Origin: Patescibacteria group bacterium
GTDB lineage: Bacteria > Patescibacteriota > Patescibacteriia > UBA2196
Direction of reading: 5' to 3'
Assembly: GCA_028748975.1 (NCBI GenBank)
Contig: JAQTPI010000004.1
Location: forward strand, 14,734-78,733
Length of the DNA: 64,000 bases
Numbering within the stretch: position 1 is the stretch's first letter; the number at the start of each line of letters is the position of its first letter. Of the stretch, positions 1 to 64,000 are shown one piece after another. A model generated the notes under the pieces. That model was given only the letters and a program-made list of their open reading frames with translations, had not been told where the DNA came from and did no database searches. The position numbers and the translations under genes are program-made.

Positions 1-1
1 A

Positions 2-649
2 GGAAATCAGCTCTTTGCCGGCACCCAGGCTGGCTTGTTCGTCTCCACTGATGACGGCGTTTCCTGGACAGCGGTTCCCGGCATCAGCTGGGACACTTCG
101 GTCAGAGCACTGGCGGTTAGTGGCAAGAATATTTTCCTCGGAACATGGGGAAAAGGATTGTTCCTCTCCACTGACAGTGGCACAACCTGGAGCAAGAATG
201 CCACAACTGGTTTGCCAACTGATGAATATGGAAGTGCTTTCATTATTTCTCTATTTGTCACGGACGACGGATATCTGTTGGCTGGCGCGTTCCATAACGG
301 TATCTGGCGCCGGGCACTCTCCGAGATGATTGAAACCTCGGTGGAGGAACCGGATCAGCCAGGTCAGCCAGAAGTTTCTTCGCCCACTGCTTTCCAGCTG
401 GCGCAGAACTTTCCCAACCCGTTCAATCCGACCACGACTATTGTCTACTCCATTCCCAAATCCAGCAGTGTCAGACTTTCTGTGTTTGACGCCTCTGGTC
501 GGGAAGTAGCAGTGCTCGTGAATGCTCGACAGAATGCCGGGGAATACCGCGCCACCTTCAATGGCGCCAATCTGCCGGCTGGCGTGTACTTCTACCGCCT
601 GCAGGCCGATAATTTCATTCAAACAAAAAAGATGTCTTACCTTAAATGA
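2..649 (+). CDS. 3' fragment of a secreted BNR/Asp-box repeat protein with a Por/T9SS-type C-terminal sorting domain. The gene is 5'-truncated by the window.
   Basis: The open frame enters from the window start (the track begins it at a TTG at 35). Repeated S-x-D-x-G-x-(T/S)-W motifs (STDDGVSW, STDSGTTW) are present. The C-terminal about 80 aa (FPNPFNPTTTIVYSIP...VYFYRL) matches the T9SS/Por C-terminal domain pattern. GC is about 55%, well above the window average. Confidence 0.6.
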   Translation, partial: GNQLFAGTQAGLFVSTDDGVSWTAVPGISWDTSVRALAVSGKNIFLGTWGKGLFLSTDSGTTWSKNATTGLPTDEYGSAFIISLFVTDDGYLLAGAFHNGIWRRALSEMIETSVEEPDQPGQPEVSSPTAFQLAQNFPNPFNPTTTIVYSIPKSSSVRLSVFDASGREVAVLVNARQNAGEYRATFNGANLPAGVYFYRLQADNFIQTKKMSYLK

Positions 650-665
650 GACATCTTCACTAATT

Positions 666-704
666 CATCAAACCCCGTTCCAATTGGAGCGGGTTTTTCT
701 TTTA
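666..704. terminator. Imperfect GC hairpin (cccgttcc aatt ggagcggg) with T-rich tracts on both sides; candidate bidirectional terminator between convergent genes.
   Basis: An inverted repeat with one mismatch is followed by ttttcttttatttc on the plus strand. It lies between the stop at 649 (+) and the stop at 702 (-). Confidence 0.4.
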
Positions 705-1352
705 TTTCTTTACCATTTCCTCAATTACCTTTTTAATATTTTTTTCTTTTTGCCACAGTTCGCCGATTTTTTGACGCATCGCAGTTTGATATTCCATGTT
801 GGGCTTATCTTTGCCTTCCACCAAATCAGAAAATTCGTGATTTAGGATTTCATTAAGTGATTCTTTTAAGTCGTAAAATTCTTTGGGATTCAAACCAATT
901 TCGTCTTTCAGCCATTTTTCAAAACAAAAATGAATGAAGAAATGAAAAATTTCATGAGCGCAGATTAATTTTGGCGCCAGAGTCAAAGCACTGACGAAAA
1001 AGTAATATTGGTTTGGATTATAGCCGCAGCGATCATTGACGGTTAAATAGGCCGTGATTTCTTCCACTGGCAATTTTACGCCAAAGATTTTTTCAATTTT
1101 TTGAAAAAATTCGTCATTGATCGAGGCCCATTCTTTTTGCAGAGTTTCAATTCTGTCCGCCATGTTGATTTTTCTTTCGGCGGTGAAATCAAGAATAAAC
1201 TTTTTGATTTTTTCTTTATCTAAATTCGGACCATAAATTTTTTCATACTCCGCCTGTCGCCGGGAAAGGTGCTCACGCGCGCCCACCGCGGTTTTGGCAA
1301 TGATGAAATTTTCAATATCTTTGTCTAAATTGTAGGTGAAATTTAGTTTCAT
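702..1352 (-). CDS. Hypothetical protein with an HExxH (AHEIFHFF) zinc-metallopeptidase-like motif.
   Basis: 216-aa ORF with an ATG start. Its HExxH motif sits in a context similar to that of the divergent neighbour (ITAYLTVN / ITVFVTH preceding HExxH), suggesting paralogy. Confidence 0.55.
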   Translation of the reverse strand: MKLNFTYNLDKDIENFIIAKTAVGAREHLSRRQAEYEKIYGPNLDKEKIKKFILDFTAERKINMADRIETLQKEWASINDEFFQKIEKIFGVKLPVEEITAYLTVNDRCGYNPNQYYFFVSALTLAPKLICAHEIFHFFIHFCFEKWLKDEIGLNPKEFYDLKESLNEILNHEFSDLVEGKDKPNMEYQTAMRQKIGELWQKEKNIKKVIEEMVKK

Positions 1353-1417
1353 AAATTTATTATACCATGGTTTGTGTTTTTTGCCTTTTTTGGTTTTTGG
1401 TGATAAGATAAGATTAT

Positions 1418-2146
1418 ATGAAACTGAAATTTTTGATAGACAAAAAATACCTTTTGGCGCACGCTTTATGGCGGAATGCGACGCCTTTTCCTGAATGGGA
1501 TGATTTTAAAAATTATCTTTGGCAGGAATCGATTTTGGGGTATCAATTTTTAGCCGGTTCACCAGAAGCATTATTACAAATTAATAAAACCAGCGAATTA
1601 ATCAAAGAAGGCGATAAATTATACAAGAAAGCATTGAAAAGAAAAGAATTTAAAAAATTATTAGCGGAGACGGAAAAATATCGGCAGTGGCTGGAAAAGG
1701 AATGGAATAAAAATGAAAAGAAAATTTTGGGCTGGGTGGAAGAACTTGGTGGATTAAAAATACCAAATAAAACTATTACGGTTTTTGTCACCCACCCGAA
1801 ATTTCGTAATGGCACAACTCTTATAGAAAAATATGTTATTTTATGGGGACACCCCGATGATTGGAAAAATTATTCTTTGGTTTATTTAACCCATGAATTA
1901 TTGCACCTTTTGACTAAAAAATGTAAAAAATTATTTATCATGCATGCCTTAATCGAGCTTCTCGCTGATAATGAAATTAGAATTAGATTAAATGGTGGAG
2001 GTGCGTATTTTAAAGAAGGCAAACATTCCGTCGGCCACCCATACTTAGCAAAATTAGAAAAGAAAATTTTGCCAAAATGGAAAGAGTTTATTAAAAATAG
2101 GAAAGGAAAAGATTTATTTGATTTTGAGAAAAAAATAAAGGGTTGA
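1418..2146 (+). CDS. Hypothetical protein with an HExxH (THELLHLL) motif; paralogue-like of 702..1352.
   Basis: 242-aa ORF transcribed divergently from a shared AT-rich 65-bp intergenic region. It is followed by a strong hairpin terminator. Confidence 0.55.
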   Translation: MKLKFLIDKKYLLAHALWRNATPFPEWDDFKNYLWQESILGYQFLAGSPEALLQINKTSELIKEGDKLYKKALKRKEFKKLLAETEKYRQWLEKEWNKNEKKILGWVEELGGLKIPNKTITVFVTHPKFRNGTTLIEKYVILWGHPDDWKNYSLVYLTHELLHLLTKKCKKLFIMHALIELLADNEIRIRLNGGGAYFKEGKHSVGHPYLAKLEKKILPKWKEFIKNRKGKDLFDFEKKIKG

Positions 2147-2177
2147 TTAGTATACTAATCAACCCTTTTGGTTCCCG
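2147..2177. terminator. Bidirectional rho-independent terminator.
   Basis: Perfect inverted repeat ggttgattag-tata-ctaatcaacc, flanked by cttttgg on plus and tttattttttt on minus. It closes gene 1418..2146 (+) and the peptide operon on the minus strand. Confidence 0.65.
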
Positions 2178-2190
2178 CACATAGCTTGCC

Positions 2191-2319
2191 TTAAGGAATG
2201 GAAGGCTGACATTCGGCGGTCGGCTGGCAATTTCCGAATTCCGGATTGCAGGGACCCGTGTCGGCCTCGTTTCCTGTTTGGCGGGCGGTAACCTCCAAGA
2301 TTTCGAAGGCATGTTCCAT
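2191..2319 (-). CDS. RiPP precursor peptide A2 (42 aa): MEHAFEILEVTARQTGNEADTGPCNPEFGNCQPTAECQPSIP.
   Basis: Absent from the ORF track (shorter than 60 aa). It has an ATG with the SD-like sequence aaggagtgggcc upstream. Its N-terminal FEILEVTA leader is shared with the neighbouring peptide, and the C-terminus is Cys/Pro/Asn-rich. It sits directly downstream of the rSAM/SPASM gene. Confidence 0.6.
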   Translation of the reverse strand: MEHAFEILEVTARQTGNEADTGPCNPEFGNCQPTAECQPSIP

Positions 2320-2348
2320 GGCCCACTCCTTGGTTTGGTTGTTATTGA

Positions 2349-2489
2349 TTAACCGGATCGCGGATTGCAATCCGGATTACACGAACCGCCCGGGAGACAG
2401 GTCGGGTTGCAATCGTTGTCCGTTGGGAAACAACGATTCTCGCCTTTCCTGAAGTCGGTGCCGGCTGTGACTTCCAGAATTTCGAACAT
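2349..2489 (-). CDS. RiPP precursor peptide A1 (46 aa): MFEILEVTAGTDFRKGENRCFPTDNDCNPTCLPGGSCNPDCNPRSG.
   Basis: Absent from the ORF track. A strong SD (ggaaggaggtgaaaagg) precedes the ATG, which begins 21 nt after the rSAM stop. The core has five Cys with CNP/DC motifs. Confidence 0.65.
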   Translation of the reverse strand: MFEILEVTAGTDFRKGENRCFPTDNDCNPTCLPGGSCNPDCNPRSG

Positions 2490-2509
2490 CCTTTTCACCT
2501 CCTTCCACC

Positions 2510-3769
2510 CTAGTTCCATTTGCCAGTATAAGGATTATACAAACAATCAATTGGTTTGGCAAATAAATCGCCAGTTGGAGAAGAGTTTTTGGCTTTAGGT
2601 CGGCAATCAAAACAACAATATCTATATTCGCAATCCTTACAAGTTTTCACTTGGTCTTTTGTAATGTTACGAATTTTTAATGCTTTTTCATTGCCGATTA
2701 TTTCTGACACTGAACCGTCAAAAACATTTCCTAAAACTAAATTCCTTTCCATAATACAGGGTATTATGTCTCCGGTTGGTGTTACGCAGATGTTTTTTGA
2801 AAAGCAATTGTGTCCACACTGAGCTCTTTGAAATTTTGGTAAGGTACAATGGCTAAAAGATGGTTTACTGATTTGATATTTCTTTAAGATTTCTTTGGGT
2901 ATTAACTGATTATTTTTTCCATTTCCACATGGCCTTACGGGATCTATCTTCACGTTTTGAATGCCTAAGTTTTGAACAAATCGTCGAGCATCATAAACAT
3001 TGTCTTGATTAATGTTCATCGCTACAATACCAACTCGTGTTTTGATTCCAACATCAACCATCTTTTTTAAATTGCTGATTGTTTTTTCAAAACTACCTTT
3101 TACGCGAGTCACTTTGTCGTGTATTTCCGCTTGATCTCCATAGATCGACACAGCGACGTTTATTTGATTGGCCCCGAAAAAAGCAATATTTGAATCGTTT
3201 ATCAGTGTGGCATTGGTGAAAACTTCAATAAATTCAAAACCTATTTTTTTACTTATCTCGATGAGTTTAATTAATCTTTTGGATATAATCATTGGCTCAC
3301 CACCGATAAATTGCAGTTTTTTACAACCAATAGCGTAGGATTGTTGCATCACCCTAACCCAATCCTTGTCGGTCATTTTATTTTTTGGATGGTTTTGTTT
3401 TTTCTTTTCGACCCGATAGCAGTGCAGACACTTTAGATTGCAAGCTCCGGTTATTTCTAACCAAACAAATTCCAAAGGAGCAGGTTTTTCAAAAACTATT
3501 TTATTTACCTTTTCCCTATTTGTTAAAATATGACCAAGTTTAAGATCGGTTAAATTTTTAATACAGGCGGCTGCTTTTTCTGCTAAAACACCGTCTTGGT
3601 AAGATTTAAGTAGTGTTTGAATTTCTAATCCGTCTTCCAGTTTTTTTATCAATTTCACAACGTATTCGTCAACTGAATAAACTTTTCCGTTTTCTAGATT
3701 ATGAACCACACCTCTTTTTGCTCCCTCAACAAGGAAGCAGTATTTTTCTAGAGCAAAAAAACCCTTCAT
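2510..3769 (-). CDS. Radical SAM enzyme with a C-terminal SPASM domain and an N-terminal about 100-aa extension (possible RiPP recognition element); candidate RiPP maturase.
   Basis: CNLKCLHC (CxxxCxxC) and the GGEP motif mark the rSAM core. The C-terminal Cys cluster CGHNCF...CVTPTGDIIPC...CKDCEYRYCCFDCRP is typical of SPASM auxiliary Fe-S domains. A strong SD (aaggaggaaagcaaa) precedes the ATG. Confidence 0.85.
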   Translation of the reverse strand: MKGFFALEKYCFLVEGAKRGVVHNLENGKVYSVDEYVVKLIKKLEDGLEIQTLLKSYQDGVLAEKAAACIKNLTDLKLGHILTNREKVNKIVFEKPAPLEFVWLEITGACNLKCLHCYRVEKKKQNHPKNKMTDKDWVRVMQQSYAIGCKKLQFIGGEPMIISKRLIKLIEISKKIGFEFIEVFTNATLINDSNIAFFGANQINVAVSIYGDQAEIHDKVTRVKGSFEKTISNLKKMVDVGIKTRVGIVAMNINQDNVYDARRFVQNLGIQNVKIDPVRPCGNGKNNQLIPKEILKKYQISKPSFSHCTLPKFQRAQCGHNCFSKNICVTPTGDIIPCIMERNLVLGNVFDGSVSEIIGNEKALKIRNITKDQVKTCKDCEYRYCCFDCRPKAKNSSPTGDLFAKPIDCLYNPYTGKWN

Positions 3770-4004
3770 TTTGCTTTCCTCCTTCCTTGTTTGGTTTTGA
3801 ATGAGCTTTTTGTTTATTTTTGGCTAAAATTAGCCATTTTAGTAAAATCAGTAGTACTTCATATTGTATAAGTGTGTTTTTTTAGATTTTCGTTACACTT
3901 GACTTTTTTCTTTACTCCAATTATACATCTATTTTATGATTTCTGTCAAGTTGGATTAAATGATATAATATAGATATAATACTTTATCCACAAAAAATTA
4001 AAGA

Positions 4005-4040
4005 TTCCCTCCGCTAGCTGGCGGATCACGGGAATGACAT
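4005..4040. repeat. Partial copy of the family-A palindromic element (ccgctagctggcgg hairpin followed by the ...ggaatgaca end).
   Basis: Its sequence motifs are shared with the copies at 23984..24141 and 24426..24486. Confidence 0.4.
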
Positions 4041-4065
4041 TAATAACAGACGACCTCACCCCCAA

Positions 4066-4088
4066 CCCTCTCCTTGTAAAGGAGAGGG
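4066..4088. repeat. GC-rich hairpin element of family B (ccctctcctt-gta-aaggagaggg), 14 nt upstream of the giant-gene ATG.
   Basis: A near-identical 45-bp copy lies at 31351..31400. The element contains AAGGAG / GGGGGA, which could act as a Shine-Dalgarno for 4102. Confidence 0.6.
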
Positions 4089-4101
4089 GGACGAACAAAA
4101 T

Positions 4102-7100
4102 ATGAAAATTAAAAGATATAAAATTTTATTGGTCGGAGTGATTTTAATTTTAATCGCCGGTGGTTTTTTTGTCATCCAAAAATCCGGCCAGGAAGCCGAA
4201 GCGCAGGGGCTCTTGCCGCTTAGCCCGCCGACCAATGTGCAAAAAAATTATGCCACCACCGCCCTGATTGATTGGAGTTGGAGCGCGCCAGTATCCGGCG
4301 GCCTGCCGATTGATTATTACAAAGTCTACACTGGCAGCGGTGGCTTCATCTCCGATGTCACCGGCACCAACTATACGCAACCCGGGCTTAATCCCAGCAC
4401 GCAATATTCCATTAAGGTTATGAGCTGTAAATATGGCAGTGACCCGACCTGCACCGGCCCATATTATGCCAGCACTTTTTCCAGCACGGCTTATGGCTAT
4501 ACCAAAGCCAACACTCCCAGTAATCTGACTGTTTCTCCATCCGCGGATTGCTTGGCTGATAATTACGGAGCCAGCGGGGAGTGCCAATTGACTTGGAGCT
4601 GGAGCGCGAATGACAACTCGGCGGGCACAAATTATTATTATTCAACAGATGAAGGTGCGGGCGCGTGGACAACCAGTTTGAGCTATACAGAAACAATCAG
4701 TTTTGACAGTTGCCGTACGCATACCGCGGGCAGCACGGCGCATACTTTTTACGTGAAAGCCAAGAATGGAGAAGGTGAAGAAACTGACACGACAAGTTTA
4801 AGCAAGACGGAATATAATGTGTGTGATTGGTTGGAAGATTTTGTTTTAAGTCATATTCCTCCTTATGCCAACCAATTTCGCGCTACCTGGACTCCCTCTC
4901 CAAATATTGAGATTCGAGCAGCATTAAATGGCGGTAATTTTCAGACAATAACAAACAATGGAACATTTATGGCTGGACCAGATGGGGTTTGGGCAAATGC
5001 AAGAAATTGGGTGGATTTTCAATGGCATTATGTTGGTGAAGCGTGGCCTCCTAATATAATAATAACCAAAGAAATAAAAGCCCTTCTTCCTCAAGTCGCT
5101 TCAGTTTCTTGTTCCGGCGCTACCACAAATTCTTTGACAGTGACAGCAGAGGGTGGGGGACTGGGTTTTCCAAACCTTTTTACTCTTCTAAGTGGAGTAA
5201 AAATGTCAAAGGCCGTGGTCTATGGAACAGATGATGATGTTGGGACGTATAGTAGTGGCTACCCAACATCAATACCTTTGACTTGGACGGTTTCCAATCT
5301 TTCTCCCAACACTTCCTATTCTTTTAAATTTATAAGCTATAACCAAGAAGGCACGGCAAACTGGGAAACAGAAGCTTTAACTGCCGGGAGCTGTCGGACG
5401 GCCGCGGCGGTTTATCCTCAATGCGGAACAACAACATATAGCCCGGCGCCGCCAACTTGGACCCACAGCAGCGTGCTGGTTTCCATCCCCTGCACGGAAG
5501 AGGGCGGGCCTGGCTGCTCCAAATCAACCTACACCTTGAGCCGTTCAAGCAATGGCAGCGGCACCATTGTTATTAGTGATATTGTCGGCAACACGACCGA
5601 GTGCCCCTACAACGTCACCAACATTGATAAAATTGCGCCAACAGTGAATTCTTTTACAGTTGACGATCATGCTTCTGATTTTACCAGCTCTGACACTGGG
5701 CCGGTGATTGACTGGACCGTGGCTGATTCTGGCGGGTCAGGACTGAAACAGGTGGAGGTTTGGCGCAAAACCGCTGGCGGAGATTGGATACTGATTTATA
5801 CCACCACTGATGTTTCCGGCAATGGCCCGACCAGCGGTTCTTTTACTGACTCGGTTGATTGTCTGCCTTCCCACCAACCCTACACCTATGGCATTCATGT
5901 TTTGGATAATGCCAATAATATCGGTTATGAAAATAATCCCATCGCGGTGACCCTTTCAAATTGCGGCGGGACGCCAACTTGCGGCAGTAATGACAATGGC
6001 GAAGGCGATTTGTTGCAGGCCACCTGCGAGAACGCGCCGATTTTTGGCAAATGGAATTATGCTTCTGACGACGCGACAGGCATGTGCTGGAAAAAAGACC
6101 GCGACGACCCCTATCTTTGCTGCGGTGACGACTCGGGTGAAAATTGGGATTATTTCCGCGAATTTTTTGGCAGTTTTGGCAGTTATTCCACCGATGAGAA
6201 TGACAATGCTTGCTGTAATAATGCTTCTGACTGCGTCTTTAATCACACCTGCTATGATGGTGATGCGAATGGCGCCAGTTTTGAATCCGCTTCCTGCATG
6301 AGCGGCCAAAGATATTGCGGCGGACCCAATGTTTATACTTGGGAAACCGACGCTGATTACAATTTTGCCGTCTGCCAATGTTTGCAAGGTTCTGCCGACC
6401 GCTGGAATGAAAGCGGCTGGTTTGGCGGCAACCAAATTAATTGGAGCATTGGTGGTTATTCGCAAGACCGTTGCTGCGGCGATGATGCTGGAGAAGTTTT
6501 TGCCAACGGTGTTTGTACCACTGGCGCGGCTCTGCCGGATTTGGTGGTGGAAAGCGTGACGCCGCCGACAGGCCTGATTTGCATGGGCAGAAGCGCCACA
6601 TTTTCCGCCGTGATTAAAAACACCGGCAATGCTTCAACCGGCGCGGGGTTTGCCAACCAGATTACTTTGGTGGACACGGGCTCGTGCTTGGCCAATTCTA
6701 CCGCGCTCACGGCGAGCGAAAGCAAAAATATTTCCTGCGCCATTACGCCGAGCGCGGCTGGAATTAAAACCGTGATGTCGCAGGCAGATTATGACGATGC
6801 CATTTCCGAATCCAATGAAGACAATAATGGCCGAGACACCACCGCCACAATTTTTGCCACGCCAAACACGCCCACGGGTTTGACAGCCACCGGCATTGGC
6901 GCCACGGACATCACTTGGGACTGGGACAACATGAGCGGCGCCACTTCTTATATAATTTTATTAAACGGCATTCCGGTTGACACGGTAACCAGCAGCCAAT
7001 ACATTGCCCAGGATCTTTGGGGCGCGGCTGATTATACCATCACAGTTCAAAGTTACAACGGTTGTGGTGTCAGCAGCGGAGCGCAACACACAGTCACCAG

Positions 7101-10100
7101 GGGCGTGAGTTTAGCCGGGTCGCCGGGCGCGCAGACAATTAACCAAGGCGCGAGCGCCATTTACACCATTACAGTTTCCTCGGTTAATGGTTTGGCTGAT
7201 ACAGTTAATCTTACTCTCTCCGGCTGTCCCAGCGGGGCAACTTGCCAGCTTTCGGGCAGTTCCGTGATTTTAAATAATAATTCACAGGGCGTGACTTTGA
7301 CAGTCAGCAATGCCAGCGTTGGCGGACCCTACACTCTAACCATTTCCGGACATGGCGTGGCTTCAAATAAAAACGGCGCCACCACCGTGGATTTGACCGT
7401 GGTTGAGGCCAACTATCCATCGGTTTCCATCTGGGCCATTCCGCAGACAATCGCGCGCGGGCAATCTTCCGTTGTTTCCTGGACTTCCAATAATGCCAGC
7501 AGTGTTGACATAACCAACATTGGCACTGGTCTTGCCACGAGTGGCAACCAGTCGGTGGCGCCGACAGTGACCACGACCTACACGGCCACGGCTTATGGCA
7601 GCGGCGGACGCACGGCCACGGCGAGCGTGACCGTGACCGTGACTAATCCGACAGAAATTTATTGCGGAGACGGAGTTTGTAATGGCGCGGAAACTTGCTC
7701 CACCTGCCCCTCTGACTGCGGAATATGCGTGGGCGGCGGCGGCGACTCTCCGAGCACCCCCACGAATTTAAGCGGTCCTTCCGGCTGTACCACCGACACC
7801 ACGCCAAGCTTCAGTTTTACAGTTTCCGACCCGGATTTTGGCGACAAGGTTGGCTATCAAATTCAAATTGATGACAGCGCCACTTTTGCATCGCCCTTGA
7901 TTGATTTCACCTGGAGCAGCTTGGGTGATACTCCGCAAAACGGCACTTTTGACACGCCAAGTTCCTGCCCCACGCCACTCGGCGGCTATGCTGTCTGCAA
8001 TACGCCTTTGCCGGCCGGCAACTATTATTGGCGCGTGCGCGCTTTGGACAACCACAGTAATTTTTCCTCCTATGAATCCGGCAGCGCTTTTTCCGTGGCG
8101 GCGGTTTGCGGCGGGGGTGGCGGCGTGAACGCGGATTTCACTGTTTGCAAATACAGCGCCGACACTTTTCAATTTTTAAACGCCACCGAGGGCGTCACTG
8201 TGCCAACCTATGGCTGGAATTTTGATGATGGCACGGGTTGCGCCGAAACCGGCTGTACGGCGAGCATTGGCGGCACCACCATTGGCACACGCATTGATCC
8301 GGCGCATAAATTTAATAATAATTATTGGGCCAAACGAATCAAGATTACTTTCAGCAATGGCGGACAGGCGGAAAATTTGGTGGATTTCCCGGTTTTAATC
8401 AAACTTAATGGCAGCCGCATTGATTACACTCAAACCCAAAACAGCGGGCAGGATTTGCGCTTTTTTGACGCGGACGGCGGCACGGAATTGGCTTATGAAA
8501 TTGAAAAATGGAATGAAAGCGGAGATTCTTTTGTCTGGGTGAAAGTGCCACAAATTGACGCCAGTTCTAATTCCGATTACATTTGGTTGTATTATGGCAA
8601 TCCGGCGGCAACGGCTGGCGCCAATGCCGAAAGTGTTTGGAACAGCGGTTATGCCGCGGTTTATCACCTGAAAGAAACTTCCGGTAAACATTATGATTCC
8701 ACGGCGAATAATAATGATTCCGAAAATAATCCAAACGTACAAACACAAGGCAGTGCCGCAGGCAAAATTGACGGCGCGGATGATTTCTTAAAAGAAGTAA
8801 ACGGAGAGGGCGAAGAAACCTCTAGTGATTCCATTACAATTAATGATAGTAATAGTTTGGATTTGACCAATGCTTTGACGATTGAGGCTTGGGTGCGCTC
8901 AGACTATTTGGAAAATCGTGACCGTATTGTGTCTAAGGGTTCTATTTCCCAGACCTATGTTTTGCGGCAAGAAATTTCTGACACCGGTGGTTCTTTCCCA
9001 GGTTCTTTGCATTTTTTTGGCGCTGGTGTTGCTCAAGCCAGAAGTATTTTAACCGCTGGCACTCTTCAATATATAGCGGCCACTTGGGATGGAATTAATG
9101 GCGACCATAAACCCAAACTTTTTAATAATGGTTCGGAAGTCAGTTCTTATTTTGCGCAAACAGCCAAAACAGCACCTATAAATGCAAACACCGAAGTTTT
9201 GACCATTGGCAATATTGATCAGGGTTGGGACGGTATTATTGATGAAATGCGGCTTTCCAATGTGGCGCGCTCCGCGGCCTGGCTCAAAGCGCAGTATCTT
9301 TCCATGAGCGACACGTTTAACACTTTCAGCAGCCAAGAAAGTTTGGGATACGTGATTGACGGAGGCAAAGTGGCGGGGGCGACGGATGAATTAAGAATTA
9401 TGAATCAAGAATTAAGGACGACTGATAACGGGCAACAAACAACCGACAACTTACAACAAATAACCAACAAAAATATTTTTGAAAAGATTTGGGCGGGAAT
9501 TAAAACGGCGGGGAAATGGGCGGTGAATTTATTCAAAGCCAAAGATTCAGAGGCCTTAAGCGCCACCTATTCGGTCATGCTTTCGGTCAATGACCCGGCT
9601 GGCAATGACACGGAAACAAAAGTGGTGAATTTGGCGAGCGTGCCGCTGTGTGAATTCAACCTGACTAATGTTTCTTCCTTGAGTTGCGGACGGGTGGACG
9701 GCGAATGGGAAAAATTTGGCGGTTTCGCTGACGCCGGCGCCTACACGGTGAAAAGATGCGCGGGCAGCGGCTGCAGTGATTTTGACACGGTCAGCGTAAC
9801 CAAGTCCTGTTCCACCTCTTGTTATTTTGAAGATATTGGCGTGGAGCCAAGCACCGCGTATTCATATTACATTTCTTTGCCAACGCAAGGAGTGAAAAAT
9901 TCCACTGACAATCCGGCTTGCGACGGTGCCTCCGCGATTTGTCCGCTCAGCGTCACTACTGCGGTGTGCGGCGTGGAAGGTTCGGACATAGTGACCACAC
10001 GCGCCTGCGGAAAAATTACTTTGATTTGGGACGAAGTGGAGGGTTCAACTATTTATGAAGTTCAAAGGGCGATTGGCGCCAGTGATAATACTTTTACCAC

Positions 10101-10308
10101 GGTGGCGACCTTGGGCGCGGGTACAACGCTTTATGAAGATGAGGACGTGGTTACAGTCAGCACCACCAAACCTGCTAACCAGTTCCGTTATTGGTATCGC
10201 GTGCGTTCGCAGGCAAGCAATGGCCAATGGTCTGATTGGTCAGCGGCCGCGCCGGTTGGCGGCGAGTATTCCTATTGTTACCGCGGGCCGAGCTGGGAGG
10301 AGAGGTAA
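4102..10308 (+). CDS. Giant (2068 aa) cell-surface protein: N-terminal signal anchor, several fibronectin-III-like modules, a CARDB-like module, Cys-rich segments, a DUF2341-like region followed by a LamG/concanavalin-like region, and further Ig-like repeats.
   Basis: One uninterrupted ORF. It begins with the hydrophobic helix MKIKRYKILLVGVILILIAGGFFVI. FN3-like W/Y/T-spaced segments are present, and LPDLVVESVTPP...NTGNASTG resembles CARDB. LVDFPVLIKLNGSRIDY...WVKVP resembles DUF2341, and EAWVRSD...DEMRLSNVARSAAW resembles LamG. GC is about 52%. Confidence 0.8.
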   Translation: MKIKRYKILLVGVILILIAGGFFVIQKSGQEAEAQGLLPLSPPTNVQKNYATTALIDWSWSAPVSGGLPIDYYKVYTGSGGFISDVTGTNYTQPGLNPSTQYSIKVMSCKYGSDPTCTGPYYASTFSSTAYGYTKANTPSNLTVSPSADCLADNYGASGECQLTWSWSANDNSAGTNYYYSTDEGAGAWTTSLSYTETISFDSCRTHTAGSTAHTFYVKAKNGEGEETDTTSLSKTEYNVCDWLEDFVLSHIPPYANQFRATWTPSPNIEIRAALNGGNFQTITNNGTFMAGPDGVWANARNWVDFQWHYVGEAWPPNIIITKEIKALLPQVASVSCSGATTNSLTVTAEGGGLGFPNLFTLLSGVKMSKAVVYGTDDDVGTYSSGYPTSIPLTWTVSNLSPNTSYSFKFISYNQEGTANWETEALTAGSCRTAAAVYPQCGTTTYSPAPPTWTHSSVLVSIPCTEEGGPGCSKSTYTLSRSSNGSGTIVISDIVGNTTECPYNVTNIDKIAPTVNSFTVDDHASDFTSSDTGPVIDWTVADSGGSGLKQVEVWRKTAGGDWILIYTTTDVSGNGPTSGSFTDSVDCLPSHQPYTYGIHVLDNANNIGYENNPIAVTLSNCGGTPTCGSNDNGEGDLLQATCENAPIFGKWNYASDDATGMCWKKDRDDPYLCCGDDSGENWDYFREFFGSFGSYSTDENDNACCNNASDCVFNHTCYDGDANGASFESASCMSGQRYCGGPNVYTWETDADYNFAVCQCLQGSADRWNESGWFGGNQINWSIGGYSQDRCCGDDAGEVFANGVCTTGAALPDLVVESVTPPTGLICMGRSATFSAVIKNTGNASTGAGFANQITLVDTGSCLANSTALTASESKNISCAITPSAAGIKTVMSQADYDDAISESNEDNNGRDTTATIFATPNTPTGLTATGIGATDITWDWDNMSGATSYIILLNGIPVDTVTSSQYIAQDLWGAADYTITVQSYNGCGVSSGAQHTVTRGVSLAGSPGAQTINQGASAIYTITVSSVNGLADTVNLTLSGCPSGATCQLSGSSVILNNNSQGVTLTVSNASVGGPYTLTISGHGVASNKNGATTVDLTVVEANYPSVSIWAIPQTIARGQSSVVSWTSNNASSVDITNIGTGLATSGNQSVAPTVTTTYTATAYGSGGRTATASVTVTVTNPTEIYCGDGVCNGAETCSTCPSDCGICVGGGGDSPSTPTNLSGPSGCTTDTTPSFSFTVSDPDFGDKVGYQIQIDDSATFASPLIDFTWSSLGDTPQNGTFDTPSSCPTPLGGYAVCNTPLPAGNYYWRVRALDNHSNFSSYESGSAFSVAAVCGGGGGVNADFTVCKYSADTFQFLNATEGVTVPTYGWNFDDGTGCAETGCTASIGGTTIGTRIDPAHKFNNNYWAKRIKITFSNGGQAENLVDFPVLIKLNGSRIDYTQTQNSGQDLRFFDADGGTELAYEIEKWNESGDSFVWVKVPQIDASSNSDYIWLYYGNPAATAGANAESVWNSGYAAVYHLKETSGKHYDSTANNNDSENNPNVQTQGSAAGKIDGADDFLKEVNGEGEETSSDSITINDSNSLDLTNALTIEAWVRSDYLENRDRIVSKGSISQTYVLRQEISDTGGSFPGSLHFFGAGVAQARSILTAGTLQYIAATWDGINGDHKPKLFNNGSEVSSYFAQTAKTAPINANTEVLTIGNIDQGWDGIIDEMRLSNVARSAAWLKAQYLSMSDTFNTFSSQESLGYVIDGGKVAGATDELRIMNQELRTTDNGQQTTDNLQQITNKNIFEKIWAGIKTAGKWAVNLFKAKDSEALSATYSVMLSVNDPAGNDTETKVVNLASVPLCEFNLTNVSSLSCGRVDGEWEKFGGFADAGAYTVKRCAGSGCSDFDTVSVTKSCSTSCYFEDIGVEPSTAYSYYISLPTQGVKNSTDNPACDGASAICPLSVTTAVCGVEGSDIVTTRACGKITLIWDEVEGSTIYEVQRAIGASDNTFTTVATLGAGTTLYEDEDVVTVSTTKPANQFRYWYRVRSQASNGQWSDWSAAAPVGGEYSYCYRGPSWEER

Positions 10309-10313
10309 CGATA

Positions 10314-10348
10314 GCATTAAAGCATTAAAGCATTAAAGCATTAAAGCA
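10314..10348. repeat. Tandem octamer microsatellite (GCATTAAA/CATTAAAG) x4, immediately after the stop codon.
   Basis: Direct reading of the sequence. The same octamer family recurs at other gene ends (14044, 20505) and, as the reverse complement TTTTAATG, just upstream of start codons (12100, 20575, 23590, 37040). Confidence 0.85.
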
Positions 10349-10374
10349 ATAGTTTTTGTAATAAAATTTTTTAG

Positions 10375-10414
10375 GCGGTTTTTGGCTAATCTTAGCCAAA
10401 AACCGCCTTTTTCG
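10375..10414 (+). terminator. Rho-independent terminator of the giant gene.
   Basis: Perfect hairpin ggcggtttttggctaa-tc-ttagccaaaaaccgcc, followed by ttttt. Confidence 0.85.
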
Positions 10415-10433
10415 TATATTAAAAGTTATCCAC

Positions 10434-10462
10434 TTGACAAATTTTCAAAAATGCGCTATACT
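10434..10462 (+). promoter_or_regulatory. Sigma-70-like promoter TTGACA-17-TATACT (copy 1 of a thrice-repeated promoter module).
   Basis: ttgacaaattttcaaaaatgcgctatactta is nearly identical to the copies at 11173 and 30304. It is followed by an about 90-nt leader containing the hairpin cttcaTAAAcgaag and the SD aaggagg. Confidence 0.6.
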
Positions 10463-10549
10463 TAAGGTAGCTGAAAGAAGCTAAAAAACAACCAAAAAAC
10501 ATACAAAAAAGCCCGCCTTCATAAACGAAGTCGAGGCAAGGAGGATGTC

Positions 10550-11038
10550 ATGAAACAGCTACTTTTTCTCGCGGCAATGATCGTATTTCTGGTCTACGCT
10601 TTCGCGCCGGGACAGACCCAGGAATTGAACAAGAATGGGTTCAGGCTGGAAAAGGACATTTTGGTCGACGGAGTCTTTGAAAATGACTTTGTCGCCACAG
10701 CCTTGTCCTTTTCGGTCCCGGCCAATGTGGACACCGCGATCATTGATCTTCAGGGGCACAGCATTGTGTCCTTGATGCGTCCGCCCGCGTATTCCTACGC
10801 GGCCGGAATCAGCGTGGCCTGCGCCAACGACGAGACCGTGATCATTGTCAAAAATGCCACGGTACGCAATTTTGACGCCGGCTTTGCTTTCCAAGGCGGG
10901 CAGATTATCCTGAACAACGTCACAGTTCAGGGAAATCGCATACCCCTGGTGGCCAACCGCGCCAGCGTCAAAATGACGGCAGTCACCATGCCGGCCAATG
11001 TGGAGATCCACAACGGCGGGCAGGCGCTGCTCCAGTAG
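10550..11038 (+). CDS. Secreted hypothetical protein (162 aa) with a signal peptide and beta-helix-like NxTVxN repeats.
   Basis: Preceded by an SD (aaggagg) and the promoter above. It has a hydrophobic N-terminus. It was preferred over the antisense ORF 10559..11050 because of its regulatory context. GC-rich. Confidence 0.65.
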   Translation: MKQLLFLAAMIVFLVYAFAPGQTQELNKNGFRLEKDILVDGVFENDFVATALSFSVPANVDTAIIDLQGHSIVSLMRPPAYSYAAGISVACANDETVIIVKNATVRNFDAGFAFQGGQIILNNVTVQGNRIPLVANRASVKMTAVTMPANVEIHNGGQALLQ

Positions 11039-11057
11039 CGGCCAAGCCAAACAAGTG

Positions 11058-11092
11058 CCGGTCCGATGATTACATCTCGGACCGGTTTTTTT
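11058..11092 (+). terminator. Rho-independent terminator.
   Basis: Hairpin ccggtccga...tcggaccgg followed by ttttttt. Confidence 0.85.
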
Positions 11093-11172
11093 ATTTGAAT
11101 ATAATATTAAGAGACGATTTGATGTTTATCTAACCACCTATTTATACCCTAAAATTATTTATTTTTTAGCCC

Positions 11173-11201
11173 TTGACAAGTTTCCAAAAATGCGCTATAC
11201 T
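11173..11201 (+). promoter_or_regulatory. Promoter module copy 2 (TTGACA-17-TATACT), with the same leader as copy 1.
   Basis: ttgacaagtttccaaaaatgcgctatactta. The downstream leader is about 90% identical to that of 10550 and ends in caaggaggaaagacc ATG. Confidence 0.6.
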
Positions 11202-11285
11202 TACGATAGCTGAAAGAAGCTAAAAAACATACATAAACCAAAAAGCCCGCCTTCGTAAACGAAGTCGAGGCAAGGAGGAAAGACC

Positions 11286-11888
11286 ATGAAAAAGTCTTTG
11301 ATCGCAATCGTAGCGGTTGCAACTTTATTCTGCAGCTGCGTGGTGGCACAGGCAAAAGAAGCGACCAGCTACCATCACCTGGAAGGCACCAGTGAGATCG
11401 GTTTTTATGTGGTGCCGCTAACCGACAATATTTTTGACCTGATCGGATCGAACCTGGAGAGTGCCAGGGTTTGGGACAGTGGCCAGCAGAAGTATGTGGA
11501 GCTGGACACCACGGGGTTGAAATATTACGCCCGCCACGGCGCCGGATTTATCATCAAGGTGAAAAATCCACAGGAGCTGGAAGTGGTGGGCGAACCGGTT
11601 TCCACCAGCGACATCAAATTACTGACGGGCTGGAATTTCGTCACCAACACCACGGGAAGCTTTTACAATTATTTGGAAAAAGATTGTAAAGTGATCGCGC
11701 TGTGGATTTATACCGACGACGGGTACAAACCAGTCTCCGTGCAAGATTTTGAACTGGGAGACGGGACTCCGTTCTGGGTTTGTGCCCGGAAACCAGGGAA
11801 TCTCAAGCTGAAAAATTCTCAAAAAGAACCGGACATAACCACGGTTTTTACGAGGAATTTGACAGCTACCCCGCCGCCGATTCAATAA
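11286..11888 (+). CDS. Secreted hypothetical protein (200 aa) with a signal peptide.
   Basis: Preceded by an SD and the promoter module. Hydrophobic N-terminus (IAIVAVATLFCSCVVAQA). GC-rich. Confidence 0.65.
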   Translation: MKKSLIAIVAVATLFCSCVVAQAKEATSYHHLEGTSEIGFYVVPLTDNIFDLIGSNLESARVWDSGQQKYVELDTTGLKYYARHGAGFIIKVKNPQELEVVGEPVSTSDIKLLTGWNFVTNTTGSFYNYLEKDCKVIALWIYTDDGYKPVSVQDFELGDGTPFWVCARKPGNLKLKNSQKEPDITTVFTRNLTATPPPIQ

Positions 11889-11906
11889 CAAGCCTTCTTC
11901 GGCAAG

Positions 11907-11933
11907 CCTCGACATTGTGTCGAGGTTTTTTTA
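11907..11933 (+). terminator. Rho-independent terminator.
   Basis: Hairpin cctcgacattgtgtcgagg followed by ttttttt. Confidence 0.85.
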
Positions 11934-12039
11934 TTTGGGCCTAGCGGCCTCCTACGAATGTACGAATTCTACCAAGATACTAATAATAAAAAACGAAATG
12001 ACAAAATGATTTTATTTCCCTATATCCTTATTTCTTTAT

Positions 12040-12132
12040 TTTCTGTTCCCCTTATTACTTATTACTTATTACTTATTACTAGTTACTTATTACCCGCTTC
12101 TAATGTTTTTATGCTTTAATGTTTTAATGTTT
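12040..12132. repeat. Microsatellite block: (TTATTAC)n / TTATTACTAGTTACTTATTAC, then (TTTTAATG)n running into the annotated start region.
   Basis: Direct reading. These are reverse complements of the GTAATAAG / CATTAAAG families seen after other genes. Confidence 0.8.
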
Positions 12133-12153
12133 TTATGGTATAATAAAATAGAT

Positions 12154-14043
12154 ATGCACCACAGAAAAATCTTACTGACTTTTCTGTTTTTAGCCGTTCT
12201 GATGATTGGCGGATTTTTGGCGTCAACAAAAGCGGCCTGGGCCGGCACTGGTAAAATCGTGGGCGATAAATATAACCTGCCCTATCCGCGCATCGGCGTG
12301 TTTCTTTGGGCCGGCACCACGGAATGGTTCGCGCAAAAAGGAATTGATTTGGTGGCGGCGAGCCCGGGCGTGGACATTGAGGGAGTAAAAAAATTAAGTC
12401 CGAAAGTTTTAGTCAGCCACACCAATGACATCAATAAATTATGCGGCGACGATCGGCCGGAAGAATGGTATTATCATGACGCCGATGGCAATCGTGTTTC
12501 CTACTGGGGCGGCTATCTTTGTAATTTTAATTATCAGCCTTTCCGTGAATTCGTCGGCAATACTTTTGCCGGCATGGTGGGCGGCGCCGATTTCGTCACC
12601 ACCGATGGGCTGTGGACCATGCCTGGCCGGGCAGAAATTTTACAGACGGTTCGAAGCCGGATTGGCGACACGCCTTTTATGGTCAATGGCAATGGCGGCT
12701 ATGAACAAGATAAAAGCATGTATGAATATTACAATGGCAGTTTTTTGGAAGATGGCGGCAATTTCAACAGCAATTGGGATTCAGCTTTTGGCACCTATGA
12801 AGACATGATGAATTATGCCCGCCAGCCGCACATCATCGTCATTGACGGCACCCCGACCAACTGGAGCTTGCCCAACATGACTGATGATTTCAAATTGATG
12901 CGCTTTGGCCTTGGCACGACGCTTCTTGGCGACGGCTATTTTTCTTACGAAGTCGGAATTAATAATCATTTTTATATCGGCTATTTTGACGAGTATGATT
13001 TGGATTTGGGCTATCCCAAAGGCGCGCCGCAGTGCATCAAAAACGAAGGCCGCTGGGGTTATGAAAAACGCTGCGTTTTCGTGAGGTTTTTTGACAAGGG
13101 CGTTTCCATTTTGAATGTCAAAGGCAAATCCGAATCAATCAGTGATAATGATTTAAAAAGCTTGCCCGGTTATGCTGGCCCGTATTATCGCTTTCGGGGC
13201 GGGCAGGACACGGTTTGGAATAATGGACAGCTTTTTACCAGTTTGAATTTGGACGGCCAGAAAGAATTAACCAACGAGCAGTACGAGCATTATAAAATTT
13301 GGGGTGACGCCATCATTCTTTTAAAAGAACCGAAAGTGGTGGTGGCGGACATTATTATTGATGACCACCCGCTGGTCACCTCGCCGGCTAACAAACAAAC
13401 AGAACTGAAAGGTGCGGCCTGGGAAATTGTCAAACCCGGTAAAGGCGATAAGTTTTGGCGGCTTTATAGTTCGGAATTGGGAGAAAGTCCGGCATCTTAC
13501 GGCGCGATTTCCGCCAGTAAAAACGCGGAAGCAATTTTTCGGCCAAAGATTGGCGTGCCGGGCCGCTACCGCGTCTCTGAATGGCATGGCAATGATTATG
13601 CCGAGAGTGAAACAACCAGCGCCATTTATGAAATAAATTATAAAGGCGGAGTTAAAGTTGAATCAATTAACCAATCCCAAAGTTATGGCCAATGGAATTT
13701 TTTAGGCGAGTTTTATTTCACAGAGGGAGACAGCGGCTATGTCAAATTGAATAATAATGGCCAAGGAGTTTTGGTAGCGGACGCGGTGAAATTTGAATAT
13801 CAAGACGCGGTGTTGATGGCTGACTTTAACTGTGACGGGCAGATTAATATCGCTGATTTCGGAATTTTATTGTCGCACTGGGGGCAAAAAGAAAATAACG
13901 GTTCGCTGAAAAAATACAAACATCCCCTGTGTCAGGAAGCAAAAAGTTTGGATTTAGTGTTAGATAATACAATTAACATCAAAGATTTGGGCGCCCTGCT
14001 TTCCTGCTGGGGCAATCCGGATAATGAGACGTGTTATCAGTAA
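12154..14043 (+). CDS. Secreted protein (about 629 aa) with a C-terminal pair of dockerin-like Ca-binding repeats.
   Basis: The likely true start is ATG 12154 (MHHRKILLTFLFLAVLMIGG); the track ORF 12103 begins inside the TTTTAATG repeats. The C-terminus carries DFNCDGQINIADFGILLSHWG ... NTINIKDLGALLSCWG, which resembles dockerin type-I duplicated repeats. Confidence 0.65.
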   Translation: MHHRKILLTFLFLAVLMIGGFLASTKAAWAGTGKIVGDKYNLPYPRIGVFLWAGTTEWFAQKGIDLVAASPGVDIEGVKKLSPKVLVSHTNDINKLCGDDRPEEWYYHDADGNRVSYWGGYLCNFNYQPFREFVGNTFAGMVGGADFVTTDGLWTMPGRAEILQTVRSRIGDTPFMVNGNGGYEQDKSMYEYYNGSFLEDGGNFNSNWDSAFGTYEDMMNYARQPHIIVIDGTPTNWSLPNMTDDFKLMRFGLGTTLLGDGYFSYEVGINNHFYIGYFDEYDLDLGYPKGAPQCIKNEGRWGYEKRCVFVRFFDKGVSILNVKGKSESISDNDLKSLPGYAGPYYRFRGGQDTVWNNGQLFTSLNLDGQKELTNEQYEHYKIWGDAIILLKEPKVVVADIIIDDHPLVTSPANKQTELKGAAWEIVKPGKGDKFWRLYSSELGESPASYGAISASKNAEAIFRPKIGVPGRYRVSEWHGNDYAESETTSAIYEINYKGGVKVESINQSQSYGQWNFLGEFYFTEGDSGYVKLNNNGQGVLVADAVKFEYQDAVLMADFNCDGQINIADFGILLSHWGQKENNGSLKKYKHPLCQEAKSLDLVLDNTINIKDLGALLSCWGNPDNETCYQ

Positions 14044-14118
14044 GCATTAAAGCAATAAAGCATTAAAGCAATAAAGCAATAAAGCAATAAAGCAATAAAG
14101 CAATAAAGCAATAAAGCA
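14044..14118. repeat. Tandem octamer microsatellite (CAATAAAG/CATTAAAG) x9.
   Basis: Direct reading between the stop at 14043 and the ATG at 14129. Confidence 0.9.
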
Positions 14119-14128
14119 AACAGAAACC

Positions 14129-16216
14129 ATGAAAGAAAAATCTGAAAATAAAACATTATCTATTGCCTTTGGAATAATTTTGGGCGTGCTTTTATTTTTC
14201 TTTGGCAAGCTGTGTCTGGCCGCTGTTTTTCCCGGCATTGATTTGCCGACTTTTGAAGAAAGGAGAGCGGCTTACATTAAAGACCAGGGGCAAAGCGTCA
14301 GCGGCGATTTTCCCTACTCCATGAGAATACCGCTTTTTGCCTGGCTGGAAACACCAGAGCAAAACAAAGGACGAATTAGCGAGGAAATTGGATACATGAC
14401 CAGTATGGGCGATGATTGCAGTAGTGGACAGCAAGATTGGAGCAATTGCTGGTGGACCGGCGACCACCCCAACACCATTGTCGCCAGTTATGTTTATTAC
14501 AAATATTATCAGGATAAAAAAGTTATTTATGATTCAGACGCGGCCAGAATCAGAGAAAAATTATTTTCCATCGCCGAAATGGGCACCAAAAAGGACTTGG
14601 CCAAAACTTTTTGGGGCTGCGACGGCAATTATTTTTATCGTTATTTTGTGACTGGATATCTTTACGCCGTCAGAATTGGCGGGCTGGGCAAGGCGTATTT
14701 TGATAACGTGCCAACCTGTGCCAATAAGTTCACTTACCAGGGCCGAAAATACACTAGTGGAAATTATTACGAGGCAAAACAATTTTATAGCGATTATCTG
14801 GGGTACACCATGGATTCCTTGCTGAAAAGTGGAGACAACGAGGATTTTGGCAATTACTATTATTCCCAAATTCAATCCATTGCTGCTGTTTATGATTTTA
14901 GTCCGGACGCGCAACTGAAAAGAAAGGCGAAAATGCTCTTGGATTGGCTGAACTTCACTTATGCTGTCGGTTTTAGCGTCGGACATTTTGCCGACGGCCA
15001 TGGCCGCACCTATTTTGAATATCACGGGCGAGTGATGGATAATTTTCCTTTTTCCACTTTTTTCTATCTTGATAAACACCTGGCCGAACAGCTGCAAATG
15101 TGGTCCAATTCCCAAGAATTTTATATTTCCGCTTACCGCTATCCGGAGGTGATGAGAAAAATTTTTGAAAAAATAAACGGTCCGAATATGTCGGAAACCG
15201 ACGGTGATTATTATCGGATTGTGCGCGGCAACGATCCGCGGCTGGGCTGTGAAAAAACAGATCGGGGAGAGAAATGCTATCGCTATGAATATGTGACGCC
15301 GTATTATAATCTGGGCGGTTCTGGTTTGGGCACGGGCTGGGAGTTGAATATCAAAAGCGAGACATTGCCGTTTCGGGTTTGGATAAATTCTTGCAACAAG
15401 GTTTATGAAAGAGGCTGCAACGGGCAGCTGACTTGGGGCTGGAGCGAACTGTTTAGAACAGGAGCTTTGGGTTACCAATATAAAAACGCCATTTTCTATT
15501 ATGGCGGCGGTAACATCCAGCAAGAGATTGGCAACGGTTCTTGGTCAGAGACGGCGGAATATGATTATAAAGATGGCTGGGGGGATGAAAGAAAGTGGCA
15601 GTTTTTTAGAAAAGAAGGCGTGGCTGTGGCGGCGGAAGTCAGAGGCAATGGCCCTTCGGCGCTGGAAGTGGTAAAACTGGGCGTGGATTATCCGGATTTC
15701 AACTCTTTCATTGGGGCGGTGAAGAGAAATTCTAAATTAAGCTGGGATGGTTTTACCACCAGTAAGGGCTTCACCATTACCAAAGGATTTGTTGATTATG
15801 GTTCGGAATATACCAAATTGCCTTTTGACCGGCTGGAAGTTTGGGAGGGACATGTTAATAAAAATGATGAGAAAAAAATTGTTGATTGGAATAACAATGT
15901 GATGACAGTGACACAAGGCAATTTAACGTGCAAATATAATTTTAACAGCTGGACTTTTTCTGGTAATGGCTGCGCGGGCCAGGGCGCCGCTTACAAGGCC
16001 GATTTCAACTGCGACGGGGTGATAAATATTTCCGATTTTGGAATTTTGCTGTCGCACTGGGGGCAGACGGAGAAAATTAAAGAGTATCAAAACGCCCAGT
16101 GCGGCGTGGCAAGAAGCTTGGATTTGGCGGCGAATAATCGAATTGACACCAGTGATTTAAGCGCCTTGCTTTCCTGTTGGGGCACGCCGGAGGAGGAAGT
16201 GTGCATGGAGAAGTGA
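14129..16216 (+). CDS. Secreted protein (695 aa) with the same C-terminal dockerin-like module as 12154..14043.
   Basis: It has an N-terminal signal anchor. The C-terminus DFNCDGVINISDFGILLSHWGQ ... NRIDTSDLSALLSCWGTPEEEVC is near-identical to the module of its neighbour. Confidence 0.7.
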   Translation: MKEKSENKTLSIAFGIILGVLLFFFGKLCLAAVFPGIDLPTFEERRAAYIKDQGQSVSGDFPYSMRIPLFAWLETPEQNKGRISEEIGYMTSMGDDCSSGQQDWSNCWWTGDHPNTIVASYVYYKYYQDKKVIYDSDAARIREKLFSIAEMGTKKDLAKTFWGCDGNYFYRYFVTGYLYAVRIGGLGKAYFDNVPTCANKFTYQGRKYTSGNYYEAKQFYSDYLGYTMDSLLKSGDNEDFGNYYYSQIQSIAAVYDFSPDAQLKRKAKMLLDWLNFTYAVGFSVGHFADGHGRTYFEYHGRVMDNFPFSTFFYLDKHLAEQLQMWSNSQEFYISAYRYPEVMRKIFEKINGPNMSETDGDYYRIVRGNDPRLGCEKTDRGEKCYRYEYVTPYYNLGGSGLGTGWELNIKSETLPFRVWINSCNKVYERGCNGQLTWGWSELFRTGALGYQYKNAIFYYGGGNIQQEIGNGSWSETAEYDYKDGWGDERKWQFFRKEGVAVAAEVRGNGPSALEVVKLGVDYPDFNSFIGAVKRNSKLSWDGFTTSKGFTITKGFVDYGSEYTKLPFDRLEVWEGHVNKNDEKKIVDWNNNVMTVTQGNLTCKYNFNSWTFSGNGCAGQGAAYKADFNCDGVINISDFGILLSHWGQTEKIKEYQNAQCGVARSLDLAANNRIDTSDLSALLSCWGTPEEEVCMEK

Positions 16217-16291
16217 GGGAGACAAAGCCTGCCCTGAGCGACCATAGGGAGTCGAAGGGCTCCGTTCAAACCCGGGAAGACAATATTAAAT

Positions 16292-16603
16292 ATGAAAAAA
16301 ATAATTGAATATTTTGTTTATATTTTAACTAATAACAAAAAATCAATGTTTTATGTCGGCCAATCAAATAATTTAATTCGTCGGACATGGCAACATAAAC
16401 ACAAACTCATTAATGGTTTTACTAAAAAATATAATCTTGATAAACTTGTTTATTATGAAATTTATGTGACGTTAGAGCAAGCACTAAAGAGGGAAAAACA
16501 ACTTAAGGGTTGGACAAAAGTAAAAAAGATAAATTTAATTAAAAAAATAAATCCCGAACTAAAAGATTTTTCCGATGATTGGTGGCATAAAAATTTGATG
16601 TAG
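16292..16603 (+). CDS. Stand-alone GIY-YIG nuclease domain protein (103 aa).
   Basis: YFVYILTNNKKSMFYVGQSNNLIRRTWQHK ... GFTKKYNLDKLVYYE ... REKQLKGW contains the GIY..YVG, R..QH and conserved E/N hallmarks. It is paralogous to 40046..40357. Confidence 0.7.
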   Translation: MKKIIEYFVYILTNNKKSMFYVGQSNNLIRRTWQHKHKLINGFTKKYNLDKLVYYEIYVTLEQALKREKQLKGWTKVKKINLIKKINPELKDFSDDWWHKNLM

Positions 16604-16621
16604 ATTATACTATAAAATCAT

Positions 16622-18731
<2,110 letters not shown>

Positions 18732-18760
18732 TAAATAATTAATTAAATATTTTATTAAAC

Positions 18761-18808
18761 TATTAATATCCACATCAGTCACGATCGTGACTGATGTGGA
18801 TATTAATA
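18761..18808. promoter_or_regulatory. 48-bp perfect palindrome centred on TCACGATCGTGA, overlapping or just upstream of the PaaX-like gene start; candidate operator or cruciform site.
   Basis: Base-by-base check shows 24/24 complementary arms (tattaatatccacatcagtcacga|tcgtgactgatgtggatattaata). Confidence 0.6.
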
Positions 18809-18816
18809 AAAACCAT

Positions 18817-19347
18817 ATGCCAAGTAAATTATCAAAATTTTCTAAGATTTGTTTAGAGTCTTTTATTGATCTAAGTAATTTTGTAATCAGTAGTCCAATC
18901 AGTTATATTAATATTCGCAAGTTTCTTTATGGCGGCGCACCCGATGATTTTTATAAGACGTTTTATAATTTAGAAAAAGGTCATTATTTAACTACCAAAA
19001 AAAGAAATGGTCAGAAATTTTATTATTTAACTAAAAAAGGTAAAAAAATTACAACAGAGTTGCTAGTAAAATATAAGATCAAAAAACAAAAATGGGATGG
19101 CCAGTGGCGTATCTTGATTTTTGATATTCCCGAAAATAAGCGTCGTTTCCGAGATAATATGCGCCAAAGTTTATTGAATCTTGGTTTTATCAAACTCCAA
19201 AAGAGCGTCTGGATTACTCCCTATGATATTATTGATGATTTATATGAAATTATCCCTGGTTTTCGGGAAGGCGATTGGTTTGAATATGTTGAAGCCAAGC
19301 ATATTAGCAGTAAAAAGAAATTGAAAGAATATTTTAGATTGAAGTGA
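18817..19347 (+). CDS. PaaX-like protein: N-terminal winged-helix domain plus a C-terminal Cas2/VapD-like fold region.
   Basis: KTFYNLEKGHYLTTKKRNGQKFYYLTKKGKK resembles a wHTH. WRILIFDIPENKRRFRDNMRQSLLNLGFIKLQKSVWI resembles the Cas2/PaaX_C core. The track start at 18787 lies inside the palindrome, and ATG 18817 (MPSKLSK) is more plausible. Confidence 0.5.
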   Translation: MPSKLSKFSKICLESFIDLSNFVISSPISYINIRKFLYGGAPDDFYKTFYNLEKGHYLTTKKRNGQKFYYLTKKGKKITTELLVKYKIKKQKWDGQWRILIFDIPENKRRFRDNMRQSLLNLGFIKLQKSVWITPYDIIDDLYEIIPGFREGDWFEYVEAKHISSKKKLKEYFRLK

Positions 19348-19367
19348 TTTTTATTTAATAAAATTAT

Positions 19368-19407
19368 TACTCGTACAATTCTCACGATCGTGAGAATTGT
19401 ACGAGTA
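19368..19407. promoter_or_regulatory. 40-bp perfect palindrome with the same 12-bp core TCACGATCGTGA, 21 nt after the PaaX-like stop.
   Basis: 20/20 complementary arms (attactcgtacaattctcacga|tcgtgagaattgtacgagtaat). Confidence 0.6.
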
Positions 19408-19540
19408 CGAGTTGGAGGACATGGTTTTTAATAGTAATTATTAATTTTAAAAAAATGATAAATAAAAAACGGTTAATTGAAAATGATGTTGAAATTCAAT
19501 TAACCGTTTATTGAGAATCACCAAAAAATTGGTGATGAGA

Positions 19541-19612
19541 GTCGGCGGAGGGATTCGAACCCCCGAACACGGATTTGCAATCCGTGTCCTTAAACCACTC
19601 GGACACGCCGAC
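19541..19612 (-). tRNA. tRNA-Cys (GCA).
   Basis: The reverse complement folds as a cloverleaf: acceptor GTCGGCG, D-arm TGTCCGAGTGGTTTAAGGACA, anticodon stem ACGGA/TCCGT with loop TTGCAAA, and T-arm GGGGGTTCGAATCCC. Confidence 0.8.
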
Positions 19613-19623
19613 AACTCTGTCAG

Positions 19624-19698
19624 TACGCCCGGAAGGATTCGAACCTTCAACCCTTCCCCACAAGAGCGGGGTGCTCTATCCAATTGAGCTACGGGCGC
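19624..19698 (-). tRNA. tRNA with a canonical D- and T-arm but an irregular anticodon stem; the anticodon is probably CTT (Lys).
   Basis: Acceptor GCGCCCG/CGGGCGT, D-arm TAGCTCAATTGGATAGAGC and T-arm GAAGGTTCGAATCCTTC are canonical. The anticodon region CCCCG-CTCTTGT-GGGGA pairs only 3-4 bp, so the anticodon assignment is tentative. Confidence 0.5.
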
Positions 19699-19731
19699 GC
19701 TGCCATGAAATGAATTCGTCACGGCTAGCTT

Positions 19732-19808
19732 TGGCGCCACCTACGGGTTTTGAACCCGTATTCCCCGGATCAATAATCCGAAGTCTTAACCAATTAGATG
19801 AAAGCGGC
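19732..19808 (-). tRNA. tRNA-like gene with an encoded CCA and an atypical anticodon loop (TTATTGA, giving anticodon ATT); possibly a pseudo-tRNA or a non-canonical decoder.
   Basis: Acceptor GCCGCTT/AGGTGGC (two G-U pairs), a weak D-stem, anticodon stem TCGGA/TCCGG, T-arm ACGGGTTCAAAACCCGT, and a 3' GCCA end. A34 with G37 is abnormal. Confidence 0.35.
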
Positions 19809-19827
19809 TCTGCTGAAATAATTTTGT

Positions 19828-19898
19828 AGCGGGCGAGGGACTCGGACCCCAACCTTCGGTGTATCAGACCGAAACTCTGCCAATTGAGCTACGCCCGC
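19828..19898 (-). tRNA. tRNA-Ile (GAT).
   Basis: Acceptor GCGGGCG/CGCCCGC, D-arm TAGCTCAATTGGCAGAGT, anticodon stem TCGGT/ACCGA with loop CTGATAC. The T-arm is somewhat irregular. Confidence 0.7.
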
Positions 19899-19903
19899 AG
19901 TTT

Positions 19904-20054
19904 TGGTGGAGCCGGCAGGATTCGAACCTGCGACCTTTCAAACTCGTAGAATTGGCCAATTTTTCCCTCACGCGCGCTTGGGAAAATTTGGGCAATTTTT
20001 ACCCTCTTTTTTAAGGAGAGAAGTTTGAAAACTCTCCCAACTGAGCTACGGCCC
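19904..20054 (-). tRNA. tRNA with Ala-type identity elements (G3:U70, D-arm TAGCTCAGTTGGGAGAG, encoded CCA), interrupted by an about 85-nt insertion between the two halves of the anticodon stem; intron-containing or disrupted.
   Basis: 5' half GGGGCCGTAGCTCAGTTGGGAGAGTTTTCAAAC, and 3' half GTTTGAAAGGTCGCAGGTTCGAATCCTGCCGGCTCCACCA. The halves TTCAAAC/GTTTGAA pair across an insert that has its own hairpins (ttttccc...gggaaaa; the AATTGGCCAATT palindrome). Confidence 0.55.
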
Positions 20055-20208
20055 CGATTCAACACGAGAACAAAATCGTAAAATAAAGTGACTTTTTTAT
20101 TTTAACAAGGTCTAAAAAACTTGTCAAATGTGGATAAGTAATATAAAATATAATAAGTAACTACCAATAAATAATAAGGGAAAAAATGAATAATCCCAAT
20201 GTTATTTT

Positions 20209-20502
20209 ATGCTAACACAAGAAGAAGTAAAACATATTGCGGATTTGGCGCGACTGGAACTGGTGCCGGAAGAGATTGAAAAATACCAAACACAGTTGGG
20301 GCGGATTTTGGATTATATAAATAAATTGGCGGAAGCCAAAACAGAAGGGGTGTCGACGGCGGATGGGGGAACGACGGATTTGGAAAACGTGTGGAGGACA
20401 GATGAAAAATCAGAAATTGGAAATCAGAAATCAGGTACGGATTTAATAAAAATGGCAGGAGAGGTGGAAGGAGGACAGGTGAAGGTGAAGAGTGTGTTTT
20501 AA
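20209..20502 (+). CDS. gatC: Asp/Glu-tRNA amidotransferase subunit C.
   Basis: MLTQEEVKHIADLARLELVPEEIEKYQTQLGRILDYINKL matches the GatC N-terminal pattern, and the gene sits immediately upstream of gatA. Confidence 0.85.
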   Translation: MLTQEEVKHIADLARLELVPEEIEKYQTQLGRILDYINKLAEAKTEGVSTADGGTTDLENVWRTDEKSEIGNQKSGTDLIKMAGEVEGGQVKVKSVF

Positions 20503-20611
20503 ACCATGAAAGCATGAAAACATAAAAGCATTAAAGCAAAAATAGTAATTAAAAATAAAGGTTAGTTGTTTTTGTTTTCATGTTTTAATGCTCTAATATT
20601 TTAATGTTGGT

Positions 20612-22030
20612 ATGATAAAAGAATTACATAATAAATTAATAAACAAAGAAATTTCGGCGGTGGAACTCACGACCGAGTATTTGGCGCGGGCTAAAAAATC
20701 AGATTTGAACGCTTTTATTACGATTACGGAAAGTGAAGCACTGGAACAAGCGGCGGTAGTGGACGAAGCGATTGAGAGAGGCGAAGAAATTCCGCTTTTG
20801 GCCGGCATACCGGCTTCCATTAAGGATTTATTAATGACAGAAGGCGTGCGCACGACCGCGGCTTCCAAAATTTTAGAAAATTATATCGCGCCTTATGACG
20901 CCACAGTGGTGAAAAAATTAAAAGAAAACGGTCTGGTCATGATTGGCAAAAACAACTGCGATGAATTTGCCATGGGGTCTTCCACCGAAAATTCAGCTTT
21001 TGGTCCGACTAAAAATCCTTATGACAAAACGCGAGTTGCGGGCGGCACTTCCGGCGGCTCCGCCGCCGCCGTAGCTAGTGATTTGTCCATCTATTCTATT
21101 GGCACGGACACTGGTGGCTCGGTGCGCCAACCAGCTGCTTTTTGTGGCGTGGTGGGAATGAAACCGACTTATGGGGCAGTTTCTCGTTTTGGGCTTATTG
21201 CTGACGCGTCATCACTGGATCAAGTCGGAGTGATTGCCAAAAGCGTGGAAGACGCGGAAATTGTTTTTAATGCTATTAAAGGGAAAGATGAGAGGGACGC
21301 GACTTCGACATTAAAACATGAAAACATTAAAACATTAAAACAAAACAATGGATTAAGGGGCATTAAAATTGGAATACCGAAAGAATATTTCAGCGAGGGT
21401 ATTGATCAGGAAGTGGGCGAGGCAATAGCTGATTTTATTAAACGGGCCAAAGATTTGGGCGCGGAAATTGTGGAAATAAGTTTGCCGCATATGGAGTATG
21501 CTTTGACCGTTTATTATATTATTCAGCCGGCCGAAGCCAGCGCGAATTTGGCACGTTATGACGGAGTTAGATACGGTAAATTAACAATTAACAATAAACA
21601 ATCAACAAATAACCAATTAATTGATATTTACAAAAAGACGCGGGCGGAGTTTTTGGGGCCGGAAGTGAAACGTAGAATAATGCTCGGGACATACGCTCTA
21701 TCTGCCGGCTACTATGATGCTTATTACAAAAAAGCGCAGCAGGTCCGGACTTTAATTCGAGAAGATTTTAAGAAAGCATTTGAGGAAGTGAATCTGATTT
21801 TCGCGCCAACCGCGCCGCATCCGGCTTGGAAAATTGGCGAAAAAATTGACGATCCCTTGGCAATGTATTTGGAAGATATTTTCACAGTGCCGGTTAATAT
21901 CGCAGGTTTGCCAGCACTGTCAGTGCCGGCCGGTATCACTAAAGCGGGGCTGCCAATTGGCGCGCAGATTATTGGTGGTTGGGGAAAAGAGGAAGAAATA
22001 TTTCAGGCGGGGAAAACGTTAGAGTTATAG
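20612..22030 (+). CDS. gatA: Glutamyl-tRNA(Gln) amidotransferase subunit A (amidase signature family).
   Basis: Gly/Ser-rich amidase signature GGSSGGSAAAVAS...GTDTGGSVRQPAAFCGVVGMKPTYG, and a Ser-cisSer-Lys triad context. Length is 472 aa. It contains short in-frame AT-rich repeat insertions (STLKHENIKTLKQNN; TINNKQSTNNQ). Confidence 0.95.
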   Translation: MIKELHNKLINKEISAVELTTEYLARAKKSDLNAFITITESEALEQAAVVDEAIERGEEIPLLAGIPASIKDLLMTEGVRTTAASKILENYIAPYDATVVKKLKENGLVMIGKNNCDEFAMGSSTENSAFGPTKNPYDKTRVAGGTSGGSAAAVASDLSIYSIGTDTGGSVRQPAAFCGVVGMKPTYGAVSRFGLIADASSLDQVGVIAKSVEDAEIVFNAIKGKDERDATSTLKHENIKTLKQNNGLRGIKIGIPKEYFSEGIDQEVGEAIADFIKRAKDLGAEIVEISLPHMEYALTVYYIIQPAEASANLARYDGVRYGKLTINNKQSTNNQLIDIYKKTRAEFLGPEVKRRIMLGTYALSAGYYDAYYKKAQQVRTLIREDFKKAFEEVNLIFAPTAPHPAWKIGEKIDDPLAMYLEDIFTVPVNIAGLPALSVPAGITKAGLPIGAQIIGGWGKEEEIFQAGKTLEL

Positions 22031-22113
22031 CCAAAAAACCTGGATTTGGTTTAGTGCTTGACATTTGGGTTTGAATTATTTTTTGTTTGTGTTAAAATTA
22101 AGTAATAAAATTT

Positions 22114-22186
22114 ACGAGATCCCTCGGCTCCCCGCCTAAATTTTTGCCCCGCAAAAATTTAGGCGGGTCGCTCGGGATAAACTAAA
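22114..22186. repeat. Family-A palindromic element (acgagatccctcg ... cgctcgggataaacta) with the internal hairpin ccgcctaaatttttgc/cccgcaaaaatttaggcgg.
   Basis: Its ends match the consensus of the other copies. Confidence 0.8.
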
Positions 22187-22192
22187 AACTTT

Positions 22193-22441
22193 ATGCATAT
22201 CAGAATCTATTCCACCCCGGCTTGCGGCTATTGTCGACTGGCCAAAGAATTTTTGAAAAGCAAAAACATGGAGTTTGAAGATGTGGACGTGATGGCTGAT
22301 GAAAAAGCGGCCGAAGAAATGATCAAGCTTTCCGGACAGATGGGCGTGCCGGTAATTGTCGTGACCAAAGATGACAGCTCGCAGGAAATTTTGGTGGGGT
22401 TTCAGGAAGAAAAACTTAAGCAAATATTAAAAATTAACTAA
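22193..22441 (+). CDS. Glutaredoxin/NrdH-like small redox protein.
   Basis: 82 aa, with the CGYC active-site motif near the N-terminus (IYSTPACGYCRLAKEFL) and GVPVIVV. Confidence 0.75.
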   Translation: MHIRIYSTPACGYCRLAKEFLKSKNMEFEDVDVMADEKAAEEMIKLSGQMGVPVIVVTKDDSSQEILVGFQEEKLKQILKIN

Positions 22442-22528
22442 CTGCGAATTTTGCGAATTACGGCGAATTGTGCGAATAGAGGATTATTCGTGAAATTAGC
22501 CTAAATTAGCAATATTAGCATCAAACAT

Positions 22529-23257
22529 ATGCCAGAAGAAACAAAAGAAACAAAAGCGCCAAAGACAGCCAAGTCGCCGAATCAATTTATGTTTGGTTTG
22601 GTGTCGGGCGTGGCCGTGATCGCGGTAATTGGCGCGGCAATTTTTGGAGTGATGTATTTTAAGGACAAAAAAAATGGCAATGTGGCCGGTGTAAACACCA
22701 ATAATCAACAACAACAGGCCCAGGAACAGCCGACGGCCAAACCATTTACGGCGCAGATTGCCGAGACCGACCACGTGCTTGGCAACAAAGACGCCAAAGT
22801 GAAAATTTTTGAATTTTCCGATTTTCAATGTCCCTATTGCGCGCGTTTTCATGAAGCGATGAAGGAATTGGTCAAAGCCTATCCCAATGACGTGGCTTGG
22901 GTTTTCAAAAATTTTCCAATTGAATCGCATCCGCTTGGTTTGCCAGGTGCTCTCGCGGCCGAATGCGCGGGCGAACAGGGCAAATTTTTTGAAATGGCTG
23001 ACAAAATTTTTGCCGGACAGACCAGTTTAACGACTGATAGTTTTAATACTTTCGCAACCGAATTAGGTTTAGATTTAACTAAATTTAAATCTTGCGTGGC
23101 CGAAGAAAAGCCGAAAAATAAAATCATCGCGGATTATCAGTTAGGGATTGATTCGGGCGTCGAGGGCACACCGACCAGTTTTGTGAATGGGGAAGCAGTA
23201 CCGGGCGCACTGCCGCTGGAAAGCTTAAAACAAATGGTTGATAAATTACTGAAGTAA
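22529..23257 (+). CDS. Membrane-anchored DsbA-like thiol:disulfide oxidoreductase.
   Basis: N-terminal TM helix, Gln-rich linker, and a thioredoxin fold with CPYC (FSDFQCPYCARFHE). Confidence 0.75.
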   Translation: MPEETKETKAPKTAKSPNQFMFGLVSGVAVIAVIGAAIFGVMYFKDKKNGNVAGVNTNNQQQQAQEQPTAKPFTAQIAETDHVLGNKDAKVKIFEFSDFQCPYCARFHEAMKELVKAYPNDVAWVFKNFPIESHPLGLPGALAAECAGEQGKFFEMADKIFAGQTSLTTDSFNTFATELGLDLTKFKSCVAEEKPKNKIIADYQLGIDSGVEGTPTSFVNGEAVPGALPLESLKQMVDKLLK

Positions 23258-23261
23258 GTTT

Positions 23262-23610
23262 TTCTTTTGCCACCTTTTTATAAAGGTGGCGCCAAAATCG
23301 CCGCTGTAAAAAAGTAGTTTTTATGCCCCTTTCTTTGGACAAAGACTTTTTTCCGTTCTTTTTTTAGAAAAAAGAACCAAAAAAGCGCCGCCAGCAAAAA
23401 AGCTTCCACAAAATCGGCTGCGTCCTCGCTAAACCCGTTAACTCCTTGTTCCGCCTCGTCCTGATGGACTTCGGCGGAACTGCGTCAGACAGAAGCGGGT
23501 TTTTCTCCGCCCCGGGCGGAGAACCGCTCCGACTTAGCTCGATTTTGTCGGGAACCTTTTTTGAAGCGGCAGTCGCAACGATGACATAATTGTTTTAATG
23601 TTTTAATGAC
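23262..23610. repeat. Long non-coding leader upstream of lgt; homologous to the leader upstream of ftsW (36800..37072).
   Basis: Blocks are shared in order: ttgccacctttttaNtaaaaggtggcgccaaaa.cgccgctgtaaaaaag ; gttaactcct ; cgtcagacagaagc ; ggcggcagtcgcRacgatRa ; ttttaatgttttaatg ATG. Confidence 0.6.
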
Positions 23611-24687
23611 TTGATGTTTTTACATAATTATATTCCCAATCCAATTTTACTTGATTTAGGATTTTATCAAATCCGCTGGTATGGCCTTATTTTAGCGTTG
23701 GCCGTGGCTGGCGGATTTTTTATTCTTGCCCGCCTTCGCCGCTACGGTCAAGCCGGCGGCTATGGCGGGCAAGTTTCTGATCTTTTTACCAAAGACAATT
23801 TTTTTAATCTATTATTTTGGGTTGCGATTTGGGGAATTATCGGCGGAAGGTTGGTTCATGTTTTAACTTTTTTTGATTATTACTGGCAGCGGCCGCTGCA
23901 GATACTCGCAATTTGGAACGGGGGAATCGCTTTCTATGGCGTGTTTGCTGGTGGGTTAATTGCGGCAGGGGTTTTGACGCGCCGTGTCATCCTGAGCGAA
24001 GCCCGAATCCGCCAGCTGGCGGAGAGGGCGAAGCCGAAGGATTCCTCATACTTTCCATATGATAAAGGCGAAGGCCCGCCCGCCATGACTTCGTCAAGGC
24101 GAAGTCGGGCGGGGATTCATCGCTCCGCTCGGAATGACAAGAAAAACAAAACCATTATTCATCATTCATTATTCATTATTCTTGATGCCCTCGTCGTCGG
24201 CTTGGCTTTCGGCCAATTCATCGGCCGGTGGGGAAATTGGTTTAATCAGGAGCTTTTTGGAGGGCCAACGAATTTGCCTTGGGGAATTCCGATTGATATT
24301 TGGCATAGGCCAGTCGGCTTGGAAAATTTTACTTACTTTCATCCAATTTTTTTGTATGAGAGTCTGTTTTCTTTGGTTTTGTTTTTGGGGTTGTATTTTT
24401 TATACAAAAAAATACATTGTCATTTCGGGCCGAGACCCGGAATCCAGGAGAGTGGATCCCGGATCGGAGTCCGGGATGACAAGGCGGGTTTTGTTTTCTC
24501 CGCTTTTTTAATCTTCCATTCCACTGCCCGGTTTTTTTTGGAGTTTTTGCGCCTTGACGCGCAGCCGGAGTTTTTGGGTCTGTGCCTTTTCCAGTGGGTG
24601 GCGATAATAGAATTTATTTTGGGGTGGGTTGTGTATTTTTATGTTAGGGTGTGGTATAATAAAAGTAAGCTACGAATTTACGAATAA
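23611..24687 (+). CDS. lgt: Prolipoprotein diacylglyceryl transferase carrying two in-frame palindromic-element insertions.
   Basis: Lgt hallmarks are present (WYGLILALAVAGG, GGRLVHVL, WNGGIAFYGVFAGG, GRWGNWFNQELFGG, FLRLDAQPEF). They are interrupted by an about 50-aa insert (VILSEARIRQ...NDKKNKT) and an about 20-aa insert (GPRPGIQESGSRIGVRDDKAGF), encoded by family-A elements. Confidence 0.85.
   Translation: MMFLHNYIPNPILLDLGFYQIRWYGLILALAVAGGFFILARLRRYGQAGGYGGQVSDLFTKDNFFNLLFWVAIWGIIGGRLVHVLTFFDYYWQRPLQILAIWNGGIAFYGVFAGGLIAAGVLTRRVILSEARIRQLAERAKPKDSSYFPYDKGEGPPAMTSSRRSRAGIHRSARNDKKNKTIIHHSLFIILDALVVGLAFGQFIGRWGNWFNQELFGGPTNLPWGIPIDIWHRPVGLENFTYFHPIFLYESLFSLVLFLGLYFLYKKIHCHFGPRPGIQESGSRIGVRDDKAGFVFSAFLIFHSTARFFLEFLRLDAQPEFLGLCLFQWVAIIEFILGWVVYFYVRVWYNKSKLRIYE
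23984..24141. repeat. Composite of two family-A palindromic elements inserted in-frame in lgt.
   Basis: gtcatcctgagcgaagcc...ccgccagctggcgg...cgaaggattcct and ...ggattcatcgctccgctcggaatgacaa. No stop codons are present in the lgt frame. Confidence 0.75.
24426..24486. repeat. Family-A palindromic element inserted in-frame in lgt (second site).
   Basis: gggccgagacccggaatccaggagagtggatcccggatcggagtccgggatgacaa. Confidence 0.7.
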
Positions 24688-24776
24688 AACGAATGTACGA
24701 ATAAAGCGCAGAAACTTACCGCTATTCGTATATTCGTAGGATTTGTACATTCGTAAATAAAATTATTATTAATTTT

Positions 24777-25505
24777 ATGAAACCAAAAATTTTATTGATC
24801 GTTATTTTAGGTCTTTTTCTAACCCTTGGCACAGCGAATTTTGCTTTGGCTGATTGTAATTGCCAGTGTGAACAAAACGCACCAATAACTAGGGTAAAAG
24901 ATTTGATTACTTGTCGATCAAGTTGTCCAACACCGGCATCTGGAATTCCAGTAGAATGTCCAGTAATAAACGATAATCAGTGTGTTTGTGTTTGTAATAG
25001 TGGTTTATTAAGACATTTAACAGAACCTGGATCAGATTGTTCGACGGTCTGTTCTTCTGCTCAGGGAATAAATCAACCACAAACAACATGCGGATTAGCT
25101 ACTGCAAAGGATTGCATATGTTCTGATGGAACAAGAATGGGAAAAGTAATTTTTGACGAAGACTGTAAATCGAGATGCGCGGCTGCCGTGAATAATACTA
25201 GTGCTTCGGCTGGCGGCACACCAAATTCACAAGTTGAGCCGAGTACCCTCAGTAATCCACTGGGAGAGGTAAAGAGTGTTTCGCAGATTGCTGGGAAAAT
25301 CATCCAGGTAATAATTAGTTTACTGGGCGTGATTTCTTTATGTATGTTTATTTTTGCCGGTTTCACCTGGCTCACGGCCGGCGGCCGACCGGACGCTGTT
25401 AAGAAGGGCAGGGAAACAATGATTTGGGCGGTGGCGGGTTTGGCCGTGGTGTTTTCCAGTTATATTATTTTGAAGTTTGTATTTAAGATTTTGAGTGGTT
25501 TTTAG
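24777..25505 (+). CDS. Secreted Cys-rich protein with a C-terminal double-TM pilin-like (TrbC/VirB2-like) module.
   Basis: Signal peptide, about 24 Cys in the central region, and the C-terminal IAGKIIQVIISLLGVISLCMFIFAGFTWLTAGGRPDAVKKGRETMIWAVAGLAVVFSSYIIL, which resembles the VirB2/TrbC two-helix topology. Confidence 0.5.
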   Translation: MKPKILLIVILGLFLTLGTANFALADCNCQCEQNAPITRVKDLITCRSSCPTPASGIPVECPVINDNQCVCVCNSGLLRHLTEPGSDCSTVCSSAQGINQPQTTCGLATAKDCICSDGTRMGKVIFDEDCKSRCAAAVNNTSASAGGTPNSQVEPSTLSNPLGEVKSVSQIAGKIIQVIISLLGVISLCMFIFAGFTWLTAGGRPDAVKKGRETMIWAVAGLAVVFSSYIILKFVFKILSGF

Positions 25506-25588
25506 TATTTTTTATTATAATTTAATTAGAAAAGGTTAATCAATTAAGGTTGGAAATTCTTTTTAGAATCTCCACGGAAAGAAAAAAT

Positions 25589-25762
25589 ATGGAAATGTTA
25601 GTCGTTGCCTCCAAAGTCAAAGCTTTTATTAAGGAAAAAGGCTGCCACACCTCTGGCGAACTGACCGACGCTTTGAATGTTAAAGTGGCGGAAATGTTAA
25701 CTGAAGCTGTAAAACGCACCCAAGGCAACAAAAGAAGCACGGTTAAAGATGTGGATCTATAG
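25589..25762 (+). CDS. Small hypothetical protein (58 aa).
   Basis: The ORF has a weak SD. There is a start ambiguity: the track start at 25550 versus the internal ATGs at 25589 and 25595. Confidence 0.3.
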   Translation: MEMLVVASKVKAFIKEKGCHTSGELTDALNVKVAEMLTEAVKRTQGNKRSTVKDVDL

Positions 25763-25883
25763 GGAAGACGCAGAAGGCCACGCGGAACCACACGGAAGAA
25801 ATAATTTATGTTTTTAGAAACCCCCTTAATGGGGGTTTAATTTTCCTTGCTATTGAACAGCGTTTATTCTATAATAAGTCTGT

Positions 25884-26624
25884 ATGACATTGTTTTATAT
25901 AATTTTGGCCACGCTTTTTATCAGCTTGATTTCGCTTTTGGCGGTTTTTTTATTTTTTAAATTTGGCCTGCATCGCCGGCTGGGAAATTTAATCAGTTTA
26001 TCAGCCGGAGTACTCCTCGCGGTGGCCTGGCTGGACACCTTGCCCGAGGCCTATAAGAACGGCCTGTCTTTTGAAAATTTGGGTTTGACCGTGCTTTTAA
26101 CTATTTTAATTTTATTTTTAGCCGAAGCGACTTTTCATTGGCATTCTTGCCAGCACGGTGATTGTGAAGCGGAAAAACACAAACACTTGGCTTGGTTTAA
26201 TTTGTTTGGCGACGGCTTGCATAATTTCGTGGATGGCGCGGTCATTGCGGCGGCTTTTTTGGCTGATGTTAAACTGGGACTGATTACGACGCTCGCGGTT
26301 TTGGTTCATGAAATTCCGCAGGAACTTTCCGATGCCAGCATTTTGAATTTTTCCGGTTTAACTAAAAAAAGAATTTATGGGTTTAATTTTTTATTCGCAA
26401 TTCTCGCCATGGCTGGCGGAGTGGCGACCTATTGTTTTGTTTTAAAATTTTCCATCATGGCTTATCTTTTGGCCATTGCCGGCGCGAATTTTATTTATCT
26501 GTCCTTGACAGATTTGATGCCTTTGGTGCACGAAGGGAATGAAAGAAAAAAAATTGTGAGTCAGGTGATTTGGTTTTTAATCGGAGTGAGTGTGATTTAT
26601 GGGTTGGGGGTGGTGGCGAAATAG
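25884..26624 (+). CDS. ZIP-family metal cation transporter (ZupT-like).
   Basis: Eight hydrophobic segments, the HEIPQELSDASIL signature (HExPxE) and a His-rich loop HWHSCQHGDCEAEKHKH. Confidence 0.85.
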   Translation: MTLFYIILATLFISLISLLAVFLFFKFGLHRRLGNLISLSAGVLLAVAWLDTLPEAYKNGLSFENLGLTVLLTILILFLAEATFHWHSCQHGDCEAEKHKHLAWFNLFGDGLHNFVDGAVIAAAFLADVKLGLITTLAVLVHEIPQELSDASILNFSGLTKKRIYGFNFLFAILAMAGGVATYCFVLKFSIMAYLLAIAGANFIYLSLTDLMPLVHEGNERKKIVSQVIWFLIGVSVIYGLGVVAK

Positions 26625-26701
26625 TCGTTTGTCGTTGAATGGCATCGCGGCCCGTATTGTGATACGGTTTACATTTTACGGCTATTAAATAGAATAAATT
26701 T
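26625..26701. repeat. Left inverted-repeat arm of the cassette carrying the four-helix-bundle gene; it begins TAGTCGTTT directly at the upstream stop codon.
   Basis: tagtcgtttgtcgttgaatggcatcgcggcccgtat... matches the reverse complement of the right arm (27098..27155) and both ends of the empty element at 41206..41322. Confidence 0.65.
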
Positions 26702-27145
26702 ATGGAACAGATTCCAATAAAAAAACCAATAATAAGTTTTAGAGATCTTGATGTTTATCAAAATTCTTATCGAGCAAGTATTGTCGTGATGACCAAAATA
26801 ATTCCCGCACTTCCAGCAAATGAGAAATATGATTTAAAAGATCAAATACAAAGAGCGTGTAAAGCAATTCCGCGTTTAATAGCCGAGGGTTTTGCAAAGA
26901 AACATCAGAAATTTGGTTTTCAGAAGTATCTTGATGATGCAATGGCCGAGTGTAATGAAATGATTGTTTGTATAGAACATGTAAAAGATATTTATAGAAT
27001 TCAAACAGATTTATGCGAAGAATTAATTGATACTTATGATAAGTCTGCAAGACAGCTGTTTAAATTAGGTGAGGCATGGTGCAATTTTAAGAATAGGAGA
27101 CGAATGACGATGCCGAATGACGATACGGGTGGCGACGCCGTATAA
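26702..27145 (+). CDS. Four-helix-bundle protein of the '23S rRNA intervening-sequence protein' family.
   Basis: FRDLDVYQNSYRASIVVMT...IQRACKAIPRLIAEGFAKK...YLDDAMAECNEM matches the family pattern (F.DL.VYQ...R...SIP.NIAEG). Its last about 15 codons are encoded by the right IR arm. Confidence 0.7.
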   Translation: MEQIPIKKPIISFRDLDVYQNSYRASIVVMTKIIPALPANEKYDLKDQIQRACKAIPRLIAEGFAKKHQKFGFQKYLDDAMAECNEMIVCIEHVKDIYRIQTDLCEELIDTYDKSARQLFKLGEAWCNFKNRRRMTMPNDDTGGDAV

Positions 27146-27155
27146 CGTAAAACAA
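27098..27155. repeat. Right inverted-repeat arm of the four-helix-bundle cassette.
   Basis: The reverse complement gttttacgttatacggcgtcgccacccgtatcgtcattcg is approximately equal to the left end of the 41206 element (cgttttacgttaaacggcgtcgccgcccgtatcgtttacg). Confidence 0.65.
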
Positions 27156-27180
27156 TTAATAATTTTTTAAGATAAAATAT

Positions 27181-28911
27181 ATGAAACGAATTTTTATTAT
27201 TTTATTTCTGTTTGTATTGGTTTTTCCGTTAGCTACGCGCGCGGAAGAAATTTCTTCGTTTAAGGTGGCGATGGAAGTTAATCCCAACGGGAAGTTTTTG
27301 GTAGTGGAAAAAATCGTTTATGATTTTGGGGTGCCAATGGTGGAGAAGCACGGGATTTATCGCGATATTCCTTACCAATATAAGATAGAAAATAAGACCC
27401 GCGAGATTGGTTTGAAGGTTTTAAGCGTTAAAGACGAAAATGGCGCGTCGGTTAATTACGAAAGAAGCACCGGTAATGGCGTGGTGCGCCTGAAAATCGG
27501 CAAAGCCAATGTTTTGGTTTCTGGCCTTAAAACCTACGTCATTACCTATGAAATTTCGGACGCGGTTAATTTTTTTGATAATCAGGATGAAATCTATTGG
27601 AATGTGACGGGCAACGGCTGGGAAGTGCCGATTATTTTGGCGGAAGCCAGAATTTCCGCGCCGTTTTTTGGCACAGAAAAAGATAAAATTCAAGCCGTCT
27701 GTTATACCGGCGTTTATGGCGCTAAAGACAAAAATTGCCAAATTGGCTGGCAGGGCGAGGAAATAGTTTTAACAGCAGGTTCTTTAGCGGCGAGCGAAGG
27801 GCTTTCGGTGGCAGTGGGTTGGCCCAAGGGCTTGGTGAAAGGGCCATCAGAGGCAAGTATTTTATGGAATAAAATTCGCCAGTTTTTACCATTACTTTTT
27901 CCCATCATTATTTTTATTTATTTATATATTTATTGGAAAAAGCACGGCAAAGATCCGGCTGGGCGCGGCACGATTATTCCGGAATATGAACCGCCAAAAC
28001 AAATGCTCCCGGGTGAAGGCGGAGTAGTGATTGATGAAAAAATGGACACGCGCGACATCACGGCGACGGTGATTGATTTGGCGCGGCGCGGATATTTCAA
28101 GTTGGCAGAAGTGGAGAAAAAAGTTTTGGGAATTGGAGCGGGCAAGGACTGGAAAATTATTAAAACCAAAGAAGCGGACGCCAATTTAAGTGATTTTGAA
28201 AAAGAATTATACGATACGTTTTTATCCGGACGGCAGGAAGTTTTGGTTTCTGATTTGAAACAACAGACAACTGCGCGCCAACATATTAAAAAAATGAAGG
28301 AATTAGTTTATGAAGCAGTAGTGGTTAAGGGCTGGTTTGCGGCTAATCCGGATAAGGCCAGACAAAAATTTGTGGGAATTGGTACGGCAATTATTATTGG
28401 GTTGTTTGTAGCTGGTGGGGCGCTGGGTCTTTTTCAATTTGGCGCGATCATGATTATTTCTTTAATTATTTCCGCAGCCTTGTTTATTATCTTTGGCAAA
28501 TATATGCCGCAGAAAACAGAAGAGGGCGCTTTGGCCAAAGAATATTTGGATGGATTTAAAATGTTTTTAAGTGTGACAGAGAAAGATCGGGTGGAGTTTC
28601 ATTTTTCACCTTCGGCACACCCGGAAAAGTTTGCGGAGTATCTGCCCTGGGCGATTATTTTTGGAGTGGAAAAACAATGGGCGGAAGTTTTCAAAGGTAT
28701 TGATTTGCCGGCGCCGGATTGGTATGAAGGCAATTGGAGCGGAATGTATACAGCGATGATTTTGAGCGATTCGCTCCATTCTTTTGATTCCAATTTTAGC
28801 AAAGCCATGACAGCGGTTGGGGCGAGCGCCGCCGCGGGCGGAGCTTCGGGCTTTGGCGGCGGGGGATTTTCCGGCGGCGGCTTTGGCGGCGGCGGGGGAG
28901 GGAGTTGGTAA
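27181..28911 (+). CDS. DUF2207-like membrane protein with a Gly-rich C-terminus.
   Basis: Signal peptide, a large extracytoplasmic domain, TM helices, a YIYWKKHGKDPAGRGTIIPEYEPP segment and a C-terminal (GGGF)n tail. Confidence 0.65.
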   Translation: MKRIFIILFLFVLVFPLATRAEEISSFKVAMEVNPNGKFLVVEKIVYDFGVPMVEKHGIYRDIPYQYKIENKTREIGLKVLSVKDENGASVNYERSTGNGVVRLKIGKANVLVSGLKTYVITYEISDAVNFFDNQDEIYWNVTGNGWEVPIILAEARISAPFFGTEKDKIQAVCYTGVYGAKDKNCQIGWQGEEIVLTAGSLAASEGLSVAVGWPKGLVKGPSEASILWNKIRQFLPLLFPIIIFIYLYIYWKKHGKDPAGRGTIIPEYEPPKQMLPGEGGVVIDEKMDTRDITATVIDLARRGYFKLAEVEKKVLGIGAGKDWKIIKTKEADANLSDFEKELYDTFLSGRQEVLVSDLKQQTTARQHIKKMKELVYEAVVVKGWFAANPDKARQKFVGIGTAIIIGLFVAGGALGLFQFGAIMIISLIISAALFIIFGKYMPQKTEEGALAKEYLDGFKMFLSVTEKDRVEFHFSPSAHPEKFAEYLPWAIIFGVEKQWAEVFKGIDLPAPDWYEGNWSGMYTAMILSDSLHSFDSNFSKAMTAVGASAAAGGASGFGGGGFSGGGFGGGGGGSW

Positions 28912-28915
28912 ATTG

Positions 28916-28970
28916 TAGTTTATCCCGAGCGAGGCCGATAGCCATCGGCTGAGTCGAGGGATCTCGTGGA
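28916..28970. repeat. Family-A palindromic element (reverse orientation).
   Basis: tagtttatcccgagcgaggccgatagccatcggctgagtcgagggatctcgtgg. Confidence 0.8.
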
Positions 28971-29117
28971 AGAAAAAGGTAATAAGTAACTAGTAATAAG
29001 TAATAAGGAAAACAAAACCCAACGAGAATTACAAAAGCCGCCCCGACATTCGTCGGGGCGGCTTATTATTAAATTTTATTAGCATTATTCGCCCATCATT
29101 CGCAGTATTTGTAAATT

Positions 29118-29306
29118 CTAATCATCAAACTTAAACAGAAAATAAAATGATTTGAATACTTGCCAGCCAAAAGCTAAAACAAAACCGTAATAGATATATT
29201 TGTTTAAACCCATATTTTTTAAAGACGGAAAAAGCAACAAAATTAATCCGCAAAAAATTAATGTGGCCAGAAGAATTACTAAGGTTTGAAATTTTGGTTT
29301 TTTCAT
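29118..29306 (-). CDS. Small membrane protein (about 62 aa).
   Basis: The track ORF 29118..29423 overlaps the upstream gene. The internal start MKKPKFQTLVILLATLIF... at 29306 avoids the overlap and begins a hydrophobic helix. Confidence 0.35.
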   Translation of the reverse strand: MKKPKFQTLVILLATLIFCGLILLLFPSLKNMGLNKYIYYGFVLAFGWQVFKSFYFLFKFDD

Positions 29307-29310
29307 ATAT

Positions 29311-30036
29311 TTAAATTTTTTCAGAAAGTATTTTTCTTTCTTTAAAGCCATTAAGACGATACTTAATACGATTAATTGTGTCTTCAAAATCTTTTTTATC
29401 TTCTGCTTTAAGCCCAATTTCAATCAATTTTTTAATCCCTTCTTTAAATTTTTCTGTAGCTTCTATTTTATGCTCCAAATTCCCAATTTCCATTTGTGTT
29501 ACTTGGGGTAATTTTGAAATAGCATTTTTTATGGTCATTCCAAACTCTTTTACATCTTTATCTGTTTGTTTTAATAAAACTTCCAATTCATTATAAAAAT
29601 TTTGTAAATTATTTTCTATCACCAATAACAAATCTTTACAAAATCCATTTTCAAATTTTTCTTTAGCAGTTGCCAATTCCGCGGCTAATTCTTTGTAAGT
29701 AGCTTCCCGCAGGCGGGTTTCCAATGCCTGAATTTCGGTATTAATTTTTTCACACTTAATTACATTGTTGTTATTGGCCAGCGTTAATAATCTCTGAGCT
29801 TCTTCCATGGAGATTCCAGTTGACATTTCAAAAATAAAACGTTCTCCCTTTTTTGATCCTTGAAGCAGAGCTTTTAATCTGGGTTTTATCTCAAGATATT
29901 TTTTTTCATCTTCAGTTAAAACAGTATTGTAAATATTTTCTTTTTCTTTTTTCTTCTGTTCTAAAAATATCTGAATATCCTCAGTCTTTTCCGCAAAATT
30001 TGTTCGCTCATTAGTTGATGTTTCGGATAATTTCAT
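29311..30036 (-). CDS. Hypothetical coiled-coil protein (241 aa).
   Basis: Long Lys/Glu-rich heptad-like ORF. Confidence 0.55.
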   Translation of the reverse strand: MKLSETSTNERTNFAEKTEDIQIFLEQKKKEKENIYNTVLTEDEKKYLEIKPRLKALLQGSKKGERFIFEMSTGISMEEAQRLLTLANNNNVIKCEKINTEIQALETRLREATYKELAAELATAKEKFENGFCKDLLLVIENNLQNFYNELEVLLKQTDKDVKEFGMTIKNAISKLPQVTQMEIGNLEHKIEATEKFKEGIKKLIEIGLKAEDKKDFEDTINRIKYRLNGFKERKILSEKI

Positions 30037-30047
30037 TTTTTTAGATT

Positions 30048-30121
30048 CGGAGCGGACGGGACTCGAACCCGCGACCTCTTCCGTGACAGGGAAGCGTTCT
30101 AACCAACTGAACTACCGCTCC
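30048..30121 (-). tRNA. tRNA-Asp (GTC).
   Basis: The reverse complement is GGAGCGGTAGTTCAGTTGGTTAGAACGCTTCCCTGTCACGGAAGAGGTCGCGGGTTCGAGTCCCGTCCGCTCCG, a canonical cloverleaf with anticodon loop CTGTCAC. Confidence 0.9.
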
Positions 30122-30132
30122 AAAATTTTCAT

Positions 30133-30251
30133 CCCCTCCTTTCGAAGGAGGGGTGCCGAGTGAAACGAGGCGGGGTGGTTGTGGTAAAAATAATCACACA
30201 ACCCCTCCGGGTTTCGCTCCGCTCAACCCACCTCCCCTTCGAAAGGGGAGG
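30133..30251. repeat. GC-rich structured block bounded by two family-B hairpins (cccctcc-tttcgaa-ggagggg and cctcccc-ttcgaaa-ggggagg).
   Basis: Direct reading. It is related to the hairpins at 4066, 31373 and 36160. Confidence 0.6.
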
Positions 30252-30303
30252 ATAAAATCACAAAACAATTCTATCAAAATAAGTATAGCAAATCAAATTT
30301 TAT

Positions 30304-30332
30304 TTGACAAGTGCCAAAAAATTTGCTATACT
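30304..30332 (+). promoter_or_regulatory. Promoter module copy 3 (TTGACA-17-TATACT).
   Basis: ttgacaagtgccaaaaaatttgctatactta has the same architecture as the modules at 10434 and 11173. Confidence 0.55.
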
Positions 30333-30375
30333 TATAATAGAGGGTAGGAAAAAAGCGTAAAACAAAAACAAAAAT

Positions 30376-30438
30376 ATGAAAATTAAGGTTAAAAATGCGA
30401 CTCCAGCTGTTTATCACCTGACTGTCCGCAAACGATGA
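30376..30438 (+). CDS. Candidate 20-aa peptide (MKIKVKNATPAVYHLTVRKR), or the body of a small RNA, followed by a short GC hairpin and T7.
   Basis: ATG 38 nt after the -10 element; stop at 30436..30438; then gacgc-ttagc-gcgtt, cgg and ttttttt. Confidence 0.3.
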   Translation: MKIKVKNATPAVYHLTVRKR

Positions 30439-30657
30439 CCTGACGCTTAGCGCGTTCGGTTTTTTTATGCTTAAAATAGCCAACAACAAGATTTCCGAGC
30501 TTTTACCTGTTGTTGCCAAAAAACTACCTGTCAAAAATAGGTTAAAATTACTTTGGAAAAAATGGCGGCAATTTCCACCTTGGCAACGCCACCGCCGTAT
30601 TTTGTGGCCATATTAAAAACTAAAACCCCGCCTTACGGCGGGATTTTTTATATTTTT

Positions 30658-31020
30658 TTATTTCACCGCGTCTACGATGGCTTTGAAAACAGCGGGATAT
30701 TTGGCAGCAATTTCAGAAAGAACCTTGCGGTCTAATTCTATATTTTTCTTTTTAAGTAGACCGATAAATTTGGAATAGGAAAGTCCGTGCTCGCGCACCG
30801 CGGCATTGATGCGGATATTAAAAGTGCCGCGCATATCGCGCTTTTTTTGTTTGCGGCCGGAAAAAGCATGCACGCCGGCTTTTTTGATGGCTGTCCGGGC
30901 CAGTTTATTTTGATTTTTTCTTCCCCAGCGGAAACCCTTGACCTGCACGCGCAGCGCTCTGCGGCGGCTGGCTCTAACTCTTCCACGTTTGACTCTTGGC
31001 ATATGTTTTATAACTATCAA
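30658..31020 (-). CDS. rplT: 50S ribosomal protein L20.
   Basis: MPRVKRGRVRASRRRALRVQVKGFRWGRKNQ...AAVREHGLSYSKFIGLLKKKNIELDRKVLSEIA is a clear L20 sequence. Confidence 0.95.
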   Translation of the reverse strand: MIVIKHMPRVKRGRVRASRRRALRVQVKGFRWGRKNQNKLARTAIKKAGVHAFSGRKQKKRDMRGTFNIRINAAVREHGLSYSKFIGLLKKKNIELDRKVLSEIAAKYPAVFKAIVDAVK

Positions 31021-31105
31021 CTAACAACAAACAACTAACAACTTACAATTCGCAACAAACAGCTTGCAATTTGTTGATAATAATTTATTGATTAGACTGA
31101 TACAA

Positions 31106-31297
31106 TTATTTTTTAATAAAAAGAAGCTTTCTGATGACCTTGGCAGAATCTTCTGACAACGACGGATCGCGCCGTTTGTTTAAAGTAATTTTGCCGGATT
31201 CCTTGGCATTCAAGTGGCTTTGGCCGCATTTGCGTTTCATCACCTTGCCGTTTTTGGAAACGGAAAATCTTTTGGAAATAGATTTAATAGTTTTCAT
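31106..31297 (-). CDS. rpmI: 50S ribosomal protein L35.
   Basis: MKTIKSISKRFSVSKNGKVMKRKCGQSHLNAKESGKITLNKRR is L35-like. The track ORF is extended upstream through a repeat region, and the start was chosen at the internal ATG. Confidence 0.85.
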   Translation of the reverse strand: MKTIKSISKRFSVSKNGKVMKRKCGQSHLNAKESGKITLNKRRDPSLSEDSAKVIRKLLFIKK

Positions 31298-31447
31298 ATG
31301 ATAAATAACAGATAGACACAGATGTAAAACAGATAGACACAGATGCACAGATGCTGACGACCTCACCCCCGACCCTCTCCTTATAAAGGAGAGGGGGACG
31401 GAATCTGTGTATTTGTGTAAATCTGTAAAAAATCTGTGATAATTTGT
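31298..31447 (-). promoter_or_regulatory. Structured infC-rpmI intergenic leader, possibly an L20 autoregulatory site. It holds CACAGAT heptamer arrays in inverted orientation around the family-B hairpin ccctctcctt-ataa-aggagaggg.
   Basis: A 21-bp direct repeat (acagatagacacagatg x2) occurs at 31308..31345. The hairpin is at 31373..31395, and atctgtg x4 at 31402..31435. Confidence 0.35.
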
Positions 31448-31999
31448 TTAGTTAATTGGCGCGACTATCAAGGAGAATTTTCCACCCAAGCGCTGGAGCG
31501 GCTGGATTGATTTTGTTTCTCCTAATTTTTTAACGAAATCATTCATGGTTTCGGTGGCCAATTGGCCATGAGCTTTTTCCCGGCCTTTTAAAATCATTTC
31601 CACCTTGACCTGATTTTTTTCTTCCAAGAATTTTTTAGCTTGTTCAATTCTGATGTCCAGATCGGCGCCCTTCATTTTGAAAGTCAGGCGCAGACATTTT
31701 AATTCAGTTTTTTTACTGGCCACTTTTTGCTTGTGCGCCAGTTTTTCCTGCTCGTATTTATATTTGCCGAAATTCATGATTTTGCAAACCGGCGGATTGC
31801 CCTTGGGGTTGACCTCCACCAGATCCAGTTCCGCTTCCGCTGCTTTTTTCAGCGCTTCGGCAATGGCCACCGTGCCCTGACTTTCTCCATTTTCATCAAT
31901 TAAAAAAACTTGCGGCACTTTGATTTGATGGTTGACGCGAGTGAGCTTTTTATCTTCCATTTCCGGCCGTTTAAAAGGCCGGCGACGTTTGATTTGCAT
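31448..31999 (-). CDS. infC: Translation initiation factor IF-3.
   Basis: KVPQVFLIDENGESQGTVAIAEALKKAAEAELDLVEVNPKGNPPVCKIMNFGKYKYEQ and a C-terminal domain, in the conserved infC-rpmI-rplT order. Confidence 0.9.
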   Translation of the reverse strand: MQIKRRRPFKRPEMEDKKLTRVNHQIKVPQVFLIDENGESQGTVAIAEALKKAAEAELDLVEVNPKGNPPVCKIMNFGKYKYEQEKLAHKQKVASKKTELKCLRLTFKMKGADLDIRIEQAKKFLEEKNQVKVEMILKGREKAHGQLATETMNDFVKKLGETKSIQPLQRLGGKFSLIVAPIN

Positions 32000-32088
32000 A
32001 ATAATTTAGTAACAGAGTAATAAAGTAATAAAGTAACAAAGGAGACCACGGGGCACGTAAAATAACTCATTTCATTCGTTACTTTACG

Positions 32089-32485
32089 TGGTGGAGGCGG
32101 CCGGAATTTCACCGGCGTCTAACGTTAATCAATAAACTATTCTACAAGCGTAGTTCGTTTTATGGTTCAACTTTAAGCTTGAAAACGGACAAAACACTTA
32201 AAGTTAAAGCCCAGAGTTTCGCCATTTTTACCGGGCCAGTAACAATGGCTAGTCCACTGTTTATAACACCCAAAACGACTTAGTGAACCTCGGTCGTTTG
32301 GATGGCCATAGGATTTAAGCTATGGCATAAGCCGGTTGAGAAACAAAAGCGTTAGCCAAAGAGGCAACGCCAGCTTTCACCCGGTTATATAGATTGGCAT
32401 TTATAGCCTTTGAGGCGGTTTTACGGGGCACCCCGGCCCGACTTGCTTAATTTAAAGCTTAAAGCTATCAAATTAAAACGCCCCC
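32089..32485 (-). ncRNA. ssrA: Candidate tmRNA (ssrA), about 397 nt, with an encoded CCA.
   Basis: 5' GGGGGCG pairs with 3' CGCCUCC-A-CCA and includes G3:U70. A T-arm GCCGG-UGAAAUU-CCGGC is present. A pseudoknot-like CCGGGGUGCCCCGUAAAACCGCC precedes an internal reading frame ending ...QPAYAIA-UAA (GCC AUA GCU UAA), which resembles tag-peptide termini. smpB lies 0.7 kb away, and a TTGACA-17-TATACT promoter lies 58 nt upstream. Confidence 0.55.
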
Positions 32486-32550
32486 GTAATTTAATTTTTA
32501 ATTTCTAATTTCTAATTTTTAATACTCTGCTTAATACAGGCATCAAGATA

Positions 32551-32579
32551 AGTATAAATCAAGAAGGAAAAAATGTCAA
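32551..32579 (-). promoter_or_regulatory. Sigma-70-like promoter (TTGACA-17-TATACT) reading towards the tmRNA candidate.
   Basis: Minus-strand sequence ttgacattttttccttcttgatttatact. Confidence 0.5.
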
Positions 32580-32762
32580 ATGAGAGATGAGAGATTAGGG
32601 AAGAGAGAAGAGAGAAGAGTGTTTAGTTTACTAATCTCTAATCACTATTCACTAATCGCTGGTTTGACAAAATTTTTTAGGTATGCTACCATAAAAACAA
32701 CAAAAAGCCGCGGAAACGCCGCGGTGGGAGGCAGGTTCACAATTTACAAAAGGAGGTTGGTA

Positions 32763-33110
32763 ATGTGCACTTTTTCTAAAAAAGGTTTTTTAAAGATGGT
32801 CAACGAATTAATTAAACAGACAAAAAACAGAAAACAATCATGGAGGGAGTGTATTTTTCATCCATTGTTTTTTTCTAAATATCATACCGAGTATAAGGAT
32901 GAAGAAATACAAATTGCGAGGTCGTTGTTTTTGGGGTTTTTTATTAGGATTTTATCCGTTGATTATTTTTGTCCAGCTACAGAGGATGGAAAAAGATTAC
33001 TACGAGAATTATATAATCTTGCCAAAACAAGCAATAAAGAGTATTCGCGCCTATCTCACGAAGAAGATCTAAAGACGAAAAGAAAAATATTGGCCAAATT
33101 GGCCCAATAA
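32763..33110 (+). CDS. Hypothetical protein (about 115 aa).
   Basis: Internal ATG preceded by aaaaggaggttggta. The longer track ORF from 32580 would begin inside the divergent promoter. Confidence 0.45.
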   Translation: MCTFSKKGFLKMVNELIKQTKNRKQSWRECIFHPLFFSKYHTEYKDEEIQIARSLFLGFFIRILSVDYFCPATEDGKRLLRELYNLAKTSNKEYSRLSHEEDLKTKRKILAKLAQ

Positions 33111-33158
33111 ATGTTCAATCAAAAAACGCACTCCGGCAAAAGGGGTGCGTATTTTATT

Positions 33159-33599
33159 TTACATAATTTGTCTTTTACTTCTTTCAAACTCTCTTTTCTT
33201 GATGCTTTCTCTTTTATCAAATTTCTTTTTGCCGCGGGCGACGGCGATTTTGATTTTGATTAAATTGTGCGCCAAGTGGACGGAAAGAGGAATAATACTG
33301 ACGGTTTTTTCGTTTTGTTTGCCGAGCAAATAATTTAATTCTTTTTTAGTGAGCAATAATTTGCGGGAACGGTTGGGATCATAGCCTTTTTGCGCGGTCT
33401 TCGCGGGTTTATAGGCGGCAATGTAGGATTTTTCCAAATATGCTTCGCCATGGGCGTTGATGGTGACATAGGCGCCTTTCAAATCAATTTGGCCGGCGCG
33501 GGCGGATTTGACTTCGGGGCCGGTCAAAACCAAACCCGCCTCGAAGGTTTCGAGTATTTGATAATCAAAATTGGCTTTTCTGTTTTCAGCGAGTAACAT
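33159..33599 (-). CDS. smpB: SsrA-binding protein.
   Basis: NRKANFDYQILETFEAGLVLTGPEVKS...GKQNEKTVSIIPLSVHL...ARGKKKFDKRE matches SmpB. Confidence 0.95.
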   Translation of the reverse strand: MLLAENRKANFDYQILETFEAGLVLTGPEVKSARAGQIDLKGAYVTINAHGEAYLEKSYIAAYKPAKTAQKGYDPNRSRKLLLTKKELNYLLGKQNEKTVSIIPLSVHLAHNLIKIKIAVARGKKKFDKRESIKKREFERSKRQIM

Positions 33600-33636
33600 A
33601 CTTTTATTATAGCAAAGAAATAGGTATAATAGATAT

Positions 33637-35217
33637 ATGAAGATGACTGTTAAAAATACTATTAAACAAGCGATAAGTCAAGTTTTGGCCAAGAAATATA
33701 AACTTGGTAATTTTGAGTTGGAGATTAATTATCCGCCAGTGGCGGAAATGGGCGATTATGCCACGAGCGCGGCAATGGCTCTGGCTAAAATTTTAAAAAG
33801 AAAACCACTGGAAGTGGCAGAGGAAATTGCCGGAGAATTGAAAGGAATGAAAGAATTCAAGGAAATAAAAGTGGCGGCGCCGGGCTTTATCAATTTTTTT
33901 GTGGCAGAAGAATTTTTACAGGAAAACTTGAAAGAAATCTGGAAAGAGAAAGAAAAATACGGGCAATTGAAGCCAGATAAAAAATTAAAAATTCAAGTGG
34001 AATTTATTTCCGCCAATCCCACCGGGCCGTTAACTTTGGCCAATGGCCGCGGTGGTTTTTCCGGTGATGTTTTGGCCAATGTTTTAAGTTTGGCCGGAAA
34101 CAAGGTGGAAAGAGAATATTATGTGAATGATATCGGTAATCAAGTAGAAAAATTAGGACATTCCATATTGAAAGATGAAGAAACGGTTTATACCGGAGAA
34201 TATATTGATGAATTAGTAAAAAAGATAAAAGAAAAAGATCCAAAGAAAGCTGGCCTAATCGCGGCCGAGTTTATTTTGAAAAATTATATTCAACCAGTTG
34301 TTAAAAAAGTTGGTATAGAGTTTGATAATTATTTTTCCGAGAGAAAACTTCATGAATCCGGAGCAGTAGAAAAAATGTTGGAGGTTTTAAAAAAGAAAAA
34401 TTTGGTTTATGAAAAAGATGGCGCGTGGTGGCTGAAAACCAGCGAACAAAACGAAGGCGATGATGACAAGGATCGCGTACTTGTTAAATCTGACAGCAGT
34501 AAGACATATTTTTTGGCTGACATCGCCTATCATTGGAATAAATTTCATGATCGGAAATTTGATAAAGTCATTAATCTTTGGGGCGCGGACCACCACGGTT
34601 ACGTGGCGCGGATGAAATCGGCCATGGCCATGCTGGGTTTCCCCGGACAATTGGAAATTCTTTTGATGCAAATGGTGCGCTTGATTGAAAACGGACAGGA
34701 GAAAAGAATGTCCAAACGCCAGGGTGTTTATGTTTTACTGGAAGATTTAATTGACGAGGTGGGCTTGGACGTGGCGCGTTTCTTTTTCTTGATGCACGCC
34801 AATAATAAGGGCATGGATTTTGATCTGAATTTGGCCAAAGAAAGATCAAATAATAATCCGGTTTTTTACGTGCAATACGCGCACGCCAGAATTTGTTCCA
34901 TTTTGGAAAAAACCAAAGGTTTGAAACAAAAGGCAGGTGACAAAAACTATAAATTACACCGGGCGGAAAAAGAATTAATTAAAGAATTGATTAAATGGCC
35001 GGAATTAATTTTTGAGGTGGCGCAAAATTATGAAGTCCACAAAATTCCGTTTTATACCATTGCCTTGGCGGACAAATTCCATGATTTTTATGAGAATTGC
35101 CGGGTAATTGAAGATGAAGAGGTTAATAAATTTAGATTGGATTTGATTAAAGCCACTAAGCAGGTTTTGAAAAACAGTTTGAGTTGTTTGGGGGTAACGG
35201 CGCCGGAGAAGATGTGA
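33637..35217 (+). CDS. argS: Arginine--tRNA ligase.
   Basis: Class-I signature region SANPTGPLTLANGRGG (HIGH-equivalent), a KMSKS-like MSKRQG, the DALR anticodon-binding C-terminus, and the Arg-tRNA-synthetase N-terminal domain. Length is 526 aa. Confidence 0.95.
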   Translation: MKMTVKNTIKQAISQVLAKKYKLGNFELEINYPPVAEMGDYATSAAMALAKILKRKPLEVAEEIAGELKGMKEFKEIKVAAPGFINFFVAEEFLQENLKEIWKEKEKYGQLKPDKKLKIQVEFISANPTGPLTLANGRGGFSGDVLANVLSLAGNKVEREYYVNDIGNQVEKLGHSILKDEETVYTGEYIDELVKKIKEKDPKKAGLIAAEFILKNYIQPVVKKVGIEFDNYFSERKLHESGAVEKMLEVLKKKNLVYEKDGAWWLKTSEQNEGDDDKDRVLVKSDSSKTYFLADIAYHWNKFHDRKFDKVINLWGADHHGYVARMKSAMAMLGFPGQLEILLMQMVRLIENGQEKRMSKRQGVYVLLEDLIDEVGLDVARFFFLMHANNKGMDFDLNLAKERSNNNPVFYVQYAHARICSILEKTKGLKQKAGDKNYKLHRAEKELIKELIKWPELIFEVAQNYEVHKIPFYTIALADKFHDFYENCRVIEDEEVNKFRLDLIKATKQVLKNSLSCLGVTAPEKM

Positions 35218-35274
35218 TAAATAATAATTCAATAATTTGATAATTCAATAACGAGATCCTTCGCTTTGCTCAGG

Positions 35275-36762
35275 ATGACAATCACTAAAAAAATCCATTT
35301 TATCGGCATTGGCGGGACGGCCATGGCAGCACTCGCCGTGGCTTTTAAACGCGCCGGATTTATTGTGACCGGTTCGGACTCGGGTAATATTTTTCCGCCG
35401 ATGAGCACGCATTTAAAAAAAAATGGAATTAAATATGGCTTGGGGTTTAAAGAAAAAAATTTAGGCCAGCCGAACGAAGTGGTTCTTGGCAATGCCCATG
35501 TCAGTAATTTAAATCCGGAAATCGCGATGGCTAAGAAAAGAGGATTGCCAATCATTCACTTTCCGCGGTTGATAGAAAAATATCTGATTAAGAAAAATTC
35601 AGTGGTAGTGGCAGGAACTTATGGTAAAACAACCATCACGGCCATGGCAGCCTGGCTTTTGGAAAAGGCGGGTAAAAATCCAAATTATATGCTCGGCGGC
35701 ATTCCGATTGATTTGGAAAACGGCGCACGATTAATAAAATCTGATTGGTCAGTCACCGAAGGCGATGAATATCCGGCAGCCTCTCCCTGGGACAGCGCGC
35801 CAAAATTTAAATATTATCATCCCAAATTTTTAATTTTGACTTCGGCGGAATGGGATCACATGGATGTTTATAAAACTAAAGAAAGTTATTTGGAGGTTTT
35901 TCGGAAATTGGTAGCAAGCGTGCCAGAAAATGGATTGATTGTGGCAAAGGCGGGCGGAGAGAATTTGGCTGGTGTTTTGAAGGGGGCGAAGTGTAAAATA
36001 ATTTATTATAGCAATCAGAAATTAGAAAACAGAAATCAGGATGAAAAATTATATTATATTAGTGGTGTGGAGGTAATTGGTGATAAGACTAAATTTATAG
36101 TAAAGAAACGCCTATCGGCGAAAATAAATAACCACCCCCGCTCCGTTGCTACGGAGCGACCCCTCCTTGAAAAGGAGGGGATGACCACCACCGTTGGCGA
36201 GTTTGAGACAAAACTTTTAGGCGAATTTAATTTGGAAAATTGGTGTGCGGCAGTGGCGCTGGCGATAGAGTTGAGAATTCCATTGAAGAAAATTCAGGCC
36301 GGAGTGAAAAGTTTTTCCGGAGTGAAAAGGAGATTGGAGATTCGCGGAGTGAAAAAAGGCGTGACCATAATTGATGATTTCGCGCATAATCCGGCGAAAG
36401 CGCGGCAGTCGGTTTTGGCCTTGCGCCGGCATTTTCCCAAAAATAAAATTTACGTAATTTTTGAACCAAATCGCGGTGGCCGATCGGAAAAATGTCTATC
36501 GGGATATAATAAAGTTTTTGCCGGTATAACAAAAGTTTTTATTTCAAAATTAACCGAATATCCGCCCAAAAAGGGAGTGAAAGATGTTTCGGGTAAGGAA
36601 TTGGTAAAGTATTTGAAAAAGACGCACGGAGGCGTAACTTATGAACCAGAAACGAAGGAACTAATAAACAAGTTGAAGAAAATTGCTAAAAGCGGCGATG
36701 TGATCGCGTTTTTGGGGTCGAGGAATTTTGGAGGTGTACTTGAACGGTTGTTGTCATCCTGA
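35275..36762 (+). CDS. Mur ligase family protein (MurC/Mpl-like) with an in-frame hairpin-element insertion; its stop codon lies inside a family-A element.
   Basis: KKIHFIGIGGTAMAALAVAF N-terminus, GTYGKTTITAM P-loop, DEYPAASP, and a C-terminal Mur ligase domain. ATG 35275 is preferred over the TTG track start at 35266. Confidence 0.8.
   Translation: MTITKKIHFIGIGGTAMAALAVAFKRAGFIVTGSDSGNIFPPMSTHLKKNGIKYGLGFKEKNLGQPNEVVLGNAHVSNLNPEIAMAKKRGLPIIHFPRLIEKYLIKKNSVVVAGTYGKTTITAMAAWLLEKAGKNPNYMLGGIPIDLENGARLIKSDWSVTEGDEYPAASPWDSAPKFKYYHPKFLILTSAEWDHMDVYKTKESYLEVFRKLVASVPENGLIVAKAGGENLAGVLKGAKCKIIYYSNQKLENRNQDEKLYYISGVEVIGDKTKFIVKKRLSAKINNHPRSVATERPLLEKEGMTTTVGEFETKLLGEFNLENWCAAVALAIELRIPLKKIQAGVKSFSGVKRRLEIRGVKKGVTIIDDFAHNPAKARQSVLALRRHFPKNKIYVIFEPNRGGRSEKCLSGYNKVFAGITKVFISKLTEYPPKKGVKDVSGKELVKYLKKTHGGVTYEPETKELINKLKKIAKSGDVIAFLGSRNFGGVLERLLSS
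36125..36185. repeat. Two GC hairpins (cgctccgt-tgct-acggagcg and family-B cccctcctt-gaaa-aggagggg) inserted in-frame in the Mur ligase gene (encoding NHPRSVATERPLLEKEGM).
   Basis: Direct reading. The reading frame is maintained. Confidence 0.65.
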
Positions 36763-36800
36763 GGACGAGCGGAGCGAGGACGAAGGATCTCGTAGTTTTT
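36757..36800. repeat. Family-A palindromic element overlapping the Mur ligase stop codon (gtcatccTGAgg...).
   Basis: tgtcatcctgaggacgagcggagcgaggacgaaggatctcgtag. Confidence 0.7.
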
Positions 36801-37072
36801 TTCTTGCCACCTTTTTTAGTAAAAGGTGGCGCCAAAAAGCGCCGCTGTAAAAAAGTTTTGACAAATTCAAGCTCGTCGTCATTAATTTTGTTAACTCCTC
36901 GTTTTGCTCGGTTTGCGCTCAAACCTCGCAAAACTTCGTCAGACAGAAGCAAAATTTTTTCACTGCGGTGAAAACCACTCCTCCTCGCCTCGAATTTATA
37001 CCAAAACTTTTTTAAGGCGGCAGTCGCGACGATAATGTTATTGTTTTTATGTTTTAATACTTTAATGTTTTT
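36800..37072. repeat. Long non-coding leader upstream of ftsW; homologous to the lgt leader (23262..23610).
   Basis: See 23262..23610. It ends in ttttatgttttaatactttaatgttttt ATG. Confidence 0.6.
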
Positions 37073-38173
37073 ATGAAAAACCAACACACCGACTATTCGC
37101 TCATAATTTTAATATTTATTCTGGTGGTTTTTGGTTTGACCATGCTTTCTTCCGCCTCCACGGTGGCGGGGTTTACCAGATATAATGACAGCTATTATTT
37201 TTTAAAACACCAGCTTTTATACGGTTTATTGCCGGGCTTGATTTTATTTGTGATTTTGGCGCGGATGGACCCAAAAATTTGGCAGAAAAAATCAAGATTA
37301 ATTTTGGGTGCGGCATTGGTTTTGCTTGGCGCTTTGTTTTTGCCAGGCGTGGGCTCGATTTTTAATGGCGCGCGGTCATGGCTGAATTTGGGGCCATTTT
37401 CTTTGCAACCATCAGAGTTGGCAAAATTGGCACTGTTAATTTATCTTTCGGCCAGATTAACTGACAGCGGAGATAAATTACATAGTTTTTGGGGCGGATT
37501 AATGCCGCAAATTATTGTTATCGGTTTAATTGCGGGACTGGTGGCTATACAGCCTGACTTTGGCACAATGATGATTATTGTTTTAATCGGTCTCGGAGTT
37601 TGTTTTGTGGCCGGGATGCGCTGGCGGCATTTAATTTTTCTTTTGGCAGTTGGCGGACTAATGCTAATGGCGGCGATTAAAAAAATGCCGGAGCGCTTGG
37701 CGCGCCTGACTGTTTTTTTAAATCCAAATTTTGACCCGCAAGGTGTTGGTTATCATATTAAACAGGCGCTACTCGCGGTGGGCACTGGCGGATTGTTTGG
37801 TTTGGGACTGGGGCACTCGCGGCAGAAATTTCAATACTTGCCAGAAGTTTCCGGCGATTCAATTTTCGCGGTGATGGCGGAGGAATTGGGCTTTGTTTTT
37901 TCCATTGTTTTTATTATTTTGGTGGTGCTTTTGATTTTGAAATTGTTGCGTTTGGCGCGCCAAAGCCAAAATGGTTTTAATCGGCTGTATCTTGCCGGTT
38001 TGGCCATTTGGATTGGCGGGCAAACAATTTTTAATATTGGCGCGATGCTGGGAATTCTGCCCTTGACTGGCGTGCCCTTGCCTTTTGTGAGTTATGGCGG
38101 AACGGCTTTGATGACACTGCTCGCGGCAAGCGGAATCGCGGTCGGGATGGCAAAAGAAGTAACTAGTAATTAG
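37073..38173 (+). CDS. ftsW: SEDS-family peptidoglycan glycosyltransferase (FtsW/RodA).
   Basis: About 10 TM helices, with conserved QPDFGT, LPEVSGDSIFAVMAEELGF and PFVSYGGTAL motifs. Confidence 0.9.
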   Translation: MKNQHTDYSLIILIFILVVFGLTMLSSASTVAGFTRYNDSYYFLKHQLLYGLLPGLILFVILARMDPKIWQKKSRLILGAALVLLGALFLPGVGSIFNGARSWLNLGPFSLQPSELAKLALLIYLSARLTDSGDKLHSFWGGLMPQIIVIGLIAGLVAIQPDFGTMMIIVLIGLGVCFVAGMRWRHLIFLLAVGGLMLMAAIKKMPERLARLTVFLNPNFDPQGVGYHIKQALLAVGTGGLFGLGLGHSRQKFQYLPEVSGDSIFAVMAEELGFVFSIVFIILVVLLILKLLRLARQSQNGFNRLYLAGLAIWIGGQTIFNIGAMLGILPLTGVPLPFVSYGGTALMTLLAASGIAVGMAKEVTSN

Positions 38174-38331
38174 TAATAAGTAATAAGGATACGACGACAC
38201 AATAACCCCCCTATTATTAGTTACCTGCCTGCCGGCAGGCAGGCTTATTACTTAATTACCTTTATCTTTTTTACTCTTGTCATTTTTCTAAAAAAATACT
38301 ATAATATAGATATATTTAATTCAATCTATTT

Positions 38332-39978
38332 ATGTCAAAAAAGAAGAAAATTATCTTAGTTGTTACGGCCGTAATAGTGCTTTTTATTATTGGCGGAATT
38401 GTGTTTAAGCCGAAAGCGAAAATTACCTATCAAACCGAGAAAGTTAAGCGCGGGGATTTGGTGCAGACGGTGGAGGCCACGGGCGAAGTGAAGTCGGCAA
38501 CAGATATTGCCTTAAATTTTCGGACGAGCGGACGAGTGGCAAAAATCAGCGTCAAAGAAGGGCAGGTGGTAAAAACCGGCGCAGTTTTGGCGAATCTGGA
38601 AAATAATAAAGAAAATAGCCAAGTTTTAAGCGCGCAAAGCCAACTGCTTTCAGCCAGGGCGGAATTGGAAAAACTTTTAGCCGGCGCGTCGCGGGCGGAT
38701 ATTTCTGTTTCCGAAGCCACCGTGGCACAGCGTCAGCAAGATTTAACAACAGCCAGGAATGTTTTAGAAGATACCAAGAAAATACGCGATACGGAAATTA
38801 ATAATTTAAAAGAAACGGCTTTGGCCACGATGAATAACGAATTGGCCACGGCCTTGGGATCCCTCTCCACAGTGAAAAATACTTTGGATGACAACGATTT
38901 AAGTTATACTTTAGGTGCCTTAAACGTTAATTCAGTGGAAGATGCCAGAAATGCAAAAATTGCAGCCGATAGTTCTTGGAATGAGATTGATTTATTATTA
39001 AACACCTTAAGTTCTGTTTCCACTACAGAGCAGATTTTGACGGGATTAGATCAGGAAATTTTAATGCTGGACAAAGTGGCGGACGCAGTGAATAAAACTT
39101 TGACAGTGTTGCAAAATTCTTTGACATCAAATTATGTTACGCAAACAGAATTGGATGCTTTTAAAGCCAATATCAAAGCGGAACAGGTAAAAATTAATGC
39201 CAGCCGCACCGCTGTGGTCACGGCGAAGAATAATATTAACAGTAAAATTTCCTATTATCTTGATTTAATCCGGCAAAAAGAAAATGCCGTCAGCGCGGCA
39301 GAATTGGCCTATGGCGCGGCCGAGGCCGCATTGACACTGAAGCGCGAACCGGCGCGGCCGTTTGAAATTAAAATCGCGGAAAGCAAAGTGAAACAGGCGG
39401 AGGCGAGTTTGCTTTCAGCGTCAGCGCAATTGGAAGACACAATTATTCGGGCGCCAATTGATGGAATTGTGACGCAAATTATGCCCAAGGCCGGAGAATT
39501 AGTGTCGTTGTCTACGCCGGTGATGCAAATTTTGGGCGCTTCTGAATTTGAAGTGGACGTGGATGTGCCGGAGTCGGATATTGTGAAATTGGCAATCGGC
39601 CAAAAAGCGGAAGTGACTTTTGACGCGCTGGGTTTGGAGAAAAAGTTTGGCGCCACCATTTCTTCCATTGAAATGGCGGAAACAAAAATTCAGGATGTGA
39701 TATATTATAAAGTCAGAATTCAGCCGGAAACCGAACAGTTGGAAATTAAATCCGGCATGACGGCCAACGTGACAATTTTTACGGCGCAGAAAAATGGGGT
39801 TTTGATCGTGCCTTCCCGCGCGATTAAAACCAACACGGAAAAATATGTGGAAATTTTAAAAGACGACAACGCGGTGGAGCGGCGCACGGTGGTGGTGGGA
39901 CTGCGCGGGGATGATGGAGTGGAAGTGGTGTCGGGAGTTAATGAAGGAGAGGATGTTATAACATTTACGAAGAAGTAA
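38332..39978 (+). CDS. HlyD/MacA-type periplasmic adaptor (membrane fusion protein) with a long coiled-coil hairpin.
   Basis: N-terminal TM helix, a lipoyl-like segment (GEVKSATDIALNFRTSGRVAKISVKEGQVV), an about 250-aa coiled coil, a barrel (IIRAPIDGIVTQI) and an MP domain. It lies upstream of the MacB-like ATPase and permeases. Confidence 0.8.
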   Translation: MSKKKKIILVVTAVIVLFIIGGIVFKPKAKITYQTEKVKRGDLVQTVEATGEVKSATDIALNFRTSGRVAKISVKEGQVVKTGAVLANLENNKENSQVLSAQSQLLSARAELEKLLAGASRADISVSEATVAQRQQDLTTARNVLEDTKKIRDTEINNLKETALATMNNELATALGSLSTVKNTLDDNDLSYTLGALNVNSVEDARNAKIAADSSWNEIDLLLNTLSSVSTTEQILTGLDQEILMLDKVADAVNKTLTVLQNSLTSNYVTQTELDAFKANIKAEQVKINASRTAVVTAKNNINSKISYYLDLIRQKENAVSAAELAYGAAEAALTLKREPARPFEIKIAESKVKQAEASLLSASAQLEDTIIRAPIDGIVTQIMPKAGELVSLSTPVMQILGASEFEVDVDVPESDIVKLAIGQKAEVTFDALGLEKKFGATISSIEMAETKIQDVIYYKVRIQPETEQLEIKSGMTANVTIFTAQKNGVLIVPSRAIKTNTEKYVEILKDDNAVERRTVVVGLRGDDGVEVVSGVNEGEDVITFTKK

Positions 39979-39987
39979 CACGCGGGG

Positions 39988-40038
39988 TTGTCATCCCGAG
40001 AAGGTTTGATAGCAATCAAACCGACGAGGGATCTCGTA
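39988..40038. repeat. Family-A palindromic element (reverse orientation) directly upstream of the GIY-YIG gene.
   Basis: ttgtcatcccgagaaggtttgatagcaatcaaaccgacgagggatctcgtaag. Confidence 0.8.
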
Positions 40039-40045
40039 AGAATTT

Positions 40046-40357
40046 ATGAAGAAAAGCAAGAATTACTGTGTTTATATCACGACGAACATTTGGGATAATG
40101 TTTTCTATGTCGGCATTTCTGGTAATTTGATAAAAAGAGAAAATCAGCATAAAGTAAAATTTAAAGACGGTTTTACTAAAAAATATAATGTTGATAAATT
40201 AGTCTATTTTGAATGTTTTGATAATCCAACCGAAGCTATCAAAAGAGAAAAAGAAATTAAGAGCTGGAGAAGAGAAAAGAAAATAAATTTGATAAAAACA
40301 ATAAATCCGGAGTTTAAAGAGTTGGGTGGAGATTGGTGGAGAAATATAATGGCGTGA
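40046..40357 (+). CDS. Stand-alone GIY-YIG nuclease domain protein (103 aa); paralogue of 16292..16603.
   Basis: NYCVYITTNIWDNVFYVGISGNLIKRENQHK...GFTKKYNVDKLVYFE...REKEIKSW. Confidence 0.7.
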   Translation: MKKSKNYCVYITTNIWDNVFYVGISGNLIKRENQHKVKFKDGFTKKYNVDKLVYFECFDNPTEAIKREKEIKSWRREKKINLIKTINPEFKELGGDWWRNIMA

Positions 40358-40479
40358 TGTCATCCCGAGCGGAGCGTGGGATCTCGTGGATGACAGTAAA
40401 TTATAATAAAATTAATTTGCGGAGTAAGCTACGAGATTCCTCGTCGTCCCGAAGCGTCAGGACTCCTCGGAATGACATC
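40358..40479. repeat. Two family-A elements: a hairpin-less 'joined-ends' copy overlapping the GIY-YIG stop, and a full forward copy.
   Basis: gtcatcccgagcggagcgtgggatctcgtgg ; acgagattcctcgtcgtcccgaagcgtcaggactcctcggaatgacat. Confidence 0.75.
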
Positions 40480-40488
40480 CGTCTGAAT

Positions 40489-41205
40489 ATGCCTCTCATC
40501 CAAACCAAAAACTTAAACAAAGAATACTGCACTGACGAGGTGAAAACGCCGGTGCTTTTTGATATTGATTTGGAAATCAATTCTGGGGAATTCGTGTCCA
40601 TCATGGGGCCTTCTGGTTCTGGCAAATCGACACTTATGCACATTTTGGGTTTTTTGGATCGATTAACGAGCGGCCAATATCTTTTTGAGAGTGCTGATGT
40701 GACCGGCTTTGATGATAAAAAATTAGCGCGGATTCGCAATGAAAAAATCGGTTTTGTTTTTCAGTCATTTAATCTTTTGCCGCGCACCACTGTTTTGGAA
40801 AACGTAAAACTACCTTTGCAATATCGGCCGGGGTTGAAAGAAAAAGAAAAAAATGAAATGGCAGAGAGTGCCTTGAAAGCGGTCGGGCTGGAACATCGCA
40901 TGAATTTTTTCTCCAACCAGCTTTCGGGCGGAGAAAAGCAAAGAGTGGCAATTGCGCGGGCTTTGGTTACAGACCCAACTTTAATTTTTGCCGATGAACC
41001 AACGGGTAATTTGGATTCCAAATCCGGGCTACAAATTATGGAAATTTTAGACAAGCTTAACAAGGCCGGCAAAACCATAATTTTGGTGACACACGAAACC
41101 AACACGGCCAGTTTTGCGCACCGGATAATTGCGTTGAAAGACGGCAGAATTGTGAGCGATAGGAAGGTTGATAATAGAAATCAGTTTAACGGAACCTTAA
41201 AGTAG
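40489..41205 (+). CDS. MacB/LolD-type ABC transporter ATP-binding protein.
   Basis: Walker [10 protein letters not shown], signature [15 protein letters not shown] and Walker [13 protein letters not shown]. The track ORF start at 40333 is an artefact of reading through the repeat elements, and ATG 40489 (MPLIQTKNL) is used. Confidence 0.9.
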
Positions 41206-41322
41206 TCGTTTTACGTTAAACGGCGTCGCCGCCCGTATCGTTTACGATTTGGTTGGACGTAAAACCTTTAACGACTGCCGATACGCGCCGCGAGGCCGTA
41301 TAACGACAAATGAAAATAATTT
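41206..41322. repeat. Empty (ORF-less) copy of the inverted-repeat element that carries the four-helix-bundle gene at 26625..27155.
   Basis: It begins TAGTCGTTT at the stop codon. Both ends match the cassette arms, and the element is internally self-complementary. Confidence 0.65.
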
Positions 41323-41349
41323 AGTTTTTGGAATTTAGGATTTAAGATT

Positions 41350-42582
41350 ATGACATACAAATTACTCCTCCATTCATCAATCAGAGCTCTCCGAGCGAAT
41401 CGCAATCGCACGTTTTTGACGATTCTTGGAATTGTCATCGGCATTTCTTCAGTGATTGTGATTATGTCCGTGGGCGCCGGCGCGCAGAGCTTGATTTTTA
41501 ATCAAATGGCGTCGGTCGGCACCAATATGATTGGAATTTTGCCGGGCTATAGCGATGAAGAAGGGCCGCCGGCATCGGTGATGGGGGTGGTGATTACCAC
41601 CCTGAAGGCCAAAGACGCCGAGGAATTGAAAAAAATTAAGGAAGTGACGGCCGTGGCTGCCTATGTGCGCGGCGTGGACACGGCCCAAGCGCAGGGTCAA
41701 AAAATGGATATAACTTTTTTAGGAGTATCCGCTGATTACCCGAGAGTGGAGAATGCCGAACTGGAGCTCGGTTCTTTTTTTGATCAAGCCCAAGACAAAG
41801 AAATGGCGCGGGTGGCGGTTTTGGGCTATGAGGTCTGGCAGCAATTGTTTAACGGTGATAATCCCATAGGCGCGCATGTAAAAATTAAAAACGAAAGTTT
41901 TGACGTGATTGGGGTTTTTGAAAAACGCGGGACGGAGTCGTTTGAAAATAAAGACAATATGATTTTAGTGCCCTTAACTACGGCGCAAAAATTGCTTTTG
42001 GGTATTGACCATATCAGTATGATTCATCTACTGGTCAAAAGCGACAATGACGTGCCGGCGGCCCTGGAACAAATTAAAAGCATTTTGCGCGAAGAGCACG
42101 ACATTGAACCCGGCATGAGCGATGATTTTACGGCGCGCTCCGCGGCGCAGGGGCTGGAAGCTTTGAAACAAGTAACCAATGCCTTGAAATTTTTTCTGGC
42201 CGGCATGGCGGCAATTTCACTCATTGTCGGGGGAGTGGGGATTATGAATATCATGCTCGTGGCGGTGAATGAAAGAACCAGAGAAATTGGACTGCGCAAA
42301 GCGATTGGCGCTACGGCCAGAAATGTCCAAGAACAATTTTTGATTGAAGCGGTCACGGTAACAATTCTTGGCGGCATTGTCGGAATTATTTTTGGAATTT
42401 TAACTTCGGCCATGGTGGCCGGAGTGGCAAAATATTTGGGCTATGACTGGGATTTGGTGGTGACCATGCCTTCAATTTTAATGGGCGTAGGAGTTTCCGG
42501 GGCAGTGGGGATTTTATTTGGGTGGTATCCCGCGAAAAAAGCGGCGGGGTTGGAACCGGTGGAGGCGTTGAGGCACGAGTAG
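41350..42582 (+). CDS. ABC transporter permease of the MacB/FtsX family.
   Basis: N-terminal TM helix, a large periplasmic domain, and a C-terminal FtsX-type three-TM bundle (LRKAIGATARNVQEQFLIEAV...). Confidence 0.85.
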   Translation: MTYKLLLHSSIRALRANRNRTFLTILGIVIGISSVIVIMSVGAGAQSLIFNQMASVGTNMIGILPGYSDEEGPPASVMGVVITTLKAKDAEELKKIKEVTAVAAYVRGVDTAQAQGQKMDITFLGVSADYPRVENAELELGSFFDQAQDKEMARVAVLGYEVWQQLFNGDNPIGAHVKIKNESFDVIGVFEKRGTESFENKDNMILVPLTTAQKLLLGIDHISMIHLLVKSDNDVPAALEQIKSILREEHDIEPGMSDDFTARSAAQGLEALKQVTNALKFFLAGMAAISLIVGGVGIMNIMLVAVNERTREIGLRKAIGATARNVQEQFLIEAVTVTILGGIVGIIFGILTSAMVAGVAKYLGYDWDLVVTMPSILMGVGVSGAVGILFGWYPAKKAAGLEPVEALRHE

Positions 42583-42750
42583 AATAATCTAATAATCTAA
42601 TAACGGATAATAAGTAACTAGTAATAAGTAATAGAGAGAACCAGAAATAAGGATATAGGAATATGGGGATATAAGGAAATAAAATTGTTGAATTGTTAAA
42701 GGGAAATAAAAAAGCGGCCATGATGATGACCGCGTGAAGATCGGATTGAA

Positions 42751-43026
42751 TTAAGGTTTTGGGCAAAAGACACTTGTTAAAATAGCCGTCCCAACCAGAC
42801 CAGTAGTAACAGCGCCAAAAATTTTCCAATAAGCTTCTTTACGTTTTTTTTGTATTACGTCGTGCTGTGGTAAATAACGACTTAAACAATTATTTTCGTC
42901 GCGGATGGTGTAAACAGCTTGTTTGGTGAGAAGTCCAGCAAGCCCAATCAGAGACAGACCCACTAAAAAGAAAAACAAATCAAAAAAAGTATAGTAGGAC
43001 CAAAATTCTTTCCATATGCTTTCCAT
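42751..43026 (-). CDS. Small membrane protein (91 aa, two TM helices).
   Basis: Strong SD (caaaggaggaggtct ATG), with hydrophobic helices. Confidence 0.5.
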   Translation of the reverse strand: MESIWKEFWSYYTFFDLFFFLVGLSLIGLAGLLTKQAVYTIRDENNCLSRYLPQHDVIQKKRKEAYWKIFGAVTTGLVGTAILTSVFCPKP

Positions 43027-43059
43027 AGACCTCCTCCTTTGTGGTAGTGGTTTGTAAAA

Positions 43060-44352
43060 GTGTCTAATTTAAGTATAGCGCTGAATAAAAATTATGTCAA
43101 TATGAATTTCATATCTCTACTCAAAACAGCCTTTAATTCTCTTCGGGCGCATAAGGTGCGATCGGCTTTGACTGTGCTCGGGCTGATGATTGGCGTGACG
43201 TCCATAATTTTGGTTTTGAATATGGGCGAGGGGATTAAAAATTATGTTTTAGGCACTCTTGATGTTTTTGGCGCGGATTTGATTGAGGTGGAAATTAAGG
43301 TACCCAACACCAGTCAAGCTTCATCCGAAAATGCCATGGGCATGGCAAGCGGGGTGTCCATCACTACTTTGAAAATGGAAGACGCTGAAGCGGTTGCCAA
43401 ACATCCAAACGTTCGCGGAATGTACGCGGGACTGATGGGCCAGCAGGTGGTAAGTTTTGAAGATGAACACAACACCTCTTTAATTTGGGGCATGACCGCC
43501 AGTTTTTTTGATCTTTACAACGCGAAGGTGGTAGAAGGCCGTCCATATTTGGAGGAAGAGGATCGGGCGCAGGCGCGGGTGGCGGTGATTGGACCAAAGC
43601 TGAGCGAAAAATTTTTCGCGGGCGGCGAAGCAATCGGGCAATACATTAAAATCGGCAACAAAAAATTCCGAGTGATTGGCGTTATGGAAGAGCAGGGGAC
43701 ATATATGGGGATGATGGATATGGACAGTGTGGTTTATATGCCGGCCAGAACTTTGCAAAAACAAGTTATGGGCGTTGATTATATTCAATACATCATGATG
43801 TTTCCCAAAGACAAAACACAAAGCGCGGCTACGGCGGCTGACATTATTGATATTATGCGCAGCCAACATGAGATAACCGATCCTAATAAAGATGATTTCG
43901 CGGTGACCACAGCCGAGGAAGCCATGAAAATGATGAATACCGTGACTGGCGGCATTACTTTGCTTTTGATGGCGATTGCCGGCATCTCGCTTATTGTCGG
44001 GGGAGTGGGAATTATGAATATTATGTATGTGTCGGTTTCCGAGCGCACTTATGAAATTGGTTTAAGAAAAGCGATTGGCGCGACTTCGGGAAATATTTTA
44101 TGGCAGTTCATGTGGGAAGCAATTTTTTTAACTTTTATGGGCGGAGTTGTCGGCGTGGTTTTTGGCACTTTATTAAGTTTTATTTCGGCGCTGGCTGCCA
44201 AGTCGTTTGGCATTGATTGGGGGTTTAATTTTTCCGTGCCAGGATTATTTTTGGCCGTGGGATTTTCCGTGGCCGTGGGTTTGATTTTTGGCGTGCGGCC
44301 AGCCCGCCATGCCGCGAGTTTAGAGCCAGTGGAGGCGATGAGGATGGAATAA
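43060..44352 (+). CDS. Second ABC transporter permease of the MacB/FtsX family.
   Basis: Same architecture as 41350..42582 (LRKAIGATSGNILWQFMWEAIFLT...). The start may be the internal ATG near 43105. Confidence 0.85.
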   Translation: MSNLSIALNKNYVNMNFISLLKTAFNSLRAHKVRSALTVLGLMIGVTSIILVLNMGEGIKNYVLGTLDVFGADLIEVEIKVPNTSQASSENAMGMASGVSITTLKMEDAEAVAKHPNVRGMYAGLMGQQVVSFEDEHNTSLIWGMTASFFDLYNAKVVEGRPYLEEEDRAQARVAVIGPKLSEKFFAGGEAIGQYIKIGNKKFRVIGVMEEQGTYMGMMDMDSVVYMPARTLQKQVMGVDYIQYIMMFPKDKTQSAATAADIIDIMRSQHEITDPNKDDFAVTTAEEAMKMMNTVTGGITLLLMAIAGISLIVGGVGIMNIMYVSVSERTYEIGLRKAIGATSGNILWQFMWEAIFLTFMGGVVGVVFGTLLSFISALAAKSFGIDWGFNFSVPGLFLAVGFSVAVGLIFGVRPARHAASLEPVEAMRME

Positions 44353-44946
44353 AATTAGAACCAAGAACTAAGGAGCAACTTCTAATAATTTGAAGAACGG
44401 GCAAACGCCTATTTTTTTTAGTTTCAGATAATTGGGCCAGTAGGAATCTGGCATAAAACAGCATAGTTTAAGGGCGTTTAAAAAATCAAAAAGAATTAAA
44501 GGAAAAAATAGTAAAAAATTTAATCTAGGGATGTGAAAAAACATTAAATAAATACCAAAAAATTCAAAATAAATACCAAAAAATTCAAAAATAATTAAAA
44601 TTTAATGCCAGAAATCTTCAATTTTACCCAATTTTTAATGGTTTTAAGGCTGAAATTTGCTATTTTAAATAAGAGATGAACGGGGAATGAGGCAGTGAAT
44701 TTTGCTGGAATCAGGCCTGTTTTTATGTAAATTTTCTATTGAAAAGCAGAAATTTTCTATAAGGCCACCTAGCGTTGTTTTTTAGTCCCTGTTTTTGTGG
44801 ATAAATTGGCAAAGGTTAAAAAGAAAAAACTGGGAATCAAAGAAAGGCAGTGTATAACTTCAAAAAAATTTTAAAGTTAATAAACTTTTATGAGCAAAGA
44901 AGCGCGCATATCGGCCCTTTTTAAGCTTATTGGAGACAAATTTTTT

Positions 44947-44974
44947 GAAAGCCGATAAACGTTTATCGGCTTTC
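44947..44974. promoter_or_regulatory. 28-bp perfect palindrome gaaagccgataaacgtttatcggctttc, immediately upstream of the -35 element of the giant-gene promoter.
   Basis: Direct reading. A possible operator, or the terminator of upstream transcription. Confidence 0.5.
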
Positions 44975-44984
44975 AAAATTTTAT

Positions 44985-45013
44985 TTGACTTTTTGGTTTT
45001 TTTGCGCTATAAT
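44985..45013 (+). promoter_or_regulatory. Sigma-70 consensus promoter TTGACT-17-TATAAT heading an about 290-nt leader before giant gene 45306.
   Basis: ttgactttttggtttttttgcgctataat. The same architecture is seen at 53368. Confidence 0.6.
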
Positions 45014-45305
45014 TAATATAGAGACAAATTAGGTTTGTTCGCCAAGTCAAAGGGGGCGTCTCGGAAACGCTCAGGTGGGTTGAAAAACCACCACCAATGA
45101 CCTGAAGAGGATCCTGTTTATAGCCTTTGGCTAAGACAGGGTTTCGGAACAAAAAAGTTAATTAAAATCTTGATTTACTGGTGCTTAAAAGCACGAGGCC
45201 ATTTTGTTTAGCCAAAAACGTTTTTAGGAGATGTTTAAGGGCGCTATATATGTATATAATAGAAATAAATAAATAAAAATAAATTAAAATAAAAATAAAT
45301 TCCCC

Positions 45306-48300
45306 ATGTTCCGTTGTCAAAATTACCATGCTCAAAAGACAGAAAACCACGCTCAAGAAAAGAGTCGTGGTTTTATTTCTTTAACCGAGGCGGCGGAGCT
45401 ATGCACTTACTCACAGGAATATCTATCACTTTTGGCCAGACGGGGGGAACTTCGGGCGCAGAAGTTTGGCAACAACTGGTTTACTAAAACTAAATGGCTG
45501 AAAAAATACGTGGCAGAACACGCCGAAGGCACCATCCTTAATGGCAAGGGAAAATTTTTGGCGAAAGAAAAGATGGCCATGGATTTTAGGAGTTTTAGAG
45601 AAGAAGTTGAGGATTTGATTATGACAGCGAAGAAAAAAACAGTAGCGGTTGGCAGAGGCGGATTGGTGGCCGCGGTGGCATTAGCAATGGTGACCGGAGC
45701 GATTTTGGTCAAACCAAATTATGTGAGAGATTTTGCGCTGACGGAAATTAAATTGGCGCGCATTGGAGTTGGTGAAATTAAAAATATTTTGTGGAGCGAT
45801 GGCGTGATTCGGTTTGGAGTACAGATGAAAGAGGTGGTGCTGGGCATGAAGGAAGATTTTTTAGTAGCTGATAATTTATCGTCTGACCCTCTCCAAACTT
45901 CCTCCCTAGCAAGGGGAAGAGCTTACGGACTAGTGGCGGGAGCAAAGACCGATGAAATTTGGAAAAATTTTGTTGGTAAACTTAATCGAATAAAGATTTT
46001 GAATGTCAACATGGCGCAAAATTTTGAAAATTCCGATCAGGAAATTTATTTGGTACATAATTATTGGCAAAAAATTGGAGGACTGGCAGATAATTTCATT
46101 CCGATTTTTTCTTTTGTAAAAAGAGAGAGCTCACAAATTATCGATGGCGCGGCAAAAATTATTGGCAAAGCCGGAGAGAGAATTGATCGCTCGACCGCTA
46201 ATTTTGGCGGAAAAATTGGCGAGTGGTTTTCATCTTTCCAAAAAACAGAATGGGATCCACAATTGTTAAGTCAGTTAGCAAAGAAAACCCAAGAGACACA
46301 GATTGTTTATCAAACGAATAACATAATCAACAACACAACTTTGGTCAGTGGAAATAAAACAACTGCCGGGCCGGGCGTAATTGACACACAGGGAACAACC
46401 GGCATTAACGGCGCAACTGGCAAAACTGGCAGCCAAGGGCCACGCGGTGAAAAAGGTGAAACCGGGCCACAAGGATTACAGGGAATACAAGGACCAGCCG
46501 GTATCTGTGGTGGAACATGTTCGGGTAGTGGCGGTTCGGTTACCAATATTTACAATGTGGGCGTGCAAGGCGCCACGGCCCATGATGGCGCGGGTAGTTC
46601 GCTGGCCACTAAATATTTGGGCGCAGGCGAACTCTCGGTTTCCGGCAACACCAGCTTAGTTGGCGTCTTGACAGTGGGGGGCGGCGCTTCTTTTAGCAGT
46701 GGCGTGTCCATTGCCGGCATCTTGAATGGCGGCAACGCGACTTTTGGCGGTGTTTCCATGGCCACATTGAATGCCACAACCACCAATGCTGACAGTCTTT
46801 ATATTTTTAATAATGCCACGACCACGGGCGCGCAATATATCGGCGGAGATTTAACTGTGGCTGGTACTGCGGTTTTCACTGGTGGCAGTTCTTTCAATTC
46901 CATCACGACGACTGATACGGCCTACATTGGTGGCAGAAGTTTTTTGATGGGCAACGTCGGCATCGGCACCACAAATGCTACGGCCACCCTGCTTGTTATT
47001 AGCGACCAATATGAAGGCGCAAAATTCGTAGTGGCCTCATCCACGGCTTTGGCTACGCCGAGTTTGTATGTTGATAAAGGAGGCAACGTAGGCATTGGCA
47101 AAACTAATCCCGAATTTAAATTGGATGTTGCGGGAATAATAAATGCCACCTCTTTGTATGTTGATGGCAGTCCCTATGTTGGTAGCCAATGGACAACAGC
47201 TGTTAATGATATTTATTATAATACTGGTAATGTAGGCATTGGCATTACTAACCCAGCTGCTTTGTTTGAAATCGCCACAACCACAACTGACTGGGCCGCG
47301 GGAACTCGTCCTTTAATGCGCGTGGCCACGAAGACCACGGAGGCGTTGTATGTGGGAGCGAGCGGGAATGTGGGAATTGGGACGACCGTGCCGACATCCA
47401 CTTTGCAGGTGGCTGGTAATTTCAATATCACCACCACTTCGGCTTTGACGACTAATCAAAGTGTTTTCTTTGTGAACAATGCGACGAAGAACGTGGGAAT
47501 TGGCACCACCGCGCCAGGAGCTAAATTAGAAGTCAATGGCTCAATCCTTCCAAGTTCAAGTTTGGCCAATGATTTGGGAAGCGGAACTCGCTATTATAAC
47601 AATGGCTATATTTATACACTTGATCAGGGTGGCGGCGTTATTCAAAATACTACTTATATAAAATCTCAAGGCAGTTTGGGTATATTTCCTTTTAGCGGCG
47701 GCACCACCGCAACTTTAAGAATTGGCTCCTTGCCAGGCCAAGGCACAACTTATTCTTATAAAGATATTTATTTTGACACAGCGGATGTTAATAGAATGTA
47801 TATTGCCAATGCGGGCAACGTCGGCATCGGCACGACTAATCCACAGGGCGCATTGTCCGTGATGAATGGTAATGTGGGCATTGGCACCACCAATCCCGGC
47901 GCTTTATTTGAAATCGCTACGACCACGACTGACTGGGCCGCGGGAACTCGTCCTTTAATGCGCGTGGCCACGAAGACAACAGAAGCTTTTTATATCGCGG
48001 CAAGCGGAAACGTCGGCATTGGGACGACGAATCCGCAATACAAATTTGATATTGCTGGCTATGCTTCTTCTACCCAAGATATTTACGCGGCGAACCTTGG
48101 TTATAATGAAGGCATGTTGGAAGACCCAACCATTATTGACGCAACCGGTGCGGCAATTAATATTTCAGCAGCTTATGTTTTAATCCGTTCCAGTAGTGAT
48201 TGGACTGGTTATAAACTAGAAAGACATTTGGTGCCGGCAAATACCGCTTTAGCTTTAACCGATAATGATCTTAACTACGTTTATATTAATTATAATAGCG

Positions 48301-51300
48301 GTTCGCCAATTTACGCCGCTACCACCAATCGTGATGTAATTAATAACTCCAATGCCGTGCCAGTATCAAGAATTATGATGACTTCCGGCAATATTGAATA
48401 CAAAATTAATTATGGCGCGATTGGTAAATCAGTGGCCATCCGCAATTTTGACCGCGTGATGCGCACCCGCGGCATAACCGGCATTGAAAGAGAAAGCGGC
48501 TTAGCCATTTCTGAAAGTGCTTCTCGTGTTTTGTCTGTTACTTCGGGTTACGTCTGGTTTGGCATGGATAGAATTACAATTGATGCCATGACTGTCGGCA
48601 CTGGCGGAGCCACGGCAGAAGTTTGGTATCATTCGGGCGGCAATTGGGTTGCTTCTTCCACGCCGACTTATGAACATTTAAGTTATGATAATGGTACAAA
48701 TTTAACCACGCTTACCGCCAACCGTTACGCCGTGAACTGGGTTTTTCGCAATGTGGCCAATGGAGCCGAAATTGATATTATTTTGGGTTCTGGTGATTAT
48801 ACTTTAGCCCAAGCTGAAGCCAGCATGCTACCATCTTTGCCAGAAGAGGTTACTAATTTTTATGCTTTGGTTGCTAGAATTATTATTAAGAAAAATAACA
48901 CAGTGGCTTACGCCATTGAAAATGAAGCAGATTTTTCTTTCCGGCAGGCCGCGGTAACCATTCATAATGATTTGTCTTCAATTCAGGGTGGCACCACAGG
49001 CGAGTATTATCACTTAACCGCGTCCGAACAAATAGAACTGAACGGCTGGCTGGATGATGCCATTTTGACTTCCACTGGTGGTTTAAGTGTTAATTCCGCC
49101 ACTACCACGGGCTCATTTTATTTTCCCGGCGGCGTAGTTATGGAAAACGGTAATGTGGGAATTGGAACAACAGTGCCGACTTCCACCTTGCAGGTGGCTG
49201 GTAATTTTAATATCACCACCACTTCGGCTTTGACTACAAATGAAAGTGTTTTCTTTGTGAACAATGCAACAAAGAATGTGGGAATTGGGACGACAACCCC
49301 CCTAACTTCATTAAGTGTTCAGGGAGCGCCGGGAAAGCCAGTAATGAACATTGCTTCTTCCACCGGAGCTTCATTACTATATGTGGGTGAAGATGGAAAG
49401 GTCAATATTGGTGGTGAATTTACAGGGGCATACAAATCATCATTAAATGTAACAGGTAATGCGGTTGTGACCGGTATCATTTATGGCCCGAGTTATGGGG
49501 CAACAATTAATATGTCCACCGGCAAGTTAACAAACACCAGTTCGGCAATGGAATTTGATTGGACTAACGGCTTATGGTCTACTTATCGCACTAACATTAC
49601 TTTGTATCCTTACGGGGCATATGATGAAGGCGGGGGAAAAATTATACTTAAAGGCAATGTTGGCATCGGGACGACAAATCCACAAGGTGCCTTGTCGGTG
49701 ATGAATGGTAATGTGGGCATTGGCATGACGAATCCTATAGCAGTATTTGAAATTGCTACCACCTCCAATGATTGGGTTGGTGGGAGTAATGTTCCTTTAA
49801 TGCGGGTGTCTACCAAAACGACGGAAGTTTTCTATATAAATGCTACGGGCAATGTCGGCATCGGGACAACTGCACCTTTGGCAAAACTTAACGCTTCCTC
49901 CACCACGGCGCAGTTAAGATTAACCAATGGCGAAACTGTCAGCACTAATTTTACTGATTTTAATGTTCTCTCAGCCGGTGATTTGATTATTGACCCACAA
50001 GGCACGGCTACGACTACTTTTGTGCGGAGTAATCTGAAAGTGGAGGGAAATGCGACGACAACAGGAAGTTTGGTGGTAGGCAATCCGACTGGCGGCGGCA
50101 TGGGTGCCGGTACAATTAATGCCGAACACACCCTTTATGTGAATGGCGCAGATTACGCGGAATATTTTTTAACTAATGATGTTGACTTGCAACCAGGCGA
50201 AGCAGTTTGTATTGATGTCACTAATGACAAAGCGGTTAAAAGATGCTACCGTGGCGCTGACCCGGACATCATTGGTATCGTTTCTACTAAGCCGGCGCTT
50301 GTTGGTAATAATCAAGAATTTGACGGGGAAACCGTGATTGTCGGTTTAATCGGCCAGGTGCCAGCTTTTGCTTCCGTTGAAAACGGAATTATTCGGCCGG
50401 GCGATTCTTTAACTTCGGCTTCCTCCACCCCGGGCTATTTAATGAAAGCGAGCGCGGGCGATTCCACCGTGGGCGTGGCTTTGACCGGACTTCAAAATGG
50501 CACTGGTGGTATTAATGTTTTAATTTCCAGAAGGAATAAATCTTTGACCGTGGAACAAGTGGAAGAACAGGTGACGAAGCGCGTGGCCGACATGAAAATT
50601 GAGGATGAAGTGAACATGATGGTCTCGGACGCCGTGAGGACACTGGGTGTTGATGAACAAATTAAACTTTTGGATTTGAAAGTGGTGGAGTTGGAAGAAA
50701 AAGAGAAGCTAGCGGTTAAATCATTTGACGAGGTTACAGCCAATAATTTAAAAATTATTACTTTAGCTGAAATAGAAGAATTAAAAGCGAAAAATATTAT
50801 GACGGAAAAGATAACCGCTGATATGGCTCAAGCCACAACTGGCAATTTCCAAGAATTGGTGCTCGGGACAAGTGAAGAGAGAATAGAGAATAGCGAAGAG
50901 CAGGCTGCAACGACGGCGACGACAACCAATGAAGGGGAAAGAGAGAAGAGCGAAGAGTTATTGGTAAACAACAAACAAGTGCGGATTACGGTGATTGACG
51001 ATCCAGATGATAGTGAAGTCAGAATTAAAATCTCCGGCGGGGCGGAATTTGGCGGCACGGTTAAGGTGGTGAATTTGGAAGTGGGTGGTAAAATTACAAT
51101 TAAGGGCGGGGCGGAATTTTTGGGTGAAGCTACTTTCAGAAATAATTTGAATCTGGAAAGTGCTTTAACCCGAACCTATCAAGAAAAGAAAGATGAAATG
51201 TTAAAAATTGGCGACGCGGTTTATATTTCCGGCGACAATGAAGTGGCCAGAGCTTTTGCCGACATTGTTGACGGAAGCGGCATGTTTAAACCAGCCATAG

Positions 51301-51938
51301 GCATAGTAATTGGGTTTGAGGATAAAAATACGGGCGAAACGAAATCCCTTGTTGCCGGCGCTCCGCGGGACAACATCACTGTGAGGGTTGCAATTGGCGG
51401 CACGATTGGCGGATTTAGTAACCTTTTGCCGGGCGTGACCTACTATTTATCTGATGTGGAAACCGCGATTTTGGCTAATAAGACTACCGCCGAGATTGGT
51501 GACGGTGAATTTAGTGCCATTAGTTCGCTGACCAATTCTCCGGCGCAAGAAGTCGGCGTCTTTTTCCAGCCACTGGCAGTGGCCGAATCCACCAGCACCT
51601 TACTAATTATGCCTTCGCTTGTGTATCAGGAATACAACAAAGAAATGAGTTTAGCGCCAGCGGAATACGAACCAATTTATGTAGAGAATTTAAATTCGGA
51701 GATTAACAACCAGCCAGTTTCACCAAGAGTGGAGGAACAGCCAATAATAGATAATCCACAGTCAATCACTGACAGCACGCCAGCAACAACCACCGACGCA
51801 ATTACGGCCACTTCCACTCCGGTGATTGAAGAAATTACACCACCAGTCACAGAAGAAATCGTGTCGGCAGAGGAGCCGTTGGTAATAACCGAGGCGCCGC
51901 CAGTGGGGGAGGTGGTAGTGGAGGTACCGGTGGAATAA
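45306..51938 (+). CDS. Giant (2210 aa) fibre-like surface protein: N-terminal excisionase-type HTH-like region, one TM helix, a collagen Gly-X-Y tract, a long array of tail-fibre-like GNVGIGTTNP repeats and a C-terminal intramolecular-chaperone (peptidase S74-like) region.
   Basis: N-terminus ISLTEAAELCTYSQEYLSLLARRGELRAQKFGNNWF resembles the HTH_17 pattern. TM helix VAAVALAMVTGAILV. Collagen-like GPRGEKGETGPQGLQGIQGPAG. More than 15 repeats of GNVGIGTT.P...L.V / ALFEIATTTTDWAAGTRPLMRVATKTTEA. C-terminus ...DYAEYF...DPDIIGIVSTKPALVGNN.... Confidence 0.8.
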   Translation: MFRCQNYHAQKTENHAQEKSRGFISLTEAAELCTYSQEYLSLLARRGELRAQKFGNNWFTKTKWLKKYVAEHAEGTILNGKGKFLAKEKMAMDFRSFREEVEDLIMTAKKKTVAVGRGGLVAAVALAMVTGAILVKPNYVRDFALTEIKLARIGVGEIKNILWSDGVIRFGVQMKEVVLGMKEDFLVADNLSSDPLQTSSLARGRAYGLVAGAKTDEIWKNFVGKLNRIKILNVNMAQNFENSDQEIYLVHNYWQKIGGLADNFIPIFSFVKRESSQIIDGAAKIIGKAGERIDRSTANFGGKIGEWFSSFQKTEWDPQLLSQLAKKTQETQIVYQTNNIINNTTLVSGNKTTAGPGVIDTQGTTGINGATGKTGSQGPRGEKGETGPQGLQGIQGPAGICGGTCSGSGGSVTNIYNVGVQGATAHDGAGSSLATKYLGAGELSVSGNTSLVGVLTVGGGASFSSGVSIAGILNGGNATFGGVSMATLNATTTNADSLYIFNNATTTGAQYIGGDLTVAGTAVFTGGSSFNSITTTDTAYIGGRSFLMGNVGIGTTNATATLLVISDQYEGAKFVVASSTALATPSLYVDKGGNVGIGKTNPEFKLDVAGIINATSLYVDGSPYVGSQWTTAVNDIYYNTGNVGIGITNPAALFEIATTTTDWAAGTRPLMRVATKTTEALYVGASGNVGIGTTVPTSTLQVAGNFNITTTSALTTNQSVFFVNNATKNVGIGTTAPGAKLEVNGSILPSSSLANDLGSGTRYYNNGYIYTLDQGGGVIQNTTYIKSQGSLGIFPFSGGTTATLRIGSLPGQGTTYSYKDIYFDTADVNRMYIANAGNVGIGTTNPQGALSVMNGNVGIGTTNPGALFEIATTTTDWAAGTRPLMRVATKTTEAFYIAASGNVGIGTTNPQYKFDIAGYASSTQDIYAANLGYNEGMLEDPTIIDATGAAINISAAYVLIRSSSDWTGYKLERHLVPANTALALTDNDLNYVYINYNSGSPIYAATTNRDVINNSNAVPVSRIMMTSGNIEYKINYGAIGKSVAIRNFDRVMRTRGITGIERESGLAISESASRVLSVTSGYVWFGMDRITIDAMTVGTGGATAEVWYHSGGNWVASSTPTYEHLSYDNGTNLTTLTANRYAVNWVFRNVANGAEIDIILGSGDYTLAQAEASMLPSLPEEVTNFYALVARIIIKKNNTVAYAIENEADFSFRQAAVTIHNDLSSIQGGTTGEYYHLTASEQIELNGWLDDAILTSTGGLSVNSATTTGSFYFPGGVVMENGNVGIGTTVPTSTLQVAGNFNITTTSALTTNESVFFVNNATKNVGIGTTTPLTSLSVQGAPGKPVMNIASSTGASLLYVGEDGKVNIGGEFTGAYKSSLNVTGNAVVTGIIYGPSYGATINMSTGKLTNTSSAMEFDWTNGLWSTYRTNITLYPYGAYDEGGGKIILKGNVGIGTTNPQGALSVMNGNVGIGMTNPIAVFEIATTSNDWVGGSNVPLMRVSTKTTEVFYINATGNVGIGTTAPLAKLNASSTTAQLRLTNGETVSTNFTDFNVLSAGDLIIDPQGTATTTFVRSNLKVEGNATTTGSLVVGNPTGGGMGAGTINAEHTLYVNGADYAEYFLTNDVDLQPGEAVCIDVTNDKAVKRCYRGADPDIIGIVSTKPALVGNNQEFDGETVIVGLIGQVPAFASVENGIIRPGDSLTSASSTPGYLMKASAGDSTVGVALTGLQNGTGGINVLISRRNKSLTVEQVEEQVTKRVADMKIEDEVNMMVSDAVRTLGVDEQIKLLDLKVVELEEKEKLAVKSFDEVTANNLKIITLAEIEELKAKNIMTEKITADMAQATTGNFQELVLGTSEERIENSEEQAATTATTTNEGEREKSEELLVNNKQVRITVIDDPDDSEVRIKISGGAEFGGTVKVVNLEVGGKITIKGGAEFLGEATFRNNLNLESALTRTYQEKKDEMLKIGDAVYISGDNEVARAFADIVDGSGMFKPAIGIVIGFEDKNTGETKSLVAGAPRDNITVRVAIGGTIGGFSNLLPGVTYYLSDVETAILANKTTAEIGDGEFSAISSLTNSPAQEVGVFFQPLAVAESTSTLLIMPSLVYQEYNKEMSLAPAEYEPIYVENLNSEINNQPVSPRVEEQPIIDNPQSITDSTPATTTDAITATSTPVIEEITPPVTEEIVSAEEPLVITEAPPVGEVVVEVPVE
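45343..45380 (+). promoter_or_regulatory. Intragenic hairpin plus U-tract (aaaaccacg-N14-cgtggtttt atttct) 38 nt into the giant ORF; candidate attenuator, conserved in the paralogue at 53779..53816.
   Basis: The same 9-bp stem and trailing T-run occur in both genes within about 88%-identical 5' coding sequence. Confidence 0.45.
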
Positions 51939-52171
51939 TTTAATAATTCAACTTTTCTTGTTTACTTGCGCACCGGGCGGCAGGGGAGTATAATATATTA
52001 GTAACAGAATAACGAAGTAATAAAGGGAAATAGGGATATAAGGATATAAAAAATAAAATTATTTTATTATCAATATAAATTATTTTACGAATTCATATAT
52101 TCGCCCGCCTTGCCCGCTTCGCAGCGAGGCGAGCCGACGAGGCAGGTACAATTCGTAATTCGTAGGATTCT

Positions 52172-52612
52172 ATGGAAGAACAACAACCAATAAAAAACTA
52201 TTCTTATAAAATTACCACGAGTGGCTGGGTGGTGATTGGTATTATAGTTTTGGCGGTGATTGGCAGCGTTTTATTTTTTATCAGCAAAAAAAGCGGAGGC
52301 TTGAACAAAAACAGTTCTGATTGGCAAGCAATCTTTTTGTCCAATGGGCAAACATATTTTGGACAGGTAGTTTCTGAAAACAATGACAGCGTGATCATCA
52401 GAAATGTTTATTATTTGGTAGGCATGACAAGCCCGCAAGAAATAAGCGAAACAGATAAAAACAAAGATTTTTCTTTAATTAAGTTAGGCAGTGAAGTTCA
52501 TGGACCAATTGATGAAATGCGCATCAATCGAAATCATATTTTGTTTGTAGAAGATTTGCGCGCTGATTCCAAAATCGTGAAAGCGATTGACGAGTATCAG
52601 AAGAAGAAGTAA
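52172..52612 (+). CDS. Small membrane-anchored hypothetical protein (146 aa).
   Basis: One N-terminal TM helix (WVVIGIIVLAVIGSVLFFI), followed by a strong terminator. Confidence 0.55.
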   Translation: MEEQQPIKNYSYKITTSGWVVIGIIVLAVIGSVLFFISKKSGGLNKNSSDWQAIFLSNGQTYFGQVVSENNDSVIIRNVYYLVGMTSPQEISETDKNKDFSLIKLGSEVHGPIDEMRINRNHILFVEDLRADSKIVKAIDEYQKKK

Positions 52613-52641
52613 TAAGTAATAAGGAAAATAAAAAACAAAAA

Positions 52642-52664
52642 AACGAGCAAGACTCGTTTTTTTG
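52642..52664 (+). terminator. Rho-independent terminator.
   Basis: acgag-caaga-ctcgt followed by ttttttt. Confidence 0.8.
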
Positions 52665-52743
52665 TTTGAAGATATCTATCCTTTGTTACCCTGTTACTCT
52701 GTTACTCTGTTACTTTGTTATTATGTTATTTTTTATTTATTAG

Positions 52744-52800
52744 TTACGAGATCCCTCGACTCCGGCCGACTATTGTCGGCCTTCGCTCGGGATAAACTAA
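52744..52800. repeat. Family-A palindromic element.
   Basis: acgagatccctcgactccggccgactattgtcggccttcgctcgggataaactaa. Confidence 0.85.
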
Positions 52801-53137
52801 AAAAATACAAAACAATTCCCAAATAAATACTAAAAAAATTAAGAAAATTAAATCAAAACAATTCAATAAATAAATAAAACAATAATTCTAATTATTGGTG
52901 AATAAAAAATATAAAATAAATTAAAATAAATAATAAAAAATACTAAAATTTGAGAGAAAAACACCTGATTTTTAAAAAGTAGGGGAAAAAGATGGCCATT
53001 TTTTGGCCCTAGGATGCCCGTTGAAAGGTTTTTTGATGGAGGACACCAAAACTACCATTAAAAAACGCGCCAGGGAAAAATTGAGGGAAGTTTTTTAGTA
53101 AAACAAGATCCTTTGCTCTGAGTTTTCGGAGTTTAGG

Positions 53138-53176
53138 ACGCCGTTGTTTTATTGCAACAAAACAACGGCGTTTTTG
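53138..53176 (+). terminator. Strong rho-independent terminator (13-bp stem).
   Basis: acgccgttgtttt-attgcaac-aaaacaacggcgt followed by ttttt. Confidence 0.75.
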
Positions 53177-53367
53177 TGGATAAGTGCCATCTTTTTTTTA
53201 TAAAAATTTAAAAAACGAGAAAAACGGTTGTGTATAAGTGGAGTGCGACAAAAATTGATTTATAAAATATTTTCTGGAAACAATGCCCAAAAAACGTATT
53301 TTACGACTATTTGGCGCCTAGTTGATGCATATTGCATATCTGGAAGGTAATATCGGATAGAAATTGA

Positions 53368-53396
53368 TTGACTTTTGGTATTTTTCGCGATATAAT
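53368..53396 (+). promoter_or_regulatory. Sigma-70 consensus promoter TTGACT-17-TATAAT heading the leader of the second giant gene.
   Basis: ttgacttttggtatttttcgcgatataat. It parallels 44985. Confidence 0.6.
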
Positions 53397-53741
53397 TAAT
53401 ACAGGAAAGCTAAATTTTTAGGAACCAACACCAGATATGCGACGCCTCGGACGCGTCCGGAAACCCCAACAGGTTTTCTAAAACTGGTTTTGGTAAATTT
53501 TACTCCGCTTTGAGTCAGGCAAACAAAAAAGCCCACTCGAGCCAGGCAATAGGGTTTTGGAAAGCGTAAATTAATTAGGATTTTTAATTTACTTGGTGCC
53601 AAAAGCACGAGGTGAGCTTGTTTTAATTATAGCATAATTTTTAAAGCAAGGCAAACGGCCTATATATGTATATATATTAATATATAAAAAATAAAATATA
53701 AAATATAAAAAATTTATATTGAAAATTGAAAATTAACTTCC

Positions 53742-56700
53742 ATGCTTCGTCGTCAAAATTACCATGCTCAAAAGACAGAAAACCACGCTCAAGAAAAGAG
53801 TCGTGGTTTTATTTCTCTCTCGGAGGCGGCGAAGCTCTGTACTTACTCACAAGAATACCTGTCGCTTTTGGCCAGACGGGGGGAACTTAAAGCGCAAAAA
53901 ATAGGACGCAATTGGTTTACCAAAACCGACTGGTTGAAAAAATATATTGAGGACCACCCAGCGGATTTGAACGGCAATATCAAAGGGCGCCTGCTGGAAG
54001 AAGAAAAATTAAAAAAAATAATACATAAAAAAAGATTTAAGAATTTAAATGTCTTAGGAGAAGTTGGAGCGACAACCAGGGTGATGAAGAAAAAGATGGC
54101 AGGAGCGAGAACGAAAGTTTTGTTGGCAACAATGTTGATGGTATTATTGGTGGGTGTGGTTTTGATCAAACCAAACTATGTGAAAGATTTCGCGACGATG
54201 GAAATTAAACTGGCGCAGATAGGAACTAATGAATTCAAAAGAATTTTTTGGAATGAAAACGCGGCGAAGTTTGAGGCGCCAGAACAAGAAACGGCAAAAC
54301 AGACGATGGAAAAAATTGGGGGAAAAAAAATTGTGGCGGGGGCGAAAATCAGCGAAGTTTGGAAAAATCTGATCAGCCAGTTTAATCAGGTAAAAAATTT
54401 AAATCTCAGCATCGCGAAGAATTTTGACAAGGCTGAGCAAGAAATTTATTTGGCGCACTATAATTGGCAGAAAACCGGAGAAAGAATTTTTAGTTGGTTG
54501 GAGAAGAAAAATTTTGCCATCAATTTGGGTGATTTTAAAATGTTTGGGAAATCTGGGGAGATCAGAGACTGGGGAATAGTTGGAGCAATGAAGAAAATTT
54601 TAGCTAGTGCAAATAAAATTGTTGGCGAAGCTGGTGGAAGCGCTACCGAACTGGCCAGTAACATTGGTGATAAGATTGGCGAGTGGCTTTCATCTTTTCA
54701 AAAAACAGAATGGGATTCACGGTTATTAATTCAGCTGGCCAAAAGAAAAAGCGAAACAACACAAATTGTTTATGAGGGTGATTGGATCAATCAAATAGGC
54801 CAAGGAGAAGCAGGCCAGGCGGGGGCTAGTGGAAAGCCAGGAGCGACTGGCGCGACTGGTAAAATCGGCAGTCAAGGACCGCGCGGTGAAAAAGGTGAAA
54901 AAGGCGAAACCGGACCACAAGGATTACAAGGATTACAGGGATTACAAGGAATAGCTGGACCAGCTGGCGCGAGCGGTGGAACCAGTATTACCAATGTTTA
55001 CAATGTGGGTGTGCCAGGAACAACTGCCCATGACGGCGCGGGCTCTTCCTTCGCCGCTAAATATATTGGCGCGGGCGAACTCTCGGTTTCCGGCAACACC
55101 AGTTTGAATGGCAGTTTAACTGTTCAGGGTGGAACCAGTTTTAATAGCGCGGTAAATATTGCCGGGATTTTGAATGGCGGTAACGCGGTCTTTAGCGGAG
55201 TTACGATGAACACACTTAATGCCACGACCACAAATATTGATTTTGCCAGAATTGTTGATGGCAGAATAACCACACTTAACGCCACCACCACGAACATTGA
55301 CACGCTCCAAGTTTTTGGCAACGCCACCACGACTGGCGTGCAAAGCATTGTGGGCCAACTGAAAGTCGCCACTTCCACTTTGGATGAGTATTATAAATTC
55401 GGCGTGGGCGGACCGGTTTACATCGCGGGCAGTTTATATCACGAGGGCAATGCCACGACTACGGGCACAGGAGTTTTTTCTAATTCTTTGGCTGTGGCAA
55501 CCACCACTCATCCTTACACTCTAAACATCGGAGGCACAGGATATTTTAGCGACGGACTGATGATTGGCGGTTATGCCACCACTTCCAATTTGACAGTTCA
55601 GGGTAATGCCACCACCACCGGATCACATTACATTGGCGGAGATTTAACAGTGGCAAGAGCTTCTGCTTTTCTTAGTGGCGCTTCTTTCAATTCCATCACT
55701 ACGACCGACACTGCTTACTTTGGCGGTAATTTAACCGTGGTTGGTGCCACTGATTTACAAGATAATGTTTTTGATTCACTGGGTGATTTTACGATCGCGG
55801 ATAATTTGATGGTCAGCGGTAATGCCACCACCACCGGATCACATTACATTGGCGGAGATTTAACAGTGGCAAGAGCTTCTGCTTTTCTTAGTGGCGCTTC
55901 TTTTAATTCCATCACGACGACCGACACTGCCTACATCAGTGGCAGAAGTTTTTTGATGGGCAACGTCGGCATCGGCACAACCGCGCCGACTTCCACACTC
56001 GCGGTTTATGGAAATTTCAATGTGCAGAATGCCAGCAATGGCACCAGTAATTTATATGTTAATTCAACAAGTGGCAATATCGGCATTGGCACAACAGGAC
56101 CGCTACAAAAACTGGACGTGAATGGCAATCTAGCCTTTGGCGGCAGCCGTGCTTTTGGATTATTTGGAACCATATTAGATTTTGGGAGAGGCAGTTCTTA
56201 TTTTACAGGATTTAATCTCGGAGTTGGAGCGTCAAGCGGTTTATTTATTAATTCAAACGGCAACGTCGGCATTGGAATGACGAACCCGGTTTATAAACTG
56301 GAAGTCAATGGCACCGCTTCCACTTCGGCTTTGTATGTTGGCACGAACGCGACGACCACCGGAGTAGCTTATGTTGGTTTAGCTTTGGCCGTGGCCACCA
56401 CCACTTCTGATGATTTTTCTTTTCAAATCGGTGCTAAGCCATCAATTTTTCAACACGGCGTTTCCATTTTGGGTTATGCCACTACTTCTAATTTGACAGT
56501 GCAGGGTAACGCCACCACCACTGGCACACAATATTTTGGCGGCGACATCAACATGGCTGGCGCAATGAATCAGGCTGGCGGTAGCGCGGCTTTGGCCACC
56601 ACCACGGTGGTGGGAAGTTTTACGGTACAGGATGCCGATGGCAACTCCAGATTTTTAGTCAATAATTTAACCGGCAAGGTGGGTATTGGTACGAGCGGAC

Positions 56701-59700
56701 CGGATGGCAGTTTGGAAGTTCTAAATGCTGATAGCGCGCAATTACGTCTAAGCCAAGCCAATGAAGTTTTTTACGCTGATTTCCAGGTGGATAATACCGG
56801 CGATTTGCTTTTGAACATGAGCGACAACACTGGCCAAGGGCAATTAATTTTGGCCAACGAAGACACCATCGCGATTGGCGGCGTGGCGGGACAAATTTAC
56901 AATGCCATCGCCAATGATGCCACAAGCATGGGGCATGGCTTGAATACAGACACAGATTTATACATTGGTGGCAAATTGGAAGTTGATGACAATGTTTTTT
57001 TTGATGGCAACGTAACAATTGCCGGCGACCAGACCGTGGTGGGCACAACGGCTTATGAAAGCAATGTGGACATGCAGAATAATTTAATTTTGAATGTAGG
57101 CCATGCCAATACTGATTTCACTACTGGCGGCGGACTTAATTTGGCCGGTGATTTGGCCGTCAATTCCGGTAATCTTACTTCCTCTGGCAATTTGACTTTG
57201 AATCCGACCGGCACTTTGAATTTGGGTGGGGCAAATACGACAGTGATTTCTACACCTAACACGGTGGCAACTTACAACGTCAATGGCACTGGATTGACCG
57301 CGGTTAATATCGCGGTAGCCAACGTTAACCCGGCCATTTTGAATTTTGGCACTTCGGCCGCGGGGAACGACATTAACATCGGTGGTTCGACAGCTACGGT
57401 GGATTTGGAAAATGGCACTGTGTATGTTATTGGTGGCAACATAGGAATTAATACCACCGCGCCGACTTCCACCCTGCAAACCATTGGCAATTTTTCCATT
57501 GCCACCACTTCCGCTCTCGGTTTTAACAAGCGCGAGGTTTTCAGCGTCAATAGCACTAATCATTTTGCCACCACGACCGTGAAAGATTATTTCCAGGTGG
57601 TGCAGGCAAACGAGGCGACAAGTTTGTTTGTTGATAAAGGAGGAAATGTCGGCATCGGGACAACTGCGCCGAATAATATTTTAGATGTAAATGGAACAGC
57701 CAACATTCCAATTATACGGCCCGGCTCGGTCACGTCTTATGTCGGAGGAGTTATTAATCTTAGCACCTTAAGTTTATCAGACACAGCGGCTGCCGAAGCA
57801 AGTTTAAATTGGAGAACTGGCACTTGGACCACTTATCGCCAAAATATGACGATAACTCCTTACGGGGCTTATGACGAAGGCGGGGCTGGAAAAATTTCTT
57901 TTATAGGCAACGTCGGCATCGCCACCACCAACCCGACCGCATTTTTGGAAATTTCTACCACGACTAATGATTGGGTAGGAGCAGACCGCGCGCGTCCTTT
58001 AATGCGCGTGGCAACTAAAACCACTGAAGCTTTTTACATCGCGGCGAGCGGAAATGTGGGGGTGGGGACGACCAATCCTTTAGGATTACTTCAAGTTGGA
58101 GACAATAATGCAACTCTTGGTAATAAATACGCTCTTTTTTCCAACAATGTCGGAGGAAATAATCCATCAAGTGTTGTTGGACTTGCTATTGGGTGGAATA
58201 AATCCAATGGGCAAGGTGAATCTAATATTATTTTTAACACAACTGGAGGGGGTACAGCACCAGGACTTGCGATCGGCGACTTTAATGGCGCAACTTACAA
58301 AGAAGATATGCGCATAGATCAAAATGGCAACGTCGGCATCGCCACCACTAATCCGACCGCATTTTTGGAAATTTCTACCACGACTAATGATTGGATAGGA
58401 GCAGACCGCGCGCGTCCTTTAATGCGCGTGGCGACAAAAACTACCGAAGCTTTCTACATCGCGGCATCGGGTGCGGTTGGAATTGGCACCACGGATCCAA
58501 GCTGGACTGGTTTTGATGTTAATAAATCTGGTTTCTATTTTCATAACGGTGCCACCGCCTTTATCTATAACAATGGCGTTAATACCGGCTTTAATAGTGG
58601 CACCACCCCAGGTTCAAAAGTATCAATTGCGGGAAATTTATCAGTGGGAAGCACTTTTTATTCTGTTGCCGCGCCAACTAATGGAGCAATTATTGAAGGC
58701 AATGTCGGCGTTGGGACGACCGCGCCCTCTGCCTTACTTCACGCTTCTTCCACCACGGAACAATTACGATTATCCAATGGCAATGTCGCTTCCACTAACT
58801 TCACATCTTTTAAAGTTCTCTCTGCCGGTGATTTAATCATTGACCCGCAGGGAACAGCGACTTCCACCGTGATTGGCAGTAATCTGCAAGTGGAAGGCAA
58901 CGCCAGCACGACTGGCGCATTGTATGTTGGTGGGCATTTTAATGTGGTTGGCATCGCGGCTTTTACCGGCGGCGCGAGTTTCAATTCCATCACTACCACG
59001 GATACGGCCTATATTGGCGGAAAAAGTTATTTTGGCGGTAACGTTGGCATTGGCGCGACCGCGCCACTGGCCAAATTGGATGTGCGCGGCGACGTTTACA
59101 TTGGCGCGGGCGCGGAAATTTACACCAATGGCGGCTATGAATCTGGTGGAGTGACCACTGTTAGCACTCTGCAAAACAATATGTATGTTTGGCAGGGCGG
59201 CACGGGCAATGTTACGCCTTCAGTGGAAACGACCATTGTCCACACCGGCACCAATTCGCAAAAAATAGTAGTGACTGATGACGGCACTTCTCTTTCTGAT
59301 GTCCGCGCGGCTACCGCTTCGTCCAATTACAACGCGGTCGTGGGCGATGTTTTCACTTACAGTTTTTGGGTTTATTCCAGCGTGGCTATCACCAACGCGC
59401 AAGTGGCTTTTGCCAGTATTGGGCAGAGCGGCTGGGGAACAGCGGTAAGTTTTAGCGTGCCAACCATCAATACTTGGACTAAAATTTCCGGCATGGTGAC
59501 TTGCAATGCGACCGTGGCCAATAATGGCACCAACATTCAGGCAAAAATCGGCGACACTTTAAGCGGCGGAACCGGCACGGTATATTTTGATGATTTTTCA
59601 ATTTATCGGACGGGCTTGGCTTTGGTCAATGCCAACGCGGCCGTGGCGGGCGGACAACAAAATTCTCCGGTTGTGAGATGGTCGGGTTATGGTTGGAAAA

Positions 59701-62700
59701 CAGATGCCACGGCTGGGAGCCAAGCAGTGGATTTCCGAAGTTATGTGGTGCCGGTGCAGGGAGCGGCCGCGCCAACCGGTTATCTGACTTTTGAATCTGC
59801 CATCAATGGCGCGACTTATGGCAATACCATGAATTTCACTTCTGGTGGAAATTTGGGCATCGGCACCACTGCGCCAACTTCCACCTTGGCAGTTTATGGA
59901 AATTTCAATGTGCAGAATGCCAGCAATGGTACTAGTAATTTATATGTTAATCCAACAAGCGGTAATGTTGGCATTGGGACGACGGGGCCGACACAAAAGT
60001 TAGATGTTAACGGTAATATGAGAGTTGGGAGCGGAATAATTTATGGCCCAGCCACGACCGAATATCTTTCTTTTGATAGCACAAATGGTTCTTACCTTGT
60101 TTCTAATGGAACTTATGTTAGAGCAGCGCCAGCTTCTGATTTAGTATTTGTTAATAATAATAACGAGAGCATGAGAATAAAACTAGGTGGTAATGTTGGT
60201 ATTGGCACTAATGCACCAACTGCTTTATTTGAAATCGCCACCACCACAAATGACTGGCCGGCCGGTGTTCGTCCTTTAATGCGAGTGGCCACGAAGACGA
60301 TCGAAGCGTTGTATGTTTCCGCGGCGGGAAATGTGGGGATTGGGACGGCGACGCCGGAGCAAAAGTTGGATGTAGCCGGTAGCACTCGTTTGAGTTCTTA
60401 TTTACAATTAAGAGATTTTGACGCTGGCAGTTGGGATGGCGTAACTCTTGGTTCAACTATTATTTCTAGAGATTATGCCACGGTGTTTTGGAACGGCGGA
60501 GTGATAGTTGGTGGATATGCCAACGACGCCACACCAGCCGCTTACAGCGCTGGTGGCGCGTTTTTGTCGCAAGGCCCGACCGCTTTGGCCGTGAATTCTG
60601 GCAATGTCGGTATTGGAATAACAAACCCGGTCGGGCAATTTCAAGTTTCCACCACCACCATGTTTGCTTCAGCTTCTGGCACAGAACCGAGAGTGGGTAT
60701 TGGCACTTCCGCGCCTTCTGTGCCTTTGCATGTTTCTAAAACAGGGCTGGCAGCCGATGGCAATAATTGGGTTGGTTATTTTTTAACTCCAAATGTTGTC
60801 ACTGATGCCCACACAGTAAATCTTTTGCTTGGAAAGACAACTGCCACCGGAGCTTCCGCAGCTTTAAGTTACAAGTATGACACAACTTCCGGCGATGAGG
60901 GTTTTGGCATCGCTTTGTATGGCGACGCTTTAGGCAGCGGTTTTTTCCAAAGAAAGGGCGGCAATGTGGGAATTGGGACATTAACACCGGGCGCAGAATT
61001 AGTAGTGGTTTCCGATACTTACGGAGCGCCCAAATTTATGGTTTCCTCATCAACCACTGTAACCACGCCGAGTTTGTATGTGGCCAATACCGGCAACGTC
61101 GGCATCGGAAATACCAACCCAACCCAAAAATTAGAGGTGACCGGCAATCTTATGATTCCAAATGGAAACGCTTATTATTCTAAAGATAGTTCGGGAAACG
61201 CTATACCATTAATTCAGTTAAATGGTTCTAATAATTTGCGCATGCTGGCTGGCTACAATACCCAAATAGAAATTTATAATACCGCGCAGACTTACGCTTT
61301 GATGGCAATAAAAAATAACGGCAATGTCGGCATTGGTACCACTAATCCGACTGCCTTATTCGAAGTTTCTACCACGACCGCGCATTCCACCATTTCTAAT
61401 CGACCAATGATGCGGGTAGCCACGGGTACGACAGAAGCATTTTTTGTTGATAGATTTGGCAATGTGGGGATTGGACAGATTAACCCGCAATACAAACTTG
61501 ATGTCGCTGGCAATTTGAATTTGAACGCCACTTCCACCATTTACATGAACTCGTTGCCGGCGTTTAACGCTTCTTCTACCAGTCTTTCTGTCTCGGCTGG
61601 CACGCAGGCGGGCAATGCTTTGCTTGATAGCGGAATACGTAATGTTTTTGTGGGCTATCAGGCCGGCTATTCGGCGACCACTTCTGATTATAATGTTGGC
61701 GTCGGTTATTTGGCATTAAAGAATACCAACAGATCTGGCGGTGGCGACCAAGGCGGCGACAGAAATGTGGCCGTGGGGGATACTTCCATGGATGCCAACA
61801 CTTATGGCGGATATAACACAGCGGTGGGTTTTGATTCTTTAGGCGCTCTTATAAGCGGTAATCAGAATACGGTGGTTGGCAATTCCGCGTTGTATCAAAA
61901 TACCACTGGTTCTCTTAATGTCGCCATGGGTTATGTGGCTGGTTATCTAAACAAAGGCACTGGCAATGTTTTTTTGGGCACAGGCAGTGGCACGACCGAA
62001 CAGTTTGATACTTCAAACTATTCAGTGGCCATTGGCTATTACGCCAAAACTTTTGGCAGTAATCAGCTTTCCATTGATAATGCTTCCACCACCGCGCCAT
62101 TGATTTTTGGTGATTTTTCCACGCGCCGAGTTGGCTTAGGCACGACCGCGCCAGTGGCGATGTTTGAAATTTCAACTACGACTGATTGGGTGGCGGGAGT
62201 TATGCCTTTGATGCGCGTGGCAACTAAAACCACCGAAGCTTTCTATATCGCGGCGACTGGCAATGTAGGAGTGGGGACGACCGCGCCTGATGCCAAACTT
62301 TCAATCTTGAATGGCTCAGGATATCTTTTGTCTTCCAAAGACACGGCCGGTACCACTCGTTTTGCTATTAATGCTTTGCATTCTAATCCTTATTACTATG
62401 ACATAGCGTCCACTAATTATGATTTGCGAATATCTTCTTATTTGACTGGCGGCACTGGCGGCAATATCCAGTTTCAAACCAACAGCGTGGCAGGCGCGGT
62501 AGAGAGAATGCGCATTAATCCATATGGTAATGTCGGTATCGCTACCACCAACCCGACTGCGTTTTTGGAAATTTCTACCACGACAACCGACTGGGTTGCG
62601 GGCGTGCGTCCTTTGATGCGCGTGGCCACGAAGACGACGGAGGCGCTGTATGTTTCCACGGCGGGGAATTTGGGAATAGGATCAACAAACCCATCTTTCA

Positions 62701-64000
62701 AGACCGAAATTATTCATAATTCAAGCGGAACAAGTTTTGCAGGGGCGGTTGCAGATTTTGGTTTGGGTCTAATTAATATAAACGGCGCTGCTAATACTTG
62801 GAGCAATATTTCATTTGCCCAAGCCGGAAGTGGTTCAGTGAAAGCGAGTATTGGAACGCAATTTCCAACAAACAATGCCGATGTGGTAATTGGAACATGG
62901 AATTCCGGGGCTGGACTAACAGAGAAAATGAGAATTACTGGTCTTGGCAACGTCGGCATCGGGACAACTGCACCGACTTCTACTTTGCAAACCATCGGCA
63001 ATTTTTCCATTGCCACCACTTCGGCTCTCGGCTTTACCAAACGCGAGGTTTTCAGCGTCAATGGCACGAATTCTTTTGCCACGACCAGCGTGAAAGATTA
63101 TTTTAAAGTAGTGCAGGATAATGAGGCAACCAGTTTTGGTGTGGAAAAGAGCGGTTATGTTGGAATCAACACCACAAATTATGGGGTGGGTTATCAGAGA
63201 TTAGAAGTTAATGGCGGCGCGGCTTTGCGCGCCGGCGGGTATTTATATTTGCAGACAAGCGATGCCCAATCATCTTTCGGCATTGTTAATTTGGGTAGTG
63301 GCGGTTCGGACAAAGCAATTTTTACAGGCAATAATTTAACAATGGGCGTTGGCCAAATTGCGCCGACAGCCATGATCCATGCTTCCACCACTGATGAAGC
63401 CACGGTGGGCATGAGAATTAATTTATCCGGCACGGCGCCGACGGCCAATGCTTTTGACATTCAAAGCCAGGCGGGCGCGATTTTGACTGCTTTTACGGCG
63501 AGCGGTGGATTAATCATGAATGTGGCTTCTTCCACCGTGCTTAATGTTCAGGATGGCTCGGGCAATAAAGTTTTTGTGGTTGATTCGGATGCTTCCCCGG
63601 CCATTTTGATTTATGAAGACGCTGGCGTGAAAAATATTTCTATTTCTCATGATGGCACTAACGCGGTCATCGTGGCTTCTTCCGGTGAAATTCAAATCGG
63701 CACGGCGGGCAACGATGTTTATGTCGGCACCGCGGGCACGGCTTCCAATTTGGTGTTTGAAGAATCTTCCAGCATTTTGGGCCAGGGCGGCAACACTATT
63801 ACTTTAGGACAGTCCGGCGATCATTTTAATTTGGCAGTGACCGGCGTAAATTATTGGTTTAAAAATATTGTTTCCACTTCCACTAATTTATATTTATACG
63901 CATCGTCTACCAGCGAAAGCGTAATTGTGATGGAGAATCCGGCGGATAATAAAAATTTGCGCGTCTTTATTGAAGGCGCCATCACTACGGGCTCTTCCAC
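53742..64000 (+). CDS. Second giant fibre-like surface protein, longer than 3400 aa and 3'-truncated by the window. It is a paralogue of 45306..51938, with the same N-terminal HTH-like/TM module, a collagen Gly-X-Y tract and many GNVGIGTT-type repeats.
   Basis: The frame was checked open at more than 8 positions through to the window end. N-terminus MLRRQNYHAQKTENHAQEKSRGFISLSEAAKLCTYSQEYLSLLARRGELKAQKIGRNWFTKTDWLKKYI. Collagen-like GPRGEKGEKGETGPQGLQGLQGLQGIAGPAG. It is not in the ORF track because no stop occurs before the window end. Confidence 0.8.
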   Translation, partial: MLRRQNYHAQKTENHAQEKSRGFISLSEAAKLCTYSQEYLSLLARRGELKAQKIGRNWFTKTDWLKKYIEDHPADLNGNIKGRLLEEEKLKKIIHKKRFKNLNVLGEVGATTRVMKKKMAGARTKVLLATMLMVLLVGVVLIKPNYVKDFATMEIKLAQIGTNEFKRIFWNENAAKFEAPEQETAKQTMEKIGGKKIVAGAKISEVWKNLISQFNQVKNLNLSIAKNFDKAEQEIYLAHYNWQKTGERIFSWLEKKNFAINLGDFKMFGKSGEIRDWGIVGAMKKILASANKIVGEAGGSATELASNIGDKIGEWLSSFQKTEWDSRLLIQLAKRKSETTQIVYEGDWINQIGQGEAGQAGASGKPGATGATGKIGSQGPRGEKGEKGETGPQGLQGLQGLQGIAGPAGASGGTSITNVYNVGVPGTTAHDGAGSSFAAKYIGAGELSVSGNTSLNGSLTVQGGTSFNSAVNIAGILNGGNAVFSGVTMNTLNATTTNIDFARIVDGRITTLNATTTNIDTLQVFGNATTTGVQSIVGQLKVATSTLDEYYKFGVGGPVYIAGSLYHEGNATTTGTGVFSNSLAVATTTHPYTLNIGGTGYFSDGLMIGGYATTSNLTVQGNATTTGSHYIGGDLTVARASAFLSGASFNSITTTDTAYFGGNLTVVGATDLQDNVFDSLGDFTIADNLMVSGNATTTGSHYIGGDLTVARASAFLSGASFNSITTTDTAYISGRSFLMGNVGIGTTAPTSTLAVYGNFNVQNASNGTSNLYVNSTSGNIGIGTTGPLQKLDVNGNLAFGGSRAFGLFGTILDFGRGSSYFTGFNLGVGASSGLFINSNGNVGIGMTNPVYKLEVNGTASTSALYVGTNATTTGVAYVGLALAVATTTSDDFSFQIGAKPSIFQHGVSILGYATTSNLTVQGNATTTGTQYFGGDINMAGAMNQAGGSAALATTTVVGSFTVQDADGNSRFLVNNLTGKVGIGTSGPDGSLEVLNADSAQLRLSQANEVFYADFQVDNTGDLLLNMSDNTGQGQLILANEDTIAIGGVAGQIYNAIANDATSMGHGLNTDTDLYIGGKLEVDDNVFFDGNVTIAGDQTVVGTTAYESNVDMQNNLILNVGHANTDFTTGGGLNLAGDLAVNSGNLTSSGNLTLNPTGTLNLGGANTTVISTPNTVATYNVNGTGLTAVNIAVANVNPAILNFGTSAAGNDINIGGSTATVDLENGTVYVIGGNIGINTTAPTSTLQTIGNFSIATTSALGFNKREVFSVNSTNHFATTTVKDYFQVVQANEATSLFVDKGGNVGIGTTAPNNILDVNGTANIPIIRPGSVTSYVGGVINLSTLSLSDTAAAEASLNWRTGTWTTYRQNMTITPYGAYDEGGAGKISFIGNVGIATTNPTAFLEISTTTNDWVGADRARPLMRVATKTTEAFYIAASGNVGVGTTNPLGLLQVGDNNATLGNKYALFSNNVGGNNPSSVVGLAIGWNKSNGQGESNIIFNTTGGGTAPGLAIGDFNGATYKEDMRIDQNGNVGIATTNPTAFLEISTTTNDWIGADRARPLMRVATKTTEAFYIAASGAVGIGTTDPSWTGFDVNKSGFYFHNGATAFIYNNGVNTGFNSGTTPGSKVSIAGNLSVGSTFYSVAAPTNGAIIEGNVGVGTTAPSALLHASSTTEQLRLSNGNVASTNFTSFKVLSAGDLIIDPQGTATSTVIGSNLQVEGNASTTGALYVGGHFNVVGIAAFTGGASFNSITTTDTAYIGGKSYFGGNVGIGATAPLAKLDVRGDVYIGAGAEIYTNGGYESGGVTTVSTLQNNMYVWQGGTGNVTPSVETTIVHTGTNSQKIVVTDDGTSLSDVRAATASSNYNAVVGDVFTYSFWVYSSVAITNAQVAFASIGQSGWGTAVSFSVPTINTWTKISGMVTCNATVANNGTNIQAKIGDTLSGGTGTVYFDDFSIYRTGLALVNANAAVAGGQQNSPVVRWSGYGWKTDATAGSQAVDFRSYVVPVQGAAAPTGYLTFESAINGATYGNTMNFTSGGNLGIGTTAPTSTLAVYGNFNVQNASNGTSNLYVNPTSGNVGIGTTGPTQKLDVNGNMRVGSGIIYGPATTEYLSFDSTNGSYLVSNGTYVRAAPASDLVFVNNNNESMRIKLGGNVGIGTNAPTALFEIATTTNDWPAGVRPLMRVATKTIEALYVSAAGNVGIGTATPEQKLDVAGSTRLSSYLQLRDFDAGSWDGVTLGSTIISRDYATVFWNGGVIVGGYANDATPAAYSAGGAFLSQGPTALAVNSGNVGIGITNPVGQFQVSTTTMFASASGTEPRVGIGTSAPSVPLHVSKTGLAADGNNWVGYFLTPNVVTDAHTVNLLLGKTTATGASAALSYKYDTTSGDEGFGIALYGDALGSGFFQRKGGNVGIGTLTPGAELVVVSDTYGAPKFMVSSSTTVTTPSLYVANTGNVGIGNTNPTQKLEVTGNLMIPNGNAYYSKDSSGNAIPLIQLNGSNNLRMLAGYNTQIEIYNTAQTYALMAIKNNGNVGIGTTNPTALFEVSTTTAHSTISNRPMMRVATGTTEAFFVDRFGNVGIGQINPQYKLDVAGNLNLNATSTIYMNSLPAFNASSTSLSVSAGTQAGNALLDSGIRNVFVGYQAGYSATTSDYNVGVGYLALKNTNRSGGGDQGGDRNVAVGDTSMDANTYGGYNTAVGFDSLGALISGNQNTVVGNSALYQNTTGSLNVAMGYVAGYLNKGTGNVFLGTGSGTTEQFDTSNYSVAIGYYAKTFGSNQLSIDNASTTAPLIFGDFSTRRVGLGTTAPVAMFEISTTTDWVAGVMPLMRVATKTTEAFYIAATGNVGVGTTAPDAKLSILNGSGYLLSSKDTAGTTRFAINALHSNPYYYDIASTNYDLRISSYLTGGTGGNIQFQTNSVAGAVERMRINPYGNVGIATTNPTAFLEISTTTTDWVAGVRPLMRVATKTTEALYVSTAGNLGIGSTNPSFKTEIIHNSSGTSFAGAVADFGLGLININGAANTWSNISFAQAGSGSVKASIGTQFPTNNADVVIGTWNSGAGLTEKMRITGLGNVGIGTTAPTSTLQTIGNFSIATTSALGFTKREVFSVNGTNSFATTSVKDYFKVVQDNEATSFGVEKSGYVGINTTNYGVGYQRLEVNGGAALRAGGYLYLQTSDAQSSFGIVNLGSGGSDKAIFTGNNLTMGVGQIAPTAMIHASTTDEATVGMRINLSGTAPTANAFDIQSQAGAILTAFTASGGLIMNVASSTVLNVQDGSGNKVFVVDSDASPAILIYEDAGVKNISISHDGTNAVIVASSGEIQIGTAGNDVYVGTAGTASNLVFEESSSILGQGGNTITLGQSGDHFNLAVTGVNYWFKNIVSTSTNLYLYASSTSESVIVMENPADNKNLRVFIEGAITTGSS

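Follow-up and report, generated by a model that had tools for sequence, protein, structure and literature searches.

A putative peptide-maturation module in Patescibacteria pairs an rSAM/SPASM enzyme with precursor-like peptides rich in C-x-P units

The window considered here is a stretch of 64,000 nucleotides from a Patescibacteria group bacterium (assembly GCA_028748975.1, contig JAQTPI010000004.1, positions 14,734 to 78,733 of the forward strand). On its minus strand, a radical-SAM (rSAM) enzyme with a SPASM domain is followed by two very short, Cys-containing open reading frames (ORFs). This arrangement raises the question of whether the three genes form a RiPP-type module and, if they do, which chemistry the enzyme performs on the two peptides. 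The features of the locus are listed below.

Positions 3920-3949, minus strand: promoter-like TTGACA-18-TATAAT, located about 150 nt before the start codon of the enzyme gene, a match to the sigma-70-like consensus only (12/12)
Positions 2510-3769, minus strand: putative RRE-rSAM-SPASM peptide maturase of 419 aa (ORF, Pfam Radical_SAM and SPASM, invariant Cys, AF2 model)
Positions 3515-3769, minus strand: N-terminal RRE-like domain of the enzyme, aa 1-85, with four beta-strands and three helices in the AF2 model
Positions 2513-2872, minus strand: SPASM domain of the enzyme, aa 300-419, with seven invariant Cys
Positions 2498-2503, minus strand: Shine–Dalgarno sequence of peptide A, AGGAGG, 8 nt upstream of the start
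Positions 2349-2489, minus strand: precursor peptide A, 46 aa, ATG at 2489 and stop at 2351-2349
Positions 2326-2331, minus strand: Shine–Dalgarno sequence of peptide B, AAGGAG, 6 nt upstream of the start
Positions 2191-2319, minus strand: precursor peptide B, 42 aa, ATG at 2319 and stop at 2193-2191
Positions 2137-2168, minus strand: 14-bp intrinsic-terminator-like hairpin and T-run at the end of the enzyme-A-B operon
Positions 1418-2146, plus strand: 242-aa HExxH protein with a gluzincin-like fold, encoded convergently to the peptide genes and a candidate leader peptidase
Positions 702-1352, minus strand: 216-aa HExxH protein that is distantly paralogous to the 242-aa one and of uncertain membership in the system

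This layout agrees with the preliminary description of the locus, in which a 419-aa enzyme was followed by two small ORFs of 46 and 42 aa, each with its own Shine–Dalgarno sequence. The gaps between the genes measure 20 and 29 nt instead of the 21 and 30 nt given there, which is a trivial difference. The bidirectional terminator proposed at the end of the operon stands on the minus strand, where the hairpin carries its T-run; on the plus strand, with only four T, it is plausible but weak. The hairpin reaches into the 3' end of the gene for the 242-aa HExxH protein, which runs convergently. The operon had also been described as having no exporter beside it, and in fact neither an exporter nor a C39 peptidase was found in the window among the next seven ORFs. 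From these sequence signals, the enzyme and the two precursor peptides are predicted to be co-transcribed as a compact RiPP-type module.

The view of the 419-aa protein as an rSAM/SPASM enzyme with a putative N-terminal recognition domain is supported by domain searches and by structural modelling. Both Radical_SAM (PF04055; E 6.8e-18, 65.8 bits against a gathering score of 29.5) and SPASM (PF13186; E 1.2e-8, 35.5 bits against 21.5) are detected by Pfam. The cluster motif CNLKCLHC (C110/C114/C117) is invariant in 34/34 homologues, as are seven SPASM Cys at positions 322, 338, 377, 380, 386, 389 and 409. They form the motif C322-x10-G-x4-C338 ... C377-x2-C380-x5-C386-x2-C389 ... C409, in which the last spacing is CX2C in place of the canonical CX3C. 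An eighth SPASM Cys is not invariant, with C308 present in 20 and C328 in 25 of the 34 homologues. By analogy, the missing invariant eighth Cys would fit an auxiliary cluster I with an open site, such as has reportedly been described for CteB; C308 and C328, which are conserved in the Patescibacteria-type subfamily, could complete this cluster.

In the AF2 model (pLDDT 90.2), the N-terminus is predicted to be a beta-sheet with three helices. Foldseek comparison with the PDB gives CteB as the best match (E 1e-17), with SuiB, anSMEcpe, TigE and SkfB also at the top, and the full-length structural alignments to CteB and SuiB, both of them RiPP maturases with an RRE, take in the N-terminal domain of the enzyme. 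The profile alignment to the CteB N-terminus starts at residue 23. PqqD (PF05402) gives weak matches only, in 5 of the 34 homologues.

No named NCBIfam family reaches its cut-off with the enzyme. The best match is StsB, with 110 bits against a cut-off of 625, and membership in that family is rejected together with membership in the SkfB (71.5 against 300), AlbA (66.8 against 850) and PapB (73.4 against 340) families. The SCIFF maturases are set aside in the same way, since the enzyme reaches 71.2 bits against 425 for TIGR03974 and the peptides do not match TIGR03973. In the PDB, the best sequence match is SkfB with 101 bits, and anSMEcpe is also among the best. At the sequence level, the thioether synthases show weak similarity, about 18% identity, which is in the same range as that shared with anSME, TigE and the haem-pathway enzymes, and the enzyme is a remote relative of all characterised maturases.

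The nature of the substrate can be approached through the peptides themselves. The preliminary description had proposed shared core motifs of the forms CNPxC and CxxxD, which are not borne out; the common feature is a Cys followed two residues later by Pro (C-x-P), and it takes in all eight Cys of the two window peptides. Peptide A has the leader MFEILEVTA and a core with five C-x-P units (CFP, CNP, CLP, CNP, CNP), and its 5/5 Cys in such units were reached in 0 of 100,000 shuffles. Peptide B has the leader MEHAFEILEVTA and a core with three units (CNP, CQP, CQP), likewise with 3/3 of its Cys in C-x-P (shuffle p = 0.004). Across 39 peptides, 301 of 317 Cys (95%) lie within C-x-P, compared with 79 +/- 7 and a maximum of 102 in shuffled sequences. 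The middle (+1) residue varies and is Gly in 11% of the units, and the Cys and the +2 Pro are the sole invariant residues. The spacing of the units ranges from 3 to 9 and their number from 3 to 28 per peptide; they can abut (CxPCxP) or end the peptide (...CLP, ...CSP). In Patescibacteria-type peptides, the +3 position is enriched in D/E/N, the +4 position is not conserved, and a +4 Arg does not occur. The leader that had been noticed in the two peptides is conserved across the homologue loci as E-[LI]-x-x-V-[TS] and is distinct from the core.

The suggestion of a new precursor family also withstands comparison with known models. As had been suspected, the peptides fall outside the SCIFF consensus and match no SCIFF model, and they have no NCBIfam or Pfam matches at E <= 1. 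The CXXX-repeat target family (TIGR04117 and relatives) is rejected as well, with no match to the window peptides and only 13.2 bits against 50 for the L075 Bacteroidota peptide. In the openly accessible full-text literature, no C-x-P precursor family was found, and the only related motif was the sulfatase CXPXR. The small ORFs had been reported as unannotated, and the window peptides are indeed absent from the called proteins of a 5.8-billion-protein collection, in which a search with the peptide profile retrieves 11 matches only, all of them unnamed hypothetical proteins. Most C-x-P precursor genes are simply not called in protein collections, and because they are missed by standard annotation, such clusters are undercounted. 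Elsewhere in the window, two further C-x-P strings occur on the minus strand, at 46313-46549 and 54875-54997, and both are rejected as chance occurrences; the former is read antisense to the part of a 2210-aa ORF that encodes a collagen-like G-x-y stretch.

Conservation of the small ORFs in related genomes, a point to which the preliminary description had given weight, is evident from the recurrence of C-x-P peptides beside homologues of the enzyme. A C-x-P-rich ORF of less than 200 aa lies within 1.5 kb of the enzyme gene in 61 of 80 homologue loci (enzyme identity 32-51%), and such ORFs are enriched 44-fold locally, with a density of 0.275 per kb close to the enzyme and 0.006 per kb at greater distance. 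In the closest relative (L001), where the enzyme is 83% identical, the two small ORFs are present in unchanged order. Peptide B of this relative is 86% identical to that of the window; peptide A is 62% identical, with an in-frame 3-nt indel and a replaced leader-core linker, and despite this divergence no Cys and no +2 Pro has been lost. Since the small ORFs are kept there with an in-frame indel and with all C-x-P units retained, they represent more than chance.

The pairing of enzyme and C-x-P peptide extends to Patescibacteria (Parcubacteria, Microgenomates, Saccharibacteria and WWE3), Negativicutes, Bacteroidota, Fibrobacterota, several candidate phyla and some archaea, and the adjacency is tight and co-oriented across phyla. 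The Negativicutes peptides are about 100 aa long, with cores such as (CWPRQQ)n or (CRPCPPSQ)n, and their gene pair lies beside tig-clpP-clpX, unaccompanied by a protease or transporter. A gene with the spore-coat domain CotF can also adjoin the pair (locus L035; Pelosinus).

The earlier statement that no dedicated protease is adjacent requires revision, as the 242-aa protein (1418-2146) is a recurring candidate leader peptidase, found next to C-x-P peptide genes in about 20 loci. On its predicted thermolysin/M1-like fold, it carries HExxH and a downstream Glu (H159 E160 H163 ... H176 ... E180), so that the features of a gluzincin metallopeptidase, namely HExxH, a downstream Glu ligand and a thermolysin-like fold, are all present in the model. 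This protein probably removes the leader. A constant link to the cluster is rejected, because close and distant homologues occur without adjacent rSAM genes: homologues at 82% identity lie on contigs with neither rSAM nor peptide genes adjacent, and two of four distant homologues on long contigs have no adjacent rSAM enzyme. The 216-aa HExxH protein is related to the 242-aa protein at hhalign E 4.7e-5, with the HExxH motifs aligned, and neither protein has NCBIfam or Pfam matches. Close relatives without the rSAM genes still have the divergent 216-aa/242-aa pair, the 216-aa protein was sought in other rSAM loci and not found there, and its part in the system is uncertain.

The reading preferred here, for which the chances appear about even, is a RiPP-type module in which the enzyme modifies the C-x-P cores, an intra-unit thioether is the product, and the 242-aa peptidase removes the leader. 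The chemistry that we infer for C-x-P modification would begin with binding of the leader, as an added beta-strand, by the N-terminal winged-helix/beta-sheet domain. The radical-SAM cluster would then cleave SAM to generate the 5'-deoxyadenosyl radical, which would abstract a hydrogen within each C-x-P unit, and the SPASM auxiliary clusters would handle the substrate thiol and the electron. Each triplet is most probably a self-contained modification unit, because nothing beyond the Cys and the +2 Pro is invariant, Gly is allowed between them, units may abut or be terminal, and 3-28 copies occur. The product would most probably be a thioether from the Cys sulfur to C-alpha or C-delta of the +2 Pro, or to C-alpha of the middle residue, and its formation would resemble that of sactionines and ranthionines as well as three-residue cyclophanes. 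To our knowledge, a Cys-to-Pro thioether has no precedent. The convergent gluzincin-like protein would finally remove the leader. Variable spacing and copy number point to such local, per-triplet modification and not to a SCIFF-like nested pattern.

[quoted passage not shown] This outcome appears less likely but is a serious competitor, and it would explain why Pro alone is conserved around the Cys. The Cys/+2 Pro register is exactly that of the sulfatase CXPXR motif, and anSMEcpe is among the best matches in both sequence and structure. Chemistry of this type on Cys is documented for SbtM, an rSAM/SPASM enzyme that makes a 5-thio-oxazole, as cited in PMC13638132, and GeoRSP_rSAM scores against the window enzyme in the same range as the other NCBIfam families. 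However, the sulfatase +4 Arg is missing from the C-x-P peptides, and the enzyme family combines a putative RRE with seven invariant Cys, whereas anSME have no RRE and eight Cys. Clustering with the anaerobic sulfatase maturases, which the preliminary description had named as evidence against a RiPP enzyme, was looked for and not found: membership is rejected on the seven invariant Cys, the N-terminal domain, an Ile in place of the anSME Asp and low scores with TIGR03942, which is outside the best 25 NCBIfam matches of the enzyme and reaches 51 bits against a cut-off of 349 with homologue P0117. In the profile alignment, Ile339 sits opposite the anSME residue after the second SPASM Cys, Asp277, the proposed base.

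Thioether chemistry of the classical sactipeptide/ranthipeptide kind, with Cys linked to distant acceptors in SCIFF-like nested or hairpin rings, has in its favour the architecture and nearest relatives of the enzyme (CteB, SkfB, StsB and PapB are thioether synthases) and the abundance in Patescibacteria-type cores of D/E/N/T, residues that serve as acceptors in known ranthipeptides. The two classes are distinguished by their products, in which the Cys S is bonded to C-alpha in sactipeptides and to C-beta or C-gamma in ranthipeptides. Yet no acceptor is conserved in number or position, the Negativicutes cores lack the usual acceptors in a fixed ratio, and 3-28 copies at spacings of 3-9 fit independent repeat units and not a fixed ring topology. 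With the low TIGR03974 score and the lack of any SCIFF match for the peptides added, such rings are distinctly improbable here. It is also highly doubtful that the peptides are metal-binding, structural or, in Negativicutes, spore-associated and not precursors of a released product, with the enzyme cross-linking them in place or being a mere neighbour. The missing exporter or immunity gene next to the operon in the window is consistent with that role, as are the Negativicutes pairs beside tig-clpP-clpX with no protease or transporter, the CotF-domain gene in L035 and the many potential metal ligands in C-x-P peptides. Against it stand the co-oriented adjacency across phyla with its 44-fold local enrichment, the conserved leader distinct from the core, the predicted leader-binding-type domain of the enzyme and the recurrence of a peptidase-like partner in Patescibacteria. 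That enzyme and peptides are merely neighbours is very unlikely.

Under a broader proposal, C-x-P may be the unit that is both recognised and modified in an rSAM RiPP chemistry so far undescribed, giving either a three-residue thioether ring to the +2 Pro or multiple Cys-derived aldehydes or heterocycles per peptide. This would be a new RiPP class, widespread in CPR, spore-forming Negativicutes and some archaea, with Patescibacteria using their own gluzincin-like leader peptidases; we advance it tentatively, as somewhat less than an even prospect. As rSAM/SPASM maturases have repeatedly been a source of new peptide chemistry, the C-x-P family is a solid lead for genome mining. A clear minimal motif, hundreds of natural variants and clusters of two or three genes make it directly testable by co-expression. 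Its retention in the strongly reduced genomes of Patescibacteria suggests that the product is important for their lifestyle. If the per-triplet cross-link is true, the enzyme could become a tool to staple short motifs.

Several known systems share parts of this arrangement. CteB/SCIFF (5wgg/5why) combines an RRE-rSAM-SPASM enzyme with a short, Cys-rich, leader-bearing precursor, an arrangement also predicted here; it differs by its distance in sequence (about 18% identity) and by a SCIFF core of six Cys in a fixed 45-residue pattern, in contrast to the variable C-x-P repeats described here. The sactisynthases SkfB, StsB (streptosactin) and AlbA are thioether-forming rSAM enzymes that act on leader-containing peptides, but their precursors are unrelated to the C-x-P peptides. 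The auxiliary domain of SkfB is twitch-like and not a full seven-Cys SPASM domain. The anSME/AtsB enzymes (TIGR03942; 4k36-4k39) are rSAM/SPASM proteins with high structural matches, and their substrate motif C/S-x-P/A-x-R has the same Cys and +2 Pro register as C-x-P; unlike the present system with its putative RRE, they have no RRE, use eight cluster-ligating Cys and act at a single site, with a +4 Arg, on a folded sulfatase. The top match to residues 299-419, in the C-terminal SPASM region, is the grasp-with-spasm maturase (TIGR04193; E 1.5e-27), yet it reaches 97 bits against 175, aligns in the SPASM part alone and finds no companion ATP-grasp gene in the window. PapB/freyrasin (CX3D), the triceptide cyclophanes, TigE/TvgB (TVGG) and TIGR04117 with its relatives resemble the C-x-P system in having a short motif of variable copy number, each copy being modified independently by one rSAM/SPASM enzyme. 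The PapB, TigE and Cxxx families give weak matches only, and what sets the present peptides apart from them is the C-x-P unit with its irregular spacing.

The minus-strand operon reported in the preliminary description, in which a RiPP maturase gene is followed by two small Cys-rich ORFs, was confirmed: all three ORFs are present, and the quoted sequences are exact. Gaps of 20 and 29 nt separate the enzyme, peptide A and peptide B genes, and the locus contains the following elements.

3949-3920 (-): TTGACA-18-TATAAT, a perfect match, upstream of the enzyme gene
2510-3769 (-): enzyme ORF, 419 aa, then the two small ORFs
ATG 2489, stop 2351-2349 (-): peptide A, 46 aa, AGGAGG 8 nt upstream
ATG 2319, stop 2193-2191 (-): peptide B, 42 aa, AAGGAG 6 nt upstream
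2168-2137 (-): 14-bp hairpin and T-run, end of the enzyme-A-B unit
1418-2146 (+): 242-aa HExxH protein, convergent with the peptide genes
702-1352 (-): 216-aa HExxH protein

Both small genes are also present in the closest relative, the JGI contig L001, where they were called at 47 and 42 aa and where the enzyme is 83% identical and the convergent 242-aa gene is likewise found. Peptide A shares 62% identity with its counterpart, and all five of its C-x-P triplets (Cys, any residue, Pro) are retained despite a replaced leader-core linker and an in-frame 3-nt indel. Peptide B is 86% identical, with three of three triplets retained.

Moreover, the association of enzyme and peptide extends far beyond this pair of contigs. 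An enzyme-profile scan of one genome per species confirmed 273 relatives, and 80 of their loci were retained. A mechanical six-frame scan of these looked, up to 1.5 kb from the enzyme, for stop-to-stop segments that are shorter than 200 aa and contain three or more C-x-P triplets. Such a segment occurs in 61 of the 80 loci (46 downstream and 15 upstream), at a density of 0.275 per kb near the enzyme versus 0.006 per kb in the farther flanks. The hosts include many Patescibacteria (Parcubacteria, Microgenomates, Saccharibacteria, WWE3), Negativicutes (Sporomusa, Pelosinus, Dendrosporobacter, Anaerospora, Propionispora, Lucifera), Bacteroidota, Fibrobacterota, Krumholzibacteriota, Latescibacterota and several archaea. 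In Sporomusa, Pelosinus and other Negativicutes loci (including L030 and L035), the enzyme and a C-x-P repeat protein of about 100 aa adjoin tig-clpP-clpX, and neither a peptidase nor a transporter was found beside the pair. A gene with a CotF (spore-coat) domain lies directly downstream in Pelosinus L035, a hint that the system may have a spore-related role in this clade.

The core motifs proposed earlier, CNPxC and CxxxD, give way to C-x-P. In a curated set of 39 peptides, x-Pro follows 301 of the 317 Cys, while composition-preserving core shuffles place 79 +/- 7 Cys in this context (maximum 102 in 2000 shuffles). The middle residue is varied (S, N, G, L, Q, P, A and R, each at most 15%; Gly 11%), and at position +3, D/E/N are overrepresented in peptides of the Patescibacteria type and R/N/S in those of Negativicutes. 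Copy number ranges from 3 to 28, with triplets spaced 3-9 residues apart, as in (CWPRQQ)x10 of Pelosinus or (CRPCPPSQ)n of uncultured Bacillota; units may also abut (CDPCSP) or close the peptide (...CLP, ...CSP, ...CAP). Outside Negativicutes the leader carries [ET]-[LI]-x-x-V-[TS], represented in the window by FEILEVTA; Negativicutes leaders read PKW[DE]xPE[MI] and continue into an acidic stretch. No NCBIfam or Pfam model matched the peptides, and only 11 related ones are called as genes in a large protein collection, all as 'hypothetical'. A variant precursor subfamily (L013, L016, L020, L072) combines the leader LEI[QE]LV[TS] with the core CGPDTCPW[VI][GD]C, of whose three Cys only the first lies in a C-x-P triplet. 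Two other C-x-P-rich frames of the window, 46313-46549 (-) and 54875-54997 (-), CNPCNPCNPCGP..., were rejected as chance products; the former is antisense to a collagen-like stretch within a 2210-aa ORF.

A dedicated protease had been thought missing from the neighborhood, but the 242-aa protein is now a candidate peptidase. In 18 of the first 83 loci a homologue (33-55% identity) adjoins the C-x-P peptide gene; in L008, L009, L012 and L053, which are among them, the enzyme stands on the opposite side of the peptide gene. The arrangement of the window, with enzyme, peptide and a convergent 242-aa gene, recurs in L090, a WWE3 contig that was retrieved independently. This family of about 45 unnamed proteins has no Pfam domain, and H159, E160, H163, H176 and E180 are invariant. 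The 216-aa protein is a distant paralogue (hhalign E 4.7e-5), with no homologue found in other rSAM loci. The two HExxH genes form a divergent pair; the related contigs L084-L087, in which the rSAM and peptide genes are missing, retain it at 82-88% identity. In locus L088, a more distant rSAM/SPASM enzyme (4250-5709; 28% identity) is likewise convergent with a 242-aa-family homologue, but the small Cys-rich ORF upstream of its gene is a different one (...CQCCKPGPCSPKQH).

The block spanning the HExxH and rSAM genes (700-4000) has about 33% GC, versus about 50% in flanking genes (1-650, 4100-10300). Within it, the peptide genes reach 54-55%, with GC3 of 0.58-0.60 versus 0.29 in the enzyme and CCG at 6 of 10 Pro codons versus 0 of 15. 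This contrast might stem from horizontal acquisition of an island or from constraints acting separately on the peptide mRNAs. Additionally, a 204-aa ORF (35-649, +; 52% GC) carries BNR/sortilin-like repeats and a Por_Secre_tail domain (type IX secretion C-terminal sorting; E 3.9e-10), a surprising find on a contig assigned to Patescibacteria; transfer could account for it, as could a problem in assembly or binning. Elsewhere lie giant predicted surface proteins of 2068 aa (4102-10308, +; fn3, CARDB, DUF2341, LamG) and 2210 aa (45306-51938, +; numerous 'NVGIGTT' repeats besides the collagen-like G-x-y stretch), and a 186-aa ORF with a PaaX central Cas2-like domain (18787-19347, +; E 1e-22) adjoining NAD-dependent DNA ligase (16683-18731).

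The enzyme contains Pfam Radical_SAM and SPASM domains and reaches no NCBIfam cut-off; among its best matches, StsB scores 110 bits (cut-off 625), Grasp-with-spasm 97 (175; aligning with the SPASM region only), PapB 73 (340) and SCIFF maturase 71 (425). A search of 5.8 billion proteins gave 443 relatives, all named merely 'radical SAM protein', one of them identical and from a Patescibacteria MAG. Across 34 aligned homologues, Cys 110/114/117, 322, 338, 377, 380, 386, 389 and 409 are invariant; the SPASM domain is of the seven-Cys type, no eighth Cys being invariant.

The system joins a conserved enzyme-peptide pairing, leader/core organisation and the C-x-P motif with RRE-like, rSAM and SPASM domains. 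The earlier interpretation is partly supported: it holds for the RiPP operon and for a new precursor family, given this pairing and the lack of NCBIfam and Pfam matches, and the sactipeptide or ranthipeptide assignment is putative. This is an rSAM/SPASM RiPP system of a known sort, and its chemistry, too, stands a fair chance of being new. No description of such a family was found among curated models or in the searchable open-access literature.

The N-terminal domain would bind the leader, and radical modification would then take place at each triplet. Since the middle residue can be Gly, side-chain chemistry at that position is excluded; because invariance is confined to Cys and the +2 Pro, and because triplets may directly follow one another or stand at the end of a peptide, each one looks like a self-contained unit. 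An intra-unit thioether, running from the Cys sulfur either to C-alpha or C-delta of the +2 Pro or to the middle-residue C-alpha, fits this pattern. In its favour, the nearest relatives are thioether synthases and no eighth Cys is invariant. Oxidation of the Cys C-beta, as in anSME or SbtM, fits as well, and is suggested by the sulfatase motif, whose Cys and +2 Pro stand in the same register; however, Ile occupies the position of the anSME Asp, the enzyme carries an RRE-like domain, and the +4 Arg of the sulfatase motif is absent from the peptides. A nested topology of the SCIFF kind is less likely, given the varying copy number and the lack of any conserved acceptor residue.

In a confident AlphaFold model of the enzyme (pLDDT 90.2), residues 4-75 fold into four strands and three helices, an N-terminal domain that precedes a TIM-barrel-like core. 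PqqD matches in the family are weak (5 of 34 homologues). Sequence profiles rank SkfB first, anSME second and CteB third, the CteB alignment beginning at residue 23, within the N-terminal domain. Foldseek ranks CteB and SuiB highest in the PDB, with anSMEcpe, TigE and SkfB next and identities of about 18%; the best two, CteB and SuiB, are RiPP maturases that contain an RRE.

Follow-up and report, generated by a model that had tools for sequence, protein, structure and literature searches.

Stem-loops and strong Shine-Dalgarno (SD) sequences in the 5′ untranslated region can stabilise bacterial mRNAs, examples being the E. coli ompA leader and the aprE/hbs-type 5′ stem-loops and strong-SD stabilisers of B. 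subtilis. To our knowledge, almost nothing is known from experiment about gene expression signals in the Patescibacteria (CPR). Putative mobile promoters, as defined by Matus-Garcia, Nijveen and van Passel (NAR 2012), are highly similar upstream regions that stand before non-homologous genes of one genome. They are recognised by an identity of at least 80% over at least 50 nt within -150 to -50 of the start codon, together with non-paralogy and absence of overlap, and the majority of families reported so far are pairs whose members are about 92% identical (PMC3575422). Spacers of sigma-70 promoters generally show an AT tract by the -35 box and GC-rich sequence adjoining the -10 box, and a 3-nt "start" element at the transcription start is likewise a general feature (PMC12641261). 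We read the patescibacterial locus described here as a further, probable case of a known phenomenon, promoter reuse.

Two copies of one promoter and leader

The window analysed is a stretch of 64,000 nt with a GC content of about 43%; it has an intron-containing tRNA and a tmRNA, and it encodes giant surface proteins. A promoter and leader of about 115 bp occur in near-identical form before two neighbouring genes for small, apparently secreted proteins: copy A (10434-10549) before gene A and copy B (11173-11285) before gene B. The two are spaced by 739 bp, and between the -35 box and the SD their identity is about 90%. When the alignment is carried on to the ATG (10434-10552 against 11173-11288), 102 of its 121 columns are equal. 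An earlier reading of the letters alone, made without database searches (the sequence-only reading), had reported near-identical modules before the genes at 10550 and 11286, and the alignment bears this out. The independent Logan assembly contig L001 covers both copies and shows no difference from the window, so that an assembly artefact is unlikely.

At the 3′ end of the module lies a 38-nt block, AAAAGCCCGCCTTC[A/G]TAAACGAAGTCGAGGCAAGGAGG, which ends in the SD and differs by one base between the copies; shuffled sequences gave 0 matches expected by chance. The copies also share, without any difference, a 21-nt block following the start site, GCTGAAAGAAGCTAAAAAACA, which has no further copy in the window when up to three mismatches are allowed. 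Comparison of the whole of unit A with the whole of unit B by blastn returned the module as the sole significant match (87.5% over 120 nt), with no DNA similarity of the gene units past ATGAAA. The similarity of the copies breaks off sharply at both module ends.

Copy A is preceded by the terminator of the upstream gene for a 2068-aa surface protein (10373..10413, +), a 16-bp stem followed by a T-run. The -35 box follows the end of this terminator at a distance of about 20 bp, thus unit A has its own promoter. Promoter A (TTGACA, a 17-nt spacer, TATACT; 10434..10462, +) is followed by the palindrome TAGCT-GAAAGA-AGCTA (10468..10483, +) at the predicted start site, which was placed by its distance from the -10 box. 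An unstructured A/C-rich linker (10484..10510, +) comes next, which four substitutions and a 5-nt indel set apart from that of copy B, and then a 27-nt hairpin, GCCCGCCUUCAUAAACGAAGUCGAGGC (10511..10537, +), with a pairing probability of about 1. The hairpin is set 2 nt (AA) before the GGAGG of the SD AAGGAGG (10538..10544, +), itself 5 nt from the ATG at 10550. Promoter B (11173..11201, +) has the same boxes and spacer length, the spacer being equal to that of promoter A at 15 of 17 positions, and palindrome B (11207..11222, +) is the same as that of copy A. In hairpin B (11245..11271, +) G replaces A at the loop-closing position, so that the inner stem has 5 bp and is capped by a UAAA loop; the SD AAGGAGG (11272..11278, +) is 7 nt from the ATG at 11286.

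The downstream genes

Genes A and B form two monocistronic units, each with its own terminator. Gene A (10550..11038, +) encodes 162 aa and is followed by a terminator read from the sequence, CCGGTCCGA, a 10-nt loop, TCGGACCGG and then T7 (11048..11082, +); the terminator scanner has a loop limit of 8, and this site therefore escaped the scan. Gene B (11286..11888, +) encodes 200 aa, and its terminator (11904..11935, +) was found by the scan. Databases list the products under PHT40_02105 and PHT40_02110, from a 95-kb contig of a MAG named Patescibacteria group bacterium; the GC content, tRNA and tmRNA, giant surface proteins and LigA relatives of the window agree with such a source. The annotated frame is coding in both genes. 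Both proteins have N-termini that resemble signal peptides, read by eye as MKQLLFLAAMIVFLVYAFA/PGQ and MKKSLIAIVAVATLFCSCVVAQA/KEA. The proposal that two independent units for exported-looking products share a duplicated promoter and 5′ UTR is supported.

The genes had also been called unrelated and GC-rich, and on both counts we agree. The two proteins gave a BLASTP E value of 7.7. Their GC content is 0.55 (gene A) and 0.50 (gene B), and their GC3 values (0.72 and 0.61) are the top two in the window, all other genes falling between 0.22 and 0.57. Gene A was compared with 5.8 billion proteins in a word-seeded search, the sole homology search made for it, which returned no homolog but the protein itself, and there was no Pfam match. 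For gene B, HMMER run in full recovered a small number of remote homologs with 30-37% identity. All of these carry a T9SS C-terminal sorting domain that is absent from B, and gene B looks to be a truncated relative of T9SS sorting-domain proteins. AlphaFold run without an alignment gave pLDDT values of 52 and 38 for the two proteins, too poor for a fold search. The atypical composition, together with the truncated-homolog pattern of B, suggests that genes A and B were probably acquired. More broadly, high GC3 and the pattern seen in B point to acquired or fast-evolving genes placed under expression signals of host type.

The promoter half is generic

The promoters of the module are equal to the sigma-70 consensus at 11 of 12 hexamer positions, with a 17-nt spacer. 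The motif TTGACA-N15-GCTATACTTA has 7 sites in the window with up to two mismatches, against 0.01 expected, and the looser form TTGACA-17-TATAMT has 11-12, usually with GC before the -10 box and TTA after it. Consensus sites are thus enriched in the window relative to shuffles, and most continue as TTA-nnn-TAG. They lie upstream of genes of many kinds: a tRNA (30310, -), a tRNA cluster (20127, -), the tmRNA (32579, -), a radical-SAM gene (3949, -), a small gene (43100, -) and two giant collagen-like genes (44985 and 53368, both +). Immediately to the left of the window, contig L035 of this genome carries another consensus site, with the spacer AAAATCTTAAAATGCGC. When 206 promoter-like sites were compared, the spacers resembling that of promoter A formed a continuum in which CPR relatives were included.

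The module promoter shares with housekeeping sigma-70 promoters (PMC12641261) the TTGACA-17-TATAMT frame, the A/T tract after the -35 box, GCGC before the -10 box and a TAG about 7 nt past it. About 11 sites of the window have this pattern. Set against housekeeping promoters the module promoter shows nothing unusual, and the promoter half of the module is generic.

This bears on a site at 30304, which had been taken for a third copy of the promoter, followed by a different leader, a 20-codon ORF and a terminator. A promoter is indeed present (30304..30332, +), face to face with the tRNA promoter (30310-30282, -). The 20-codon ORF, which lacks an SD (30376-30438, +), and a weak terminator followed by T7 (30442-30456, +) are also as described, the whole feature ending at 30466. 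The predicted transcript of about 125 nt is no more structured than shuffles (fold z-score 0.06) and has no Rfam match. Comparison of the copies showed that, downstream of the start site, 30304 shares nothing with A or B. Since it has in common with them only the genome-wide promoter consensus, it is a generic consensus promoter and not a third copy of the module.

The leader

The leader is the part specific to the A/B pair. It is about 80 nt long and runs in the order palindrome, A/C-rich linker, 27-nt hairpin, AA, GGAGG, 5-7 nt, ATG; the linker has 22-27 nt and is always unpaired. The palindrome TAGCT-N6-AGCTA is perfect over its 16 bp and would occupy +1..+16 of the transcript. It could be a 5′-terminal mini-hairpin (4-5 bp, -2.8 kcal/mol) or an operator. 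The hairpin beside the SD is the more stable structure; its energy is -11 to -13 kcal/mol, and its z-scores run from -1.5 to -2.9. The sequence-only reading had predicted a hairpin in the leader, and it forms robustly, with a pairing probability of about 1. Among gene starts of the window that have a strong SD, a stable hairpin abuts the SD only at A and B.

The left arm of the hairpin, CCUUC, is complementary to GGAGG as read from the sequence. We forced this pairing, the sole SD-sequestering alternative tried, and the resulting fold lay 8-9 kcal/mol above the minimum free energy structure; an anti-SD switch is rejected on this basis. On the + strand the hairpin has no U-run behind it, and it is therefore not an attenuator. 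The A/G difference at the loop-closing pair is the only difference in the stem between the two copies and is not compensatory.

The copies differ mainly in the linker and hardly at all in the palindrome and hairpin (Fisher p 0.01-0.03). The conservation of these blocks against the diverged linker hints at selection on them beyond a simple recent duplication. The A-rich linker is, however, the segment most prone to slippage, which could explain its divergence without selection.

Conservation outside the locus

The sequence-only reading had proposed an Rfam/Infernal scan of the leader. At the gathering score, Rfam gave no leader match across the whole window; at E ≤ 10, the locus returned chance-level matches only, none centred on the hairpin, and no family was matched in either search. 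We built a covariance model (R1) and an nhmmer profile from the two leaders. Across the window and the loci of relatives (about 380 kb for R1, and for the profile all loci retrieved at that stage), these found the two copies only, together with matches at the level of architecture that scored at most 26 bits. The leader has no further copy in the window or in about 600 kb from relatives. Exact patterns of the hairpin and 5′ blocks found no true copy in GTDB species genomes, JGI metagenomes or IMG/VR; one viral 19-mer match (L037) was attributed to chance. Phage and plasmid collections gave no module match by blastn.

Relatives anchored on LigA are CPR MAGs with a best LigA identity of 72%. Synteny with them is not kept, so there is no orthologous locus for comparison. 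The upstream regions of three relatives of gene B (L038, L040/L042 and L041) were also inspected, and the leaders that stand before gene B homologs in other genomes are not convincingly related to ours. In L038 the promoter spacer is identical to that of promoter A at 14 of 17 positions and the leader is unrelated. This spacer was rejected as a sign of homology, the null of promoter-like sites placing the match at the top of a continuous consensus distribution. L041 has no similarity to the leader upstream of its gene B relative.

L040/L042, from another organism, resemble the leader in several short collinear stretches. Immediately upstream of the -35 box stands AGTTATCCCC, where copy A has AGTTATCCAC, and the leader contains GAAGCTAAAAACA and a stretch AACAAC...CACAAAAAA. 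A near-copy of the palindrome, GGTAGCTGAAAAAAGC, lies between divergent promoters beside response-regulator genes, and CAAGGAGGATGgCATGAAA is present by a neighbouring gene for 77 aa. In Smith-Waterman alignment the leader similarities score 33-35, marginally more than the best of 414 control leaders (31); the matches are A-rich and were picked post hoc. We regard these similarities as a lead only, suggestive but not conclusive.

Alternative explanations

The palindrome suggests control of transcription, TAGCT-N6-AGCTA being the DNA operator of a dimeric transcription factor and the two genes part of a small co-repressed regulon. It is identical in the two copies, perfectly kept beside the diverged linker, and with the predicted start would sit at a classic repressor position, but duplication alone could explain such identity. 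The two duplicated sites are the only ones in 64 kb, a count of two at one mismatch was reached in 16 of 100 shuffles, and no candidate regulator is linked. The L040 near-copy, placed between divergent promoters and by response-regulator genes, is a single, short, A-rich match noticed post hoc. An operator appears unlikely to us. The leader RNA might instead be a cis-regulatory element whose hairpin and/or 5′ block binds a protein, sRNA or ligand and tunes translation or stability. Such an element would accord with the stable hairpin that each copy has 2 nt ahead of the SD, with an arm complementary to GGAGG and with blocks conserved relative to the linker; yet about half of the leader is unstructured, the z-scores of the hairpin are modest, the anti-SD fold is far less stable, the one hairpin substitution is not compensatory, and neither Rfam nor the relatives and public collections searched hold a match or copy. 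We consider a cis-acting RNA element quite unlikely. The module resembles riboswitches and the cis-regulatory leaders of Rfam in its conserved 5′ UTR and its hairpin near the SD, and differs from them in having no covariance-model match, multi-helix aptamer, expression platform or phylogenetic conservation; with the 27-nt hairpin as its sole structure, a true riboswitch is extremely unlikely. The shared post-transcriptional switch or riboswitch put forward in the sequence-only reading thus finds no positive evidence in a mostly unstructured A/C-rich leader. Judged by conservation in relatives the regulatory-element reading is weakened, though short of strict refutation, since the search gave no orthologous locus. 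Palindrome and hairpin might also act as a clade-specific signal, operator or RNA protein-binding site, that enrols acquired secreted-protein genes in a regulon, the weak L040/L042 matches then being diverged members. We would give this little chance; nothing in the present results supports a shared operator or RNA-binding site.

On the minus strand the hairpin folds at -11.4 and -14.1 kcal/mol in the two copies and is followed by UUUUUU/UUUUU, and the bidirectional terminators found elsewhere in the window have an A-run with a hairpin as their left half. It could accordingly be an intrinsic terminator acting against antisense transcription that leaves genes A and B into the units upstream. 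No minus-strand gene or convincing minus-strand promoter lies downstream, however, the only candidate being a 9/12 match at 12004-11977; the stem has internal mismatches, and a position 2 nt from the SD fits a role in the sense RNA better. Such a terminator seems very improbable. Duplicated promoters are known to arise from repeats that bear promoters (PMC3575422), and the module might have been carried by a MITE, a Correia or REPIN-like element, or phage or plasmid DNA with an outward promoter. But the module has neither terminal inverted repeats nor target-site duplications, occurs in two copies only and has no match in phage, plasmid and viral collections; carriage by a mobile element is highly improbable and largely refuted.

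Probable promoter reuse

The A/B module is best read as a putative mobile promoter, that is, as promoter reuse. Within -150 to -50 of the start codon the pair shows 90.8% identity over 65 nt by blastn, the downstream genes are non-paralogous by the BLASTP comparison given above, and both copies lie between a terminator and a start codon. Like the described families the module consists of highly similar upstream regions before non-homologous genes of one genome, and it is a pair. It differs in that the unit is precisely bounded, from the -35 box to the SD, in that the copies are adjacent, and in that both downstream genes are compositional outliers.

It is probable, in our judgement, that a native expression cassette was copied locally and that the same signals now drive two adjacent, probably acquired genes. 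The cassette would comprise a near-consensus promoter of the sigma-70 type, a leader of about 80 nt and a strong AAGGAGG ribosome-binding site, each gene being transcribed as a monocistronic unit of its own. Strong and probably constitutive transcription would be expected from such a promoter, and the A/C-rich leader with its exposed SD should allow efficient initiation. The two small hairpins would at most be passive, protecting the 5′ end and giving the SD a fixed structural context, rather than sensors. On balance we favour such a passive duplicated cassette.

A stabilising or insulating role of this kind would have an architectural parallel in the 5′-UTR mRNA stabilisers, the module having a stem-loop predicted at or near the 5′ end, single-stranded parts and a second hairpin by a strong SD, upstream of an exported-looking protein that may be abundant. 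There is no sequence relationship to these leaders, and the 5′ stem here is short and weak and lies at the predicted +1.

The organism uses twice a cleanly bounded unit of predicted strong promoter, leader and ribosome-binding site, which is a reasonable candidate part for genetic tools. The locus also exemplifies how foreign or orphan genes may be wired into a host by promoter reuse. The phenomenon is otherwise ordinary, and a new class of regulation would call for more leader copies that show covariation.

The general layout of the leader recurs in other leaders of this genome. The leader of a gene left of the window (L035 2920-3046, -) has a GGCTAAGGTTAGCC hairpin (GGCUAAGGUUAGCC), an A/C-rich linker and a small hairpin UCCGCAAAGCGGA that abuts AAGGAG, and it also contains ATGAAAAAG. 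In the leader of the radical-SAM gene (3915-3767, -) the order is GGCUAAUUUUAGCC, an A/C-rich linker and GGAAGGAGGAAAG; this leader is the best non-self match of R1, at 26 bits.

Intergenic repeats and palindromes

The intergenic regions carry short tandem repeats whose placement follows the direction of the genes. The octamer AGCATTAA/AGCAATAA sits immediately 3′ of stop codons (window positions 10313-10351, 14035-14129, 20495-20549 and 21299-21345, + orientation). Its reverse complement, TTAATGYT, sits immediately 5′ of gene starts (12093-12145, 20562-20620, 23587-23632 and 37031-37083). These octamers (families D2, D8 and D9) are an intergenic repeat system aware of strand. We also observe 7-bp repeats, GTAATAA / TAATAAGTAACTAGTAATAAGTAATAAGG, which supply stop codons in all frames 3′ of genes; they are found on the + strand near 20143, 28972, 38152, 42600 and 52589, and as the reverse complement at about 12040-12090. 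One of these 7-bp repeats is the breakpoint of a contig in Logan, an independent assembly collection.

In the stretch 12103-12160, the mechanically called start of the GHL15/Golvesin gene, at 12103, falls within the octamer repeats. An extended −10 box, TGGTATAAT, lies at 12136-12144 and is followed 11 nt on by the ATG at 12156 (MHHRKILL...). This spacing suggests that the GHL15/Golvesin mRNA would be nearly leaderless.

A palindrome, GGCTAA-NN-TTAGCC, flanked by runs of T and A, recurs between genes both in this genome and in a relative whose LigA is 67% identical. It is located at 3822-3835 and 10384-10397 of the window, at 3004-3017 of L035 (a contig of the same genome, just left of the window) and at 6957-6970 and 14415-14428 of L003, a contig of the relative. 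In one case the palindrome forms the tip of a terminator; all others are within leaders. The palindrome could be a clade-specific motif, either protein-binding or a terminator. We note that in the relative a GC-rich, apparently structured segment of about 120 nt (L003 6775-6900) lies immediately 3′ of ligA and may encode a small RNA.

Perfect palindromic hairpins resembling SD/anti-SD pairs (CCTCCTT-NNN-AAGGAGG and variants) gave seven matches against 1.6 expected, with sites at 4066-4088, 30135-30151, 31376-31392 and 36162-36178. One such hairpin, with a 10-bp stem, is just 5′ of the start of the 2068-aa gene and another is just 5′ of a tRNA.

Promoters, leaders and tRNA genes

Two giant, paralogous collagen-like repeat genes are each preceded by a consensus promoter and then by a non-coding leader of about 300 nt (44985-45305 and 53368-53742). 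Both leaders contain the hairpin GGTGC(TT/C)AAAAGCACGAGG together with CTATATATGTATATA. Neither leader matched a family in the Rfam search of the window at gathering score. We see here a possible ncRNA or conserved structured leader.

At 30282-30332 two consensus promoters stand face to face. Their −35 hexamers (TTGACA / TGTCAA) overlap; one promoter is directed at the tRNA at 30121-30048 (−), the other at a putative short transcript. A 149-nt tRNA match at 19907-20055 (−) heads a cluster of five tRNAs and presumably contains an intron.

A DnaA-box-like element, GTTATCCAC (consensus TTATCCACA), at 10425-10433 adjoins the −35 box of copy A, the promoter-leader module before gene A, and is absent from that place in copy B, the near-identical module before gene B. 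A second such site is upstream of another promoter in the same genome (L035 3085-3094, −), and a variant, TTATCCCC, is upstream of a gene B homolog in another organism (L040 91-100).

T9SS sorting domain

A BNR protein of this Patescibacteria MAG bears a T9SS C-terminal sorting domain (Por_Secre_tail), a domain also carried by the only relatives found for gene B (P0003-P0009). The T9SS-domain observations are at window 35-649, at L035 1518-2924 and in these homologs. The domain is odd in Patescibacteria because the lineage lacks an outer membrane, and its occurrence here suggests that it either came horizontally from bacteria of the FCB type or is put to a different use.

Follow-up and report, generated by a model that had tools for sequence, protein, structure and literature searches.

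PaaX is a repressor of E. coli and Pseudomonas that responds to phenylacetyl-CoA. The E. coli protein binds a symmetric site of 39 bp, TGATTC(N27)GAATCA, and by steric hindrance keeps RNA polymerase off its own promoter, thereby repressing it (PMC9493321). Here we describe a gene in a 64 kb stretch of DNA (hereafter the window) from a metagenome-assembled genome of the ultrasmall Patescibacteria (CPR), whose product resembles PaaX in its combination of a winged helix with a Cas2-like central domain, and which is likewise associated with a long symmetric site (~39–40 bp). The encoded protein has 176 aa, against 316 aa in PaaX, and is missing the C-terminal effector (phenylacetyl-CoA) domain; because this PaaX domain is absent, we refer to the protein as mini-PaaX. 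The associated sites also differ from that of PaaX. They are palindromic throughout and stand one on each side of the gene, and their outer boxes lie ~28 bp apart centre-to-centre across the family, compared with ~33 bp in E. coli PaaX. Family sites further display a central core, RCGR·YCGY (the dot marks the dyad), a feature not reported for canonical PaaX operators. The altered box spacing and the conserved central core suggest that the binding geometry differs from that of PaaX.

Three other described systems share features with this locus. In phage lambda, the operators of the CI repressor are tripartite, consist of 17 bp sites, lie 2.4 kb apart and each control a lytic promoter; the repressor gene (cI-rex region) is situated between its own operators OR and OL, which can be bridged by protein contacts that tighten autoregulation. 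The likeness to our locus is one of layout and, for the downstream palindrome described below (P2), a functional analogy; the folds are unrelated. Looping between the two palindromes (P1 and P2) is hypothetical, and helical phasing was not detected. The RAYT/REP and IS200/IS605 proteins belong to the HUH/Y1 nucleases; they recognize and act upon hairpins of single-stranded DNA, and REPs are scattered in numbers from tens to hundreds. These systems and the mini-PaaX locus have in common a gene of 150–200 codons, flanking palindromes able to form hairpins and a unit size of ~650–700 bp. In contrast to them, mini-PaaX has neither HUH nor Tyr signatures, its core is present twice in 64 kb (a part of the genome), its paralogues are divergent, the ends of the unit are randomly oriented and the symmetry is of a duplex-binding type. 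Finally, Cas2 shares with mini-PaaX a ferredoxin-like fold and a β1 motif ending in Asp, but mini-PaaX is fused to a winged helix and comes with neither an array in the window nor a conserved cas1.

mini-PaaX is a PaaX-type protein lacking the C-terminal domain

Domain searches and structural modelling were utilized to characterize the encoded protein. Pfam family PF20803 (PaaX_M, 'PaaX central Cas2-like domain') matched residues 91–167 with a score of 80.6 bits (E=9.2e-23, cut-off 24) and was detected in 103 of 103 homologues, whilst the N-terminal half yielded sub-threshold Pfam matches to winged-helix families (PadR, DUF3116). The PaaX equivalog model TIGR02277 scored 48.4 bits, far below its cut-off of 264.55. 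PaaX_C had no match in the 176 aa protein, and PF08223 was found in only 1 of 103 homologues. The AlphaFold model (pLDDT 86, pTM 0.77) comprised a recognition helix (residues 45–54), a wing or β-hairpin (58–71), a long linker helix and a β-α-β-β-α-β domain. Its top Foldseek match in the PDB was E. coli PaaX (8a39; 178 aligned columns), followed by the PaaX-like structures 3l09 and Rv0674 and then by Cas2 and small winged-helix proteins; the winged-helix matches included PadR, MarR, F-93 and TubR. Searching the PDB with the single sequence of the Cas2-like domain returned nothing useful. A preliminary description of this DNA had proposed a PaaX-like protein with a winged helix and a Cas2 fold, a proposal borne out by the PaaX_M match (E=9e-23) and by the proximity of the model to 8a39.

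The public record for this protein carries the name 'Cas2'. The Cas2 model TIGR01573 does reach 25.7 bits, marginally above its cut-off of 24.5, with a match spanning 35 residues (98–132, on model positions 3–38). The protein matches PaaX_M far better, and the 'Cas2' label is a misannotation.

Alignment of the family revealed an invariant motif, W-x3-IFDIPE, and invariant columns G75, D94, W97, I101, F102, D103, P105, Q128, S130 and P135. The FDIPE segment with its invariant D103 contrasts with LLLSE in E. coli PaaX, indicating that a Cas2-type Asp lost from canonical PaaX is retained in the family. The retained residue at the end of β1 is a point in favour of a different biological purpose for the gene, namely a self-regulated toxin/antitoxin- or defence-like element fused into a single protein, in which a Cas2/VapD-like nuclease would be kept in check and the winged helix would autorepress via the operators. 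This account is compatible with operator binding. It would also suit the fold common to Cas2 and VapD (VapD 3ui3 gave a weak profile match, E=0.19), the output of PADLOC, which returned solely Cas2 models with partial matches on the β1-α1 motif, and the occurrence of a lone, patchily distributed, AT-rich gene with multiple paralogues, as is seen for many addiction and defence genes. Against it, no defence-system model matched other than this partial Cas2 motif, the neighbouring genes are housekeeping genes rather than defence islands, no partner gene is conserved, and in PaaX the same domain is a plain dimerization module. Beyond the retained Asp we found no positive support for a toxin or defence function, and we judge it very unlikely.

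Two long perfect palindromes with a common core bracket the gene

The coordinates of the locus are compiled in Table 1. The start reported by ORF finding, GTG 18787, falls inside P1. Homologues and an identical database protein (P0001) begin MPSKLSK, and the real start is thus almost certainly the ATG at 18817. The earlier statement that P1 overlaps the start of the gene therefore holds for the mechanically called ORF but not for the probable one, whose ATG lies 9 nt from the end of P1 (8 intervening bases).

Table 1. Positions, within the 64 kb window, of mini-PaaX, its flanking palindromes and neighbouring features
Feature	Position	Strand	Details
ligA	16683–18731	+	Upstream of P1
P1, candidate upstream operator of mini-PaaX	18761–18808	.	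Perfect palindrome of 48 bp (24+24 nt, 100% complementary, no spacer); dyad between 18784 and 18785; arms TATTAATATCCACATCAGTCACGA and TCGTGACTGATGTGGATATTAATA; -56 to -9 relative to ATG 18817
P1 left outer box (-18 to -10)	18767–18775	.	TATCCACAT; mirror image 18794–18802; from symmetry profile
P1 core	18779–18790	.	TCACGA·TCGTGA; matches family core consensus RCGR·YCGY
Possible -10 element	18801–18807	+	TATTAAT; in P1 right arm, 9 nt before ATG; as read from the sequence
mini-PaaX gene	18817–19347	+	176 aa; ATG start; winged helix ~30–71, linker helix 73–90, Cas2-like ferredoxin-fold domain 97–172 (residues)
P2, candidate downstream operator of mini-PaaX	19368–19407	.	Perfect palindrome of 40 bp (20+20 nt, 100% complementary); dyad between 19387 and 19388; arms TACTCGTACAATTCTCACGA and TCGTGAGAATTGTACGAGTA; begins 21 nt past stop (19347)
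P2 left outer box (-18 to -10)	19370–19378	.	CTCGTACAA; mirror image 19397–19405
P2 core	19382–19393	.	TCACGA·TCGTGA; same letters as P1 core
Hairpin (inverted repeat I4/I10)	19464–19512		Downstream of P2
Four tRNA genes	19539–19898	-	Downstream; followed by gatC and gatA

The preliminary description was correct in reporting two perfect palindromes of 48 and 40 bp, the second placed 21 nt after the stop codon, and a common palindromic centre of 12 bp. That centre, TCACGATCGTGA, has exactly two copies in the 64 kb even with one mismatch allowed, where 0.07 would be expected by chance, and two copies were found in 0 of 100 shuffles. P1 and P2 are also the two longest palindromes of the window, in keeping with the earlier remark that perfect palindromes of this kind are rare by chance. 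Both have marked folding z-scores (P1 -10.5, P2 -6.7), and neither matched an Rfam family at threshold. Outside the core, the two sites have little in common: sharing is limited to the 12 bp core and an ACA at -13 to -11 (50% identity overall), and with 50% identity outside the common core the pair ranks among the least similar of the family. The half-site pattern ACA-N4-TCACGA was present only four times in the window, these being the half-sites of P1 and P2. The suggested check for further palindromes centred on the core turned up none beyond P1 and P2 in the 64 kb scanned; a search of the same 64 kb with the core and half-sites likewise found nothing more, its eight one-mismatch matches approximating chance expectation. 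Other long hairpins are situated at gene ends of the same genome (10373, 22131, 29035 and 52633), and the core of P1 and P2 is absent from all other hairpins of the window.

The gene has a GC content of 30%, whilst that of its flanks is 43%. No further family member and no CRISPR-like repeat array were found in the 64 kb window, and no paa genes lie near the mini-PaaX gene, the neighbours being ligA, the tRNA cluster and gatCA.

The layout recurs throughout a large protein family

A profile built from 30 homologues was used to search for the family more widely. This search returned 6,674 clusters (50% identity) at a threshold of E<=1e-3, of which 4,916 had E<=1e-10. At least 593 loci were identified in species-representative genomes, nearly all of them Patescibacteria and sometimes two or more per genome, and a metagenome scan for close relatives contributed 4 loci. 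For comparative analysis we assembled 85 non-redundant loci, comprising 80 from genomes, the rest metagenomic, plus the window. A palindrome was called where at least 15 of 20 pairs were symmetric about a 0 or 2 nt centre within 150 nt of the gene, a threshold exceeding the 99th percentile of shuffled flanks.

Of the 85 loci, 46 had a palindrome upstream of the gene and 54 had one downstream; both sides were occupied in 34 loci and at least one side in 66. The DNA lying ±200 nt from family genes contained 119 such sites, compared with 28 in the other 315 kb, a density approximately 17 times higher. Their placement was also regular, the median distance being 36 nt from the upstream site centre to the ATG and 32 nt from the stop codon to the downstream site centre, and the distance between upstream site and ATG was conserved among close homologues. 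Sites were present irrespective of the orientation of neighbouring genes, and the type of core followed protein clades. A few other loci carried a third copy of the site (L053, L057 and L080). Across 87 loci, no conserved neighbour or regulated partner gene, including cas1, was found. Across the loci compared, the placement of the gene between two matching palindromes characterizes the protein family in its entirety, rather than the window alone.

Symmetry of the sites is bipartite

We then considered how symmetry is distributed along the sites. Asymmetry between arms was 0–7% at positions ±1–4, 20–33% at ±5–9 and 4–14% at ±10–18, and rose again beyond ±19. Two conserved zones, a core and an outer box, are thus separated by a loosely symmetric spacer. 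Within the core, C at -3 was found in 96% of half-sites, and the consensus was RCGR·YCGY, with a subclass displaying GCTA·TAGC. The family sites therefore have a bipartite symmetric architecture at the level of sequence and extend over the same length as the operator of E. coli PaaX. Conserved zones that are dyad-symmetric and lie about one helical turn apart are the pattern expected from a dimeric protein contacting one face of the duplex.

The same observations bear on whether P1 and P2 act as nucleic-acid hairpins, in which case P1 would terminate ligA transcription, P2 would terminate or stabilize the mini-PaaX mRNA, and their common core would reflect coincidence or a preferred loop. Both palindromes do fold very stably (P1 -34 kcal/mol, P2 about -30 kcal/mol), the genome has further long hairpins at gene ends, and P2 scored as terminator-like on the minus strand. 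A run of at least five T followed 13 of 54 downstream family sites, but it followed 0 of 46 upstream sites (13 of 100 in all) and was seen after neither P1 nor P2 on the plus strand. Positions at which the arms were mismatched comprised 77 G:T, 54 A:C and 173 other combinations, without an excess of G:U wobble on the coding strand. The bipartite symmetry, the lack of wobble excess and the scarcity of T-runs together point to protein contacts rather than RNA hairpins. A hairpin stem would not yield the bipartite pattern of the family sites, and offers no rationale for the loose zone at ±5–9 or the near-invariant C at -3. Moreover, the sites accompany the family gene regardless of how its neighbours are oriented, the core is 98% identical between paired sites, and no other hairpin of the window contains it. 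We consider a hairpin function for the two palindromes highly improbable.

Chance and a generic terminator were each rejected as origins of P1 and P2, on the basis of core copy number, the missing T-run, the symmetry and the independence from neighbour orientation.

The two sites of a locus evolve together

Flanking sequences upstream and downstream of the gene shared an exact word of at least 12 nt in 53 of 85 loci, as against 3.3% of mismatched locus pairs. Paired 40 bp sites of one locus had a median identity of 83%, as against 38% for sites taken from different loci. Broken down by zone, identity within loci was 98% for the core (±1–4), 77% for the spacer (±5–9), 87% for the outer boxes (±10–18) and 59% for the edge, whereas the corresponding values between loci were 60%, 30%, 35% and 33%. 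This pattern shows, in comparative terms, that the two sites of one locus co-evolve. The poorly symmetric spacer is still 77% identical within loci, which suggests some homogenization by recombination or duplication in addition to selection for binding.

Locus L001 is a syntenic orthologue (ligA, the gene, tRNAs and gatC) that encodes a 72% identical protein and has both palindromes, with TCGCGG replacing TCACGA in all four half-sites. The outer arms of P2, ACTCGTACA...TGTACGAGT, are unchanged in L001, whilst the intergenic DNA around the sites is unalignable between the two. A further locus (L089) carries the core of L001 with other arms and in another genomic neighbourhood.

The relative arrangement of paired sites was variable. 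No consistent relative orientation was evident (10 direct, 12 inverted and 12 undecidable), and helical phasing between paired sites was not significant, a result that speaks neither for nor against looping.

Evidence for and against a mobile cassette

The preliminary description had raised the alternative that the palindromes delimit a mobile cassette. The palindrome-gene-palindrome unit would then be a small mobile or selfish element whose encoded protein binds both ends, much as transposases bind terminal repeats and RAYTs bind REP hairpins; its Cas2-like domain would provide nuclease or strand-transfer activity, or would recruit a host recombinase at the symmetric CGRYCG centre. Patchy presence in varied contexts gives this claim weak, indirect support. 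Close homologues (63–78% identical) were located in unrelated neighbourhoods with no conserved neighbour, several genomes had two or more paralogues, and in 93% of loci the gene was poorer in GC than the DNA flanking it, the average difference being 6%. The size of ~650 bp and the hairpin-gene-hairpin layout resemble IS200, D103 of the FDIPE motif is invariant where E. coli PaaX has LLLSE, and non-symmetric spacer bases are common to both ends. In L053, a second copy of the site was present 2 kb away, enclosing two further genes.

The suggested comparison for presence or absence of the unit was made through relatives of LigA. Three related genomes (L095, L096 and L097) lacked the gene next to ligA, but no empty site with a single palindrome was found among these LigA relatives, whose neighbourhoods were also rearranged and showed no scar.

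Other observations argued against mobility. Paralogues in the same genome were only 43–74% identical, indicating that there are no recent copies, and neither identical copies nor a consistent orientation of the ends was seen, relative orientation instead appearing random. No target-site duplication was visible at the ends. Neither an HUH nor a catalytic-Tyr signature was present in the alignment, in which no His was invariant and Y136 was replaced in some members; the protein had no transposase-family match in Pfam or NCBIfam. In the window and in L001, whose proteins are 72% identical, the gene occupies one and the same position in the chromosome, which indicates long vertical residence. No relatives were found on IMG/VR viral contigs and matches in PHROGs were non-significant, which speaks against carriage by phages. 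In sum, we regard a mobile cassette as unlikely. Quite unlikely, too, is a new kind of autonomous Patescibacteria element in which a Cas2-derived domain with its retained Asp would act as an enzyme on the palindromes around its own gene, cleaving them, resolving hairpins or promoting recombination at the CGRYCG centre.

Proposed role of the paired sites

The explanation that we favour, and hold to be probable, is that P1 and P2 are two cognate operators of ~40 bp for the mini-PaaX protein encoded between them. Operators at both ends of the gene had been suggested beforehand from the window, and the suggestion gains strong support from the family-wide layout, the concerted evolution of paired sites, their bipartite symmetry and their PaaX-like span. 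The 12 bp cores had been put forward as the operators; as whole units they appear too short, the predicted unit being the full site of ~40 bp with core and outer boxes.

A homodimer joined via the Cas2-like domain would contact the outer boxes at ±10–18 with its pair of winged helices, and either the wings or a basic helix conserved in the Cas2-like domain may read the invariant C/G at ±3. P1 overlies the likely core promoter and stops 9 nt short of the ATG, such that its occupancy would block RNA polymerase. Occupancy of P1 would thereby probably result in negative autoregulation, by analogy with PaaX at its own Px promoter. A consensus promoter scan called no promoter in P1, but -10-like boxes were present at the equivalent position in close homologues (e.g. 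TATAAT in L091), and alignment of P1 with the upstream sites of close homologues showed the CG..CG core and the ATG to be invariant. If TATTAAT is the -10 element, the mRNA would be leaderless or have a very short leader.

Occlusion of the promoter would leave P2 unexplained. Downstream sites are at least as frequent as upstream ones (54 vs 46 of 85), and simple promoter occlusion is therefore insufficient as a description of the system. P2 may cooperate with P1 by looping the ~600 bp gene (an interval of 603 bp between the sites), analogous to the action of lambda CI at OL and OR. Alternatively, P2 may form a protein roadblock that insulates the AT-rich gene from neighbouring transcription, either entering or leaving. 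The role of P2 is most likely one of these two. A regulator that controls only itself would need a further rationale, given that no other target site is present in the 64 kb.

Implications for Patescibacteria

Patescibacteria have tiny genomes with few recognizable regulators, and we know of almost no pairs of transcription factor and operator that have been characterized in them. Searches of the open literature returned nothing linking PaaX-like proteins of Patescibacteria with flanking palindromes. PaaX-type regulation itself is known; what appears to be new, on the comparative evidence, is a truncated PaaX-type regulator with paired candidate operators that bracket its gene, in a very large family. 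The analysis also corrects a widespread misannotation, as genes of this family are publicly labelled 'Cas2' or 'phenylacetic acid degradation repressor'.

With 4,916 clusters and often several paralogues per genome, mini-PaaX may be one of the main DNA-binding families of Patescibacteria. Two copies of the probable recognition site adjoin each gene, so that the specificity of thousands of natural variants may be readable from sequence. The family would thus provide a data set for learning the recognition code of winged-helix/Cas2-like proteins, and orthogonal repressor-operator pairs might be drawn from it. A mechanistic question arises from the layout as well, namely why an operator should be situated at the 3' end of a repressor gene. 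Were the autonomous-element interpretation true instead, the family would consist of mobile or addictive cassettes, and these might be related to the ancestor that supplied CRISPR systems with Cas2.

Other features around the mini-PaaX gene

The features identified in the window besides the mini-PaaX gene and the pair of palindromes flanking it are listed in the table below. Seven intergenic palindromes or hairpins with arms of 13–18 nt were present, and some of these look like terminators. The 12-bp core common to the two flanking palindromes was sought in all seven and was present in none. Several intergenic regions also carried an 8-nt unit (AAGCATTA / AAGCAATA) repeated in tandem, with 4–10 copies per array; these arrays lie beside gene starts or ends. 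Downstream of the mini-PaaX gene, ARAGORN returned odd anticodon calls ('ct' and Asn-att) for two of the four clustered tRNA genes. Copies of a 29-nt repeat encoding GNVGIGTT were numerous in the larger of two giant ORFs, and this repeat was found again at 55959-61486.

Features in the window besides the mini-PaaX gene and its flanking palindromes
Feature	Position	Strand	Remarks
Palindrome/hairpin	2137-2168		perfect or near-perfect
Palindrome/hairpin	10373-10408		perfect or near-perfect
Palindrome/hairpin	22131-22167		perfect or near-perfect
Palindrome/hairpin	29035-29064		perfect or near-perfect
Palindrome/hairpin	44943-44978		perfect or near-perfect; inside ~950-bp gap without convincing ORF
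Palindrome/hairpin	52633-52667		perfect or near-perfect
Palindrome/hairpin	53138-53171		perfect or near-perfect
8-nt tandem array	10313-10348
8-nt tandem array	14042-14119
8-nt tandem array	20494-20547
8-nt tandem array	12051-12137		complementary unit
Four tRNA genes	19539-19898	-	confirmed by Rfam
tmRNA-like match	19904-20055	-	beside tRNA cluster; 32 bits, below gathering score of 47
GIY-YIG-type ORF	16292-16603	+	103 aa; weak match to group I intron endonuclease
Giant ORF	4102-10308		2,068 aa
Giant ORF	45306-51938		2,210 aa

The GIY-YIG-type ORF, situated between ligA and the large gene upstream of it, is low in GC (30–33%) and is probably a mobile insertion in its own right. It was missing from L001, the otherwise syntenic orthologue of the window locus, where the corresponding gap runs from 1823 to 1860. 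Small GIY-YIG ORFs of a similar kind adjoin family genes at three further loci.

Annotation and flanking repeats of the mini-PaaX family

Public labels for the family disagree: some records give 'CRISPR-associated endonuclease Cas2', others 'phenylacetic acid degradation operon negative regulatory protein', and others again 'hypothetical'. These annotations, including that of the window gene (18817-19347), are probably wrong. Several MAGs with a family gene are labelled Gammaproteobacteria or Syntrophaceae; the family loci in them appear patescibacterial.

At the homologous locus L062, a 51-nt direct repeat (CGCCATCGTTCCCGAGTCAGGGCAGACC...) was present on either side of the family gene. In contrast to the palindromes at other family loci, this repeat is non-palindromic, and it may represent part of some other feature that was duplicated.

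The locus-specific palindrome, the putative operator that matches on both sides of a family gene, occurred a third time at three homologous loci: L053 (~4970-5010), L057 (~1924-1965) and L080 (~760-800). The upstream copies at L057 were two in tandem. The third copy at L053 lies 2 kb downstream with convergent genes on either side, and the palindrome pair there would enclose not only the family gene but also a 233-aa ORF and a gene resembling miaA. These third copies hint at additional targets or bigger bracketed units.

Follow-up and report, generated by a model that had tools for sequence, protein, structure and literature searches.

tRNA-like structures serve as processing signals in several systems, among them the t-elements of plant mitochondria, the element that lies 5' of archaeal 5S rRNA and the tRNA punctuation of mitochondrial transcripts, which RNase P or RNase Z recognizes. 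A tRNA derivative of another kind is tRNA-Other from Bacillus cereus, which is described as a pseudo-tRNA that is expressed and has no role in translation (PMC3399842). In tmRNA, the upper half is reported to be a substrate of RNase P, to be charged with alanine and to bind EF-Tu (PMC3985003). In the Patescibacteria, the described tRNA introns are group I introns of 184-894 nt, in which the phylum is rich (PMC13011429).

Here we analyze a tRNA-Ala-like gene of 152 nt, encoded CCA included, that is located on the minus strand of a Patescibacteria contig at positions 19904..20055 of the window (the whole stretch of 64,000 nt that was analyzed) and that is read from 20055 to 19904. We assign a probability of roughly 55% to the interpretation that this element is an anticodon-less tRNA-Ala derivative, that is to say a pseudo-tRNA, and most probably a relic in a tRNA operon with a fast turnover.

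Compared to tRNA-Other (PMC3399842), the element would likewise be tRNA-shaped, non-translational and derived from a normal tRNA gene, with its expression being predicted. It is unlike tRNA-Other in that a structured module of 83 nt has taken the place of its anticodon loop and in that it has a flawless tRNA-Ala top half. With the tRNA-like domain of tmRNA (RF00023) the element shares G3:U70, A73, CCA, the acceptor stem plus T arm, and a long helix that replaces the anticodon arm, but in contrast to tmRNA its D arm is complete, and it is without both pseudoknots and a tag reading frame. Specifically, none of the reading frames in the insert is terminated, and the only frame starting from a GCC runs stop-free to the 3' end. 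The RF00023 model scored 32 bits on the element versus a gathering score of 47 and aligned through the acceptor stem and T arm only, and a tmRNA-like identity was rejected on the basis of this sub-threshold score and the wrong topology. A genuine tmRNA gene is located at 32089-32485 of the same window, where it scores 122 bits.

The YrlA Y RNAs (RF02553) also combine Ala-type acceptor, D and T arms with a long stem that replaces the anticodon arm. However, these RNAs are circularly permuted, end in a long protein-binding stem and adjoin rsr, whereas the topology of the element is normal. RF02553 gave 24.9 bits versus a gathering score of 69, in an alignment that spanned both the element and the next tRNA, and a scan of 10 window ORFs revealed no Rsr, RtcB, endonuclease, Fem-type or TROVE gene. 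A YrlA-like identity was rejected given the sub-threshold score and the wrong topology, and the true YrlA loci that were found do contain rsr. The idea of a split or permuted tRNA, which the original prediction had also put forward, is not supported, given that the gene is contiguous and normally ordered and that the YrlA score is below threshold.

An intact tRNA-Ala top half that lacks an anticodon

Covariance-model folding with Infernal, which the original prediction had proposed as a check, returned a full-length tRNA with 83 nt as its anticodon loop. The Rfam tRNA model (RF00005) aligned over all of its positions 1-71 with a score of 46.7 bits versus a gathering score of 29, with the acceptor, D, anticodon and T stems of the cloverleaf above threshold. 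Read 5' to 3', the element is composed of GGGGCCG UA GCUC AGUUGGGA GAGU U UUCAA (83 nt) UUGAA AGGUC GCAGG UUCGAAU CCUGC CGGCUCC A CCA.

The acceptor stem pairs a 5' strand, GGGGCCG (20049..20055), with a 3' strand, CGGCUCC, that is followed by the discriminator A73 and the encoded CCA (19904..19914). It contains seven pairs, among them G1:C72, G2:C71, G3:U70 and G4:C69, which bears out the canonical acceptor stem with G3:U70 that had been noticed earlier at this locus, here read on the minus strand. The D arm, GCUC-AGUUGGGA-GAGU (20031..20046), has G18, G19 and G20 present, and the variable region AGGUC (19932-19936) lies 5' of the T arm GCAGG-UUCGAAU-CCUGC (19915..19931). Overall this top half exhibits no decay, as every pair of the acceptor, D and T stems is intact and so are G18/G19, G15/C48, the T loop UUCGAAU, A73 and CCA. 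When 55 top-half positions were compared with canonical tRNA-Ala genes, the best agreement was 49/55. By the rules established in E. coli, the acceptor identity set of alanyl-tRNA synthetase (AlaRS) consists of G3:U70, A73, G2:C71, G4:C69 and G20, with the anticodon left unread, and every base of this set is present in the element.

The situation is different below the D arm. Among the 181 canonical tRNA-Ala genes in the fetched loci, U33, the NGC anticodon and A37 do not vary, and a purine occupies position 26 without exception (181/181). The element has neither the U33-NGC-A37 loop nor a purine at position 26, and 83 nt stand where an anticodon loop of 7 nt, with U33 and purine 37, would be expected. 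Its hinge is U25 plus U26, which differs from that of all 181 canonical genes compared, and its D stem contains a G10.U25 wobble where the canonical genes have a G-C pair. The original prediction had described about 85 nt lying between complementary TTCAAAC and GTTTGAA segments, which is essentially right given that the 83 nt amount to a net excess of 76 nt over a 7-nt loop. It had also stated that the anticodon cannot be read with confidence, and this can now be put more strongly as no Ala anticodon exists in the gene. Note that the element goes unreported by ARAGORN in its default mode.

The replacement segment is predicted to form a structured arm

Infernal counts 83 nt (19942-20024) between the stem strands UUCAA (20025-20029) and UUGAA (19937-19941), and from Infernal together with the predicted fold we delimit an 81-nt segment (19943..20023) that replaces loop positions 33-37. 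In the minimum free energy (MFE) fold the two stem strands, as placed by Infernal, are part of an extended helix of 11 bp in which U25-U35 pair with G111-G121. The 5' strand of this helix (20021..20031) includes UUCAA as well as the deviant hinge base U26, and the 3' strand, GAGUUUGAAAG (19935..19945), includes UUGAA. The helix bears two hairpins in the MFE folds. One is a small side hairpin of 14 nt, CCUU-AAAAAA-GAGG (20003..20016), and the other is a long imperfect hairpin of 57 nt (19946..20002) that is built from GUA/UAC, AAUUG/CAAUU, CCAA/UUGG and UUUUCCC/GGGAAAA and capped by the apical loop AAGCGCGCGUGA. The hairpins that had been attributed to the insert from inspection of its letters (UUUUCCC/GGGAAAA, AAUUG-CCAA/UUGG-CAAUU and CCUU/GAGG) are thus recovered in the computed folds.

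The whole RNA has a predicted folding energy of -56.8 kcal/mol (z = -3.8), with 0/200 shuffles being as good, and its acceptor and T arms stay folded in the presence of the insert. The arm by itself gave -30.8 kcal/mol (z = -4.1).

The element leads a tRNA operon of five genes

The operon that starts with the element contains five tRNA-type genes and is divergent from gatCA. A sigma-70-type promoter (20099..20127, minus strand), TTGACA-17-TAAAAT with an extended TG, is located some 40 nt ahead of the element, diverges from gatC and agrees with the consensus at 11 of 12 positions; a similar promoter is kept in the relatives L240, L241 and L242. On the same minus strand, tRNA-Ile(GAU) (19828-19898) starts 5 nt past the CCA of the element, and is followed by three genes called by ARAGORN and Rfam, namely an 'Asn'(AUU) tRNA (19735-19808), an Arg-like tRNA gene that has a 6-nt anticodon loop (19624-19698) and tRNA-Cys(GCA) (19540-19612). 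A terminator-like hairpin of 18 bp (19368..19407, minus strand) closes the operon.

Three of the four downstream tRNAs are aberrant. The Ile gene, for example, has a T stem of only 4 bp and the T loop UCCGAGU, and the AUU gene has A34 plus a mismatch in its D stem. When scored with the Rfam tRNA model, the tRNAs of the operon range from 47-56 bits versus 58-77 bits for the tRNAs of relatives. Neither ARAGORN nor Rfam detected a second tRNA-Ala within the 64-kb window.

Relatives have different RNAs at the syntenic site

Comparison with related genomes, another of the checks named in the original prediction, was undertaken by walking the gatCA synteny through 10 GatA homologues that range from 82-66% identity. 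None of these 10 loci contains an orthologue with the same insert, and the syntenic site is different in every one of L240-L244. The closest relative, L240 (GatA 82%), has the similar promoter followed by a different RNA, a 131-nt three-way junction (z = -7.7) that retains a T-like hairpin as well as the remnant of a tRNA D loop (UUGGCAGAGC). L241 (74%) has a 59-nt minihelix composed of an acceptor stem plus T arm (GGAGCGG...GGCGG UUUUAAU CCGCC CGCUCC A) that is located 5 nt before tRNA-Arg(UCG). In L242 (72%) the promoter is followed straight away by tRNA-Arg(UCU), Cys and Val, and L243 (71%) is without tRNAs. Finally, L244 (68%) has an acceptor/T-arm remnant that comes with ~120 nt of AT-rich filler and precedes tRNA-Val. 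The minihelices of L241 and L244 are both without G3:U70, with the L241 remnant having A3:U70 instead.

The alignment of the element with L241, which extends from the T arm across the spacer into the following tRNA, is at 81% and indicates that both go back to a single ancestral gene that is being dismantled differently in each lineage. Within this pair, three stem pairs (6-67, 50-64 and 51-63) differ by compensatory double changes, which hints at continued selection on the acceptor/T minihelix. The differing relatives and the degenerate neighbors, in turn, point to relaxed selection on the operon. The element has the properties of a pseudo-tRNA in that it is tRNA-derived, has no anticodon and occupies a site that is different in every relative compared.

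The way in which the segment came to be there was also considered. An insertion that killed the gene, one of the explanations offered in the original prediction, is the one closest to the evidence, but the event was not a simple insertion since loop positions 33-37 are replaced and hinge 25/26 is changed. Judged from the sequence, the loop is not simply interrupted, as positions 33-37 are gone and the hinge is altered, and the flanks of the segment do not keep the two parts of an Ala loop. The repeat at the junctions, CUUC...CUAC, is a direct repeat at 3/4 positions only. Blastn searches of the 64-kb window and of the 248 fetched loci (1.6 Mb) revealed no further copy of the insert, with only 14-nt chance words matching, which over the sequence covered counts against a mobile repeat such as a MITE or palindromic element. 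A one-off insertion or replacement is the simplest origin of the segment. A side observation is that 17 nt of the insert match, with one mismatch, the promoter spacer of L242 in reverse complement, a similarity (E = 0.014) that is too weak to interpret.

A probable pseudo-tRNA that may still be processed and charged

In the interpretation that we favor, loop positions 33-37 of a tRNA-Ala gene would have been replaced by a self-complementary segment of ~81 nt, and hinge 25/26 would have been remodelled such that the old anticodon stem now runs into the 11-bp helix with its two hairpins. The element is probably still transcribed and processed. Specifically, the transcript would be released by RNase P and 3' processing enzymes because, from what is known of tRNA biology, these enzymes read only the acceptor/T-arm half, which is intact. 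By the same reasoning AlaRS is probably still able to charge the transcript, as it reads G3:U70, A73, G2:C71, G4:C69 and G20 and not the anticodon. Whether charged or not, the RNA would pair with no codon, and the product is most likely a tRNA-shaped RNA that is unable to read any codon. The flawless top half suggests either that the event is very recent or that there is selection.

The element is then a further case of something already known, namely a tRNA gene derivative that is disabled or tRNA-like, and does not define a new intron class. It is a clean case of a tRNA-Ala gene that appears to have lost its anticodon while its top half stayed perfect and probably chargeable. A top half of this kind is the starting material of the tRNA-like modules of tmRNA and Y RNAs. 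The case also implies that turnover of the tRNA operons is rapid in this clade of Patescibacteria.

Similar architectures within 23S rRNA genes

We looked for comparable architectures with pattern scans. A scan of genomes that allowed a 76-136-nt gap gave at least 131 matches, and among the matches listed 125 were tandem tRNA-Ala pairs. A scan of metagenomes with a 44-104-nt gap was cleaner, and among the matches listed there was no close relative of the element, which is weak evidence of absence. A set of eight soil loci ('family B') was rejected as an artefact of the search pattern, as these loci are junctions of tandem YrlA Y-RNA genes beside rsr and so represent known biology.

Three loci among the matches listed (L007, L192 and L223) contain tRNA-Ala-like elements of 124-127 nt with G3:U70, an encoded CCA and a long hairpin that replaces the anticodon loop. 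All three sit within a 23S rRNA gene on Parcubacteria-type contigs, at a site that, from the flanking sequence and the 23S structure, we take to be the tip of helix 45. Helix 45 of 23S rRNA is a classic site of intervening sequences and of RNase III action. In the hairpin of these 23S elements one pair shows a compensatory U-A to C-G change, and the other changes are wobble-compatible. The foot of the arm, YUCAA(A)CUUCU ... CUWCGARGUUKGR, is common to all three 23S elements and to the element, and beyond this foot no similarity was found between the insert and the 23S elements. A somewhat different example is present in a relative (L245), where a second tRNA gene with an Asn-like body has 63 nt instead of the loop. 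The three 23S cases and the L245 case keep alive the possibility that there is a class of non-decoding tRNA-like RNAs in the phylum.

Because such elements sit in Parcubacteria 23S rRNA, it is possible, though we would not bet on it, that our element is itself a functional non-decoding RNA that is kin to them, acting as a handle for RNase P and 3' processing or as a non-decoding alanylated RNA, with the intact top half doing the work and the arm being a lineage-specific module. Features of the gene that speak for such a function are its perfect top half with encoded CCA, an arm that is strongly structured (z about -4), and its first place in the operon behind a promoter with an 11/12 consensus match. 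Evidence from other loci includes the like architecture of the three 23S elements together with their compensatory hairpin change, the shared arm foot, and the acceptor plus T-arm minihelices that relatives keep at the same place in the operon, again with compensatory changes. There is also the precedent of tmRNA, where an Ala-charged top half is reported to work without an anticodon (PMC3985003). However, no orthologue has the same arm and the closest relative (82% GatA) has a different RNA in its place, the L241 and L244 minihelices are without G3:U70 so alanylation is not the conserved trait, and the insert is unlike the 23S elements beyond the arm foot. In addition, the remaining operon looks degenerate, and no candidate partner protein (Rsr, RtcB, endonuclease or Fem-type) is among the 10 ORFs scanned. 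Regarding the role of a processing handle, the L007-type 23S elements and the L241 and L244 minihelices do resemble tRNA-like processing signals in being non-decoding mimics of an acceptor stem and T arm. The element is unlike such signals in that every gene downstream of it is a tRNA, so an extra handle would be without obvious use.

A broader version of this idea is that the element and the three 23S elements make up one Patescibacteria family of anticodon-less, RNase P-processed and possibly alanylated RNAs that have a conserved arm foot and a variable hairpin, which we regard as doubtful. If true, the members of this family would serve as handles for the fragmentation of rRNA or the release of operon transcripts, or else would be non-ribosomal Ala-RNAs, and they would be the second case, next to tmRNA, in which the tRNA-Ala top half was independently put to use. 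The tRNA-Ala-like elements in 23S intervening sequences may be a more interesting lead than the element itself.

No contiguous deletion regenerates a tRNA-Ala loop

A novel small intron was another of the possibilities raised in the original prediction. Splicing of the segment would make this the first known bacterial tRNA with a short intron outside group I, a possibility against which the evidence argues. We listed by hand every contiguous deletion that leaves a 5-bp stem and a 7-nt loop. In the standard register (27-31 UUCAA, 39-43 UUGAA) position 33 is a C if at least two loop bases are kept from the 5' side and is otherwise an A, and an NGC anticodon is absent from every contiguous-deletion product. 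The register shifted by one base gives Arg-type loops only (CUACGAG, CUUCGAG and CUUCUAG). Folding with intron options, also suggested as a check, yielded just the shifted-register Arg(UCG) and not Ala; the only 'spliced' product that the intron mode of ARAGORN built is a tRNA-Arg(UCG) with a 74-nt intron at 36/37, a product in which the D and anticodon stems must be set two bases apart, the stem must be 6-7 bp long and the variable loop must have 6 nt.

Several observations bear on this Arg(UCG) product. The CGA and CGG codons of GatA are located at alignment columns where 56-59 of the 59 homologues have Arg, and as these codons mean Arg at invariant columns, a UCG decoder charged with Ala would mistranslate. 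A reassignment of CGA/CGG to Ala was rejected since the codons align with invariant Arg and the standard code is used. The ARAGORN intron calls are also unstable in that the same 23S element (L007) is called either Arg(UCG) or SeC(UCA) depending on context, and L223 is called Ser(CGA). Calls that shift with context are untrustworthy for these loci. The L245 gene is returned in this mode as Asn(GUU) with a 54-nt intron. Note that gene finders miscall loci of this type, which are either missed or reported as 'tRNA-Arg with intron', and that miscalled loci distort the tRNA-complement checks that are used for the completeness of metagenome-assembled genomes.

The known intron types provide no better explanation. 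A bulge-helix-bulge (BHB) motif consists of two 3-nt bulges on opposite strands that are separated by a 4-bp helix and that bracket the splice sites. No such motif is present in the MFE or centroid folds, where the 11-bp helix is unbroken, nor was one found by a manual check of both registers, and with its geometry missing in both registers a BHB intron was rejected. The insert does resemble the BHB introns of archaea and eukaryotes in being short, in being located in the anticodon arm and in having 5' loop bases that pair with its 3' end. It is unlike them in that its helix is continuous over 11 bp, its host is a bacterium and there is no splicing endonuclease in the 10 ORFs scanned.

Membership in group I is recognized by a covariance-model match and a P1-P9 core of ~180 nt or more. 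No Rfam ribozyme or intron family, group I included, matched the region 19400-20200 at E <= 1. A group I intron was rejected given this lack of a match and given that 83 nt is well short of the published minimum of 184 nt (PMC13011429). The group I tRNA introns of that study are from the same phylum, also interrupt the anticodon loop and are likewise missed by standard finders, but upon splicing they leave a normal anticodon (PMC13011429), whereas the element leaves no Ala anticodon and has no ribozyme match. Because no single-block deletion yields a U33-NGC-A37 loop, no BHB motif is present and no ribozyme matches at E <= 1, the reading as a novel small intron is unsupported.

A specific form of this idea is a true intron of ~74 nt that would be removed by a novel protein-dependent route (for example RtcB together with an endonuclease), leaving a tRNA of 78 nt whose loop is CUUCGAG, which we consider improbable. 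In its favor, ARAGORN builds a UCG tRNA here and similar models for L007 and L245, the first tRNA at this place in relatives is tRNA-Arg (UCG or UCU), the second tRNA gene of L245 has 63 nt instead of a loop, and the Patescibacteria are rich in tRNA introns (PMC13011429). It would, however, need the shifted register when Infernal prefers the standard one, and its product would join a full Ala identity (G3:U70, A73, and G20 rather than the A20 of ArgRS) to an Arg anticodon in an organism where CGA and CGG are Arg. Further points against it are the instability of the ARAGORN calls for L007 and L223, the lack of a BHB motif, and a boundary geometry that is not common to the element, L007 and L245. 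The known introns of the phylum, moreover, are group I introns of 184-894 nt (PMC13011429), and no ribozyme match was obtained here.

Cleavage of the arm and integrity of the assembly

The arm could also be an RNase III substrate that, like an rRNA intervening sequence, is cut without religation to leave two tRNA halves that the acceptor stem and what is left of the other stem would hold together. In the modelled structure stacking between the 57-nt hairpin and the 11-bp helix produces a near-continuous duplex of ~30 bp, and the similar 23S elements appear to lie in the helix-45 intervening sequence. Set against this are helices that are short, AU-rich and interrupted, and a product that would still be without an anticodon, such that decoding is not rescued; we regard this explanation as very improbable.

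An assembly or binning artefact, in the form of a chimeric join within the tRNA gene, might be feared for a metagenome-assembled genome as repeat tRNA genes can mis-join, but it is effectively refuted because both flanks fit one tRNA perfectly and because two Logan contigs from separate runs (SRR22315506 and SRR22315508), which are independent assemblies, show 100% identity across 1225-1454 nt that take in the element together with gatC.

tRNA genes and tRNA remnants at related loci

Some of the relatives' loci reached through gatCA synteny or GatA homologues contain altered tRNAs or tRNA-derived RNAs. At the position of our element, the tRNA-Ala-like gene whose anticodon loop is replaced by a structured insert, the minus strands of loci L241 (~3305-3370) and L244 (~2485-2625) carry tRNA-derived remnants in which the acceptor stem and T arm are perfect while the D arm and anticodon arm are absent. 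The remnant in L241 has a 27-nt linker and that in L244 has ~120 nt of filler. At this position in a third relative, L240, a 131-nt three-way-junction RNA (~335-465, minus strand) occurs instead; it is very stable (z = -7.7) and retains a D-loop remnant. Replacement of the anticodon loop is observed in L245, from a related Patescibacterium with 67% GatA identity, where a tRNA gene at 1862-1990 on the minus strand (56.3 bits with Rfam) has 63 AT-rich nt standing for the loop. This tRNA has A1:U72, G73 and an Asn-like body, and the intron mode of ARAGORN reads it as Asn(GUU) with a 54-nt intron. In the standard register, the anticodon-stem alignment chosen by Infernal, it again has C33 rather than the canonical U33.

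Three of the four tRNAs downstream of our element in the same operon (window 19624-19898, minus strand) are also aberrant. Specifically, tRNA-Ile(GAU) (19828-19898) has a T stem of 4 bp and the T loop UCCGAGU, the tRNA with anticodon AUU, and thus A34, (19735-19808) has a mismatch in its D stem, and the Arg-like tRNA (19624-19698) has a 6-nt anticodon loop, CUCUUG, together with A20 and the acceptor stem found in relatives' tRNA-Arg.

tRNA-Ala-like genes in other settings

Among the matches listed, tRNA-Ala-like elements of 124-127 nt lie within the 23S rRNA genes of three Parcubacteria-type contigs (L007:7744-7870, L192:2694-2820 and L223:3205-3331). These elements have G3:U70, A73 and an encoded CCA, and their anticodon loop is replaced by a long hairpin in which one pair shows a compensatory change. 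Each is housed in a stem-flanked insertion of the 23S rRNA gene, at a site that we take to be helix 45. We found no description of such 23S-embedded elements in the literature searched.

A conserved 143-nt tRNA-Ala-like gene (GGGGGAU.../...AUCCUCCA), also with G3:U70, has ~70 extra nt separating its D and T arms. It is present in several viral contigs of IMG/VR (L249:2219-2361, L251, L254 and L256) and in two metagenome contigs (L136:294-436 and L203).

Ala-type tRNA-like modules with G3:U70 also occur in YrlA-type Y-RNA genes that are arranged in tandem and adjoin Rsr genes (TROVE plus vWA_Ro60), both in soil contigs of high GC content and in Longimicrobiaceae MAGs (L143:69-252, L180:280-385, L186:2600-2716, L185:1345-1458 and L073:2896-3018, and further L196, L239 and L114). 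These genes score 37.5 bits against an Rfam YrlA gathering threshold of 69, and thus are probably unannotated divergent Y RNAs.

Additional features

In two relatives, L247 (~2230-2440, minus strand) and L248 (~2270-2480, minus strand), the stretch from the gatC-divergent promoter to a small ORF contains two GC-rich hairpin RNAs that are conserved at both loci. The first is GCCGG...ACUCGGCAC...CCGGC, and the second, CCNGGCCAG...GCCNGGGC, precedes a U run. ARAGORN detected no tRNA genes in this region.

On the plus strand of the window at 20013-20081, antisense to the insert and 5' half of our element, an AAGGAG motif is followed after 6 nt by a TTG-initiated 18-codon ORF. This arrangement is probably fortuitous given that CUCUCCUU in the element RNA is complementary to AAGGAG. 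The ORF at 23611-24687, at the position of relatives' Lgt, codes for 358 aa versus 267-286 aa for relatives' Lgt, and appears to have a basic mid-protein insertion of about 70-80 residues. Giant ORFs of 2068 aa (4102-10308), 2210 aa (45306-51938) and at least 3423 aa (from 53730, running off the window at 64000) are also present. Finally, similar repeats (ADFNCDGxINIxDFGILLSHWG) form the C-terminal ends of two ORFs, at 12103-14043 and 14129-16216.
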